From assembly GCA_024679065.1 (NCBI GenBank), contig JAGIQG010000003.1, positions 109,492,001 to 109,556,000 of the forward strand: 64,000 nt of DNA. Direction: 5' to 3'. The notes under the pieces were generated by a model that did not search any database, had not been told where the DNA came from, and saw only the letters and a program-made list of their open reading frames with translations. The position numbers were made by a program, and so were the translations under genes. Numbering within the stretch: position 1 is the stretch's first letter; every line of letters begins with the position of its first letter. Source of the DNA: Sphyrna mokarran. Its lineage: Eukaryota. This document shows, piece after piece, positions 1 to 64,000 of the stretch.

Positions 1-99
1 ATATGAAAGTGGACACCACTTCACTCTAATACAATATTTAAAGATGCAAAGCGTGTTGGTGCTGTGAATATCCTGATTTTGCCTCTCACTCTCTTGGTT

Positions 100-1150
100 C
101 AAACATAAAGGTGACATCTACAATCTAAAAATAGTCAGCCCCTCCAATCGCTGCCTAACATAGTGATAGCAAAAAGGTTGAATTGAGGTTGTAAGGGACT
201 AGGAACGAATGTAACTTGGTAGTAGGATGTAAAGTTCTGGATGAACTGAAATTTAAAGAGGGTGCATGATGGGAAGCTTTCAAACACATCAGAACAAAGG
301 TGATGTTCTAGCAGCAGATGTGCCAAGTATTGTTACAAATGTGGAGGCAAACAGTGTGTTTTGGAAAGGTATATGATTGGAAGGTCAAATAGGATATCAA
401 GGTTGCAAACTGTCTGATTCAATCTTTGAGAATGGCAGAGTTGGTGGTGAGATGACTGAGTTTTAATATCTAATATCTCTTCCTAATATTTAGCTGATGA
501 ATAGTGTAGCACATCCAATACTGAATTTTGGACAAGTGACCTGACAGCTCGGGGATGTTAAAGGGGAAGAGAGAGCAAGTGAAATAGAAGCTTTTCTTCA
601 ATTGCTTTCATGTGGAAACTGATTCCTTATTTCTGTATGATATTGAAATGAGGTAATATACAATATGCAACCCGCCAAAGTAGATCCTTGGGGATCTCCA
701 AGCAATTGTGAAGGGGAAGGGAATTGAACTCTTAGTGGATGTGATTTGGAAGACAAAAATGACACAAAGGAAGGACAGTCCCACAAGCTGGATAATGGAG
801 GAGCAACACTGAGGAAGGTGAACTAACCAAACATATCAGAGACTGACTGCAGGTAAGTCAAGGGGGGTTAATGTGCAGCTGGCAGTTGGAAAATGGTGTT
901 TATCATTTAGATTTTGGCCCATTTTGTTGCTGCAGGGGTATTGGAAACATCATTTGTTGGCCACAAAAGGCTACGGGAAAGTTGGTCTCTGATCAGCGAG
1001 TCCAGAATATATTCACAAAATGTGGCAAGGGAAGGCAGGTGGGAAATGGGGCAGTGGTTTTCAATGATAGAGCAGATGTTTGAGGAAGCAAATGATAATG
1101 GCAGCTTTGAAAGAGAAGAAAAGTGCAAAAAGAGAGGGAATTTTTTAAAA
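100..1150 (-). mobile_element. Old, decayed LINE fragment (L2-like)
   Basis: Purine-rich plus strand resembling antisense L2 ORF2; no intact ORF; boundaries approximate. Confidence 0.4.
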
Positions 1151-1183
1151 TGACACTACCAGTACAGCAAATTATATTGTCAT

Positions 1184-1508
1184 AGAATCATAGAATTCCT
1201 CCTGCACAGAATAGGCCATTCAGCACATCCAGTCTGCACCGACTCTCTGACGAAGTATCTTACTCAGGTCCTATCCATGTAACCCCACACATTTACCATG
1301 TCTAATCCATCTAACCCACACATCATGGGATTCTAAGGGACAATTTAGCATATCCAATCTACCTAACCTGCACATCTTTGCATTGTGAGAGGAAACTGGA
1401 GCACCCAAAGGAAACCCACATGGACATGGGACAAATGTGCAAACTCCTCACAAACTCCAGTCTCCAAGGCCAGATTTGAACCCAGATTCCAAAGCTGTGA
1501 GGCAGCAG
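1184..1508 (-). mobile_element. V-SINE (HE1-like, tRNA-derived), 5'-truncated
   Basis: Reverse complement of the V-domain core (caatttagc...acctaacctgcacatctttg...ggaaactggagcaccc...tgtgaggcagcag) with a tagaatcatagaat tail. Confidence 0.85.
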
Positions 1509-1763
1509 ATTCTTTCTTTATTGAGATCTAAATAACTCGAGAGGAGACTCACAAACTGATGCCTATGGTGAACGGAATGAGTGCCAAAATTCCTGGCACT
1601 AACACTGAACCTAATTAAATATCAACCAATGTATACCATACCAGTGTTGTAGTAATTTGTGAAATCTTACAGACATCCTCCGGGTTTGGGTGGAGATGAA
1701 TTGCATTACTATGGGTGTTGGCCATGGGAAGATGCAAAGATAGTCTAATGAGCCTGTGGAGAA
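1502..1763 (+). repeat. Diverged direct duplicate of 2890-3150
   Basis: Colinear match, e.g. gatctaaataactcgag and tgtgaaatcttacaga...gggtttgggtggagatgaattgcat...gagcctgtggagaa. Confidence 0.9.
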
Positions 1764-1964
1764 AGGTGCTGTCCTTAACTGTGCCAATATACTGCCTTTC
1801 CATTAGACAGGAGTTGGAAGAATGGAAATTATGAGAAGGGCGACAGAGCCAGGAGTTGTCTTTATAAGGTGGAGTAGAACTAAGATATTTGTAAATATCT
1901 ATTTATAATTTTATACAGCTCATGAAAATATTAAATTTGCATGTGCTTCCTACTTACAAAGTTT

Positions 1965-2257
1965 AAGGTTTATTGATTAGTATCAAAAGTAGGCTTACAT
2001 TAACACTGCACAGAAGTTACTGTGAAAATCCCCTGGTCACCACCTTTCAGGTACACTGAGGGAGAATTTAGCACGGCCAATGCACCTAACCAGCATGCCT
2101 TTCAGACAGTAGGAGGAAACCAGAGTACCCAGAGGAGACACCCACAGACTCTGGGAGAATGTATAGTCTCCACACAGATAGTCACCCAAGGCCAGAATTG
2201 AACCCAGGTCCCTGGCACTGTGAGATAGCAGTGCTAATCACTGTGCCTCGGTGCCGC
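1965..2257 (-). mobile_element. V-SINE, near full length (subfamily with aatgtaagcctacttgtgac tail)
   Basis: tRNA-like head (cagtgctaatcactgtgcc in reverse), V-domain core and tail. Confidence 0.85.
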
Positions 2258-2889
2258 ATGTTTTGCCAAATCCTTACATTAACTCTTTTATTATATATTT
2301 GAGTCTATAGTTGTAATGGAAACTGCTTTTTCAAACACTACAGGTTCCCACTACGTTGGTGCTACCTCAATCCAGTTTTGCACCTACAGCCAGGACTGCA
2401 ATGCAACTGGTATGCAGTCACCAACTCTGCTTCTTAAACTCCGCAAGTTTTGCTGTTTAACTGTACAATGATAAAATCAATTTATATAAATGACAGCATT
2501 TATGCGTGAAATGTGTAAACTGCAAGCCCCGTTTCAGGTTGGCATTGCTTCCAAAAGCAACCAAACTTACCTTTATCGTTCATCATTGGCCATCTGTTAT
2601 TTTGTTCAGTTTTCCTTTTGTTCCTATTTGAGAGACGGGCTGTCATCACAACAATAAATAGACTACACAAGTGAAGCAGCTGTCTCTGCTGTGAGATCTT
2701 CCAGGTGCAGCAGCACAATGGGTAGCTGATATCAAAGGTGCCATGTTTACAGAAAATTCTCTGTTAATCTTTAAGGAATCCGGCTATCCTTCACAGGGGA
2801 AACAAAAGGTACCTCATTATTTTAGTGCAGTAGACTGCCTCATTGTGGTTGTAATGGTACAAAGTGTCCAAATTATTCTGAAATACAAT

Positions 2890-3150
2890 GCAGCGGATTC
2901 TTTTTTGGGATCTAAATAACTCGAGGCGAGACTCACAGACAAACTGATGCATATGGTGAACGGAATGAGTGCCAAGTGAAAACTCCTGGCGCTGAAACTG
3001 ACTCAGTACCAACCAATGTATTTCACACCAGTGTTGTGGTAATTTGTGAAATCTTACAGATATCCTCTGGGTTTGGGTGGAGATGAATTGCATCACTATC
3101 GTTGTGGGCCATGGGAAGATGCAAAGATAGTCAAACGAGCCTGTGGAGAA
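2890..3150 (+). repeat. Probable source copy of the 1502-1763 duplication
   Basis: Embedded in continuous unique-looking sequence; colinear with 1502-1763. Confidence 0.85.
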
Positions 3151-3727
3151 CTTGTCTTTGTTTCGTTAAATGGCTGATGTCATGGGACTGGAATGCCGCT
3201 GATGAAAGGTGGTTTACTCAATGAAACTCTTGTTTTCCCAATGTGTGGCATGCTGCAGGTTGCTGTGCACTGACTCACACACAAGCAAACATCCCTGCTG
3301 CTGAAAACCTGCTGTCAATAGTGTTCTTTCAAAAAAATAATCCGCACAAAGGAAGTTCCAATTGACAACTCCTCCCTCGATAAAGAAGAAATTGAATTCT
3401 GACAAGCATTAAACATTACATCAACAAGCACTCCCATGTTCTTGTTAAAATGCCTTCGTGGAATGTATCATAGTGCTTGTTAAAAAAAGCATATTGCCAC
3501 CAATAGAGTGCAGTATTGTCACACTCAGTTCAATGAGTAAGCAGTAAGAGTACCTATTCAGACATTTTGCTATCCCTATATTGAGAAATTTCCCAACAGC
3601 TCTGAGCGTGAATTAGGTACATTCATTTTTGAAATGCAAAATGAAAGATTTATTTGCCCCCATGACCTGTAATAAGCAATTAAAATTTTCACGCAATATG
3701 GACTCTGCTTTTAATAATTTCTATGAT

Positions 3728-4165
3728 GTGGAGTTACTAGTATGGGACTGAGGTAGAAGTAGAGTCGCAACACCAGGTTAAAGTCCAACAGGTTTATTTG
3801 GTAACACGAGCTTTCGGAATGTTGCCTTTCCATCAGATGAGCGAAGAGTTGGGTTCACAAACAGGGCATATATAGACACAAACTCAACTACAAGATAATG
3901 GTTGGAATGCGAGTCTTAACAAGTAATCAAGTTTTTTCAGGTGTAGACAATGTGAGTGTAGAGAGGGTTAAGCACAGGTTAAAGAGTTGTGAATTGTCTC
4001 CAGCTAGGACAGTTAGTGAGATTTTGCAAGCCCAGGCTAGTTGTGGGAGCTACAGATAGTGTGGCATGAACACAATAACGTGGTTGAGGCCATCCTTGTG
4101 TGTGAAACTTGGCTATCAGTTTTTGCTCAGCAATACTGCGTTGTCGTGTGTCACGAAGGCTTCTG
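3728..4165 (-). mobile_element. Penelope-like element 3' fragment
   Basis: RSIAEQKLIAKFHT resembles the GIY-YIG C-terminus; the terminal repeat caacaccaggttaaagtccaacaggtttatttgg is shared with the 14.5-15.5 kb copies. Confidence 0.75.
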
Positions 4166-4179
4166 AAGTCAAATCTGAA

Positions 4180-4364
4180 GGACAATTTAGCATAGTTAGT
4201 ACACCTAACCAGCACATCTTTCAGACTGTGGGAAGAAACCAGAACACCTGGAGGCAACCCACAAAGACATGGGGAAAACATGCAAACTCCACACAGTGAC
4301 TCAAGCCAGGAATCAAACCCAAGTCTCTGGCACTGTGAGACAACAATGCTAACCACTGTGCCAC
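4180..4364 (-). mobile_element. V-SINE 5' half
   Basis: gacaatttagcat...tgctaaccactgtgccac. Confidence 0.8.
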
Positions 4365-6744
4365 TTAATTTCTTATTGTTTACACCAATTGGTAATGGAG
4401 TGTGTGGTGCAGTACAACATCTATCTCTGGAACACCAGATATCTTGGAATAAATGTGAAAATTTTGACAGGACTCTGGAACTAGTTATTAATTATAAATA
4501 ATACATATGAATTAATGCAATATTTTTAAAAAAGGGCTTTTCTGACAATCAGAAGGTATAAAATGAAAAGCCCGGTGTTAATATTTTTTAATTTGCCTGG
4601 TCTTTTTTTTAACTCTTATTAACCTTACTGACATCTTTAACTAGAACTCTTAACTTTCTCAAAAACATTTTTGTTATTTTGATATTTTTTCAATAGTAGT
4701 TTGACAAGTTAACAGCAGTTCCTGAAACAAAAATGTCCATTTGTTTCTGAGTGCTTTTTAATGGTGCATTATTAAGGAGACTAGCGGACAATTTATCAAA
4801 CACAGAAAGTCTTGTTCAGCATAACCCTAATTCCCAATAGAGTAGAAGCCACGGTTTTAGGTGGAATCATTATTTTCTACAAAAGCACAAAACTCTGGAG
4901 GTTATAGCCACATCTTCTAAGTACTCTAAATTGACCACTGCACATAGATACATTGTCCAGAAGGCAATCTGAAGAGTATTTTGTCAGCTTTTAACAGCAG
5001 GCAAAAGAAAACAATAGAGTTTTCTATCAAAATATGCAAATTCCATAAACCAGGAGTCGAGTGAAAAACGAGCAATTTTCCTCAAATAAGAGGCTGGCAT
5101 TAACAAGGGGAGAAGTACTATGGGCTAAAACTCAAGTGCAGTTTCCCAAATCCTCTGATTCCAAGTTGTGTGGTGTTCTATAGGTAGACCCTATACATCA
5201 CCACACTACACACCACTCCCACCTGGTTTATATGATGGGGAATGAATTCATCGACACACGTTTTTATCAGCTCCAATCTTTGTTATAGAAGTGTGTAAAT
5301 ATTTGACTTATATAAAAATAAAATTCTTATCTTCACCTCTAATGGCCCCAAGTCCTCAACCCCCGGGTATCCCAGGCACCTCTTCCACTCTTATCTTCCT
5401 TGAACCAGTCCACTGCTTGTTCCATTCTCTTCAATCCAGTTGGTTGCCTGTACAGGATGTCCTGAAGCACTGCTCCCAACATCCACCTCACCTCCTGCTT
5501 TCCCTTTCAAAAATATTCCAAAAACATTTCCCCGCTCACTCTCATTCGACGTGATCTTCTCCACCTCCTCCCTCACCCTTTCATTGGGAAAGGAAGTTAC
5601 TTTAAGTATGTACTGAGGGAACTGTTATAAACTAGGCTGGCGGATAGTGAAATTAAATACCTGAAATTCCTCAATCATTTTTGGAGCCTGTTCTCCCATA
5701 ATGTTCTCCTTACTCCAAAATCTATTTCTGATGCACTCATTCTCCCTGACCTTTTTTTTATCCTTGTCCTCACCTCAGAATCTTCAAACCCCCTCCATCT
5801 AATCCATTCATTTATACAATAACCCCCAGATGTCAGTATCAGCTGATCCTTGCGATAAAGTTCAATTGACATTATACATCAGCTCAGGTGTTATATTCTA
5901 CTTCTTCAGAGTTCAACAAGCAGATTTGATTAAGTGTTTCCATTCTAGGTAGAAAATAAAAAATTAACTGCTTTCCAATGTCGTGAACTGTAGTTAATAA
6001 TTTTCGAAATTGCAAATTTGTCCCCTTTTAATGAAGCACGATCCTTGATGGCAATGTTAACTTTAGCAGTGTGGTTATATATTAAAAGTCAGAGCTACTA
6101 CATCTTGAACAGAGAACTGAAGATGTTTGCCCACAACCTGTAGCTTAGGCAGCACAGCAACAAGTAGTGATAACGTGCACAGGAAGAAAGTCACTAAATA
6201 ATGTTTCTTCTCAGAGCCTTTTAACCAAGGGGATGGATGGAGCTTAGAGGACATAGTGCCAAAAGCTATATCACTGAACAATAAGCTAACAGTATGACTA
6301 TAACTTGTCTCCTTATTTTGCATATTTATAAGATTGCTATTTTTAGGAACTATCTCTAACTTAAGGTAAAATGAAAGGAGTTAAATATAACTGGCCTTTC
6401 ATGAACCTATGCTGTGACTTCCCAATGGGACAATTTCTATCCAGATGTCTCTCTATTTCTTCCTTGCTGATAGATTCAAGCATTTTCCCCACTGCAGAAG
6501 TTAAGCTAACCTGCCTGTATTTACTGTGTTTTCCATTGTGAAGACCATGACAAAATACCTGTTCAAAGCCTCAGGCATTTCCTCATTTCCCATTATTAAA
6601 TTCCTTTTCTCATCCTCCAAAGGGCCAACATATTCCTTAGTCTCTCTTTTTCATTTTATATATTTGTGGTAACAGCTGTTCTCTTTACTCTGTCTTTTAA
6701 TACATGGACCACACTAGTCATGGTGTTGTCATCAGGGATTTATG

Positions 6745-7645
6745 TATCAGCTGTTTCAGCATGAGTTGTTGCAAATGGTGCTGAACATTGTGCAATCATC
6801 AGCAAACATCCCCATTCTGACCTTATGAATGTCATTGATGAAGCAGCTGAAGATGATTGGGCCTAGGACATTACCCTGAGGGACTCTTGCAGTGATGCCC
6901 TTGCATTAAGGTGATTGACCTCCAAAAACCACAATCATCTTTCTTTGCACTAAGCACGACTCCAACCAGTGGAGAGTTTCCCTCAGATCCCCATTGACCT
7001 CAGTTTTCTTAGGGCTCCAGGATGGCACATTTGGTCAAATATTCGTTGACGTTGGGGACAATCACTCTCACTTCAGCTTTTGAATTTTGCCCATATGTGA
7101 ACTAAAGCTGTAATGAAGTCAGGAGCTGAGTGGTCCAGATGGAATCCAAACTGAATGTCACTCAGCAGGTTATTGCTGAATAAGTGCTACTTGAAAACAC
7201 AGTTGATGATCCCTTCCCTCACTTTACTGATGATTGAGAGGAGACCGATAGGTGGTGATTGGCCATGTTTAATTTGTCCTGCATTTAGTTGGCAGGACAT
7301 ATCTGGGCAATTTTCCACACTGCCCTGTAGATGCTAGTACTGTAGTTGTACTGGAACAGCTTGGCTAGGGCAGCAGCACATTCTGGAGCACAAATCTTCA
7401 GTACGATTACCAGAATGTTGTCAGCACCTATTGCCTTTGAGGTTCCTCCAACCATTTCTCGGCATCACATGGAGTGAATAGAATTGACTGAAGACTGACA
7501 TCTGAGATACTGGGGAATTCCGGAGGAGGCCGAGATGAATCATCCACTTGGCATTTCTGGTTAAAGTTTGTTGTAAATGCTTCAGCTTTGTTTTTTGCAT
7601 TGATATGCTGGGCTCCTCCATCATTGAGGATGGGGATATCCATGG
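6745..7645 (-). mobile_element. CR1/L2-group LINE ORF2 fragment (pre-RT and RT region), frameshifted
   Basis: ORF 7428-7643 IPILNDGGAQHINAKNKAEAF...FNQKCQVDD; downstream minus-strand remnants of the SGVPQGSVLGP motif near 6860-6900. Confidence 0.8.
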
Positions 7646-8121
7646 AATGTAATTAAATAACTAACTTTTGAAAAACATTTTGCTTTGCTATTCTCATAAC
7701 CAAAATGGAAAACTTCACATTCCACCATGCCCCACATTATACTCAATCTGTCACTTTGTAAACTACTCGCTTAATCTGCCTATTTTATTTTCTCCACTAG
7801 GCTTGCATTCCCACCTAGATTTGTAGCATAAGCAAACTTAGATACATTACTTTTCATTTATGTCTACATCATTGCATGGATTGTAAATAGCTTAGGCCTT
7901 AGAGTTAATCCTTGCTGTATTCCATTAGTCTTTCCTTCTTTTCTATCAACAAACCTACCACTCATGCTAACATATTACCCGCAACTTCATGTGCCCTTAT
8001 CTTATACATTAACCTTTTGTGTGGCACCATATCAAATGCTGTTTGGGATCTGAATATATTACATATCCAGTAGTTCCCCTTTATCTATCCTCAAAATATT
8101 TTAATAAATTTGTCAAACATG

Positions 8122-8355
8122 CTTTCCCTTTTCAGAAAATTCTGGAAAATCTCAGCGGGTCTGACAGCATCTGTGGGGAGAAAATAAAGCCAATGTTTCA
8201 AGTTTGGATAACCCTTCATCAGAGCCACAGCAAGGATCATCCAGACTGGAAACATTGGCTGTATTCTCTCTCCACAGATGCCGTCAGACTGCTGAGTTTC
8301 TCCAGCATTTCTTATTTTTGTTTCAGATTCCAGCATCCGCAGTATTTTGCCTTTA
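8122..8355. mobile_element. Palindromic Penelope-derived (pLTR-like) repeat
   Basis: Inverted arms ctggaaaatctcagc..gtctgacagcatctgtgg and ccacagatgccgtcagactgctgagtttctccag; CTGATGA...GAAA motif on the minus strand. Confidence 0.7.
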
Positions 8356-8834
8356 TGCATTCCTTTTTTTTCTGTCTGATCAGTCTATGATTTTCTAAAT
8401 ACATTGTTAATATTTCTTTAGTAATAAATTTAACTTTTCCCCATGATCGATTTTTATTTTGCCTTTTGTTCAAAGTTTAGCTCTCTTTCTGTTATATTTG
8501 TTAATTTCTGCTAACTATCTACTCCAACTGTTATCAAATTTAGGGATTTTAACCATCACATCCACTATTCTTTGCAGCTACCTCTATGTAGGCCAGCAAG
8601 TCCTTGGGATTGTTTTTCAAGGAATTTTACTTCCTTACATTTCTCCAATGCTTTCTGATGTTAATTACCAAAAGTTCCTCACATTCATTTGTCACTTGCA
8701 TACATTTATATTTCTGGTGTGTAATTTGTTTCTGCTATTGTGAAGACAAGACTAAACCACTTGCTCAAAGTGTCTGCCAGTTCCTCATTCTCCATGATAA
8801 TTGCTCCCGTCTCTGCATCTAAGTGACCATCATT

Positions 8835-9365
8835 TAGAAATATAGAAAGTAGAAGTAGCAGTAGGCCATTCAGCCCTTCAAACTTGTTCTGCCATTGATC
8901 TTCATCATGAATTCAATACCATGATCTCCCTTCCTCCCATAGTCCTTGAAATCTTTAGCCCTAAGAGCTATATCTAATTTCTTCTTTAAATCAGACAACG
9001 TTTTGGCCTCAACTATTTTCTGTGGTAATGAATTCCACTCACGCACCACCATTTGGGTGAAGACGTTTCTCCTCACCTCAGTCCTAAAAGATTTATCCTG
9101 TATCCTCAGACTATGACCCCTAGTTTTGGATTCCCCCACCACTGGGAATGTTTTTACTGAATCTACCCTGTCTAACCCTGTTAGAACTTTATAAGGTTCT
9201 GAGATCCTCTCTCACTTTTCTAAATTCCAGTGAATATAATCCTAACTGATTTAGTCTTTCCTCATATGAAAAACTTGCCATCCCAGGAATCAGCCTGGTA
9301 AACCTTCACTGTGCTCCCTTCTTCCTCAGGACCTCCTTCCTCAGAAAAGGACACCAAAACTGCAT
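8835..9365 (-). mobile_element. CR1-clade LINE 3' end
   Basis: ORF 8870-9142 SKTRGHSLRI...FTQMVVREWNSLP, the typical CR1 ORF2 C-terminus, with a ctacttctatatttcta-type tail. Confidence 0.85.
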
Positions 9366-10860
9366 TCTCCTGGCTGGTACGCTCAAAGTTTTTTTTTGAT
9401 GGCACTTTGCTGGTTTCCAAAATCCTCCCAGTATTCAGGCTAATAATTATTAACATTATTCTTTGCAACAAAAAAAAATTTCTTTCAATTTGATACCATC
9501 CTTAATTTCCCTATTAATCCAAAAATGAATCTGTCTTGCTGATTTTTTTAAAAAATGGAATGCATTTTTGTTGAACATTTTGAATTTTTTTTAAAATAGC
9601 GAAGGAGATATTTTAACACCATACTTTCAGCCAATGTAATGAAATAGCCATGGCCAGTCTTTTGTCCTCATACCTTTGTAATTGGCTTTGTTTACATTTA
9701 AAGATCTTTGGGATGAGAATATGCCACTCTCAAACTTAATATGGAATTTATGATCACTTTTCCCTCAATGAATATTTTACTATGAACTTACTAATTCACC
9801 CTGCCTCTTGTACACGACTAGATTTAAAATTACTTTTATCCAGAGTTGGTTTCATAAAATGTTTGTTCCAGGAACATGTGAAATTATTCTGCAATCTTAT
9901 TTTCCAATTTGATGGGTTCTGATTTTGCCAATTTGATCCGTTCTGTCTAAATGAAGATTGAAAGTTAGGAGCCCATAAACCCTCCCATCAGCATTTTCTA
10001 ATTCATAAGCTCTATCCACTTTGATTCTATTTCCTGACCTGCTGAGCCAAGATCCTTTCTCATTTTTTTTAAACCAAGGAAACATCTCCTCCTTTTCCAT
10101 TTTGCTTATCTTTTTGGAGTGTTATGTACTCTGGAATATTTATTTTCTTACCCTGGTTATCTTGTAACCATGCTGCTGTAATGATGATGATTAGATTTAG
10201 AAAATGTATCTTATTTATGCTACTACTTCCTCTCTTTTAAAGTATTGTTTTTAAAGTTAAATTAGTCACAAGTAGACTTACAATGAAAAATTGCAATGAA
10301 ATTACTGTGAAAATCTGCTCATGCTTATTCATACAAGTTATCCTCATACAGAGAAAAAGCTCTTAATTTTATTTTTAACTATTATTTTCGTGGGCATTAT
10401 TTACTGATGCACTATTAGCATTAAACTTCTTTATCTGCCTTATCCAACTTCTCTTTACTCAAATTGCTACACTCCTCTTTTGCCTTGATCATTCTCTTCC
10501 ACTTTCTATACTATCCTTAATCTGACCTCTCGCTCCCCCCATTTTTGTTGCGTTGGCCTATCCAAAGTCCTGGTTAAATGGTTCACCAGGATGCCAAATG
10601 CAGCCCAACCCATTCAACTTTACTCAAAGATACGTTGATTCTGCAGAAGCTCAATCATGTCAAATTAAACACTGGCGGAGTCAACAACATTTTTTAAAAG
10701 ATCAATATTTTATTAAGCCATATGAGCACCAAAAGGTTATTGTCCCTGATTAGTACAAACAGTACATTTCCTTGTGTCTTCAGATGTGAGCAGACCATCT
10801 ACCTTGAGCATATTTTGTTTCAACCTGAATATAGGAACTGCAAAATAGCCAATTGAAACT

Positions 10861-11182
10861 AACCAGCCTGTGGAACCAGATGATTTATTGTAGACTATTT
10901 CAACCCACATTGTACTTTGGGTCATTGAGTCAGAGTCAGAAACTACCTGGAATCAGTCACTCCACCTTACTAGAATAGATTCGGTAGAACCACAATGGAA
11001 AGAGAAGTCAGTGGCACTTTGCGACAACTTGGCACAATGACAAGCACTGCTGCTTCCCAATGTCAAAGACCCAGGTTCAATTTCTGACGTGGCTCACTGT
11101 CTACGTGGAGTTTGCACATTCTCCCCATATCTGTGTGGATTTTCTCCAGGTGCTCCAGTTTCCTCCCACATTCCAAAAATGT
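10861..11182 (+). repeat. Direct duplicate A (unique flank plus SINE head), paired with 11860-12184
   Basis: accagcctgtggaa.cagatgatttattgtagactatt...ccacattgtactttgggtcattga is present in both copies. Confidence 0.9.
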
Positions 11183-11330
11183 GTTGGTTCGGTGGATTGG
11201 CTATGCTTAATTGTCCCTTAATGTCACGGTGACTAGCTAGGGTAAATAGGGTCTCAGTGGGACTGAGGTTGGTGTAGACTCAATGGGCTGAATGGCCTCT
11301 TTTTGCAATGTAGGCATTCTGATTCTAACT
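11031..11330 (+). mobile_element. V-SINE (HE1-like)
   Basis: ggcacaatg..agcactgctgc...gacccaggttcaat...gtggagtttgcacattctcccc...gggctgaatggcctc. Confidence 0.85.
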
Positions 11331-11749
11331 TAAAAATGGTGAAAATCCAACAAAAACTGATAGAGTGGCATGTGATTTTAATAAGATATGGATAATTGAA
11401 TTGAATATTTAATATTCAAACATTAAAATTAAATGCAAAATTAGTGTAATGTTTTAAAATAAATCATGCAGTTTAGGTTTGGGAAGTTGTAGGGAATTTT
11501 CCAGTGTCATATTTGAAATCTGAGCAATAAGACGCTTATTTTAAGTGTTCAACTTCCTTTCCCAGCATCTGTATCAGTGATCTCCATCTGGTAGCCAAGA
11601 CAATTACAGTATTAAACAATACTTTGGAAAGTACCTGGCAAGCGATTATCTGATTAGAAAAAGAAACTTCTAGAAACACTCAGCAAACCTTTCAGCACCA
11701 ATGGAGAGAAAACCAGGAGATCATGTCTCAGGTCAGGGACCTGAAAGTA

Positions 11750-12302
11750 GGGACCCAGGTTCGATTCCCAGCTTGGGTCCTATTTGTGTGGAGTTTGCAT
11801 GTTCTCCCTACATCTGTGCGGGTTTCCTCCAGGGGCTCCGGTTTCCTCCCACATTCTGAAACCAGCCTGTGGAATCAGATGATTTATTGTAGACTATTCC
11901 AATCCACATTGTACTTTGGGTCATTGACTCAGAGCCAGAAACTACGTGGAATCAGTCACTCCACCTGCCAGGATAGGTTCAGTAGAGTTTAAGCCATAAT
12001 GGAAAGAGAAGTCAGTGGTACTATTCAACAACTTGGCACAATGACAAGCACTGTTGCTTCCCAAAGTCAAGGACCCAGGTTCAATTCCCAGCTTGGGTCA
12101 CTGTCTGCATGGAGTTTGCACATTCTCCGTGTCTGTGTGGGGTTTCTCCTGGGACTCCAGTTTACCCTCACACTCCAAAAATGTTCCTAACCACATGCTA
12201 GTTAGGGGAAATGACCTCAACAGGTGCTGGACTGACAACTAGAGGAATTTCACAGTAACTTCATTGCAGTATTAATGTAAGCCTCACTTGTGACTAATAA
12301 AC
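11750..12302 (+). mobile_element. Composite: V-SINE head, then duplicate B (11860-12184), then V-SINE tail
   Basis: SINE breaks at cccacattctgaa and resumes after the duplicated segment, ending in aatgtaagcctcacttgtgactaataaac. Confidence 0.8.
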
Positions 12303-13114
12303 TTCAGTTTCATCAGATAACCTAACATCTGTAGTATTACGTCCTGATCATCTGCTGACATTCAATCAGAATTCCACAACAAAAGAAAGTTGACTGTTGG
12401 AGCTCAGTTAAGTATCATGAATTCTCCCACGACCATAGGGCGGATAATGACTTCAGAACAAGCTGCAACAGTAATCATGCTGACACAAACGATCCCAGAC
12501 AGACAGCAATTGATTGGACACATTTCAAGCACTTCACTAAAATACCTTTGAGCCCTACACTGAGCTCCACGAATCAAACAGCTGAAGAAATTCAAGAAAA
12601 TGCTGCATCAACAATGCGGAGAGTAACTTGCTGCAGAAAGATACAGACAAGTGAAATAGGCTAGTGTGCACCCAACAAGGTCAACTCCATCACCATTGTC
12701 AAGATGACAGATGAAAGTTGAGTTCTGCTAATTGTAAGTCTATGCTAGATCAGATTTGACAATGTTCATTTCCTTCCAGTTCCTATATATTTAGTGTCTC
12801 CCAGTCTAGAGAGATGTGGCAAAGAGCTTCATTTCCAACACTCTGGATTTATCAGCAGATTACTAATGAACAAAACATCTATATAGCGATATTTAGACTC
12901 CTAGAATGCAAGTAATCTCTCAAAGCAGGATAATTTAGACGAGTTTTCAAAAATAAGACAATGAAACGTTAAATGGCTGTTCAATTGAGCCTTAAAACTG
13001 AAAGCTGGAAAACCATTTGACTACAGGAATGCATCAATGGAAGATGACAAGAAATCTCGACCAAGCAGAGTTTCATTTTCCAATAGGTGGTCACTATAGA
13101 GAAATCAGAAGTGC

Positions 13115-13343
13115 CCAGTTAGCACTGCTACCTCACAGCACCAACAACCCAGGTTCAATTCCTAGCTTGGGTCACTGTCTGTACAGAAATCTGTACATTC
13201 TCCTCATGCCTGCATTGGGTTTTCTCCCACATGGTTAGGTGCATTGGCTATGCTAAATTCATCCTCTGTGTATTCAAACAGATGCTGGAGTGCATCAACT
13301 GGGAGATTTTCAAGTAACTTCATTGCAATGTTAATGCAAGCCT
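13115..13343 (+). mobile_element. V-SINE with internal deletion
   Basis: gttagcactgctacctcacagc...ccaggttcaattcc...gcctacttgcgacaatgataaac. Confidence 0.8.
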
Positions 13344-14453
13344 ACTTGCGACAATGATAAACTTAAAAAAAAACAATCAGAAACCCTAATTCATTTCCCA
13401 TCTCAGCCAGAAACAAAGCTAATGATCAAATCTCACCTTCGTTTACACAGCACAGACCAGAACTAGATTTCATATCTTCCAATCAATTTAACTCACTAAC
13501 ACCATGCAGTAAACTTAACTCAGTCTCCAGCACATAACAACTTAGACAATGAATGTAATGTGCTGGAGACATTGCAATGAAGTTACTTGAAGATCTCCCA
13601 GTTAAAACATAAAGACAGTTTTGCTGTAGAAATGTTGCTGTAGTGTTCAGAACACGTTGCTAGAACATTATGGCAAGACAAATTATTTACATTTGCGAAG
13701 CAATTCTGATGTGAAACTGCCTGGACAATTGCCAGTTCCCTTTCCATGCTGGTATTCATAGTCTGCCAAAAACACAAAATATATTTATTGTAATGCCATT
13801 ATTTATATTACATCACTTGTGGCATTTGGAGCATTTTTTTGCAAGTTGCATGCTTTGAAAAAGATAATTTCATTTGTATAACGTGGAATAGTGTGTGGTC
13901 TAAACTCAATGCAGCTGTTGCACTACATTTCCTGTACAAGACTTCTTCAGTATTTTCAGTGATTATAGCAATGTGAAAATTAATCCTAATGTGGTTCCTG
14001 TTTGATACTTTAATGGACAAGTATAACAGCTGTGGCAATGCAGACTATCGATACTTTCCAGTCATACTTATTGCAAAACAACTTTTACGGGCAAGCTTAG
14101 TATGAACCAAAGTTTGATCCTATATATCAGATGTCTAGGATAACACTGCCACACCACAAACTCTTCTGTTGAGAAATCCATGTGGTTCAACCAAGTAGAC
14201 GAAGATGAGAGTTGAGGTTTAAAAGCCGATAAACATTCAAAGCAAAAAAAATGGTAACTGTAGTTAGAATAATCAGATTAAAACACTTTTGCACTGTTTA
14301 GAAACCAGTTTCTCAAACCACTAAATATCTGAGCTACACACCATTGTGCTAATGTTTTATTACAGATGGACTTACGTGAACTGAATTGACGCTGATCGAG
14401 TCTCGATTCAGCAACTCCTTTCCTACACTACAGCACTGTCTCAATACTGAGAT

Positions 14454-15460
14454 GTGGAGATGCCAGCATTGGACGGGGGTAAGCATAATAAGTCTCACAA
14501 CAACAGATTCAAGTCCAACAGGTTTATTTGGTAGCTTTCAGGGCACTGCTCCTTCATCAAGTGATTAAGAGTCATGTTCACAAAACAGCATATAAAGACA
14601 AACTCAGTTTACAAAATAATGATTGGAATGCAAGTCTTTACAGGTAATCAAGTTTTAAAGGCACAGACAACGTGAATGGAGAGAGAGGGTTAAGCACAAA
14701 TTAAAGATGTGTATTGTCTCCAGCTGGGACAGTTAGTGAGACTTTGCAAGTCCAGATAAGTCATGGGGGTCATAAATAGTGTGATAGGAACCCAAAATTC
14801 CAGTTGAGGCCTTCATGTGTGCGGAACTTAGCTATCAGTGATTCTGCGTTGTCATGAAGGCTACCTTCGAGAACACTTACCTGAAGATTAGACGCTGAAT
14901 GCCCGTAACTGAAGTGTTCCCCAAAAGGAAGAGAACACTCCTGCGTGGTGATTGTCGAGCAGTGTTCATTCATCCATTGTTGTAATGTCTGCATGGTCTC
15001 CTCAATGTACCGTGCCTCAGGACATCCTTTCCTGCAATGTATCAGGTAGATAACACTTACCTGAAGATCAGAGCCAAGTGTTCTCCAAGGAGGCCTTCAC
15101 AACACAATGCAAAAATCACCGATCAGAAACTGATGGCCAAGTTTTGCACATGACAGCCTCAACCTGGATCTTAAACTCATGTCACACTATCTATAACCCC
15201 TATGACTTGCCTGGGCTTGCAAAGTCTCATTTCTCCTGGCTGGAGGCAATACACATCTCTTTAACCTGTGCTTAACACTCACTCCATTCACATTATCTGT
15301 ACCTTCAAGATTTGTATTCCAACCATTATCTTGCAAGTTGAGTTTGTGTCATTATATATGCTGTTTGTAAATAGAACTCTCACTTGATGAAGCAGAGCTC
15401 CAAAAGCTTGTGGCTTGTACTACCAAATAAGCCTGTTGGGTTTTAACCTGATGTTGAGAT
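14454..15460. mobile_element. Penelope-like element with inverted pLTR arrangement (minus copy ~14454-15075, plus copy ~15090-15460)
   Basis: ORF 14770-14994 QTLQQWMNEH...GEHFSYGHSASNLQVSVL...LIAKFRTHEGLN (GIY-YIG endonuclease C-terminus); the two halves are diverged reverse complements. Confidence 0.8.
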
Positions 15461-16144
15461 TTGTCAATATTGACAGCCATGCCCAAATCCTGGAATGGAG
15501 AGCTCAAGTGTGCAAACCTTGGACTCAAAATATTAGAACGCTACAGCACTAGTCACCACATTGTCATGAATGCTTCTACTTTCTAACAGGAAAGTAGCTG
15601 AGCATGTAGCCAATAATTAAGAAGACCATGTGGTTGGAGTTGTGGTTAGTGTCCTGTATTCAATTACTCAGAGACATTTCTCATGAACAAAATGCAAACA
15701 GGTCATTGCTTGACGGAGTTAATCACTGCTTTTAAGCTTGCAATCCAAAAACATGCTGATTTAGTGGCAGAATTGGCAACTTTGCACTGCATGTGGGGCT
15801 TCAAGGAGATACTAAACAAAGACCTTGTAGGTGCTGTTGAATAAGTGCAGATAGTAACAGGAGGAGTTAAGGGAAAAAAATCCTAGATCATGCACACTTC
15901 AGAATGGAAGCCTGGAACATGCACATGACTAATGTTCAAGTAACTGTGCAAATTAACCAGGGCAAAAAAGAACATGACAATGAAAATGAAGAGGAATGTT
16001 GTAGTGAAAGTATGTGTTTTCTGCAGCTGCAACAGATCTGAAGACAGCGTAGCCTCTCTAGTACCAGAGTTAAAAGATTGAGATTGGAAACAATGTTGAA
16101 GCAGGATTGTAAGGATCCAATTGCTGTGCTGTGGCCACTGATGT

Positions 16145-16262
16145 AGTAAGAAGTCTCAACACCAGGTTAAAGCCCAGTTTATTTGATCAAAATAAACTTG
16201 TTGGATTTTAACCTGGTGTTGTGAAACTTCTGTGTTTACCCCAGTCCAATGCCAGCATCTCC
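16145..16262. mobile_element. Short palindromic Penelope terminal fragment
   Basis: caacaccaggttaaa...tttaacctggtgttg inverted pair, same family as 3770 and 15430. Confidence 0.7.
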
Positions 16263-17356
16263 AAATAATGACCACTGACAGCCAGAACTAGGAATGATGA
16301 TCTCTTGGAAGAGTTAAAGTTCAAATTAAAAATGCAAAAACTCAAAACACAAGTGTCTGCTTTGTTAATTGACCACCATCAATTAGTATACCATTAAGCA
16401 AATGAAACAGATCAAGAGTAGTATTGAACTGCAGAAAGAGGGAGCCATTTCATTCCAACAGGTTCCACTTAAACCAGGTTGATATTGCTGTCATGGTGAA
16501 TCGCACAATTGGGGCATGGGGGGGTGGATTTGGGTGATGGGAGGTTTAGAAATCCAAGTTTGAGGCAGTAAAGCTGAATGGTGATCTAAGTAAAAGACAA
16601 GCAAGGTGGAACAGGAAGATATACTAGTAAAAATGCACTAAAAATCATGCAAAACTTTGAATAAAGCAAGCATTCAGAAATAGATGAACTAATGACAAAA
16701 GAAATGATTTGGATCTAATCCTCATCACAGATAGTTAAAAATGATCAATGGTTGGAAATATTCTAGGGTACATATTTTGAAACTACATGCAGAATGGAGG
16801 TGGTCAGCTTTGATAGTAAGAGTACATTCATGGGAGTAGTTTTCTGTCTCTAGCAATAGTTGTGCAAGAAATAATTGGAGCTTGTAGTAAAGGCAATCAA
16901 ATCATTTGGGGGTAAGGTTCAATTCTTCAGACTGGACAAATTTAAGTTGGCAAAAGGTAATCTAGAAAGTGAATTTGTAGAATATTTTCCTGGAAGACAC
17001 TATGGAATTAATTAACATCTAATATTGTGTAATGAAATATATGCAGAGGTAGGTTTAATTAGTATCATAGCAAAAAAAATCTAAGAGTCAAATTCAATTG
17101 TATTAAGTTTGAAAGTACTCCAATCCAAAACAAGAATCTTAAACTCAGGAAAAACCAGTTACACAGGTATAAGGGTAGAGCTGGCCAAGGTCAATGTGAT
17201 GAATAGACAAAGTTTGAGACAACATTCAACAAAAATACATTCCATATAAAAAATTAAACAATCCATATGTGACTGACCCACAGAATTGAAGGGTTTATTA
17301 ATGGGAAGAGCTGTAATAATGCTGCAAAAAGTAGCAAGCCTGAGGATTGAGAACAT

Positions 17357-17610
17357 TTTATGGAATCTGTACAGTGCAGAACATTCAGCCCATCAAGTCT
17401 GCACTGATTCTGATGTACTCATCATACCCATGTCATTCCCCTCTATTCCTGTATCATATTTACCATGGCTAATCCACCTAACCTAGACATCTTTGAACTG
17501 TGGGAGGAAATCTTCACCGACAAGGAGATAACATGCAAACTCCACCCAAGATCAGCATCAACCCCAGGTTCCTGGAGCTGAGGCAGCAGTGCTAACTATT
17601 GTGCTACCCA
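17357..17610 (-). mobile_element. V-SINE, decayed
   Basis: gctaatccacctaacct...gcagcagtgctaactattgtgc. Confidence 0.75.
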
Positions 17611-19469
17611 AAAGGCCACCAAAAGTCCAAGGGAAAATGGAATGGGAATATACCAGTCAGGGATATAAAAAGATTGCAAGAGCTTTAACAAAATAAGCTG
17701 AGTAGCTAAAATAATAGTTGTCTCAGAATTCAAGGGAACAATTACAAATCAGTTAGCCAGATGTCAGCCATCAGGAAATCAAGGAAGTTTTAGCAATAAA
17801 CTTCCAACACCACCAGATTGGACAAAGACAAAATTTTCTGCAAAGTAAATTTGGTTTGACAAATTTAGGATCCGAGGATGTAACTGGTTGGGTAGATAAA
17901 AGGGGAACTAGTAGTTTCAGTATATTTGGTTTTCCAAGTCATTAAAAGGTGCCACACAAAACCAATACACAAGGTGTTGGGTGATACATCAGCATAGAAA
18001 GTTGGTTAATGGACAAGAAACAAAAGTATCAAGATAAAAAGGGGTGTTTTCATACTCAGACTGTAGCTTGTAGAATGACAAGGATTAGTGGTAGCAGCTC
18101 AATATTCAATTTATATCAATGACTGAAAATGTATGCATGATTGCTGACATCAAAACTAGTGAGAATTGAGTTATAAAGATAAAGGCTGCAAAGAAATATA
18201 GCCAAGATAAGCAAGTGGGCAACAAGATTTCAGATGGAATGAGAAGCAAGTTTATTCAATTTGATCATATTAGACAATCAATAATGTTCAAAAAGTCTTG
18301 TAGTTATAGCAGAAAGAGTTTAGCATGCAGGTATAGCAAATGATTAGAAAGGCAAATGACATATGGTCTTTACTACAAAAGGGTTGGTTTACAGGAATAG
18401 GAATGTGATCTTATTGAAACAAATAGGATTGTGAAAAACTTGACAGGTTAGGTACTAGATTGATTCCCCTAACTGGGGAATCCAGAATATGGGGAAGGGT
18501 AACAATTTCCAGATAAGAGGCCAATCACGAGGGCAAAAAGAAACAAACTTGTGTTATAAAATCTTTGGAATTCTGTACCAGGGTTGTGGCTGCTCCATTA
18601 TGTATATTCAAGAACAGATGTGTACAGTTTTTTGATCACTAAATTGGAGTGGTGTTAGATGATCAGTCATGATTGTATTGAATGGCATGCATGTTAAGGG
18701 TCATATGTTTTACTTTAATTTATTAATGTCACAAATAGGCTTACATTAACACTGCAATGAAATTACTTTGCTAATCCTCTAGTTGCCACACTCCAGTGCC
18801 TGTCCAGGCACAGAGGGAGGATCTAGCATGGCCAAACTGTGTGTTCCTATTGCATACATTCTTTTATTATGAGGCTGGCTGGCAAAACTCAGGTGAAGAC
18901 AGATGAAAGGATTTGGTAGCTCAAACACTTGGTCAAGAAAATGCAAATAATACTGATGAATGAGTTTCAATTTTTTAAAGCAATTTGCTCTTTGGTTCTT
19001 TATTCAGCATGGCTAGAAAAACTGGAACAACTTGTTGGGGGGTGGGGTGGAAAACAGGGATATTTGAGTTCATTTGGTTGATTGCTATAGTCTCCACTAC
19101 CTGTTTCCATCACTATAGTCAACTTTAAGCATAAACCATATTGACTGTGCCAATGTGCAAAACTTGGGATAGACAGGCAAAATAGAAAAGTTGATTTTTA
19201 GTGTCTTTATTAGTAAACAGCAGTAAATATCTCACCAAATAGGTGAAAATGAAGTTGCAGCTTTAGCAAGTTTCCCCACTTAACCTGATTTTTTCCAGAA
19301 CTATAGATTTTACAAGTATTAAGCAGTTGCTTGGAAATCCACAATCACTTGTTTTAGCTTTGGTGACAGACTACGATGGTTTGCTTGCACACTTGTTTTA
19401 AAGCAGCATATTTCCAACAAATGGTGAATTACATTTCCAATGAGTGTTTAATACAATGCATTTCAAACA

Positions 19470-20782
19470 TCTGAAAATGGTACATTTAACTTTATTGAGT
19501 CAATTTCTAGTTACATTAAGCTGTTCACAGTAAGGCACAAAGCATTGTAAAAATGACAATCCATTCTTCCCCTTGTTTTAAGCTCAACTACAATGTCCAA
19601 TAACAAAAATCAGCTCCGAGAGAAAAATATTTTTTTAAGATGAAGGCCAGAGTATAAATAGATTTTAAAGTTTTTTTTTTAAAAAGTTGTGCAATTTAGT
19701 AGCTTTTAATTTCAGTTTAAAACAAAAATATTCAGCCATACAAACTGATCTATTAGTGTTTTACCAAATGTTATGCACTAGTCAGGTGAGCAACCTTTAA
19801 CATTACTGCATGGGGCCAGTTCATTTTGATTGAAGCACCAAGGCCAAATATCCAAGTACATCTAAAAATTGCAGCACTACTGATCAGAGGAAAAAATATC
19901 CTAAAGCAGCCGAATATGTTCGGAGAAGGAAGTTGGCCTGATCTGCATTATCCCAGGTTTACCCAATTTGAACATATGAAGCAGCCCTGGCTTCAAGGGA
20001 GGTAGGATCAGAAGACATTTCCCAATTGGATGTTAACAAAATCTTATTTTGGCTACCATCTTATTCCAATCAGTCCTCTATTTAAATGACACTGCTTTTA
20101 CAGAACATGCAGTAGACAATGAAACTTGTGAAAAAGACAACCACAGCAGCATGGTTTTTCCCTCAGCAGCATATAATTTAAGATCAGTGTTTATGCAATG
20201 GACAATTTCTGCAGAGATTGAGGCCAGAGTTCTTGAATCTCCACCAATTAGCCAATATTACTGCAAAAATCTTTTGATCTGCTCCCACATCCCTGGTGGA
20301 AAAACTGCAAAAGATAGTGCAAGTGTCTCCTAATCAAATGGCACCAAGAAGCATAGCTGACCCCATTATACTAAAGCATGAAATCCAAGTAGTAAACCAT
20401 TTCTAATGGGATTTCCTCATTCCACATTTGAGTTAGAGTCCATCTGACACCTGGATAACTAACTGTGGTTCTGATCAAACTACAGGGCTAGCAAAAAGAA
20501 ATCCCAATACTTTAATTCAGTTTTACAATTGACCCAGTTTAGTTCATATTTAAATATAATCCATACAATCTTCAGTTTCTACATACAGCTATGGCATTTC
20601 TACCCATTATCAAATCCATCCTGAAGTTGCTGATTCAACAGCATTTTTGAAAAATGACATCCATTTTGTAATTTTTAAGCTGTCATGCAATTGCAATGTT
20701 GTTTGAAACCTTGAGATACTGAACTGGAACATTGAATTCAAAGTAACCAGGTCAAGATGGAGATGGAGAGAGATGGCCTGTT
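19470..20782 (-). other. FLNB: FLNB 3' UTR (approx. 1.3 kb)
   Basis: Repeat-free stretch between the stop codon and an AATAAA; the 3' end is estimated. Confidence 0.65.
19491..19496 (-). terminator. Polyadenylation signal AATAAA of FLNB (second candidate at 19206-19211)
   Basis: tttatt on plus strand, with an upstream TGTA element and TG-rich sequence downstream on the minus strand. Confidence 0.65.
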
Positions 20783-20970
20783 TTAAGGAACTGTAATACG
20801 GAATGGACTTCCAGGAATGTGTTCATCACCCCACTTTACAACCAGCGTATAGTTTCCCCTCTCCTTCACAACGTACGAAACATTATATTGCTCATTTCCA
20901 ACATGTTTCACAGATACCTCTTCACATGGAACTGTGGGTCCGTGAACACCAACCAGTAGTACATTAGAAC
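20783..20970 (-). CDS. FLNB: FLNB last coding exon (Ig24 dimerisation domain)
   Basis: [62 protein letters not shown]; TAA at 20785-20783. Confidence 0.96.
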
Positions 20971-23900
20971 CTGCAAGAGGAAGTAGTCATTTATTTATTG
21001 TACAAATGGTTAGCTTCACAAGTGGAACAGAGTTCAGATAAAAATCTATTTTAAGCACGATATTTAAAAATAGGTACAAATTAAACTACACAAAGGTTCA
21101 AACAGCATCCTACTCAGTACATAACAAGGAAGAAACTTCAGAACAGTTACAAATTGAATAAACCACACTCCCAATTTGAGTACTTTCAGCCCTTTGAAAA
21201 TGTAACGAAACTTTGGACCCCAGTTAAAGGATTCCGAATGGTCCACAAATCACTAAAGTTTGCACTGCATATTGCTTTTGCCCCATCATGCAGAAACAAG
21301 TACGGTGAAAACAATGTTGTACAGTGGATGCAGCAAAGACCAACATTTATAGGGCATCAGCCTATAAAACTGAAAGCACTTTTACTTCCCCCAGAAATCA
21401 CTATCTTCCTTATATTTTGACTGTTCTGTCTACTGCCCCTTCAGTCTAAATAAATCACTAAATTAGCAGATGACAAGAGGAGATCCTGAATAAATGCAAT
21501 GGATGGTCAGAAAACTGCTTTCAACTAATTAGTGCATTAAATAGTCCTCAATGCAATAAAAGACAAAGCATTTAATTTTACGTTAAGATCACAGGTGTGC
21601 TGCACCATTCTTTTACTTGATTTCTCATGTCACTGGTTTGGATGAGTCCCCAAGGTATGAAACCAGACATGAAAATAGTCACTATGATTTGAAATTGGAG
21701 CTAAGGGCATTATATAAAATCAGCAAGTACAAGGGAATACCCATAGAAAATCTGACATTGCAGAATTGATTGGCCATGAAAATTAGATGTGCTGACACTA
21801 TCACATTTTATAAATTATCTACCGAATTTACAACTCACTACCCCATGCCCTGGTATCAAATCAATTACAACTGCTATTTGTAGACAATTATTCAAATTCT
21901 CTTCCAGCTGACCTCCCCATTATGTACCCTATAAACTCCTTATTCAAAACTGTTAGCCACATGCTAATTCACCTGACTTGAAATTGAACACTTCAATTTT
22001 AGAATTCCCATCAGTTGTCTTGTTCTCTCCCTATCTCCAAATCTGCTCCAGCCTGACTGTTCTGGTTGTTCACAAATCCATGTTAATATTCAGTTTACTC
22101 AGTTCCAAGCTTCACAATACCAGCCTGAAATTTCAGCAAAGTTCTTCTTCAAAACCACTTTTTCTTTGCTTATTTTTAAACTTGTCAATAGCTCATGGGG
22201 TTCCATGAAATTTTGTTTGACAATGCTATTATAATGAAGCTTACGAAAGTACTTCATGTGTTAAATGTATTCCTAATCCATGTGGTCTTTCTTAAAACAT
22301 TCTGCTTACAAAAAGTTGCCAGCATTGGCAATTTTTTTGGGAATTCATCCATCAGATATGACTTCCTAAATAGTCCAGCATTTGTCATCTTTAAGGTGGT
22401 GGTGAGCTGCCTCCATGAATTGCTGCAGTCCATATTGTGTAGGTACACTGTGCTTTTAGGGAAGGATTTTGATCCAGTGACAGTGAACAAATGGTGATAT
22501 GGTAAAGTCAAGCCAGTGAATGACGGTTTGGAAGCTGCTATTGAAAGATTTGAACCATTGTAGATGGTACACAAATACTCAACAGTACTGCCCAATGACA
22601 CCTGCCATCACTTTGATGATGGCAGTCATTGAAAACCACACAAAAAAACCACTTGTCTATGAAACTAAAATGAGCACCATTAAAAATACTTTTAGGCAAC
22701 TGCAACATTGTACTAAGTCTGCCTGAAAAATTAGTCCAAGAGCTGGAATTCAACAAAACATGGTTGAAGACTGGATAAGAAGCTATGATGTAGAGCTAAG
22801 GATTTGCAACTTTAGCTTTTTTCCCCCACAGCTGTACCACTTGCACAAAAATGGCTTCGCTTAAGCAATGTGTAAACTGAGGTTCTGCACATAAATAAAA
22901 CAAAAATATGCATAAAATTGGCATCAATGGTCAAAGCATTGAGTCAATAATTTCTAAAAAGATTAAAGCCAAATTGTTATACCAATTTTACATCAAGATG
23001 GCACTCAAAGGCTAATAAAGTTTATCATAATGAATAGGTATAAGAGAACCACATATTAGACATATTTGAAACTGCCTTAACTTGTAACCCTCAATAGAAC
23101 TTTAAAAAAGTTCAAGCATCCACAACAGTCCCAGGTCAAATAAAAACACTCAAAGGATGAAGCGAATTGCTCGACAAGTTATTCAATACTTGTTAGCTGA
23201 AAAGCAGACCTCCAAATGCTCCAAGACATTCAAAGCATCTACATCTGAAAGTAATGCAAGTAGGCTCTACACATACCAAGTAGACAATAGGATCAATTAC
23301 AAAATACAATTTACAGCAGTTTTAGGCTTCAATAGTTTGAGATGTCAGGCTCTACACTGAACTCCACTGTACAAACACATTCAGATTTGAGTTTTAATAC
23401 TTTTACCTGCTCTGCTACAATCCACTGAGAAGCAGTTCTTCTGGTCCAGATTTGCAGCAGAAAGCCCTGCACCACTGGATACCACTTTGCTGCTATCAGA
23501 TGAAAATTTGGGGACCGCACTGTAGGAGCTGACAGTAGTGGATTTGGTCACAGATTCTACCATAATAGTTGAGCTTTCATGTGTATTGCCACCACTGATC
23601 AGTCGAGCACCTGGGGTTGTTTGGGGAAGCAGGGGAGAATTGCAAAGAGAAAAATTAATCATTTATCTCTTGATCTTAAAGCAGCAGAGTCAGTCAATAA
23701 AACAGATGTCACATCTTCAGTCTGTTAAGTCTTGAAAGTTTCTACTGGCTTTGTGGACCAATAGATAAGTTAATGTACATGAAAACATGGGACAATTTTA
23801 AAATTAGCTCATCATTCCAGCAAGTTAATTTACAATTTCTTGTAGAATGAAGACTGAAAAATGATTAATTTCAAGTCAATTCCACCTTCCACTCTGAATA

Positions 23901-26900
23901 CTATAGATGCAAAAACAACTTTTTTCTCAAATCAATTTTAATAATGCTTAGTGACCAATTTGTTTAAGTATAGTCAGCATATTTATCAACAGTTTCTGCT
24001 GCAGTGTCACTGAATAGGTACCAGATTATAACACTGAACTGCATTTATTGGACAGCCTGACAGATCATTTCAAGCAATGGAATATCAGCTGACTAACCAT
24101 TTCAAGTAGCATTGGAATTTTTAATCTAAATTTTAACAATGTGACCAGTATTCATTTTTGTCAATTCCTAGAAGGAACACAATAAATTTCTCCTAAAATA
24201 AATAGGTAAATATTCTTAGGTTTCCATATTCTTGATTCCATGGCATCTGCCAAATAATTTGATGTGATTAGCAGCATTCTCAAACTAAAATGTTTAGATT
24301 TATTCTCTTCCAGACCACTAAAGCTCTCCTTGTGCTCTTAAATATATGGGTTATAACTGACAAGCAAGTTATCACCAATATAACCTGATTAACCCAATCT
24401 GCATCAGGCTATTCCAAATCAATTTCAACCTGCCCACTTTTAATTTTAGTTTGGTCTACGCTGAAAATGGCAGCATATAGTGGTTAGCACTACTGCCTCA
24501 GCACCAGAGATCCTGGTTCAATTCTGGCCTCAGGTCACTGTCTGTGTGGAGTTTGCATCTTCTCCCCTTGTCTGTGAAGATTTCATCTGATGGCACGGGG
24601 TTTCCTCAAAGTCCAAAAGATATGCTGATTTAGGTGAATTGGCCATGCTAAAAATTGACCCTAGGTGTCAGGGGATTAGCAAGGTAGATATATGGAGTTA
24701 CAGGAATAGAGCAGACTCAATGGACCAAATGGCCTTTTCTGCATTGTAGGAATTTTATCATTTTCTATAATTGTAGATGTTCCTTAATTCAAAATAAGAA
24801 AATGCCACATTTGTCACCTGGTTTCAAAATTTCTGCAGCAATAGCCTATAAATATTTGTGGGCATGTGGTTACTCAAGACATTTGATCAACAATGAGAGA
24901 AGCAGTTAATTACTTGTCTTTGACTAATGTACAGTTATCTGTAATGCTTCATTAATGTTTTTAGCAACATTTTTGCAATACTGTTGCCAATGCTTCTGAA
25001 GAACGTCATTCTGCAACACTATTCAATTTAGTGCTGATGAAAGGTATCAATAGAACACTGCTTACAGCCATCACTGCTACAATAGTATAAAAAATGCAAA
25101 GCAAAGCTCCTTCTACATAAATTAACTGCATAATTAGAGGATCCTACACGCCAGAATGCTCTGTTGGGAAAGATACAAAAGTCTGAAGATGTGTAACAGA
25201 CTCAAGAACAGCTTCTCCCCTGAATGTACATGCCAGACTTTTGCATGTACCTATCTTGCATTAAGTTGATCTTATTCTACACATTAGCTGCGATTGTAAC
25301 ACTGCATTCTACACCCTCTCCTTTTCTCTATGAATGGTATGCTTTGTTTGTATAGCAAGAAATACTTTTCACTGTATACTAATACATGTGACAATAAATC
25401 AAATGCTAGGCTTTGAGAAATTTACATTACAGGTGATTCAAAATTAGCAGGTTGTACAATATCACGGATTATTACAGCTAAACAAAAATATTTGAATAAC
25501 TTTAGCAGAGTACAACATTCACCTTAAATTCTAAAAATGCCATTTTAAAGTTTTAATTTGTCTCCTAAACCACAGAATGACAAGCATCATAGTAATCTAT
25601 AATGTTCATAATGCAGCAAGCTATATCAGCAGGATATTCTATTTATCTAATTAGACCCATTTTAACAGGTGAAAAGATTTTAGTTTTTAGCCTGCAAACA
25701 AAAACTGTCTGATGTAGATTTGTGTCCAGCTGGTATACATTATATAGAAATAAAAATTACCTGTTACATTTGCCTTGAAAGGACTTCCCTGAATGTGATA
25801 TGGTCCTCCATATTTAATTCCAATTTGGTACTCTCCTGGTGCCATAGGAGTGTACAAGACCTTGTATCCTTCAGGGCAGTCACGACAGTCCATTTTTACT
25901 TTAGATGGCCCATCAATTGCAACACTCAGAGAGCCTGGGCTGGCATTAGCCGTTTTAACAATAAATTCAGATTGGACACCTGCAAATGAAACAAATTATA
26001 AATTCACTATGTATTACATCACATTTCAGTTGTGGCTCAGTTGGTAGCACTCTTGTTGCTGTGTCAGAAGGCTCTGGGTTTTAAGTCCCACTCCTGGAAG
26101 TGTTGCACTCGCAGAGATTGTCTTTCATGTAAGATGTTAAACTCAAGTTAAAAGTTCACTAGTTACAAGTAAGGCTTACATTTACACTGCAATGATGTTA
26201 CTGTGAAATTCCCTTAGTCACCACATTTAATACCTTTTCAAGTCAATGCACCTAACCAGTACATCTTTCAGACTGTGGGAGGAAACTAGAGTATCTGGAG
26301 AAAATCCATGCAGACATGGGGAGAATGTGCAAACTCCAGTGTGACCCAAGCTGGGAATCAAACTTGGGTCCCTGCACTGAAGTAGTAGTGCTAAACTGAG
26401 GCACCATCTGCCTGCTCTAGTGAATGTAAAGATAGCACTAACTCAAGGAGCAGGGGAGTTATCCTTAGTGTCCTGATCAATATTTAGTTCTCAATCAACA
26501 TCACTACAGACTTGGTCTTTATTACATTGTAGAACACAATATTGGTTGCCAGGTTCCCTGCTTTACAAATGGTGACAATGCTTACATCATTAGCTGTACA
26601 GCACTTCTACATGTCCCGTGATGTGCAAAAAGCACTACACTTTTAAAAATGTGGAAGCCAATAATCAACTCTCCACAAGTACCACTGTCACCAAATGTGA
26701 CACCCAAATGCAGTACAAGATAGTAAAGATGTCCAAATCACAAATATCTTCTTACCCCATTACAGCTACATTTAGAGAACCCTTGTGGGGAAAAAAATCA
26801 CTGGCATGAATCTTTTGCTCAGGATAACGTGTTACAGCTTCAAACCCTCGAGTCACCTTTAGCCCTTGTCAGCCTTAAGTGCATACTGGCTTGACAATCT

Positions 26901-29900
26901 GTTCAAACTAATTAATGTAGTAACAGGAGACACTGATTGCAACAGGAAAAAACAGCCATCTGCTATTTTCCCAGAGGAGGGATATGAGCACAAACTTCTT
27001 ATCTGAAAACCTAAGCTAACCACTGTGCAATTTAAACCAGTCACTAGACAAGTAATTCACAACAGAAAAATCTTTATTCTGAACTAAAGGCCACTCAAGT
27101 GTTCAGTTTGCATTATTTTGCCCAGAAAAGTTGATATAATCAAAATCTTACAACAATCTCAACTCACTTGCCCATTAAAATGATAAATTCACAAGCAGGA
27201 AACAGTTTAGTCTTTTTACAAACAACCAATTTTGTTGGTTTTTCCATGATGTTGTAGCCCTAGATTTATAATGAGTGATTCAACAATTAAGATCACTTTT
27301 TTAATAAGAAGCCATTCAAAAATGGTTATATGTCTGCTGTCAGAAAAGTAGCCTTTAAAATATACAAAGTGGCATTGTGTTGCTGTGAAGCTCTATTGTT
27401 CACTGCCATATCCATACTGTAACTCTTGTAAACAACCTACAATGCCTGCTGATTGAGCTGAACCACAATTCATTAGATAGGAAGTTTAACTGTCAATATA
27501 GTCATAGGAGTTGCAGCCTGTTTTAGAAGAGATAAGTCACAATGGGATAGAGCAAAGAAAGGTGTTGCATGCAATGTGCAAAATGCATTTGTTTTCACAG
27601 CAACAAATTGCTGGTTTGTTGGTTTTAAAAAAATATCACATTCAAAACACACTAACCAGCATTCAGATTTGCACACTCATTTACATGTACTTGGAGAGAA
27701 ATTGATATTCTTAATTTTGAAATTAGGATTATAGCTAACAGATGACTTTAAAATGTATTTTTGACAATGGTTTCATGGTCATCAGCAGGTTCTTAATTCC
27801 AGATTTTTAGGCATTTCACAAGGCATGTGCCAAGGTAGGATTCAAACCCAAATCCTCAGAACATTAACTTCTGGATTAATAGTCTAGTGATAATATCAAT
27901 AAACCATAACCTCCCTTTACTTAAGGCACAGACAGAAATGCAAGTAGAGTGAGTGGGATTTCCCCAGAATCTTAGATTATATTTAACTCAATACCATCAA
28001 ATCATGTTTCCCTGCATGATTCCAAAATGTAAAGTGATTTCAAAGTTCTGCAAGTACACATCTGTCAAACAGAATTCAGGATAAAGAACTCTGAGGTGGC
28101 TTAATTTGAATAAGATACCCTTAAATCCTTGGAAGGCAAGGAATCAAAGCAGGATAGAAGAGCAATCAATCTGGGAATACAAAATTCCTAAATCAAAGTA
28201 ATAAAGCCATAGTGCAAACCAAGTATGGTTAACACTGACTGGATCAGATCACAGCTCTGGAATGCATACTCAAAATATAAGTACAGAAAGAGACTGACAA
28301 TCATGTTGCATCAAGATATAACTCAGGGAAGACAGGACAAATTGGGGCTCTGGCTTCAATAGAAGTCTTTAAAATTATGGAGCCTTGATAGTTTCCTTTG
28401 CCTTCACTAGGTGAAAAAAATCCAGAACAAGTTTAAGACAGCCATCAACAGATTGAAGAAAGAATTCTGAAGTTTGTTAATATGGAGAGAGCAAGAATAT
28501 GGATTGCACTGCCTGTGATTAAGCAGACAGCATTGATGTACTTGAGATTTGAGGCAGTTGTGAATGTAAGGTAGAGAGATATAGGCTCAAGGCAGGCAGA
28601 GAATTTAGAAGTGGGCAGCAGGGACTTGAATGGAGTACAAATACTGGCATAGACCATTTGGGCTTCCTTAGCAATGTATTTGCATAAAAATGTATATTTC
28701 ATATTAAGGCTTGGAAAATAAAATGTAACAAATGGTATTTAATAACACATGGTAGGAGTGCTTTTAATGTTTATGCACCTGTCATTCCATACACAAGGAC
28801 CTTGAAAATTTGCAGGAAACAAAATACACTTCATGTCTAACAAACCAATGAAATCAAGAGATTGATGGAAGGGTACATTTGGAAGATACCCATCACAAAA
28901 AGCATTATTCTACTTTCACTCAAACATACAGGGGAATTCTTTAGAAGCTTAGAACTATGTTTCGTGAATGGCACAATCTGCAATTTATTGTCACCATAAC
29001 AGGTTAGATTAGATTTACTTGGAGTTAAGTGATCTAACTGAATTCTAACTTGCTGAGGACCACTAGAAACAGTAGAACCACAGAATTCTACAGTGCAAGT
29101 GGTGGCCATTTGGCCATCAAATCTACACCAACTACAATCCTATCCCCATAACCCTGTGTATTTGACCCTTAGGCACACTAGCTAGGATAATTTAGCATGG
29201 CCAAACTAACTTACACATCTTTGAGGTGTGGGAGAAAACAAGAGGAAACGCACACACAAGCGTGAGTACATGCAGAGTCTGTACGGAGTCACCAGAGGCT
29301 GGAATGGAATTTGGCTCCCTGATGCTGAGGCAGCAATGCTAACCACTGTGCCACTCAGTATTTCAGTAATTGATCCAGTAAAGGAAGATGATGTGTTGTG
29401 AAAAGGAGAATGTAAATTTCAAACTCACTGGAGAGACTGAGAATTTTAGATAGGCAATACACAACCTGTTACTGTTCAGACTAGCACATGGCATGGAAAA
29501 TATTCTCTTGACTAGCTGAAGCAGTTAACAATACTGCAAAGAAAAAGGTGCGGAATGCTACAGTACATACAAAGACTTTATACAAGTACTTTTTCTCTAA
29601 AGCAATGAGGGCACCCCTCTGATGGTGATCAAACAGGGAAGAATCAGTGTTAAGAACCTTTTCAGCTTTAGAAGGGAGCTACTTCTGAGAGAACTGAGCA
29701 CATCATAAACATCGCAGAGGCAAGTAATAATTAATGTTTACAATATTACTGGGTCAACATCTTATAATTTTCCCAAGTCACATCATTTTGTAGGAGAAAT
29801 TCATACTGAAAACTCTCAATTTACAGGAACTGGGGTAACAGCAGTTGGTTAAAGGATTCCATAAGGTTTGGAAACAGCCTGGTTAAAGGGAATTAAAGAC

Positions 29901-32900
29901 CTGCATTTTTCAGGTTTAAAAGGAGTTTGAAATAAAAAAAGGCCAAAGATAATAAATGGCCATAAGCCAGAACTGAATTGACAGTGTCTGAACCAATATA
30001 AAATGGGTGGCTGGTGTGAGAGAAGAGAGTCATTATGAATTCAATTGGAAATCAAATAGATAGATTTACATTTGCTTTAATTCAAGAGATTGATCAACGT
30101 GAAGGGAACTTTACTGCTCACTGTATTAATTAGTTTGTACATCAACATGTACAGACAAGATGACCATTGGCAATACATCCTGAACACCTATTTTCTTTGC
30201 ATCAAAATTTTATGGAACTGTGAAGGATAGGGAACACAGTTATCAGGTGCAAACATTCATAGTACTGCAGATAAGCAGTTTAATTTTAGAACTAAAAGGT
30301 TTGAGGGATATATTGAGAAATTATGGTTTGGATGGACATGTTCATTGCAAACAATAACATTTCTCTCCAAAAACAAATATTTACTGAATTTTATTGAGGG
30401 AATTAATTTTCAGTTTTGCTAAAATTAGATTAGAGGTTTAGATAGGGTGGACAGTGATAGCCTTTTTCCTAGGATGGAAAAAGCTAGCACGAGGGGACAC
30501 AGCTTTAAATTAAGGGGTGATAGTTATAGGACGGATATCAGAGGCAGGTTCTTTACCCAAAGGGTGGTTCGGGAGTGGAATGCCCTGCCTGCAGCAGTTG
30601 TAGATGCGCCAAGTTTGGTGGCGTTTAAGAGGTTAGTTGATAAGTATATGGAAGAGAAGGGAATGGTTTAGTTTGGAGGGGCATTGCTTTTTATATTGGT
30701 CGGCGCAACATCGAAGGCCGAAGGGCCTGTTCTGTGCTGTAGTGTTTTATGTTCTAAAAGCAACTTTTATTTTAAGAGAAACAGCAAGCATTCAATATTT
30801 GCTTGAAACATGTATAGCAGCATTACAGTTTGATGCAAGAAATGTTAATAATTCTCAGTCAAGCCCTTAGGACAAGGACTAGTAAACTGCTACCAGAAAA
30901 GCTTGGGCATTCTCCTGACAGATGAGAGCTGGAGACAGAAATGCTGGAACATCTTCTAATACAAGAAATATATAGGGAAACCTGCATGGCATACAAGTAG
31001 AAAGAAACATACCAGCAACTTACCTGTAGTTCCTTTTTCAAGGCCTAATCCATAAGCAGAAACAAGACTCGTGTCACCTGTGTGGCCAGGTTCCCCAACT
31101 CGTATCTTGAATGGGCTGCCAGTGATATGACTGCCATTGAATTTGACATCAATAGAATGGACACCATTCTCGTGAGGAATGAAGCGAATGGCATATTTGC
31201 CTGTAACAATGACCATAAAGGTTACACTTTCAGCAATGCACGACACCATTTCCACTCATTAGGTTATTTCTATAAAAAGCATGCACATACCTATGGAAAA
31301 AATCCTTACCTGGCTCAATTTCAGATATATGGGTATCCTCCACTGCCCCTGATGGACTGTGAACTTTGGCATCAATTAAACCCTTAGCACCATTCAGTCT
31401 CACAGCAAAGGATACTGGCTGATTTACTTTTAATCCCGACTCCTGAAGATTGAATAGCAAACACTTGATTGCACATTTAGATTCCACTGAAGCACAAGAA
31501 CAGGACTACACAAAGTTATGCCAGAAGGTATAAAGCTTGCTGTTGCTATAGAGTGCAGTCAATGTTTACCACACTGATCCTGAGATGCCAGGTTTGAGAT
31601 GATTGAAACGGTTAGGATTGTATTCATTGGAGTTTGGAAAAGTGCAGGGGAAATCTCAAACTTAAAATTCTAAAACATTAGCATAGATTTAGTAAAAACA
31701 TTCCTGATGGTGGGCAGTCCAGAACTAGGGATCATTGTTTGAGGATAATGGGTACATCTTTTGGGGCAGAAGTGAGGAGAAATTTCTTCACCCACAAGAT
31801 GGTGAATCTGTGCAATTCACCACAGAAAAATAGTTGAAACCAAAACAAATGTCTGATTTGAAGAATTAGATACATGTCTTGAGAATAAAGGGATCAGCAA
31901 GATCAGAGTATTCATTATCATGGTTGATCATATTCAACTGTGGAGCAGGCTCAAAGGGCAGAATGGCCTGTTCCTAATTTTCTACATATTTCATTGATGG
32001 CTGATCTATATTGGAATAAGATCCTACGGCTGCAAGTTAAAGGTCTAAAGCAGTTGCATTTCTTGTGTATTACTGCAGAAATTAGAGATAAAACATAAGC
32101 ATGTTAGGAGTGAAAAGGAAGGTGACCACCTAAAATAATCTAACATGTAAAAACATCTCTAGTTGTGCTTTTTATAACCAAAAGAAAAACCCTTAGTCTG
32201 CCCTGATAAAGATCATTTCCTCTAGGATCAAAGTTTAGCAGTTCAACTTGGCTGATAAAAAAATGAAGTCCAGACTTGAAATAAAAATGGAGCTTCTGTT
32301 TCCAAGCTTGCGTAGACTTGTGTTTAAAAAGAGGATGTCAATTTAGTCGATAAGCAAGCTGATTAAATCACATTCAGCACAAGGTCTTGTGCATGGATCA
32401 TAGAATCATCAGTAAGCCCGTCAATTTTAAGCAGGTGAAGATGGAAGCAGCCCAACTATATTGGTGCAATTCAGGCATTCAAGTAGCCACCATTGGGCCT
32501 ACCTCAGGAAAAAGGACCTAGGAAGCAAAGGACCCAGGTGGGCAGCAGCTCTCCATTGCATACAGCACCACCAGGAGCAGTGGCAGCTGCTGATAATGCA
32601 CCCACCAGAGGCCTAGGATCACCACAGAACAATAAGCCAAAAAGGTGTGTGAAGTAGAGTTGGGGCAAGTGGAAATGGAATGACTAAGAGGGAATGGCTC
32701 TAATTGCAAACCACCCTTTTACACCCCTTCCCCCCCAAATCCCCCTCAGTGCTAGATTCCTTGAATAGATTTGAAGTTCCAAACATCCTGGGAGGATGAG
32801 GACTGATCAGGGGAAGTTTCGCCATCACTTGGAAACTAATTCAGGACCGTTCCAGTGATTAAATAGGCCCAGCCGCCGTGGTTCCTGCTGTGACAGCCCA

Positions 32901-35900
32901 GATTAAATTCTACCCACTTTAGTCTTTAACAGATTCGCTGCAGGTAGTATTGTGCTGCACAGAATCCACCAGTAATAAACTGCGATTTGAAAGAGCTCAT
33001 GCAATGTCTGGGCATTTATAAGCTTAAAGAACAGCTACTGATTGCAAAATCTAGGCCAATCCACTTGCAACAAAATCTCAATACCAAAAACATCAGAATT
33101 CATATCCAACCTAGTCTGAGATTAAACCATGAATACAAAATTAAAAGATTTAATGAATTTCAACATTACCTGTTACCATTAATTTTTGCTAAAGACCTGA
33201 AGAGGGAGTTCCACCTTGTTTTCATCAAATACCAAACCATTACAAATACAACTTCGGCAACAAGCAGTTTAAGCCATTCACCAAACACTGCCATAATAGT
33301 AGTTCACTTTTAACCACCAATATCAACTGAAGATCAACATAAAGGCTGGACTCTTAAACCTCTTCAACCTTTAACTTGTGGAAACATGCATCTTGCAGGT
33401 ATGCTGTCACAAACCTTTAAATGAGACACAAGAAAAACATCCCAAATTTTTCAAGTGGCAGATGGTGAACTCCTTACACATGCAAAGGCCACACTGATAC
33501 TCATCTCCATTTTTTTTTTCATGCTGCAGAGCTTTGCAACTGATGTTCAATAGGTTAGAGCCAAGAAACCAAAGTTGGACCATGTAGCCCATGGAGAAAA
33601 AAGCACTATGGAGGAAGCATAAACTCAGACCATCTGTGTGACAAGTTGGAAACAGAGGTTCCACATGGTTTGCTGCCCTTCAGGCAAAGTTAAATGGAAG
33701 CAGACCATATCCTTCAATTGTGATTGCAAGTATAGCCAAGTTGCTAAACAAAGCTGATTAATTACGAAATTGCAGAATACTGGCACAATTAAGTTTGATT
33801 TTTTTTAAATGCCAATGGTACTTGGTTTAAATATCCAATTCCTGTCATTAACAACTTAATGACTTAGTTAGCTGTTTAATTCTTAAAGCATTACTTCCTT
33901 TAAATTTGCCCTCTTGGAACAGATTACAAATTTAATCTATTTTATCTTACAAAAGAATTCTCAACCTGTGGCATGTGAAATTTCAAGTGGTAAATTAAGA
34001 TCAAATTGGATAATTTGATCAGAAAGGACACAAGTATCACATTAGCTTAAATTTATATTTTTAAAACTGGTTGTTTAAATGGGAAAGCCATTTAAGTTTT
34101 TAAAAAGCTCTTATTTTCATTTTGTTTTTCCTGCATGATCTAGGGAGCAGCAACTAGCCACTATTAGTACCATCTCTTTGAGAGAGTTTTTTTTTAAAAA
34201 GAGGAAATGCACTTGATGTAGAAACCTCTGCAAACTTCACTTCATCCAAACGCTGCAGCCAAAGTATAACTACAACCCCAACCCAGAACTGGGATCGTGT
34301 GTATTAGAGGAGAATGGTTTATTCTGTTATGGAATTAAAAGGCCAAGATACATAGCACAACTGGATAAATGCAAGCAGCTGCTGAGAACGAGGGGGGTAA
34401 TTAATTCCTAACATTCACTTGCATCTGCATTCTTCTTCCTCTAAGATTTCCACATTCAAGTATCACATCTTTCTAGACAAAATATGGAACTATTTTAAAT
34501 AGAGACATTTGCAAGTGTGGCCTTTGAGTGTGCAGCAGGAAACCCAACCAGTGAGCCGATATTTTCTTATGTCTCACCTGAAGACTAGCAACAGTAAGTC
34601 TGCTTGCATCCTCTGATGAAGCCAAGATGGGAACAACAAAGGGACTGCCAGGGATGTACTCATCGTTGAACTTGATCGACACCTCATAATCACCTGCAAC
34701 AAAAACATATTTAGATCAATGCTCAGTTATAAACATGCAGAATCTACTAAACAACTAAATTTGAGATTTAGTGTTCAACATCAGTAAAACTGTTGCTGCC
34801 TTCCAGGCCACAAATGTATTGCAGATACATCAGTTTGAATAAACAAGATTTTCACATTAAATTATGGGGGGGTTTAACTAGATATTTTACAGATTCAAGT
34901 CTTGGGTGGATTTTAGCTGTCAGGTGTTAATGGAGAAGGGGTTTGTAGAGAGAATGAAATCTAGCTTTCTGAAGACTATTTTAGCAATTCAAGGTCTAGT
35001 GCTGGATTTTAGGCTATCAGAAATTCTTCTGGAAAACTTTGGCCTAAATTTCGTGCTCCTTGCTTGGTGATGGAGAAGGATTTACCCAAATTGGGGAAGC
35101 CAGGAAAAGAACAGACTTAGATCCCAGGTGGGAAGACAATACTTCCATCAGAAACTGCCTTCTGATTGCAGGTGTCCCCATACAACTTAAGGTTCAGTGG
35201 CTGCTGGACCTCCTTCCCCCACCCAGCTCTCCAGTGACATCCCAATTGCCCCTTAGACCTTCACTACCCTCCTCACCCTGGGACCTCTTAAAACTTCAGC
35301 ACTTTGGCTCAAGGTGGTAGCTCACCACCACCTTGATAGCAACTGAGATGCTTGAGCCTTTGTAATGCTGTTCTCACCAAGACCACTATCAAATTGAGGG
35401 GAGCTGTCCTTTGTACTATACACTGTCAGGATGTCTATATACTCACCAGGTTCTTGTGCCACGTATGACACACCACAGGATCCATCCTTCCGATCTTCAA
35501 ATGAAATCTCTGCCCTGCTGGGTCCTTCCACAGCAATAGAAAGGCCACCTGCACCAGCTTCCCGTGTCCAGATATTGAACTCAGCTAGAAGAGCAAACAT
35601 AAATTATAACCAATACTTAAATCCTCAGACAGGTGCCAACATAACTAACCTCTTTTTTGAAAAGCAGAATATTGCAACGTGTGAAAAGACTGACATCATA
35701 ACTTGAGGTCTTCATTTAACTTGTGAATACTTCACATCAAGTTTAGACAATTCCATTTTCCAATGCATCCTGAATATTTAGTTCAATGCCAACAATTCAC
35801 TTATTCATAACACGCAGAGACCCTTGTAGTTGGACGTTTTAAAATGTACAAATAGACTGATCTAAATTATAAAAACCCAATTTTATCTCCAGCTGAGTAG

Positions 35901-38900
35901 CAAATTATAAACTATTGATTTTCTCCAGAAGTTGGATTGTTTCATTTCAGTCATGAATGTCATTGAAATCTTGGTCACCAACTTTCTAAAGGGAAGGTCT
36001 ACACTAATGGGGATTGGAGCACTATCCTGACCCTGGCTTGATAGGTTGACTCCCCCCATCCCCAATTCCTTCACTGGGATATGCCACTAGGATAGCCACT
36101 GTGCCTTCCCTACTCAAGCCACCAGTTTAAAAAGTGCCAAACAGCAATAAAGATTTGATGTGCATTTGGGAAAAAGGACTCCTCACAGCTTTTGGACAGG
36201 TATCTGGACAGTGCAGTCAGGATACAAAGTTGGAAACACGTGTACCTAGCCGTTGCCTACCTTGGTTTTGGGCAAGGGTGACTTGCTTAAAAAACACCCT
36301 CCGTAGATGAGCAAGTAAACTGAATTTAATGTAATACCTAGGACTGTCAAGCATCAAATCTCACAGGAGAAGCAAATTGGCAAGATTACAAATTTACTTG
36401 CCCTGTTTCAAAAGTATTCCACATTAGGCATCTGTGGCATTGACATAATCTACACACACTGCAAAGTTAACTTGACCATAATCCTTCCCACAGAAATCAA
36501 GGAAACCCACAGGTGAAAAATGCATTTTCAATAACTTACCTGGGACTCCCACTTCGCCTCGCTCAAGGCCAGGGCCACCAGCTCGCACTTTGAGAGCTCC
36601 TCCTTCACCAAGAGGCCCCACAGTAAATTGGAAAGGACTGCCTGGTACATGCCGGTTCCGATACATTACGCTAACTGTATGCACACCCATCTCATCCGGC
36701 ACAAATCTGACACAGTATGTATGATTGTCACTTTCAGTGATCTCAGCATCAGCCAGTTTTCCAGAGGGACTGGTCACTTGAGCAGACATGTCACGGACAT
36801 CAATTTCTATAGGGGGACAGTCATTGTTAAGTTATATTCTATACTGGAGGCACCAAATTAACAAAAATAATAAAATCATGTTTAACTAAGTAGCCATATT
36901 TGCCTTGCACTGGAAAAGATTGGTTGTATTGGATTTCATGTTTACTAGCATTTAATGGTACGTTATACAGCTTAGTGTTTTTGGTACCAAGACAGACCCA
37001 TCAGTTACAAGGTTGGAAAGCTTTTTTTTGCTATTCCTTCTGACAGGTCAGAAGGCAGAGCTTGAGTTTAACTATAAGTGCTTAAACAGGATTTCAGATG
37101 GAAACTGAAAAGAAACAGCCATGTTTATAACTAAATCTTGAACTATCAGCCAAACTAAAACAAATTTTGATCAAAGCCTTATGTTGCTTGCTTACCACAA
37201 GGATTTTTATACAACAGACCAAATCATAGAATGTTTAATTAAAACAACTTCATCTTCAAATTAAAATTATTTAACAGTAAATAGATGGTAAACAATAAGA
37301 GGAAGTCAAATTAGTAGACAGGAATTCTACATTTTGACCATACTGAAATGTGTTGGTTTCAGGACTTTGATGCATTCTTTTCAATTTTACACCCCCCACC
37401 CCCACAAATGATCCGACCCATACTTGGTTAGCAGGAAAAGGGTCATTGAAACCCAGTGCCATCTCAGGATCCTGACTGGCACTTTTCCTTGAAGTTAAAA
37501 TGCATTATTTCCACTATTTACTTCAAAATTACTTTGCAAACTATTTGTCACCAAAAGGGCTTTATTTTTCTTCAAGTCTAACATTTATGTTTCTCTTGGG
37601 TACTCAACTCCTACCCCAGCTACTGCAATATCATAGTATAATGCAAAACGAGAAGGTGGCAGAATATTTTAGTACAGTACAATGTAGACACCCATTCCAT
37701 TTCCAGTTTGTACTTTCATGCTTAAGCTACAGTGAGCAAATCTGCAACATAATAATACAATACATTTGACTACTTTGGTTCTCTGTAGGACAGTAAGTGA
37801 TTTGCAAGTAGGACAGTCCTAACCAAATTTAAAAACTGTGCAAGGGAAGAAAATTCTTACTCATGCAACTACCATCGATAAAAGCATGCTGGCTAATTTA
37901 AAATAAGCACATTCTGCCGACCTCAGAGTCCACATGCCCAGTGCTGAAACGCACCATCCGGCCTTAATGGCCATGCACTGAACAATTTGTATTCCTCCTG
38001 GCCCAAGAGGCCAAACAGGGACGGGATAGGTCGACTTTGAACACTAGCAGGGTCCTTGGATTTTTCAAACCGATTCTGGCGGATCTCCATTTGTTCTGCA
38101 CGCAAGAAAGTGCAACTTGTCTGAAAATCTGAATGTGTGCAACAGAGGCGTTCCCGAGCCACCGTTAGTTGGAACCAAGTCACTGAGTGGAATAGGAAAG
38201 AAAAAAAAAGGAAAGAGAGACAGGAAACAGTTGTATTCTAGAAGAAAAATTGAGGTAGACATCTGCACTTCAGTTTTCTACATCTTCATGCATTTCAACA
38301 AATTCACTGGTCTACATCTTATTACACATTTAAGAAAAATCAAAATAACACCCCCCCTCCCTTTTCTCACCCAAGACTTCACATGATTGGAATTTAGATT
38401 TGACTTTAGCCCAGAATAGTCCATGGTGCTATGGGAACTGAATTTACACAGCCCACATGGAATGCTATCTTCGAGGGGGTGGTGAAGTGGTACATCACTT
38501 TGCATGCAAATCTCTCAAAAGCAATGCCACATGAATGCAATGAAGATCAACAATCACATTGTTCACTGAATAAATTGCCAAATAGCTAACAAAACTAGTG
38601 GGGTCAGCAGCAACTTGATGTTTTCATGATAGGCATTTGCTCTCACCACCTTTGTCATTTGCTCAAATTTGGCAGCGTTTTAGTGACTGGAAAGATCCCA
38701 ATTTTTTAAAAAGCAAAATAGTCTAATATTACAAATCACTAAATGTGATTTATGGTATCACAGCACACAAGCTATAAAAATTTTCAAATTTGACTAATTT
38801 TAGTGGTAGGTGACAACTAACTTCCCCATCTATTTTTAACAATGGCTGAAATCATTATGTAAACATCTGTAATCATGTCAAGTTTTTTTAAAAAACTGAA

Positions 38901-41900
38901 ATGACAAATTGTTTTCCCAAGATTAGTGGAAAAGGAAAAATAGCCTGGATAGTATTCAGAGTCACAGAAAAAGAATGCTACAACAGCACATTCCTCAAAA
39001 CTGTAAACATGAACTAATTCCTCACATCATTTGTGCTCGAGATTTCAATGAGCTGTATTCAGAAATAAACAACTTCTGTTTATTTCATTTAACCTATTAG
39101 CCATAGGCTGGACTGAGTTATTGGAACTAGCGTTGGAGGATTAAAATACCATTGCACTGCACTTTTTAAAGTTTCTCTTTGTGAAAAAATTCAGCTGCAC
39201 AAATTGGGCGAGATGATTTGCCATCAGCCATCACTGCATTTACAATTCAGCCAACATTTAAAGTGAAGCAATGACTAACAGCCAACTCCGTTAAACATTC
39301 TTTACTTCTGACATTTTTCAAATGCCGAGCCGGCTCAATTACACAATCCAAATACTTTGAGAACAGACTCCAACAAATGTTTGGAATTCCTTTTTCAATC
39401 TTACCAGGAATCTTTAAGTTCAAATCACAGATGCTTCCAACGGTGGCTTCAGATGCAGCCTGTCTTCTGCGAGTGATGCTCTCTCTCATTCGTCCTTCAC
39501 CTGTTACTTTCACAGTGAATGGGCTCCCTGAAAATGTTTACGCAGTTAAAGGATATAAGACTCTGCGGTATAATAAGTTCCAATTGCTCATACACAGAAC
39601 TGTTTTGCTAAATTCTTGTAAATTAGCAGTGATTTTTAAAAGAATATTTTGCACAATGTTCATTTGGACCAAATGTCAGAATCTTTAACGAGAATATCTA
39701 GAGTGAAAGTGGCCATTCAGCCCATTGAATTGGCACCAATTCTGCCAAAAAGCATCTCAGCTAGCTACCCACCACCATTCCTACAACCCAAAAGATTTAT
39801 CATGGTTAATCTCCTAATCTATGCATCTCATGACACTAAGCAGCAGTTTAACACAGCCAATCCACCTAATCTGCACATCTTTGGACTGTGGGAGGAAACC
39901 CAAGCAGACATGGGGAGAATGGTGTGGAGTTTGCACAAAGACTGGGATTGAACCCAGGTTCTTGGTGCTGTGAGGCCATCCATAAATAATGCATTAAATA
40001 ATCTCAATTTACCAAAGGACAAATTGGCTTAATCAAAATTGGTTTCAAATACAAGTGCTCCAAATATTGTATACTTTGGTTCAATTGCTGAAATCAAGGA
40101 ATATTTCAACCTTAGTTATAATAAATAGGATTCCTCAAGTATTTGATCAAAGAACTAAATTCAGATCATAACCACAAGGGACCCTTGCCCAATATGCTAC
40201 ATTCAAAAGGCACCAGAACAATGACAAACCAGGCCAATTTCTGCATTAATTCTCAGAGCATGAGAATGTAGGTGCTACAGGAAATGAGTGCCAGAGATAA
40301 TACTTGTAAATAGAATATTTTACAAATAATAATAATGGTGGTTTTTCCTCTTTAAAAATTTAGAGGTAATAATGCAAAAGCAATTAGCTAGACATGATCT
40401 CAAAAGTTCGACAAGCTGCATACCATTATAGCAGGTTTACGTGACAAACGGCAAATAAATCACCAAAGCCAGCAGAATATGTCACAAACTTTATCTACTC
40501 ATGTACTGTATCAATTCAGAACAAAAGCAGTGATATTGAAACACCATACTGGATCAAACAGAAAAGATATGCTTGGTGGTTAAAGTGTGAATAAGAATTC
40601 AAATAGAAAATGACAGTATTTGTCATTGACTATACAGACTTTTTAATGCAGCCAATGTCTATTACTACAAACTAAACAGTCAAGTCTGGTTCATCAACAG
40701 ACCAAATTCAATTATTTCATTAGATACCTAGGAACCCAATTTGAACACAAGAACTGACTTTACTAGGGATTTTCAGCCCTGTTTATTAGCATGGATCCCT
40801 TTCTGCTGCAAAAGATGTAGCACTGTCAAATTATTGCATTACATTTTTGTTGCAATAAAGGAACTGTTTTCAGGAGTAAGGCTATACATCTATTACGTCT
40901 GGAAGTGATGGAGAAGATAAAAATGAAAGCATAATTTTGTGCAACTTTTCATACCTGGTACATGTTCATCAGCAAATTTGATATAAATAATGTAAGTGCC
41001 TGGCTCAGTTGGACAGTAGAAAACCTTGCAGGCACCATCCACAGTCTCTTCTGTATTAATATCCACCTTACTTGGACCTTCAATAGATAGTGCAAGACCA
41101 CCATAACCTGAAACATTTAAAGGCAATTACAAATCACATTTTGTTTAAAAAATTTCAAGATGTGCATTTTACTAACATGTTGCAGCCAATAGAATAATGT
41201 AACAAACTGTTCAGAGTGGACGTAGACATTCCATTAAGCCTACAAATTTGTGGGTAAAATCACAATCTCTATAGGGTAGGAAGAGACAGGTTAGCCTATT
41301 GAGTCTGCACCAATGCTCCAACACAGCATCTGACTCCTCCTGTAACTCTATATTTACCCTGCTAATCCTCCCAACCTATACATTCTGCAATCTTAACATG
41401 GCCAAACTGCCTAACCTACAAATCTTTGGACTTGGAACACTGAACAAAACTCATGCAGACAATTTTTTCCCACCTCTATCTATCCATCTCTGCTCAGGAG
41501 AGACGGATTAAGTGTTGTTCTTATGGAAAGTAGCTACATGTTTAAGGCTACATATATTGTACCATCACTTACTAATTGGTGTATAAACACTTGCCAGTTC
41601 AAGACAGTTAGTTCACTCCATGGAACACAAATTATGACTTGCCTGCTCCACACCACAGTTGAGACAATGGCCATTGAAGGCAATGGGAGCAGACAGAAGA
41701 GCAATAGTTAGATTCTCCAGCCAATCACATCCTGCTGCCAGCAAGGACAGAATTTGGCAGTCAGCCAAACCTCTGTTGACTGCAGTGGGATGAGAAGCCT
41801 GGTAGCGTGAACAGCTGGAGTCTGTTTTCCTGACTTGAGTCAGCAGTTGGGCAAGATTTGAATGGCCTGTTTCATTACTGCAAGGTTGTACAATTTTTTC

Positions 41901-44900
41901 TCAATTGGAGAACTGCTTATCAGGTGTCCTCAGAAGCACTGGCTTGCAAATGCTTCTTACCTGCATCCCTTGTGTCCACAATGAAGTCAGACATTTCAAA
42001 TGTACGTCCTGCTGTCAAACCTTCACCAGAGACCTTAACTCTGTTGGCATCTCCAATTTCAGACTGGCCAACCATAATGGCAATCGGGCTATTTGCCACA
42101 TGTCTTCCATTTTTCTTTATGCTGACAAGATGTTCACCCACTTCCCGTGGGATAAAGGAGATACCTATTGATCAAAAGATATCACACCTTTCAGCAGATC
42201 ATAATTCAGAAAACTCCCTCTCCATCACTCCAATCCTAAATAGTTTTGTGCATACATCTCATTTCCCTGTTAGATATACTTATGCAGCCAGCAGTCTCTA
42301 CAATCTACAACTTCCTTCTTAAAATGCCTCTATTAGTTCCTTCTTTGCCTCAAAGCCTATTTTGAGCCTCTTACATTTGAAGAAAACATCCTTACAATAC
42401 TGAAATAAAAGTAATTCACAAATGTTTCAAATACACAGCTCAAGTTTGAATTTTACATCACAATTGAGATATTAGATTCAGCATTCTTTTGCTAAAAACA
42501 AAGATTTGGCACAGAAATCAAAAGATTTTATTCCATCAGTCATGGTGTATTTCAATTTACAACTCAATTAAAAACAAAATTGACTACATTGCACAAGTAT
42601 TTTTGAAATGTTTATCTTGAGGCACAGAATGTAATTTCAGGCACTTACCAATATGGTTGTTTGGCAGTCTCTTCAGCAGGCATGGCTCATCTTGGCCAGA
42701 TGGAGATTTAATGCTGGCAGATAGCAAACTAAGGTCACTTTCATTGATGTCCAAAGAGATGTCAGCAGATGAACCAACCTTAACTTGTGATCTTCGTCTG
42801 CTATCATCTGAAAAACAGCCAAATGAACTTAGTTCAGAAATTTATAATTAAGAAAAAGATTTTTCTTATGTTAAGATTCTTTAGCTGAAAAGCTTTAGAA
42901 CAAAAGTGCATCATAATGAAGCTGATATTCTGTAAAAATAAAATGCATTAGGTCCAGTGTTTATAAACAGATGAATTTACCATTTTGCCAAAAACCCTGT
43001 TCTGTCTCAATTTTAAGAATTTCTAAACAGAGACAGCAGTATAACAATTTTAATTGATTCAAAGGTTTTGCATTATTGTAGTTTTGCCCCAATAACACAC
43101 CTTTTGAAGAACAGAATCAAGCAAAAACAACTTGGATTTCACATTAGTGAAGTCGTTACAGTGGATTGAATGCTGACAGTCTCACCCTTATTAGTCTGGA
43201 TTTTGTAGTGCTATCACATAAGTGTGACTATATTAAAACATTACCACTTCCTTAGCGATACACCTCATGCACACCTCAAACTAAATATACTTCAGTTGCT
43301 TGACAATCACTTCCCAATACAATATAAACTAGTTTATTGCAGGACCAAAACTTGTTCCACTTTATGCTTTTGTTTAGAAAATAGCTATTACACCAATAAA
43401 GCAACAAAAATCAGTACAATTATGAACTTCAGCCTTAAACTTCCAAACTTGGTACAACTGTGCCAGGATAAAATGGAACACAAATCTGTTAAGTTATTTT
43501 TGAGGAGATGTAGATAACATGTTCAAGATAGCACATCTGATCTGGAGACAAATTAGACAAGAGGCTAAAAAAGGTGGGTAGGCATGGTGTCAATACTGCA
43601 GCTTCAACAGTGACCTGGGTTCAATTCCCAGCTTGGGTGACTGTACAGAGTTGCACATTGTGTCTGCATGGGTTTCACCCACAGTCCAAAAGATGTGCAG
43701 GTTAGGTGAATTGGCCAAGCTAAATTGCTCCCTGGGGAGACTAGATAGTAAATACATAGGATTATGGAGAAAAGGCCTGGGTAAGATTGCAGTCAGTTCA
43801 GCCTCAATGGGCTGAATGACCACCTCCCGTACTGTAGGATACTATGATGTGTTATTAATTAGTATTGTTACAGCAATTTTTTGAAGAGTGTAAATAAATA
43901 TTTGCCCAGCTTGACAAACGTATTACAGGATTTCATGGTGAATGTGGTCCAACATTAACCCTCTAATATAGCAAGTTCACTATCCAGTACTTCACTCAGC
44001 AGCACGCACAAGCTGAGGACAGCACAGCAACATTGTCAGAATCCAAACAAAGGGATTCAGACACTTGTGGTGAGACAGAAGTAGTTGTCATAAAAAGAGG
44101 AAATTTACCAGCATTTGTAAGTCAGAGAAAGGTGGGGAGGGAAAAAAAAAATGACAGATGGATCACCAATTAAGGAAAGGTCAATAAGTTGCTAAAAAGT
44201 AAATAAACAAAGGATGTGGGAAAACTTGGAATTCCATGTCTGAAAAAGGTATAGAGACACCACACAAAAAGTATTTGTATGTTTGTTTATGTGGGGAACT
44301 ATGGCCTGCATGACAGTATCAGAAGGTGGGATTAGAATGGAGTGTTTTTGGTCAACTGGCACAGACACAATGAGCCAAATGGCCTCATTAAATGAAGTCA
44401 GTTGACCTCATACTATAATTCCTACTCGTTTAAGTGACTAAATAAGGTGAACAAACAAGATAGCTACTTTGCAGTAGTCATTAAGTTAGGAATTGTCTGA
44501 TTGTAACTAAGTTTCATAAACTCTAGCATTTGAACATGGAGAGTCTAAACAATTAGCTAGAACCAAAATTTGTTATCCCAATTAAATCATAACTGCAATT
44601 TTACTAGTTCAGAATTCCCAGCTACACTAATTTTCCCAATTTCAGTTCTCTTGTATAACTAAAGTTTCAAAGCATTTTTGTTATGCTACACAATTAGTGT
44701 TAGTACTAGACTAGGTTCATATTAAAGATCAAGTCCATTTCACAATTAGAAATCATATATAGGTTTAACCTACTGAAACTTAGAACAATACAGCACAGAA
44801 CAGGCCCTTCGGCCTTCGATGTTGTGCCGACCAAAATAAAAAGCAATGCCCCTCCTAACTAAACCATTCCCTTCTCATCCATATACTTATCAACTAACCT

Positions 44901-47900
44901 CTTAAACGCCACCAAACTTGGCGCATCTACAACAGCTGCAGGCAGGGCATTCCACTCCCTAATCACTCTTTGAGTAAAGAACCTACCTCTGATATCCGTC
45001 CTATAACTCATACCCCTTAATTTAAAGTTGTGTCCCCTCGTGCTAGCTTTTTCCATCCTAGGAAAAAGGCTATCACTGTCCACCCTATCCAAACCTCTAA
45101 TTATCTTATATGATAATTAATGATGATTATCTAATTATCTTATTCTCAATTTCATAGTAGATAATTTATTACCTGTAATTTTGGCAGTGAAAGGGCTTCC
45201 AGGAATATGTTTTTCATTGTATTTGACAACAATACTGTAATCACCTGGCAGGGTTGGCAGGTAAGAGACTGTACAAGTGCCATTCTTGTTATCTGTGCAA
45301 TTGATTTCTGCCTTAGAAGGTCCCTCAATGGCTAAGTCCAGACCTCCTATGTAGTGAGGAAGGAGACAAGACAAAAATTTCACTTTAGAACATTTGGACC
45401 AATCTTATACAGTAATCGTGAAGGAAGAAAATCTTCCTTCATATTAGAGGACACATTACCAAAATGGATTATACTAGATAGAATTTGAAAAATCAGGTGA
45501 TAGCTCATGTTACTTCCAAATTGCTGTTAGAACAATTATTGGAGCAAAATTGGTAACTTTTAACAACTGTTAAGGTTGCATGTTACAACCAGTTGAACAC
45601 CAGTCAGCAAACTGTTCTTGGATCAAAGACCTATTAGTGGTTTCATAGCTGACTCAAAACAGCATGCACATGTATCCTATAATGTTCTGCAAAATAAAAA
45701 AAGGCACTACAGAGTATTCATAGTTTGACGCTTACCTTCTCCAGCATCTTCAGTTACAATTGTAAAAGTAGCTAGTTTGTTGACAACGCCATAGACAAGG
45801 CCTGGACCGTATGCTGACACATGTCCACTACTTCCATAATTCACAAAGAACTGTAGTGGACTCTCTGAAAGTAAATCAAATACATGGATTTAATTCTGCT
45901 CAAGGTAATTCCAAAGATGTTGAAGAATGACATCTAAAGGCAAGATATAGTATGGTTGAATGCAGTGAACTAAATAAGCATAGCTTAGAATCTCCTGCAC
46001 CAGTCTGAATTCAAATGTATTTAGCTTGGTAGTTATTGGTTGATCTTAAATACAGTATTTTTACTCAGGTTTGACAACATTGGACAAATGGAAGTTAATC
46101 TATCAACTACATTGCCAAGTCCTCAATCTCTACTCTTATTTCAGGATAGATTAGATAAGGTCAAAACTCAAAACACCCAAAGTCATAGAGACAACTTCTG
46201 CCTCATCTGACCTTAAATTTGGAACTTTTATTCTTGGATGTGTTAAATATTACATTAGTTCAAGATTTCTATGCTATTGAGATTCGTATTACATGCAAAA
46301 TGTATGCCAAAAAGTGTATGCCAGACAGGCCTAAAAAAAATGAATACCTGGAATATGTCTGCCATTGTACTTGATGTGCATCTCATGTAGCCCAACCTCA
46401 GTCGGCGCATATTTGACAGTCACGGTACCATCTTTATTATCAATAATTTCTGGCTTAGCAGTTTTTTTGGAAGGCATGTGAACTTCACCTACATTATATA
46501 CAAGTCAAATACAAGATAGTTGCAAAATGCAGGTTAAATAATTCTGAATATTAAACTATTAACTTTTCAAAAATGCAACATGAAAAAAATCAACTTCCAA
46601 AATGCATCATTTGTGAAAACAATCTAGGTAACAAGGCAGCAATAAGTATAACCAGTTGTAAGCAAAAATTCAGAAGCTAATGAGCTTTACCCCCACCACG
46701 CCCCCCTCCCCATAACCATGTCACAAATACTGCAATCCTAGCTCCTCTTAATTACCAAAGTACTGTGTACAATGGTTATTGCATCCTCTACAACCTTAAC
46801 ATTTCATCCTGCATCATGGCCAACTATTGGATCATAGGGATCAAGCTGCCAAAATATTATTTCACATCAAGTTATTCAAAAAAGTTCTCAACTTGAACAA
46901 TTAGGTGTCAGGTTTGCCTTTTCACATTACAGGAATAAACCTGGCAGTAAGCAGATGGCTTTCATTCTGGCTATTTTGGGTAGGTTTCAAACAAAGTAAT
47001 TGAGAACATATTATAGTTGGGGCATCTGCAAAGTTCTCTCAATTGGAAAACTATATCATTGCTCTATTTAAAGGGGAACAATTAGTCTGAAATCTGACAC
47101 TGACAGACTGGAGTCTGTAATTAAGGATACAGATGACCAAATATCTTAATTCCAACCATGAGAGCACTAGAATAGATTCTTAAAGCTTGGGTGGCACTAA
47201 ACAAATGGGATTGAATGTCTGAAATGGCTACTAATTAGTGATGCAGAGATGCTAGCATTGGACTGGGATGAGTATCTTAAGAAATCTCAATACCAGGTTG
47301 AAGTCCAAATGGACTATCTTGGTTTTCATGTTGCTGCATTTGCTGTAGAGCTGGCCTATCAGGTGGTTGATGAGCATGAGGGGGTCTGATGGCAAAGTCT
47401 CAGCACAGTCTGTGTTATAGGTTGTCAGGTGTTGAGACTTACTGTACCAGTTAGCAAACAGGGGAATGTTGATGGATGCCACTGATATGGACATCCAGAA
47501 TGCATATGACTGAAGTTCTCCATAAGAGGCTGTTGGCCAAAGATTAAGTTTGGAATTGGAGGCAAATTACTGACCCTGTTAGAAAATTGAGCCTAGTGGA
47601 AGGGGATAAGTGTAAAGAAAATGGGAAGAAAGCAAATGGTGATTCAAGTACTGGGGTATTAATTATTCACTAATTAATAATTTGGCTTAGTTGATGACAG
47701 ATTGCATAAGTTTATTGTTTTCTATTATCTCTTCTAATGTTTCATTTAAGAAGTGGACAAAACTTTGGATTTCAATATTGCTAAAAAGACATTCTTGCAC
47801 TTATAAAGACAATCCCTGCCAATGTCAGGGAAAACAACTTTACACTATGGGAAAGGTTCACTGATTGATTGGCAAATGGATGATTGGTAGAGGTGTCATT

Positions 47901-50900
47901 ATGGGAGAATGCACCAGTTGACAGTAACTGAGTTAGGCTACAAGGCTTGGTTTGAAATTTGAACCAGGCAGCGAGACTCTGGTCAAGGCATGAACCAGTG
48001 AATGACTCAGCTAAAACTGATAGCGTGGGTATATTTTGTCAAAGACCAAAGTTCTGCACATTAATACACTTGGCATCCAGCATGTGCAAATCATTGAGTC
48101 CATCTATTGTAAATTTTTAAGCACACTTCAGGATTATCTTGCAAATGTTGTCTGGTGCACATTCATATCTAATGTTGGACATAGTTTTGCATTTTGTTTG
48201 CATATGGTCTGAACTTGGCCAGTTGCAAACAGGGACATGGGGCCCTGTTTTACCATTTTGACTCTAAGTGCTGGGTGCACTTGAAACAGTGTTTCAGATC
48301 CAATTTTTAGTTATGGGGGTTCTCAGGCACCCCATTACACACTGCCTGTAAAAATATCAGCAATTCCGAATCATGCAACAAGCCTGTGGTCGGGACTTAA
48401 CACACCCAAAATCAGATCAGCACTTCCAACTGCACTTATGCAGGGAAAAAAATGCTATAACGCAGCATCCTTCCCACATTGCTCCCAGGCTGGATATGCC
48501 TTCCTCTAGCACCCTTCCACAGCAGATTCCCTTCTCTCTCTACTCCACTTCACCTCCCAGACTGACCACAGACCCCTTTTGATATCTTGTCCTCCACTCA
48601 GCACTTACTCCTCACTAACAAGTATCTAAACTGGACGTGGAGCTGTTTGTTTCACATCAATTCTGGATAGGTGAGCAGTGATAAAGGGGGAAGTGTCAGT
48701 AAAGTTGGGCGTGCAGTTTATTAAGCCAATTTAAATGCATGCAAATGGTTGTCATGCCCAATCATGACCATTTTTGGGCCTTGATAAAGGAGGAACCAGC
48801 ATGGAAGCAGGCATGGACTACATTAAGCACCTCACGCTTAACTACCAATTTTTCGTGCCCAACAGGCACAACTTAATGGTAAAATCAGGTCCATATAGTA
48901 TTTGATAAGATCCAACAATCTTTGCAACGTGCAGCCAACATACCAAGCATTACATTAGCACTGATTTATGTACCATATTGCTTGAGCAATGAACAGAATT
49001 GCTGAAATTGTGGTGTTACAATGGCAGGATCTTGCATCCTGCCAACAGTACACCCCTGCCACAGGTTTCCCAATAGGAAACCTGACAATAGCAGGACTAT
49101 AAGAACACTTGGCCAGAGAGCAGCACACTGTCTTCCACCACAGTGAAACACACTGGGGGGCACAGCTGAATTACAGGAGTTAGACAACCAAATTGGATTT
49201 CTGAATTACTTAAACTTGGCAAGCATAAAAAGCTATAACCAGCAGATGGAAAAAAGGTAAACAGTGCCTGAAGGATCAATGACAGGCACAGAATCAGATA
49301 GCACTCAAGTCAGTCTTTAAAAACCTAGCTCTGCTCAAATTTAAGTATTACTCCAATCTTAAGAGGCAAAATTGGTGCCCTAGTAAATACATTTTCAAAG
49401 AAACTTGTAGAGGGGGGGACAATTTGGGTGGTTGCAACAGTCCAAGAACAAATTTTTGAATACAGAATTTTGCACTACAAAGACCTCTAGCAACCTTATT
49501 TTCCATCCATGATGGCAAATTTTACCTGTGATTTCCCCTGTCCTGAGAGCAAAAGGAATGACGATATCAAAAGGTTTCAAACCCAAGCCATCTATTCCAT
49601 CAACTGGTGTGTAGGCACCGTCAAGAACCTTAGAAACAGGATGAGAAATCATTTGAAACCTACATTGCTCTTGAGACTTTGACTTGGCAAAAAAATGCTA
49701 GTTTGCCATTGTTGCCCATGTGACATGGAACAAAAATTGGTTCACAAAAATTAAGAGTTTACTATGCAATCTTAAAGAAAAAAGCCATTTCATGTCAGTT
49801 TCTGAAATAGAAGGTAACATTGTGTTCAATGGAATGGATGGATTCCCAGGTATCAATGCGAGGTATTCATTCAATGCGAAAAATCTCCCACCAGTTGTTT
49901 GAATTGCAATTAAATCTGAAACACCAAGAGCTAGAAAAAGGCCTCCAAATGGCAGTACATGAGCAGGGCTATCTTCACTGCTCTAGAGGCTCAGCTCCAA
50001 CTGGACTAAGTTAGCTGTAACCAAGAGGTTTTAAATAGTTAATCAGTTATTTACAGACAATATTAAATTTCAACTGCAGTGTGCAACAGAAGAGAAAAAC
50101 AGGAACTTAAGATGTCAATCCATTTAGAGAAGGTGGTTCTCGGCTTGTGCCTGCAAAGAACAGTAGAGCAGCAAAATAGAAAGTAAAAGGATCAAAGTGC
50201 AATCTCAATTAACAAGCAGTGCTGCACCCATTTGTTGGGTTTGAGGGAGGTTATTAAATTTTGTAATTATTAACATTACAAACAATTCAGTTTTGCATCC
50301 TCAAAGTAACCAAATTCAGATTCACAGACACCATGGGGAGATAGGCATTCCCTCAATATTGAAAGGAAAGACAGCAATTAAAAATGAGCATTTCAAATTT
50401 ATATTTTTTTCATGACAAATGATTAGATTCTGCATGAGTGTCAAAGCAGGCAGAGCAAGTGTAGCTGCAAGTTTAATTTTACATAAACGGGGAAAGTTAA
50501 CCTTTATGGGCTCGTTTTGGTGATAACTGAATGACTATTTAAAGAAATTCAAATTAACACTGACATTATTGATTGGGTTACACTCTTCAGAAGTGGCAAT
50601 AAAGCTCAGGTAGATAAAACAATAAAGGTGGTAATATGTATACCAACTTCATTTTCTGTAATCTCCACAACAAATCAAAAGCACAATGCTTGTAATGTTT
50701 CAGGTTACAAGCTTAATTAAGGATCATAGCTTCAAATGTCTGATCACAAGCTATTCATTTTATAGTTTTGCAGATAGCAGCATTAAAATTACTAGCACTA
50801 GGTTAAGGCAGCTGGCAAAAATCCCAAAAGCTGACATTTACAAAACCTTCAAGCAGCCTGGTGGTCAATCCTATCAACTGCTAAACTGTTAATGACAATA

Positions 50901-53900
50901 TTGACATGTTACCTCACTCTTGGGGAATATTGTTTCCCAACATCAAGTCACCATAATCAGGCTGAATATTATATTTTCTACTGGTCAAAAAAGTGTTATG
51001 ATTTATTTAATTCATGCAAGTAATGGAAATTTTACAAACTATTTCTTTCCTTCAATCAATATTTCAACTGAAGTATCTGAATTGCAAAGTAAACAACCCC
51101 TCAGCCCAGCATCCAAGGTGTTTGAAATCTGCTTTAAAAAATGCAAGCTATTTTCCAATAAGTCAAGTGATTTTTTTTTTTCACTATGTAAAAAGATGCA
51201 ATCTCTTTTTAAAGTTAGTGACCTTTAACTGGCATTGTTACAGCTTTAAACTGCTTAACACAACAGGCAAACTTCATTTCAATAATCAGCCAGCTACTCA
51301 TGGACAATGCGGTTAGAAAATAATGTTGGGTACCCCAAGTTAAAGTTGGAGTAGAAATAAACAGCAGACACTGCATTCACCTGTTTAAAATACAGAGCAT
51401 TTAACATCCATCAGATAATGAAAGTACAATTCACAGTAGCTAAAATAGTTGGATAATTGAATAGAGGAAAAAGAAATCAAGCAGTCCAAATGGCAGATCC
51501 CAGCAAGCGTGAACACTAGCTTTGGAAGAAAACAGGAGAATAGAAAGTTTAACATATTAAAATCTGTACCCAGGGTTGGAAGCCAGGGGGATATGCATTT
51601 AGGGATTGCTGCTGCTGTTGTACCATCTGCTGTGGCACTACTGGAACTTCATCTGTGGCCTAGTGAATGGTAAACAGCAAGTTAGTCCTTTCTTACAAAG
51701 CACTTTTGAATAATGAGTTAATATTTAATCTAGCTGTTTAAACTGTACATTACATGCAGTAATACATTTAATTTGTTATTGAATAATTCAGATAGTTTTA
51801 AAAATGCATCAGCAGCCATAAGAGACTAACCATTATTCATGTTAAATTAATAAAAGTTTTCACAATTACATTCAAATATCATCGTAAAATGACATTTTCC
51901 AACTCGTACCATGGGATATGAGCATTAAATACTTTGGTATAAAAACTAGTACTTGCAATCAGTTTTGATTTTGCATCAGTTCATACTTATCAGAATGATT
52001 TTTGCTAGGTCAACTGTCATTTGATTTCAGGTTCTGATGGAGATTTCTGAAACCTCACTCCTTAGCAATTGCCTTTTTAAAAAACATTTATACTCATTAC
52101 AGCACTTAAAGAGGCTGTCATTTGCCCTATTATGCCCATGCCAGCCAAAGAGCAGCATCAGGCATAGTTGCACATTCCAATTCTTGGTCAGTAGCCTACA
52201 ACATTTCAAAATGAATATCCAAAGGTTTAAATGTGATAAGGTTTGCAGCAGCTACCACCCTTTCCTGCAGCAAGTTCCAGACCACCACTTGCTGTATGAG
52301 AAATAAATTCCCAATCTATCACCTATCAAGAGAAAATTCAGTCAAATGTAGTTACATTTAGCTGTTTGGAATTATATTCACATGTAGTAGGACACCACAT
52401 TTGAAAATTTATGAAATAGAACAGCACTTATTTAGACTAGAGAACACCAACTGTTCTTTATACTCGAGAGCCATTGAGAGAATAAAATTACAAGAGAGCA
52501 ATAAGTAGGTAGAATGAAGACATAGGTGTGTAATTAGTATGGAGTAGTAATTAGAAACACTGAACTCTAAACGCTGTTAATTGGTTAACAATGGAAACTA
52601 AACAATAGATCAATAGTGCTAAATATTTAACTACAAGCTTAATAAAGTACATCTATCCCAACCTGGGAGAATAAAGGCTGGGATTTTGATGGAACAAAGA
52701 TAAATTAGCTCAATGATAAAGGCAGAAGAATCTAGAATAAGATATGCCAAGGCTGATAATAGCACAAAAAAGAGAGACTCCTGTGTAATGTCGTCAAAGA
52801 ATGGTACACGTTATTTGGCTCCAGTTTAAGAAAGATAAAAGATTCAGGTAGATATAGATGCAGCACTGCTGGGGGATAAATGTTCAAAATGGAAGCTGCA
52901 TTCAAGTCAACTGGAGGGAAGAAAAATGTCAAAAGCTCAGCTGGTATTTATTTCAGAATATTGGAAGATTGGACCAGTGATAGTGGATGCATTGACCACA
53001 GGTTTTCAACACTTATAGGCATTTACTTAATGCAAAGGTTGATGGTAGGATACGTGGGAACAAAAGATTAGGAGCAGAGTGTTCAGCATGGACAAAACTC
53101 AACTTCCAAAACTTTTATACAACGACCTCATGATCAGGGAGTGTTACACACAACATATTATTTCAGTGTTGTAGAATATGGACATTTCAATGCTAATAGA
53201 CAAAATCTTAAACTTAAATTCAAAACACAGTCCAACATACTATAACTTCAGTTTGGGCTTAAATGGCAAACAAGTTTGACATGATACATTTCAAAATTGC
53301 TCCATTCGCCAATATTTTTTCTGCATATTTGGAAATTAGAAATTGGTGCACACCATATTTAAGATGCTGTGTGTTGGATCTATAATGTTCAATATTCATC
53401 CTGAACAAGAGGATGCACTATATTGCAGTGACAGGATAAGGATTATAGTTTTATTGAACAAGAGCATTTGGTTTAGAATTTGGCAATAATCAGATTTGGG
53501 ATTAGTTTGGATCCATTGGATTGCAGACAGGCTAGGTATCAGATTAGAAGTCAGCAGAACTTTATGCTTTGAGAAAAGGAGCTGGAATAGGCTAAAATTT
53601 TTAATAGCCTTCCATTATTAAGATCATTTTGACCTAGCAAAATGAACTAAATTCAAGGAATTTTGATTTTTCAAACATTGCTCCATTTATACTCAGTTTG
53701 TAGCTGTACAGATTCAAGCCAATTTTAAATTACTTGGTCTACCACAGTTAAGATTCAATTGTGTTAGATTGACAAACAGAACAAATCTGCAGCTAGCAAC
53801 CTTGACTGAATAAATTTTCACTTGTTTTAATTAAAAAAGTGCCATGTATGAAGGGCAATTGATTCTTTTGGACAATTTCAATTGCAAGCAGTAGATACTT

Positions 53901-56900
53901 CATCTCCCATAAAAGAACAAATAGGAAGAGGCTCACCACCACAGTGAATGGACTGTTGGCAACATCTACTCCTCCAAAGCGAACATAAACAATGTAGGTT
54001 CCTTTTTCAGGTGCTGTATAGTAGATGTTATAAGTTCCATCATTATTTTCAATAACATCAGCTTCTACCTCGGTCCCATCAGGAGTGCAGATTGTGCAGG
54101 TGACTTTGCCCTTGCCTGCAGCTTTTGCATCTACTTTCATTCCCAGTTCCTCTCCCAACTGAACAGTGGGTCCAAGACCAGAGCCTTAAAAAGAAAGTTA
54201 ATATTTATGCAATTACAATTTATTTTAAATGAAATTAAGATCAAGCAATTAAAGTAAAAGAAGTTATCTGCACTGTAATTCAAATGGACAATCTTAATAG
54301 GAAATGAGTCCAGGTTTTTGATCCAGTGATGATGGAATTATGATAGTAGTACCATCTGGTAGGATGGCAAATTGGCTTGAAAGTTAACTTGCAGGTGGTG
54401 GTTCTGTTCAGAATTTTTCAGCAGGTCAGTCAAGTAATATTGCAAAATGCATTGGTCAGAAATACAAATGTGCTTTTTTCCTGGTTCTACTCCCACACTG
54501 CAGGCTTCTCCAGTGCAAAGCCAAGCATGGCAATTAGCCTATTTTGACAGTTTCATTGTACATAAAAAGTTGACAAGTAGACAGCTACCTGACATCGTAC
54601 ACTTGCTAGCATCACCAGTAGCTGCTGCACGGATTCGATAAGGAGATGCTGGGATCTCATCACCCCCATATTTGATCACAATGGTGTAACGTCCAGTCTT
54701 GTCTGGTATGTAGGAAACCCTGTAGGTGCCATCATTATTATTGTGGATATTAGCTTTCTTTGGCTTCCCTTCTTGATCCTGGAGGCAAAAAAAGCTTTAA
54801 AATGTATTATCAAGCTTTTTAAATAAGCCATTTCTGACAACTGTCACTAATAATTATGAATTATTTTAACATTGCCCAATGTGGAATTTTACAGCTCAGT
54901 TGTACAATTCATCCAGAAAAACCATGTTAATATACAGCCTTTTAAAGCAAATGCTCAAGTCTAGGAAAAATGGTTCTGATTTATTTACAACTAGTAGGAT
55001 ACTCTAGGGAGATGGTTGAGTGTTGGTGTTAATAATGGCAGAAAGCTTCTTCACCCTAGACGTGTTCAATTAATTGCCATGAACAACCTAGACCAAGATT
55101 ACAATGGCAACTAGTCTTCTCCACATCCTTACAGCCAGAAATAGATACAAAGCAAGGAATGATAGTAAAATGGTCATTCAGCAAAAAAGTGTTTTTGCAG
55201 GTACTTTTAAGCATGGATTAAAAAGATCAAATGTGGGAGTTATTCAATCTAGTACTGCATGACACTTAAATCAATATTCAAAAAACATAGTTATGTCAGA
55301 CGACCCTAGCTCTTGTGATTTTCTGCCAATGATCAGAAAGAAAACTATTGTGCAGCACCTACATTACAGAAAAGGACAATGATTAAACTGGGAACAGCAA
55401 AAGGTTCAGTAATTAAGCTATTGAACAGAATAAAGACTTATTTTAAAAGCTATTATTGCATAGTTGAGGAGCAATATGGCAAGAGTTGCAAATCTACTTG
55501 AACCAGTGTGCAACTGGGTTATTGTACGTAAAGGAACACTTATTTGGAAGCTAATTAGTTTAATATACCTTGGAAATTGTTCATCCTTTATTCTTAGTTA
55601 GATAGCAGTACTAAAAGGGCAAAATAAAATCAAAACAAATCCTACAATAATTTAAATCAAAGTCCAGCTGAATAAAGCAGGCAATCTTAGCTGTCATTGG
55701 CCAAATTGCAGATCAAGCTTTCCATTGTTTCACAATTATAGGCTGCCCCTATCAGAATGCAAAGATTCTGATGGAGTTTAATACTACTAAAGGGCTGGGA
55801 TCTCAAATCAAAACACTGCTGCAGAAGTAACCAGGACAGCCGGCATACTTGTCCACTTTCCATTTAGAGTCAGGTTCACAGCAAGGAAACAGCTCAATTT
55901 ATCCATGCTGTTCCCTTTTAAAAAAAAAAATCACTATTTGCAGGGAAAGATTTTAAAACATTCATGCTTTATTTGCTTGGAACAGAAACATTTGAAACTT
56001 ACAGTCACATGTACTGAAAGGAGTCCTTCTCCAGCATCTTTGGCATCAATGGTAAATTCCACAGGTAGACTAGCTTGAACACCAGAAGAATTGAGGCCTG
56101 GCCCACTTGCTTTCACTTTGCTGGCATCATGAGTTGGCAGAACCTTAACCCTGAAAGGACTAAAACAACAGACGATAATTAATCTGACACATTTAAAGGA
56201 CTGGAATCAATTATGAACATCACTATCAACTTGTGCGATATTTGCCATCAGTAAAAGATTAAGATGCCTGACTGCATGTTTTTTGGGAGAAAAGCTAATT
56301 GGAATGTTTAATTCCTTTTATACCAATGGATATATATTTTTACTCCAAAAACAAACTGCACATCTCAGGTGCAGTCAGAAGCATACTTGGCTAATACTCA
56401 GCTAGATCAGAATGCCTTTTGTGTAGTTTTGTTTGGCACTTGGAATATCCAATTAATTGAAAAATAAAACAATCCTCAAGTTGGACCAATTGAATTTACA
56501 AAAAGATGTCATTCATGGACATGTATGAACATAAAGTGTACGAATATAACAGGTTTAAAATTAGACAATAGGCACTTCAAAGTGAAAATTTAAACCAAAC
56601 AATTATTGGCATGAATAAAGGGTCAAATAGATAATAAATAGAAGGACAAGGACTAATGAAACTTAATCAATTAAAATTTGAGATCATTGTTGATTTCCAC
56701 CACCACAAGGTAGATTTCTGTCAAGTCCTGTTAACTCAGAGGAAAATATTGTTAGAATGCAATCCTGAATCAGGACAATTATTTCTCCTCCGAATCCTGG
56801 TCTGATGTTTTCAATCTGTTTATTTGTGTTTAAGATTACGGAACTGATGTTTTATCTGTAAAGAGGCAAAGTTGACAGCAACACTGTTTAGCCTTGGAGG

Positions 56901-59900
56901 GTTTAAGTTTCTGATGTTACCTGCGAGGAATCTCTTCATCTCCATACTGGACTGAAACAGAATATGGCCCTTCGACTGAAGGTGTGTAGCTGATGGTATG
57001 AGTGCCATCACCATTGTCAATAACCTCAGCAGGCTCAATTATGGCTGCAAGAAAAGAATGAAAATATCAAAACTCTTGCACGTCAGTCCAAAGCAAAAGG
57101 TTAAATAAAGTAACCCATGTTTTTCATTAATCCAGGTAGTCAGCTGTGCACAAAAAGCTGGTTAGTCTTTTAACTAAATGCACTGCCATCTAACAGTACC
57201 AAATGCTGCAAAACTATAAAGCAGAGTCAAGACAGACCATTTCACTAGCTTTAGTAGATTTTTAATATTAAGCCATTCCAGAAAATGAGTGCAGAGGGAA
57301 AAGAGACATCCATTTGGAGTCTTTTGCTCTTGGTATTCCATAGCAAAGAAAACATTGCTACTTCAGTTCATATTAATTTTGTAATTTACTCATTCAAAGT
57401 TTTAATGCATATTGAGGTTTGCTTTAAATCAGAACAGCACTGCAAGTAGATTTAGAGTGGCAATGTTGTGCACTTACTCTAAGCTGCCTGGCCATAAATC
57501 AAGCAATACCAAGTCACAAGTAGGCTTACATTAACATGGCAATAAAGTTAGAGAAGATGCCCTAGTTGCCACTGGCACCAGTTTGGGTACACAGAATTTA
57601 GCATGGCTGATGCACCCAACCAGCATGTTTTTTGGACTATGGTAAGAGACTGGAGCACCAAGGGAAATCCACACAAAAAAGGAAGTGTGTAGACTTTACA
57701 CAGTGACAAGTCAGGAACTGAAATTGGTACCATCATTGAGGCAGCAGTGCTAACTATTGTGCTACCCAATAAGGCATAATCTTGTGGGATTAGTACAGCC
57801 CCAACGCAAAATACTACAGCTGAAAATCAAATCAAAATTGAGTAGATTCACTTAAACTAGCCTACGTTGAGCAGTCTACACTTCAAGACATTGAAGCAAA
57901 CCTAAAAACTTTCAATGAGCAAAAGATTTAAAATAATTTACCAGTTTCGCAGTATCAAGACCATTATAAATTAGAGCCGTGAAGCATCAGGATTCTTCAA
58001 AATTTACATTTGTCCAGAATTGAAATAAATTCAATTAGGTCATGCAGAAATTTGTTATGAAATGCAACAGAAATGTGCAATTAAATACTGATTTTCATTT
58101 TAGAAAAAAGTCAACCAGATTGCTCAAATCAGAAAGGGATTACCAAATAAAAATGGAATTTGATTTAAAAAATCCTTTATACAAAATTGACAAGGTCTTG
58201 TTAAGAGTGACAAGATGGAAAGTAAAATTCTACTTGAAGCATTAGGCCTAGCTCTTTGGCTCTTAACATGAAAGCAAACAGGACCAGCTTAGTTGTTCCC
58301 GGCTATATACGCCCGCCACCTTTCTTGCCTTGTGGAGATTAAGCAGCTCAAATCCAAACCTGTCTCACTGTCATCGTTCTTGGTCTCTCCTTTAAAGAAG
58401 TCTGCAATCGTTTTCAAAGGACTGCGCCATGGTTGGGGCTGTGCCTCACCAACTAGAACAGAAAACCTTTAACTTGCAGCAAATCTGAACAGTCACTCAA
58501 AAGGTGACGTGATACCCTTAACCAAAAGGGCACAATGCTTCGTAGCCGTGCAACTGGGCAAAAACTTAAGACAACACAAAAAATTCCGCTCCTAACAGAG
58601 TCATACGAAGCATGTACCTAGCACACAAGCACTATCATATAACTGAATCAATCTTATACTCAGACTTCTCATCCTCACATCCAAACAGTAAGGGGTTGTA
58701 TAGATCTGTATCATGAATTAGCATTTTTAATCAATGACTAATTAAAACTGCTCAAGTTACAATTGTACCTTTTGGTCCCAGCACAGTTACTTGGAGGGGA
58801 GCTTTTCCAGCCTTGCTACAGTCCACGGTGAACTGTTGTGGAACTTTGGCTCGTACTCCTGAACTCAGCCCAGGCCCAGTACACTTCACTTTGCTTGGGT
58901 CCACAACATCTTTGACTGGCACCTTAAATGGACTGCCTACAAAAAACCAAAGGCTACTTCAATGGTTTGTACTTTAGATTTTTTTTCCCCCCGACATTAC
59001 TCATTTTAAATGAGTACAGAGCTTTCACTTTTCATTCAAAATGTCAGTGTTAAAACAGGCAATTAGCAATATTTAGATTTGTGGATACTGCATTTTCAAT
59101 TACAAATTTGTCAAAGTTACTGTACAAATAGTTGAAATGAATTCCAACCAACCTTTCAGACAATCCATTCAAAAAGTTTAAAATATTTAATAAGTTCATC
59201 CCAACAGTAAAAAGAAAAAAATTAGGAAATTCTGCTTGCATCATAAATTATATGAAATACATTTAGTCAAGGTTTAGCCAAGTAGTCCATTATACAGGAA
59301 GGAGGCAAAATTTATTGCTATTCAAGGCACTGCCATTTGAAAATAGTGTAGAATGAAACATTGAATAAAGGGAGATAAACAAAGTTGAGCATCTTGGGAA
59401 TATAGCTGAATGTTAATAGTTTTCTTATGACTAGACCTTTGAAATAAGCTCTAAAATTATTGAAAAACGATTTGTTCTAGGTAATAGCTATGTAATTCTT
59501 AACTTTGGTTTACAGTTGATTTAAAACAGTAGATTGAGCAAAACAAACTTAAGGCTTACCAGTTATGTGCTGTCCTCCATAAGTAATATTCAAGTCATAA
59601 TCTCCAGGGGTGTAAGGAGTATATTCAACACTGCAGCTGCCATCTTTGTTATCCTTGCAAGAGATCTTTGCCTCTGAAGGTCCTTCAACAGTAATACCAA
59701 GGCCACCAGTACCTGCTCCTCTGCATCACAAGATTTTTAGTTACTAGCTTTGTTAGTGTATGAAAAATATTAAATTCACACAAGTTTAGCATTGTGCCAC
59801 TATTCAATTCAAAAATGAATCATTCCAGGGCAGTGAACAATTAAAAGTGGTGCAGCCTAGAAACTCTTTCATGCTGATTGCCAATTCATTATCCTACAGC

Positions 59901-62900
59901 AGTCAGTAGTCAAACCCACATCTAGACACAAAAATGGGACAAAATGTCTCAAACGAAGGTTCAATAGACAAATAGTTGCAGTTTAGATGTCTGTGGATCT
60001 CACACATTGATCATCAATACTGGTAAATATTACAAACATGTAGATCACTATATGCATGCTGTTTTATTTCATGAGTCAATTTCTATTGATTCAACTATGT
60101 TTTTGATCAAGAATGAGGGTAACTTGTGTGTTCAGTATGAGAACGTAGTTGCTGTGAAATGAATCCCGTCTCAAAATCCCAGGTGGAATAAATTGAACTC
60201 TTCAGTCCAAAGCAAATTGAGAATACCTTGTTACCACAGAGAACTTGTTCACTTTGTTAGTCAAGCCCTCCTGAAGTCCAGGTCCACTTGCTGAGACACG
60301 CGAAGGGTCACAACCTTCAGTGACTCCTACCTTGAATGGACTCTTTGGAACTGGTGCATCATCATAGGTTACATCAATAGAGTGTATACCTGTACACAAA
60401 AAATATGACTGAAAGTTCATGTTAAACCCTTACCATTTTCTAGTATTGGGAATAGCAAGACATTGGTTTCATTTAACAAGAAACAGCATTTGTAGGAGTT
60501 TTGGCTGTGACAAATGTTAAGCAGGAACATAATAGCAGGAATAGGCTATTCAGCCATTCAATACAACCATAGTTGAACTTGTGCCAACTCCACTTTTTCC
60601 TTCCATCCCAAAATGCCCTGTCTCAGGCTCAAAATGTATTCAAAGATGGAGCACCCACAACTGAATAGGGAATTCTAAAGATTCCCAAACAATGAAAATT
60701 TGTGAAATAACCACCCCTTATTCAGAGAATGCATCTTCAATGTGTGAGATTAGCCTGTCAAACCCAATCAGAATCTTTCTGCTGTGGATGCTGCTTTGAT
60801 CTTAACCATGCACTTGTGAACTGATCTGAAAACAAGTCAGGGTCAACAATAGTCAATCAATTTATAACAAAACAAAGTGGCAGTTATTATTACTACAATG
60901 GTGGTGTGGACTGTAGCCTCTTGTCTATCCAGAAATTGAAATACTTAAACTGATAAAGAATGTGCATACTGAAGAGCTGGAAAAGTTAGATAAAGCTCAA
61001 GTTAAAGGACATCCATGCAATCATGTCTTAAAGGGTTTGACTCAAATTAGTACAATTAAGCCTTCTGAAGAGTGAATTTCCATCATACCCTTTTCATATG
61101 GTGTGTACTCCACTGCATATGTCCCATTTCCATTATCCTTAATCAGGCAATCAGTGCGGGATCCTGAAGGATTTATGACACCTGCTCTGATATGGTTTCC
61201 TCCCACTTTGGTCAGTGAACTTGCATCAATAATAAAGTCAGTTGTAGCATCACAGAAAACACCTACAAAAAGCAATGCAGCTTTAAGTAAAATCCAACCA
61301 AGTTTAAAAAAGGACCATTACCATCCTGGCCACTTTTCAGCCTTAACTTTCAATGCATTGTGCTATGGACCAGAAAATCTCACTTCTGTGCATTCAACAT
61401 CAGCTGATTTGGACATATTGGAATGTTAAAACTACACATTTTCTGGGGCTTAGCAAGTCTAAGGCTTTCATCTTTGTGCAGTATCCTTTTGCTCAAAGTC
61501 AAGACAAGGACCTCAGTTAACAAAAAGGTCAACTATAATGCTCTGCCTGAGCTAGCAGTTGTTTGGAGTAGGAGGACTGCCAGCAACCTCAGGCATGCTG
61601 TGCATGCCAATACAAAAAACTGGAAAGAATGTTTACAAATAATCATGGAACTGATTAAAACATCACGGAAATATTGAATGACACATCTAGGACAAGCTGA
61701 TTCATGAAATTAATATATACCCAGATTTAACAGTTACTCAAAATTGATTTTTAACTGACATTTGAGTCCCATTAATAGAAGATTGAGACAAGAAAGGGAA
61801 TTTTTATAAATCTATGATACATAAATCACTAAGTCTACTTGGTGCATACATGAAGTTTCAAGCACTTATGTAACCACCACAATTATAGTACTTGAGTATT
61901 GCGCTGGCAAAGCTTGCTAACAAACTCTGCTCGAGAAGATAGCAATGCCTCATACGATACATCTTGTCACGCTTTTTTGAATTTGCATATTGCTTGACTG
62001 TCCATTCATCATCCATCATGAAAACAAAGAACTTGTCTTATCAACCCCTTTTCAGAGCTGGATTCAGGGTCCCTTGGCTAGAATTGTGGTTATATCAATT
62101 TAAGATTTGATCTACATTCCTTGGCAAGGTTTGTTAAAGATCTTCTGCTCCAGATTTCTTAATCCACTGTGCAGATTATGTTTAGCCATCTCCAAAGCTT
62201 GTTGTATAGTCAGATTAGGACTATGCAGTGCTCTTGCTATCAAACCAGTGTACTCTAAGTTCAGCTATTATCCCTGTCAGCTGAATGTTCAGCCTCATAC
62301 TCAAATTGTTAACCACTTTACTGCACAAGTGACTCAATCCATCAATAATTAGGGAAGGTCATTTAAACTTGCATGCCCCTGCCCCAGCATGAAACATCTG
62401 AGTGATTAGCATAACCAAAATAGTCATACATTTAGACAGACTAAGTGGCAATCAAGTCTATAATGTACATGAATTAGATCTTTGAGCACTTCCCTATTAA
62501 AGGAATCTACTTCATTTAAAGTAGGTTTGCTGCAAGAGTAAAAATGGCAAACATTTTCCCAAACTTTCTCTGCCATTCCTAAATATTAAAAATAAAAACA
62601 TGAGAATGTGACAGGTTTACAGCTTTGTATACTGATTACAAAATGAAATGTTGGAACACTTAAATGTTATATTACAAGTTGTGCACAAAATGGAAATAAA
62701 GATTTCCTGCCTTGTGTAATAGTTCAGATTGAACTTTTTGTCAGTATTGTGTCAGCTGACTGCACAATGATCAAGTTATCTATAACAAGTTAAATTAACT
62801 TTATATAGGTGGTTTTAAAGACAGCTAATTTTATAGAGTTGAATAGGATTACACAAATATATTGCAAAGAATAGCAAATACATGTGATTGCCAATTTAAT

Positions 62901-64000
62901 TCATCACTAACCATGCAACCTGCAAAATGTTAATAATGGCAGGAACTGCAGCTATTAGGCATTGGTCTAGGCTCAAAGGCTTGTTGACAATCCAAGATAT
63001 GCTGCACTATTAGTCAACCTCATTCAAAACATGACCTCTAAATCTTCACCTGCCCTTAAAAAGGCAGATGTAAAAGATTTTGTATCACTCGAACAATAGT
63101 GAACCTTCCCTGACTGGCCCTCCACCACTCAACTATACAATGAAAACCTGGCTATTTTGTACCATTGCTATTGTCAGTGCACTCTGGAGCACAGATTTGT
63201 TGCTACATTTTCTGAAATAAAGCAGTGGTAAGCAAATTGCTTTGGGACATGCTAATATTCTGCAAATTAAAATTTTATGTAAATTGACTCCAGCTATAGT
63301 TCAATTTCATATCACAATATCATATGCTAATTTTATTAGCAGGCATACAATAAATATCAAAGTGGAAAAATGCTTGCTAAAAGACCACAAGAATAACCAA
63401 AAAAGATTAAATACAAACAGCTTACCACGTCCTTCAATTCCAGGTCCATATACTTTAACACTGCTTGTATCAACTGCTGGATCCACCTGGAGCCGTACTG
63501 GAAAATTGGGCACAGGCTGCCCTCCATATTTCAGTGCAATTGTGTGAGGACCATGCTGATGTGGAATACAGCTGACTGTGTGAGTGCCATCACCATTATC
63601 CTGAATGTGGGCTTCAGCCTGGACACCATCCTCTGATACTGGCTCTATGGTCAATTCACCAGGGCCAGCTTTAGAACAGTCAACAGTGAATAGTCCAGCT
63701 TCTCCAACTTTTCCACGTTCCAATCCAGGACCAGAGGCAATAACTTTGGAGGGGTCAAAGGGCAGTTTGACATCTGCCTTGAATGGAGAACCTGGAATGT
63801 GAACTTCTTCAAACAAAATATTAATAAGATATTCGCCAGCTTCATTTGGTAAATAGGAGACTGAGCAGGTTCCATCCCCATTATCTGAGCACTCAATCTT
63901 GGCTTCACATGGACCTTCCACAGTGAGACCCAGCCCACCCGTACCAGCTCCTTTGGTGTCTACAGTGAATTCAGCAGATTTGCCGACAACACCACTTTTG
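20783..64000 (-). CDS. FLNB: Filamin B gene, 3' half (multi-exon; Ig repeats 9-24 and hinges 1 and 2; 5' part lies beyond the window)
   Basis: 26 exons with GT-AG boundaries join in one open frame encoding filamin Ig repeats (GPGL, DNxDGT, GSPF motifs). FLNB-type residues: [40 protein letters not shown] hinge, WRSPLK cassette exon, [18 protein letters not shown]. No FLNA/FLNC-type VSIGGHGL mini-exon seen. Confidence 0.93.
23407..23610 (-). CDS. FLNB: FLNB exon, 204 nt (hinge 2 and start of Ig24)
   Basis: [24 protein letters not shown]...FSVDCSRA; CAG/GTAAA. Confidence 0.95.
24470..24770 (+). mobile_element. V-SINE in FLNB intron
   Basis: agtggttagcactactgcctcagc...gtctgtgtggagtttgca...ggtgaattggccatgctaaa. 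Confidence 0.85.
25145..25404 (+). mobile_element. Rex1/Babar-like LINE 3' end
   Basis: gggaaagatacaaaagtctg...gactcaagaacagcttctcccc and a caataaatcaaat tail. Confidence 0.55.
25761..25979 (-). CDS. FLNB: FLNB exon, 219 nt (Ig23)
   Basis: [49 protein letters not shown]...SPFKANVT; CAG/GTAAT. Confidence 0.95.
26030..26625 (+). mobile_element. Old Deu-domain SINE (SacSINE1/AmnSINE1-like) interrupted by a V-SINE
   Basis: tRNA-like head gtggctcagttggtagcactctt...aagtcccactcc; Deu-like ggagcaggggagttatcc..gtgtcctgatcaatattta after the insertion. Confidence 0.6.
26145..26405 (-). mobile_element. V-SINE nested in the Deu-SINE
   Basis: aggcttacatttacactgcaatg...tgggaggaaactagag...gagaatgtgcaaactcca. 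Confidence 0.8.
29065..29354 (-). mobile_element. V-SINE
   Basis: aatttagcatggcca...gcagcaatgctaaccactgtgccac. Confidence 0.75.
30429..30756 (+). mobile_element. Young CR1/HER1-like LINE 3' end, 5'-truncated
   Basis: Uninterrupted ORF2 C-terminus ([21 protein letters not shown]...WNALP), CpGs retained, gggcctgttctgtgctgt..gttcta tail. Confidence 0.9.
31024..31200 (-). CDS. FLNB: FLNB exon, 177 nt (Ig22/23)
   Basis: [39 protein letters not shown]...GLEKGTT; CAG/GTAAGT. Confidence 0.95.
31310..31442 (-). CDS. FLNB: FLNB exon, 133 nt (Ig22)
   Basis: [44 protein letters not shown]; CAG/GTAAG. Confidence 0.95.
31480..31990 (+). mobile_element. CR1-clade LINE 3' end, older
   Basis: Same family as 8835-9365 (tccagaactagggatcat...gtgaggagaaatttcttcaccc). 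Confidence 0.75.
33387..33495 (-). promoter_or_regulatory. Predicted editing-complementary sequence (ECS) for the FLNB Q/R A-to-I site
   Basis: Inverted complement of the exon end and intron start (34514-34607). Most differences are G-U compatible on the minus-strand RNA; includes a nested perfect 13-bp stem (33483-33495 with 34514-34526). Confidence 0.75.
34578..34693 (-). CDS. FLNB: FLNB exon, 116 nt (Ig21/22), ending in the Q/R editing codon
   Basis: [39 protein letters not shown]; ends CTTCAG|GTGAGA. Confidence 0.95.
35447..35584 (-). CDS. FLNB: FLNB exon, 138 nt (Ig21, integrin-binding repeat)
   Basis: [46 protein letters not shown]; TAG/GTGAGT. Confidence 0.95.
36540..36806 (-). CDS. 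FLNB: FLNB exon, 267 nt (Ig20/21)
   Basis: [23 protein letters not shown]...[13 protein letters not shown]; TAG/GTAAGT. Confidence 0.95.
37955..38182 (-). CDS. FLNB: Putative 228-nt cassette exon encoding a filamin-C-like Ig20 insertion (76 aa)
   Basis: Long polypyrimidine tract plus CAG acceptor (38183-38184), G|GTGCGT donor (37949-37954), phase 1-1, no stops. Encodes [13 protein letters not shown]...[25 protein letters not shown], resembling the recalled FLNC insertion GNWFQMVSAQERL...PFPAVFGDFLGRE at the same KIP| position. Confidence 0.82.
39405..39527 (-). CDS. FLNB: FLNB exon, 123 nt (Ig19/20; the 41-aa segment skipped in filamin var-1)
   Basis: [41 protein letters not shown]; CAG/GTAAG. 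Confidence 0.95.
39690..39977 (-). mobile_element. V-SINE
   Basis: gccaatccacctaatctgcacatctttggactgtgggaggaaacc. Confidence 0.8.
40955..41107 (-). CDS. FLNB: FLNB exon, 153 nt (Ig19)
   Basis: [51 protein letters not shown]; CAG/GTATG. Confidence 0.95.
41961..42164 (-). CDS. FLNB: FLNB exon, 204 nt (Ig18/19)
   Basis: [27 protein letters not shown]...[16 protein letters not shown]; TAG/GTAAG. Confidence 0.95.
42649..42807 (-). CDS. FLNB: FLNB exon, 159 nt (Ig18)
   Basis: [53 protein letters not shown]; CAG/GTAAGT. Confidence 0.95.
43580..43848 (+). mobile_element. V-SINE
   Basis: gacctgggttcaattcccagcttgggtgactgt...gatgtgcaggttaggtgaattggcc. Confidence 0.8.
44781..45111 (-). mobile_element. 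Young CR1/HER1-like LINE 3' end, near-identical to 30429-30756
   Basis: ORF 44859-45092 [24 protein letters not shown]...KGMV; same tail. Confidence 0.9.
45173..45346 (-). CDS. FLNB: FLNB exon, 174 nt (Ig17)
   Basis: [58 protein letters not shown]; TAG/GTAAT. Confidence 0.95.
45736..45864 (-). CDS. FLNB: FLNB exon, 129 nt (Ig16/17)
   Basis: [43 protein letters not shown]; CAG/GTAAG. Confidence 0.95.
46348..46488 (-). CDS. FLNB: FLNB exon, 141 nt (Ig16)
   Basis: [47 protein letters not shown]; TAG/GTATT. Confidence 0.95.
48240..48892. mobile_element. MITE / non-autonomous DNA transposon with terminal inverted repeats
   Basis: Left end ggccctgttttaccatt; right end aatggtaaaatcaggtcc (reverse complement ggacctgattttaccatt); GC-richer interior; no clean TSD. 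Confidence 0.6.
49526..49628 (-). CDS. FLNB: FLNB exon, 103 nt (Ig16 start)
   Basis: [34 protein letters not shown]; AAG/GTAAA. Confidence 0.92.
51570..51659 (-). CDS. FLNB: FLNB hinge-1 (H1) cassette exon, 90 nt
   Basis: Phase 0-0, TAG/GTACA. Encodes [30 protein letters not shown], similar at both ends to recalled human H1 exon ATDGEVTAVEEAPVNACPPGFRPW. Confidence 0.9.
51681..51758 (-). promoter_or_regulatory. Splicing-regulatory motifs upstream of H1 exon: ACTAAC (QKI site/branch point, 51681-51686) and TGCATG (RBFOX, 51753-51758)
   Basis: Exact motif matches within 100 nt of the acceptor. Confidence 0.6.
53937..54184 (-). CDS. FLNB: FLNB exon, 248 nt (Ig15)
   Basis: [31 protein letters not shown]...NSPFTVV; AAG acceptor, GTGAG donor. 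Confidence 0.95.
54589..54778 (-). CDS. FLNB: FLNB exon, 190 nt (Ig14/15)
   Basis: [63 protein letters not shown]; CAG/GTAGC. Confidence 0.94.
56003..56159 (-). CDS. FLNB: FLNB exon, 157 nt (Ig13/14)
   Basis: [53 protein letters not shown]; TAG/GTAAGT. Confidence 0.95.
56921..57044 (-). CDS. FLNB: FLNB exon, 124 nt (Ig13)
   Basis: [42 protein letters not shown]; CAG/GTAAC. Confidence 0.95.
57510..57768 (-). mobile_element. V-SINE
   Basis: gtcacaagtaggcttacattaac...gcagcagtgctaactattgtgc. Confidence 0.8.
58360..58452 (-). CDS. FLNB: FLNB alternative 93-nt cassette exon (31-aa insertion in Ig13)
   Basis: TAG acceptor at 58453-58454, GTTTG donor at 58359, phase 1-1. Encodes [31 protein letters not shown], matching the recalled human FLNB long-isoform insert ADDTDSQSWRSPLKALSEFFKGDPKGDFNKT in position and length. 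Confidence 0.88.
58769..58936 (-). CDS. FLNB: FLNB exon, 168 nt (Ig12/13)
   Basis: [56 protein letters not shown]; TAG/GTACA. Confidence 0.95.
59560..59720 (-). CDS. FLNB: FLNB exon, 161 nt (Ig12)
   Basis: [54 protein letters not shown]; CAG/GTAAG; translated by hand. Confidence 0.95.
60227..60389 (-). CDS. FLNB: FLNB exon, 163 nt (Ig11/12)
   Basis: [32 protein letters not shown]...FSVVTR; CAG acceptor, GTATT donor. Confidence 0.95.
60525..60780 (-). mobile_element. Decayed CR1-like LINE 3' end
   Basis: aacataatagcaggaataggctattcagcc tail in reverse orientation. Confidence 0.5.
61089..61262 (-). CDS. FLNB: FLNB exon, 174 nt (Ig11)
   Basis: [22 protein letters not shown]...YTPYEK; TAG acceptor, GTATG donor. 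Confidence 0.95.
63426..64000 (-). CDS. FLNB: FLNB large exon (approx. human exon 21; Ig9-Ig10-start of Ig11), truncated by window edge
   Basis: ORF 63307-63921: [22 protein letters not shown]...[11 protein letters not shown]; donor G|GTAAG at 63425. Confidence 0.95.

Follow-up and report, generated by a model that had tools for sequence, protein, structure and literature searches.

The Q/R site of the filamins is the best-studied case of ADAR recoding outside the nervous system. The mammalian FLNB site (mouse chr14:7,936,048; human chr3:58,156,074) is a target of ADAR2 and is, like the shark site described below, an A at position −2 of a donor reading CAG/GTGAG. A downstream intronic editing complementary sequence (ECS) lies over this donor, as is predicted for the shark gene, and unspliced RNA is edited more than spliced RNA (PMC6161736, PMC10984384; the PMC and bioRxiv records cited here were available in part, and statements on them hold for those parts). 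In mouse, Flnb pre-mRNA is edited for more than 80% versus about 50% or less in spliced RNA; editing depends on ADAR2, Flnc is unedited, and Flnb is modified at the Q/R site, at an S/G site and at intron position +4 (PMC6161736). Without ADAR2, splicing goes up fourfold (PMC10984384). In the mammalian paralog FLNA, the Q2341R site, with its ECS in intron 42, occupies the same codon and donor position as the shark site. When the FLNA ECS is deleted, editing is lost and vascular contraction in mice increases (PMC6166124), and FLNA editing leads to intron retention (PMC7462079). Splicing inhibition, ECS deletion and conservation from birds to mammals have all been described for filamin editing (PMC3866242; PMC6166124; PMC7462079; PMC10984384).

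Outside mammals and birds, lifted-over sites in two Xenopus species are edited up to 60% and 38% in flnb and 57% and 47% in flna. These Q/R sites are the same as the shark one, but Xenopus is a tetrapod and the available part of the source describes no structure (PMC10636886). The reported range of filamin Q/R editing therefore comprises mammals, birds (FLNA) and Xenopus, with FLNB reported from mammals to Xenopus. Editing of GRIA2 has been reported in two sharks; in the accessible text of that study, sharks were tested for NEIL1, GRIA2 and Kv1.1, and the FLNA/FLNB primers and results are those of the bowhead (PMC8659423). The zebrafish brain atlas gives human-conserved sites in five neuronal genes, with no filamin listed in the sections at hand (PMC8096273). 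Filamin recoding occurs in some invertebrates, where the same site is not stated in the part of the source available (bioRxiv 2020.01.19.911685). In the open-access literature, no report was found of filamin editing in cartilaginous fish, nor of an ECS shared by FLNA and FLNB.

The locus compared here lies in a 64,000-nt stretch of Sphyrna mokarran DNA (the window, i.e., the whole stretch that was analyzed), and its features are listed in Table 1. The observation is real, i.e., the ortholog of the known site has an ADAR-type duplex, for which a new lineage, that of a cartilaginous fish, now gives a first if thin support from RNA. With good confidence, the locus is explained by an exon-intron duplex in FLNB pre-mRNA that is likely edited by ADAR at A34579, with slow splicing and a minority R form as the outcome. 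Specialists would welcome this as an extension but hardly be shocked, given that editing of GRIA2 was already reported in sharks. The coordinates make the locus suitable for studying how an ECS placed over a donor balances recoding and splicing.

Table 1. Features of the filamin locus (positions in the window; all on the minus strand).
Feature	Position	Strand	Basis or remark
Coding exon of a filamin, likely FLNB, from the last part of Ig21 into Ig22	34578..34693	−	Translation, spliced joints, PDB matches
Q/R adenosine, CAG to CGG	34579	−	Middle base of last (Gln) codon, donor position −2
Host intron, 3135 nt	31443..34577	−	Joints and sequence
Next exon (ESGLKVNQ..., Ig22)	31310..31442	−	Joints, sequence, PDB match
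Editing stem, 5′ arm	34558..34594	−	Predicted fold, pair table
Editing complementary sequence (ECS)	33404..33441	−	About 1.14 kb into intron; fold, window scan, shuffles, donor comparison
Short upstream stem	34600..34612 with 33383-33398	−	Pair probabilities 0.69-0.86; extends rod
Second stem, 5′ arm, including 34526-34514; candidate editing inducer element	34497..34557	−	Fold; role putative
Second stem, 3′ arm	33457..33512	−	Fold
Candidate second edited A, Thr codon ACT to Ala	34595	−	Unpaired beside stem; suggested by X2 contig branch point
Candidate edited As on ECS strand	33417..33418	−	X2 contigs separated by 2 bases; depth in excess
Alternative 5′ splice site CAG/GTAATG, GT at 33169-33168	33164..33172	−	About 235 nt past ECS; X2 joint
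In-frame stop met when normal donor is skipped	34473..34475	−	34 codons into intron

The genome (2.77 Gb) has three copies of the Q/R exon, i.e., the window gene and those on contigs C335 and C760. The window gene is very probably FLNB, as judged from sequence comparison, and this identity, proposed earlier in a reading based on the window's letters only (the sequence-only reading), is still the best one, although two exons scored higher against FLNA or FLNC. Against the human proteins, its last exon prefers FLNB (115 bits, against 99 and 97), the last exon of C760 is that of FLNC (125 against 106 and 94), and the one of C335 matches FLNA narrowly. Within the window gene, the Ig22 exon prefers FLNB over FLNC, the Ig23 exon scores 119 for FLNA and 112 for FLNB, and the hinge exon points weakly to FLNC. 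FLNB-named proteins are closer to the window gene (77% vs 70 and 64%) and three of the five prefer it, those of Larimichthys and Gracilinanus being the ones that do not. FLNA-named proteins are closer to C335 than to the window gene (87 vs 69%, 82 vs 69%), and C335 shares 87% identity with a filamin-A-like protein of Mustelus versus 75-82% for the five bony-vertebrate FLNA-named proteins with usable cover, as would be expected of a cartilaginous fish. A tree of 18 rows and 396 columns, comprising the three own paralogs and those 15 of the 27 candidates whose cover was 70% or more, leaves these paralogs in an open fork. An RPP14-family gene, the expected filamin neighbor, gave one match as a synteny probe, on another contig, and so did not help to identify the gene.

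The exon 34693-34578 translates to an end reading ...RLTVASLQ, with CTTCAG/GTGAGA at the exon/intron boundary. The assignment of A34579 to the mammalian FLNA/FLNB Ig22 Q-to-R site holds at each of these points, as does the feature by which an FLNB Q/R ADAR site is recognized, i.e., a genomic A in a CAG codon at donor position −2 in Ig22. The A of a Ser codon 7 nt upstream (34586) occupies the place of the mouse S/G site (PMC6161736); this A and A34574, at the place of the mouse intron +4 site, are both present and paired within the stem. At the human M/V position, the shark gene has a genomic G.

When the minus strand was folded from 33370 to 34700, the exon end and donor paired with 33404-33441 in both the MFE and the centroid structure, in line with the partner named by the sequence-only reading. 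The pair table gives 27 Watson–Crick and 8 G-U pairs, mismatches at 34587 and 34580 and a bulge at 33437 for the stem 34594-34558/33404-33441, which reproduces the G-U, mismatch and bulge counts of the sequence-only reading. Predicted pair probabilities are 0.96-1.00 across 34578-34566, and the donor GT at 34577-34576 is covered by the 5′ arm. By predicted folds and shuffles, the locus would therefore have the downstream intronic ECS duplex that characterizes the FLNB Q/R site. The nested helix noticed earlier, 34526-34514 with 33483-33495, is perfect (13 of 13 Watson–Crick pairs) and turned out to be part of a longer intronic stem, 34557-34497/33457-33512, with 40 Watson–Crick and 7 G-U pairs (47 in total) and 14 unpaired positions. 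It is set off from the editing stem by a 15-nt loop on the 3′ side, and the whole rod runs from 34612-34497 against 33383-33512. In the predicted fold, this is a stable adjacent stem beyond an internal loop, which an editing inducer element requires, and it perhaps helps to recruit ADAR. The Q/R sites of GluK2 and GluA2 likewise have a distant ECS (1885 nt for GluK2) and loop-separated flanking stems (PMC5654063), but these genes are unrelated and the inducer role of the shark stem is putative. The predicted long adjacent stem of the shark gene differs from mammalian FLNB, for which Table 1 of PMC5654063, in the part available, gives no conserved adjacent stem.

The complementarity stands out in several comparisons. 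Among 4264 windows of 60 nt on both strands, with the two on the arm's own opposite strand set aside, the best partner of the 5′ arm was 33401-33460 (−36.9 kcal/mol; background mean −14.1, sd 3.5; next best window −28.7). Dinucleotide shuffles of the intron never reached the real duplex (0/30 and 0/40 in two runs). From 20 donor-like sites of the filamin gene, picked automatically, the one at 34577 alone stands out (z −6.1; the other 19 between −2.3 and −3.9). Pairing is stronger on the transcribed strand (−35.3 vs −22.9 kcal/mol on the opposite one), and the strand-specific G-U bias that had been claimed is present, with 8 G-U pairs versus 1 (binomial p 0.02), although the test is soft because the stem was found with G-U allowed. 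The host intron also contains a repeat fragment at 31640-32080, where many unrelated contigs pile up.

In the likely FLNA gene on C335, the exon end likewise has a partner in the intron (2061 nt), at about +1365 to +1410, and there is a nested second stem as well. This duplex is weaker than the one of the window gene: it was equaled in 1/30 and 2/40 shuffles and is missing from the MFE fold, yet reaches about 0.8 in the ensemble. Still, when the complete FLNB and FLNA introns are aligned locally, ECS against ECS comes out best, a result reached by 0/200 shuffles under each of two scorings. From −17 to +16 the two duplexes can be superimposed in one register without gaps, 20 of the 33 positions being identical. 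Twelve positions are changed on a single side, of which 7 keep the pair, 4 break it and 1 is unpaired in both; within these 33 positions there is no double change from one Watson–Crick pair to another, and the sole double change disrupts pairing. Both duplexes deviate from perfect pairing in the same way at −7 (U-G), −3 (C-A), −1 (G-U) and +9 (U-G). In the FLNC intron (458 nt), no duplex exceeds chance (17/40 shuffles as good). The Q codon at the site is kept in all three paralogs. This pattern agrees with mammals, where FLNA and FLNB are edited and Flnc is not (PMC6161736), and the C335 duplex predicts Q/R editing of FLNA in the same species. In all three paralogs, FLNC included, a purine-rich stretch comes after the donor GTGAGA (34572-34577 in the window) and may be left over from a shared arm. 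The C335 intron has at +1825, downstream of its ECS, a donor-like site with 8 of 9 consensus letters.

Because a matching duplex occurs in the likely FLNA, the structure probably predates the split of sharks and bony vertebrates, and it possibly predates the FLNA/FLNB duplication. The origin of the recoding site itself likely goes back to the earliest jawed vertebrates. To the ancestry proposed by the sequence-only reading, the paralog duplex in the same register lends support; a clean compensatory change between the paralogs did not appear. A separate origin of the two duplexes, with an ECS likeness that stems from pairing with similar exon ends, is a serious but lesser possibility that touches the dating only: either ECS has to be complementary to coding and donor sequence that is conserved, no sequence is common to the second stems, and clean covariation and a split of the paralogs in the tree are both lacking. 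The gap-free register over 33 positions with its 20 identical pairings and four shared departures speaks against it, as separate origins would share such departures only through selection on ADAR geometry. The wider scenario, in which one pre-duplication structure served FLNA and FLNB and was lost from FLNC, and in which shark FLNB also acts as an ADAR-linked switch that sends edited transcripts to a donor past the ECS, giving a non-coding form, and has an unreported Thr/Ala site, is likewise put forward tentatively. A site in cartilaginous fish would place filamin Q/R editing at the base of the jawed vertebrates, and an ECS shared by FLNA and FLNB would date one editing structure to before the gene duplication; of all the features, the shared ECS and the second donor most deserve further attention.

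RNA support comes from 4 of the 22 listed assemblies (X2, X19, X20 and X21), which consist of contigs presumed to be RNA. X2 is from the same species as the window, in a sample that differs from the likely genome source; X19 and X20 are from other species, and X21 had no contig placed on the window. An X2 contig of 1207 nt (33419-34625) reads C for T on the plus strand at 34579, i.e., A>G on the transcript, at a depth of 12.4 of 12.4 and 47 letters from the contig end; three other letters in the 1207 differ from the window. The T>C change that had been named as a check was hence found, in one contig of one of the four assemblies, and the A-to-G difference between RNA and DNA is provisional. 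Over the host intron, X2 depth is 5-30 outside repeats, and it is 0 in 4/4 bins inside the upstream intron, which makes unspliced RNA a likelier source of this contig than genomic DNA. In X19, too, the host intron is covered, with an upstream depth of 0-0.6. A G in the intron-containing contig next to spliced contigs that appear unedited resembles the mouse Flnb pattern given above, and the claim that the duplex buries the donor and couples editing to splicing fits this cover of the host intron in X2 and X19 next to a nearly empty upstream intron.

The normal joint is present in X2, X19 and X20, with 8 letters that fit either side; seven letters plus a G are common to the exon end and the intron end, and the shared-letter figure varies between assemblies at another joint. 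As the joints carry genomic letters on both sides and this figure is variable elsewhere, the spliced contigs are read as unedited. Spliced contigs of three species thus appear unedited at 34579, and the R form is absent from them in 3/3 assemblies with the joint, in contigs that drop minor variants. X19 has a single unspliced contig there (depth 4, ending 4 letters away from 34579), with no change at this base among the differences listed (40 of 159 over all assemblies). X19 pieces over the arms differ at 16/245 and 14/243 letters, which is about the divergence of its other intron pieces (28/363, 31/444 and 36/481). The filamin recoding proposed at first gains the G at 34579 in one X2 contig; a recoded protein is predicted.

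Two further places in X2 are candidates for editing. Modelling a branch at 34595 with 31-letter words gives a bin depth of 132.7 versus 132.7 observed. The excess depth at 33417-33418 can be explained by bubble contigs of 62 nt, with values of 27.8 and 28.2 in two bins, and in a further bin the model of contig ends gives 16.2 against 16.1; by this model, the gap at 33417-33418 would be a candidate for editing, or an indel. All three positions are A on the transcript, 34595 and 33418 with a 5′ U, and A33418 faces C34580 as an A-C mismatch. A G instead of A at 34595 or 33418 lowers the predicted energy by about 6 kcal/mol.

Besides the normal donor, the intron has a second one, which is the best consensus match inside it. 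An X2 joint from 33169 to the next exon, seen in one contig, skips 1727 nt at a depth of 26.1, compared to 138.2 for the normal joint. In this form, the exon is 1.4 kb longer and runs into a stop at 34475. An X20 contig matches 33092-33239 around the second donor with 17 differences and 2 gaps; over the ECS, X20 has no contig. Neither a donor beyond the ECS nor a Thr/Ala site like the shark candidate at −16 nt is described for mammalian FLNB in the available parts of the sources.

The edited duplex could here be mainly a switch of splicing or expression, with edited RNA retained or sent to 33169 and little R protein made; this is a less likely but real possibility, and it differs from the favored explanation in outcome, the chemistry being the same. 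It draws on the G being seen in the intron-containing contig only, on the spliced contigs of three assemblies appearing unedited, and on the use of a second donor (26.1 vs 138.2) that leads to an in-frame stop 34 codons into the intron. However, contigs keep the majority letter and spliced mouse Flnb is edited from 2% to 77% depending on the tissue (PMC6161736); a minority R form would therefore be invisible.

The favored explanation, i.e., editing of FLNB pre-mRNA with slow splicing, starts from the complementarity, the one G read, the cover of the intron and the second donor as observed; the enzyme, the order of events, the decay and the R protein are taken by analogy from mouse. The rod would fold co-transcriptionally as the ECS is transcribed. 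An ADAR2-type enzyme would then bind it, perhaps aided by the intronic stem, and edit A34579 and a few neighbors. The buried donor and, subsequently, editing at −2 would slow splicing, and because edited molecules splice slowly, edited RNA would collect in the unspliced pool. Some of it may escape via the stronger 33169 donor into the stop-containing form, which would likely be degraded or held in the nucleus, while a tissue-dependent minority would reach the mRNA as the Q-to-R form in Ig22.

The X2 G could also be a genomic variant of the individual that weakens the donor and is enriched in unspliced RNA for that reason. The X2 sample does differ from the likely genome source and alleles can look like editing, but this very base had been predicted beforehand, all three paralogs retain Q, mammals and Xenopus have editing at the same base, and the two further places that seem variable are also As in or beside the duplex, which makes such a variant improbable. 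Lastly, a complementarity due to chance, or to a repeat-derived inverted pair without function, was dropped as hardly credible, since the window scan, shuffles and donor comparison all oppose it, the ECS region is without the contig pile-up seen at the repeat near 31640-32080, and the paralog match and the G read largely refute it.

In the same genome, PF02137 deaminase matches occur on seven contigs; none of them could be assigned to ADAR2. On one of these, C949, two sets of matches with nearly equal scores lie about 65 kb apart (17.306-17.387 Mb), which reflects either a tandem duplicate or a duplication in the assembly.

Follow-up and report, generated by a model that had tools for sequence, protein, structure and literature searches.

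Evidence for a cassette exon in shark filamin B related to the Ig20 insertion of filamin C

Introduction

Is the insertion that sets filamin C (FLNC) apart from the other vertebrate filamins also present in a filamin B (FLNB) gene? This insertion, of 82 residues in Ig repeat 20 (Ig20, also d20), is the usual explanation for the presence of filamin C at the Z-disc. In the available text of reviews on mammals, it is called unique or specific to FLNC, and FLNA and FLNB are said to lack it (PMC7216277, PMC11550807). The accessible parts of the same and related articles describe it as sufficient for Z-disc targeting (PMC11550807, PMC7244511), as a hotspot region for cardiomyopathy variants (PMC7216277), and as possibly disordered (PMC6530996). 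Knowledge of its structure and of its key residues is scant, and the FLNC inserts are too alike to reveal which residues are important. A preliminary description of a 64-kb stretch of shark DNA, the whole of which is referred to here as the window, proposed that an FLNB gene carries a homologous exon of 228 nt. We report here the analysis of this segment, its relationship to the FLNC insertion, its distribution in other species, and the explanations that may account for it.

Results

Identity of the gene. The Ig20 exon of the gene in the window had three matches at an E value of <=1e-10 in the 2.77-Gb genome. We took approximately 60 kb of sequence surrounding each of the two remaining matches and built exon-match protein models for all three genes. 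The alignment used for the phylogenetic trees comprised 1,495 columns and left out the insert and hinge 1, i.e., it represented the constitutive exons; clade labels are the names given by the sources, and the Megalops row was labelled B from its cluster. The gene in the window fell inside the FLNB clade both in the FastTree analysis (36 of 36 rows; support, 1.0) and in an IQ-TREE quick search with 16 of the same rows (support, 100). The assignment to FLNB in the preliminary description is thus upheld, and the possibility that the gene is FLNC is ruled out by this placement. Of the remaining two genes, C335 groups with FLNA and C760 with FLNC, which means that the genome contains FLNA and FLNC as genes of their own; a filamin-A-like protein of Mustelus shares 97% identity with one paralogue.

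Position and splice signals of the exon. The features of the locus are compiled in Table 1. The coordinates, the length of 228 nt, the CAG acceptor, the G|GTGCGT donor, phase 1-1, and the peptide were all found as first given. Both joins, namely, inclusion of the segment and the skip that connects the 39405 exon to the 36806 exon, translate without a stop. The pyrimidine tract is the richest among the 27 exon acceptors of the gene, the next value being 0.82. We scanned the minus strand of the 64-kb window for stop-free phase-1 segments of 150 to 300 nt that follow a tract with a pyrimidine fraction of 0.8 or more and have a donor-like end. Three candidates were returned, one of them an already known filamin exon (45346-45173) and the other two being the cassette with its donor at 37955 or at 37979. 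A chance pseudo-exon is ruled out by this small number of candidates together with a match to FLNC that exceeds all shuffles (see below). We consider it very probable that 38182-37955 is a real exon that is sometimes included. Judged by length and position, the 41-codon exon upstream corresponds to the variant-1 segment of human FLNB, which comprises the end of Ig19 and strands A and B of Ig20. According to the available text of the study on human FLNB variants, the FLNC insertion is exactly juxtaposed to this variant-1 region (PMC2199218).

Table 1. Coordinates of the features discussed (window positions unless a contig is given)
Feature	Position	Strand	Remarks
Cassette exon	37955..38182	-	228 nt, phase 1-1; 76 additional codons within Ig repeat 20 of FLNB; homologous to the insertion exon of FLNC
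Acceptor region of the cassette (polypyrimidine tract plus CAG)	38183..38222	-	Pyrimidine fraction 0.91
Cassette donor GTGCGT	37949..37954	-	U1 consensus matched at 6/9 positions
Second candidate donor of the cassette, in frame	after 37979	-	
Three GCATG (RBFOX-type) motifs	37862..37937; starts 37937, 37889, 37866	-	At most 150 nt below the donor
Upstream exon	39405..39527	-	123 nt, 41 codons; ends DLNLKIP
Downstream exon	36540..36806	-	Encodes the remainder of Ig20 and the beginning of Ig21; matches Pfam Filamin (E, 4e-16) and filamins in PDB; skip junction 36806-39405 in run X8
FLNB gene, 3' part	20786..63999	-	Guide residues 1051-2608; approximately 27 exons including the cassette
Shark FLNC insertion exon	C760:32457301-32457540		240 nt, phase 1-1; same intron as the FLNB cassette

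Junction evidence. Among 24 sequence runs listed for related organisms, 20 contain the cassette or part of it, and four were examined in detail. These runs carry no tissue label, and their RNA nature is certain only where a splice junction shows it. Alternative splicing of the segment, as proposed in the preliminary description, is supported by two observations. (i) The skip joint 36806-39405, with GT..AG ends, was present in run X8 (organism E) at a depth of 90.7. (ii) In run X3 (organism C), a 156-nt contig with a depth of 3.5, a value not comparable to depths in other runs, covers 38052-38183 with four differences, and then runs on, in frame, into 24 loose nucleotides, 22 of which agree with the end of the upstream exon (20 for FLNC and 19 for FLNA). 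This contig is an inclusion junction at the acceptor, seen once and at low depth. Contigs of runs X1 and X2 (two of the four runs examined, from two studies) end exactly at 37955 with no loose end, which is a weak hint of donor use; the joint 37955-36806 is absent from the junctions listed in the four runs examined. The X1 contig retains 106 nt of the upstream intron, yet it ends at the donor. Run X8 also contains a 1,968-nt unspliced contig (36778-38617) that runs through the cassette and both flanking introns at a depth of 13.9, compared to 90.7 for the skip junction of that run, and that may correspond to intron retention, pre-mRNA, or DNA.

Relationship to the FLNC insert of the same genome. 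Homology to the FLNC insertion, the central claim of the preliminary description, was borne out by several lines of evidence. (i) The alignment of the cassette peptide with the shark FLNC insert had a local score of 79, which none of 5,000 shuffles attained (maximum, 48). Among the 2,838 six-frame windows of the 64 kb, the cassette ranked first against this insert, the next unrelated window scoring 37, and a tblastn search with the FLNC insert within the window matched the cassette with an E value of 4.9e-7. (ii) A hidden Markov model (HMM) of six FLNC inserts scored the cassette at 20.6 bits (0 of 1,821 scored shuffles as high). (iii) As in FLNC, the cassette forms a phase 1-1 exon of its own, immediately following the exon that ends in strand B of Ig20; the intron is the same in both genes, and the lengths are similar (228 nt in FLNB versus 240 nt in FLNC). 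(iv) The blocks WFQ...ERL, E..EI...R, and P...FG.LG are common to both, and the W and F are invariant in 13 of 13 inserts. The identity between the two shark inserts is 32 to 34% (32% over 77 columns), and when genome-wide searches were seeded with one insert, the other was not recovered in either direction. Since the two exons share the same intron and the same phase, the homology is persuasive despite this weak match.

The cassette differs from the FLNC insertion in that it sits in FLNB, where it is skipped in the highest-depth junction seen, and in that it evolves fast, being 34% identical to its FLNC counterpart, whereas the shark FLNC insert shares 77 to 85% identity with the inserts of fish and bird FLNC. 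It contains 12 Ser/Thr residues versus 18 in FLNC, as well as three Cys residues, and the Ser/Thr-rich middle part of the FLNC insert is not kept. RxRxxS is the Akt/PKC motif of mammalian FLNC, described as conserved among mammals in the available parts of two articles (PMC7244511, PMC11550807). The preliminary description had pointed out that this phosphosite is missing from the FLNB cassette, and indeed no RxRxxS is present there; however, its absence is not a peculiarity of FLNB, since the shark FLNC insert is also devoid of the motif. For the same reason, RxRxxS does not define the insert outside mammals. Over its first 55 residues, the shark FLNC insert hardly differs from the inserts of bird and teleost FLNC, yet the mammalian motif is missing. 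Many FLNC-type models of birds (P0009, P0010, P0011, and others) skip the insert and others include it; the models that skip it may reflect annotation errors or alternative splicing within FLNC.

Searches for a remnant in the shark FLNA intron of 884 nt gave no match (best score, 1.3 bits). This intron contains a fragment that we take to be derived from a LINE.

Inserts in other species. The preliminary description had regarded the exon as a trait of cartilaginous-fish FLNB. This restriction does not hold: FLNB gene models of nine teleost species carry a faster-evolving version of the insert, which rules out a shark-only trait. In a search with the FLNB region of a silverside, 7 of 18 candidates passed, all with an insert at the site, and six of these inserts begin with VSWF. 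The RefSeq models of Embiotoca FLNB comprise isoforms X1 (2,608 aa) and X2 (2,580 aa, no hinge 1) without the insert and isoform X3 (2,692 aa) with 84 additional residues; isoform X3 of Brachyistius likewise has the insert. An HMM of 13 inserts matched 21 of 141 proteins, namely, 12 FLNB-type models of the nine teleost species and nine FLNC-type models, 11 of these 21 matches being members of the HMM and hence matched by construction. For six of the nine teleost species, the genes were placed in the FLNB clade. The teleost long isoforms (XP_069025647.1 and XP_069568714.1; UniRef A0A8C4EKZ8) resemble the shark cassette in that 67 to 89 residues are inserted at the same site, mostly with a V[ST]WF start, and in that isoforms of one gene differ in whether they contain the insert. 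They differ from it in that they are only 19 to 29% identical to the shark cassette and carry no FLNC label; they are taken from automated protein models.

An HMM of six teleost inserts scored the shark FLNB cassette at 10.9 bits (0 of 1,968 scored shuffles as high) and the shark FLNC insert at 7.8 bits (0 of 1,978). Single teleost inserts reached only 0.6 to 7.2 bits with the FLNC HMM, and the hhalign probability was 12%. Because the teleost inserts match FLNC weakly when taken alone, the shark cassette is the link that ties them to FLNC.

The insert is absent from the FLNB models of frog, Megalops, and Albula, which are protein models that could skip a cassette. It is also absent from the FLNA models and from the invertebrate models that span the site, including Ciona; these are again protein models, the shark FLNA intron alone having been checked as DNA. 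A frog FLNB isoform is 74 residues longer than its partner, from which it differs at two other sites. A search with the cassette peptide against proteins of 133 to 2,000 residues, a range exceeded by full-length shark FLNB, gave 23 candidates, none of which passed. HMMER over 1.84 billion representatives returned a single match, a repeat protein of 4,022 residues unrelated to filamin, which was rejected. In Pfam and PDB, nothing was found for the cassette peptide apart from two chance matches to nucleoproteins (E, 0.2 to 0.4).

In the titles and the beginnings of abstracts of the searchable literature, we found no report of an insert in fish or shark FLNB. Automated teleost models contain the FLNB insert without labelling it, and it has apparently not been discussed in that literature. 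The available text on the human FLNB variants var-1, delta-H1, var-2, and var-3 shows that FLNB is respliced at the Ig19-20 boundary and in muscle and that var-1 removes 41 residues just upstream of the cassette site (PMC2199218). Unlike the cassette, these variants are deletions or truncations, and none of those described in that text adds an FLNC-type insert (PMC2199218).

Discussion

Proposed explanation. We propose that the insertion exon was already present in the single vertebrate filamin gene before duplication. It would have stayed almost unchanged in FLNC and disappeared from FLNA, and sharks and many teleosts would retain it in FLNB as a cassette under regulation, with skipping as the usual outcome. 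RBFOX activity, most likely in striated muscle and possibly in neurons, would promote inclusion via the GCATG motifs below the donor. The predicted product is an FLNB protein with a mostly unstructured loop of 76 residues just after strand B of Ig20, within the mechanosensing Ig18-21 region. The conserved N-terminal WF..V...ERL block and the P...FG.LG block may act as docking sites that shift this isoform to partners at the Z-disc or myofibril, and the isoform would be without the mammalian Akt/PKC switch. Taken as a whole, from the ancestral insert to the docking loop, we consider this explanation reasonably probable; its parts deserve different degrees of confidence and are discussed in the following.

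Is the exon maintained? We compared the window with the sequence of organism E. The cassette contains at least 12 differences, of which four are synonymous and eight are nonsynonymous (in seven codons), including one change from Trp to Arg. Among the differences listed, there is no stop or indel within the cassette, and the resulting pN/pS ratio is approximately 0.55. Protein constraint on the cassette looks weak, and the sites are too few to show purifying selection. The exon may thus be a decaying relic, i.e., an ancestral exon that is included at noise level and encodes a drifting peptide, the frames staying open because in-frame inclusion is harmless. The pN/pS ratio and the loss of a Trp fit this explanation, as do the inclusion depth of 3.5 in run X3, the FLNB models of frog, Megalops, and Albula that lack the insert, and a divergence of the cassette (at least 12 differences in 228 nt) that is not far below that of the nearby intron (at least 43 in approximately 405 nt at 38799-39203). 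However, an exon with an open frame, a matching phase, and the same initial WF is found both in the shark and in the models of nine teleost species, which drift would hardly preserve over the age of jawed vertebrates, and the exon has the strongest pyrimidine tract of the gene and a cluster of GCATG motifs. On balance, we regard decay as rather unlikely.

Regulation and function of the product. The number of GCATG motifs below the cassette donor is the highest among 26 approximate exon ends (0 to 2 at the others; Poisson P, 6e-4), for a window of 150 nt that was chosen after the motifs were seen. GCAUG is described as the RBFOX element in the available text of PMC11874969. None of the three motifs is touched by the differences listed for organism E. 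RBFOX sites downstream of an exon promote its inclusion in muscle, heart, and neurons. Judged from these motifs, the GCATG trio would favour inclusion of the cassette in muscle or neural tissue, and we lean slightly towards a bias for muscle. As to the product, an AlphaFold model of the cassette peptide alone (mean pLDDT, 57.6; pTM, 0.23) contains a helix at residues 2 to 16 only, and the predicted complex of the cassette with Ig21 of frog FLNB scored 0.02, a value that speaks neither for nor against contact.

At 34% identity to FLNC and 19 to 29% to the teleost inserts, the FLNB cassette may not have kept the ligands of FLNC, such as myotilin, Xin, or FILIP1, and it appears doubtful, if possible, that it still confers Z-disc targeting. 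The loop might alternatively have been repurposed: it would be functional but would not serve Z-disc targeting, being included in smooth muscle or neurons or having a cis effect on the autoinhibited Ig20-Ig21 pair, which it would loosen or compete with, thereby changing the access of integrin-type ligands. RBFOX proteins also act in neurons, and the Ser/Thr-rich middle part of the FLNC insert has not been retained. Furthermore, the cassette adjoins the variant-1 segment, the removal of which alters integrin binding in human FLNB, as stated in the available text of PMC2199218. Against this, the blocks that have been retained are those in common with FLNC, with their invariant W and F, and the low-confidence AlphaFold model shows the N-terminal block as a helix and not as a ligand-like strand. 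We consider such a change of function quite unlikely and return to the proposed docking loop as the preferred reading.

Age of the insert. The preliminary description had inferred that the insertion is older than the split of FLNB and FLNC, and the tree of the vertebrate filamins supports this view. FLNA and FLNB are sisters with a support of 100, giving the topology ((A,B),C), and a clade of FLNB and FLNC is rejected with a p-AU value of 1.2e-6. The root was set by long, distant outgroups, and the support for the vertebrate clade is 81; this root is likely, not certain. Because FLNB is the sister of FLNA and not of FLNC, the insert would date to before the first filamin duplication and would have been lost from FLNA. 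It probably predates all three vertebrate filamins, and among the parts of our explanation, ancestral origin followed by loss in FLNA is one that we hold likely. A transfer, with the exon born in FLNC, copied to FLNB through exon shuffling or gene conversion shortly after the genes had duplicated, and never present in FLNA, would require the same number of steps (gain and transfer instead of gain and loss) and agrees with the lack of a trace in the shark FLNA intron and of an insert in the invertebrate and Ciona models, but we judge it very unlikely, as exon loss is the commoner event, the copy would have had to arrive in exactly the homologous intron in the same phase, and a remnant in FLNA could have been erased, given the LINE fragment in its intron.

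Implications. Under the proposed ancestral origin, the insert is redated to before the first filamin duplication, and the FLNB cassette is a case of splice isoforms divided among duplicated genes. Carrying this further, we tentatively suggest that the ancestral vertebrate filamin may have toggled between muscle and nonmuscle forms by splicing the insert and that genome duplication divided these forms between FLNC, with the insert, and FLNA, without it. FLNB of sharks and many bony fish might then keep the switch and make a Z-disc filamin that partly replaces FLNC. If this were true, FLNC disease models made in fish would possess a hidden substitute for FLNC that mammals do not have, which raises the question of whether fish FLNB buffers the loss of FLNC. 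For work on FLNC itself, a paralogous copy with 34% identity narrows the candidate important residues to a few blocks, and the FLNB insert offers a natural swap experiment.

Other observations on the locus. In the region below FLNB (1-20700), 105 of the 137 ORFs of at least 50 aa were scanned, and none reached the Pfam cutoff; the sub-threshold matches include one reverse transcriptase at 6364-6570 (E, 0.0085), and the region is rich in repeats that are common to the paralogue loci. At 35447-35460 (minus strand), an FLNB exon ends in the Gln codon that undergoes A-to-I editing in FLNA and FLNB of mammals; folds of the end of this exon together with the intron (341 and 591 nt) contained no long duplex over the codon. 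The hinge-1 exon of FLNB (51570-51659, minus strand) has 90 nt, encodes a short glutamine run, and is followed by a weak donor (4/9). The exon equivalent to hinge 1 is skipped in isoform X2 of Embiotoca and retained in the insert-bearing isoform X3.
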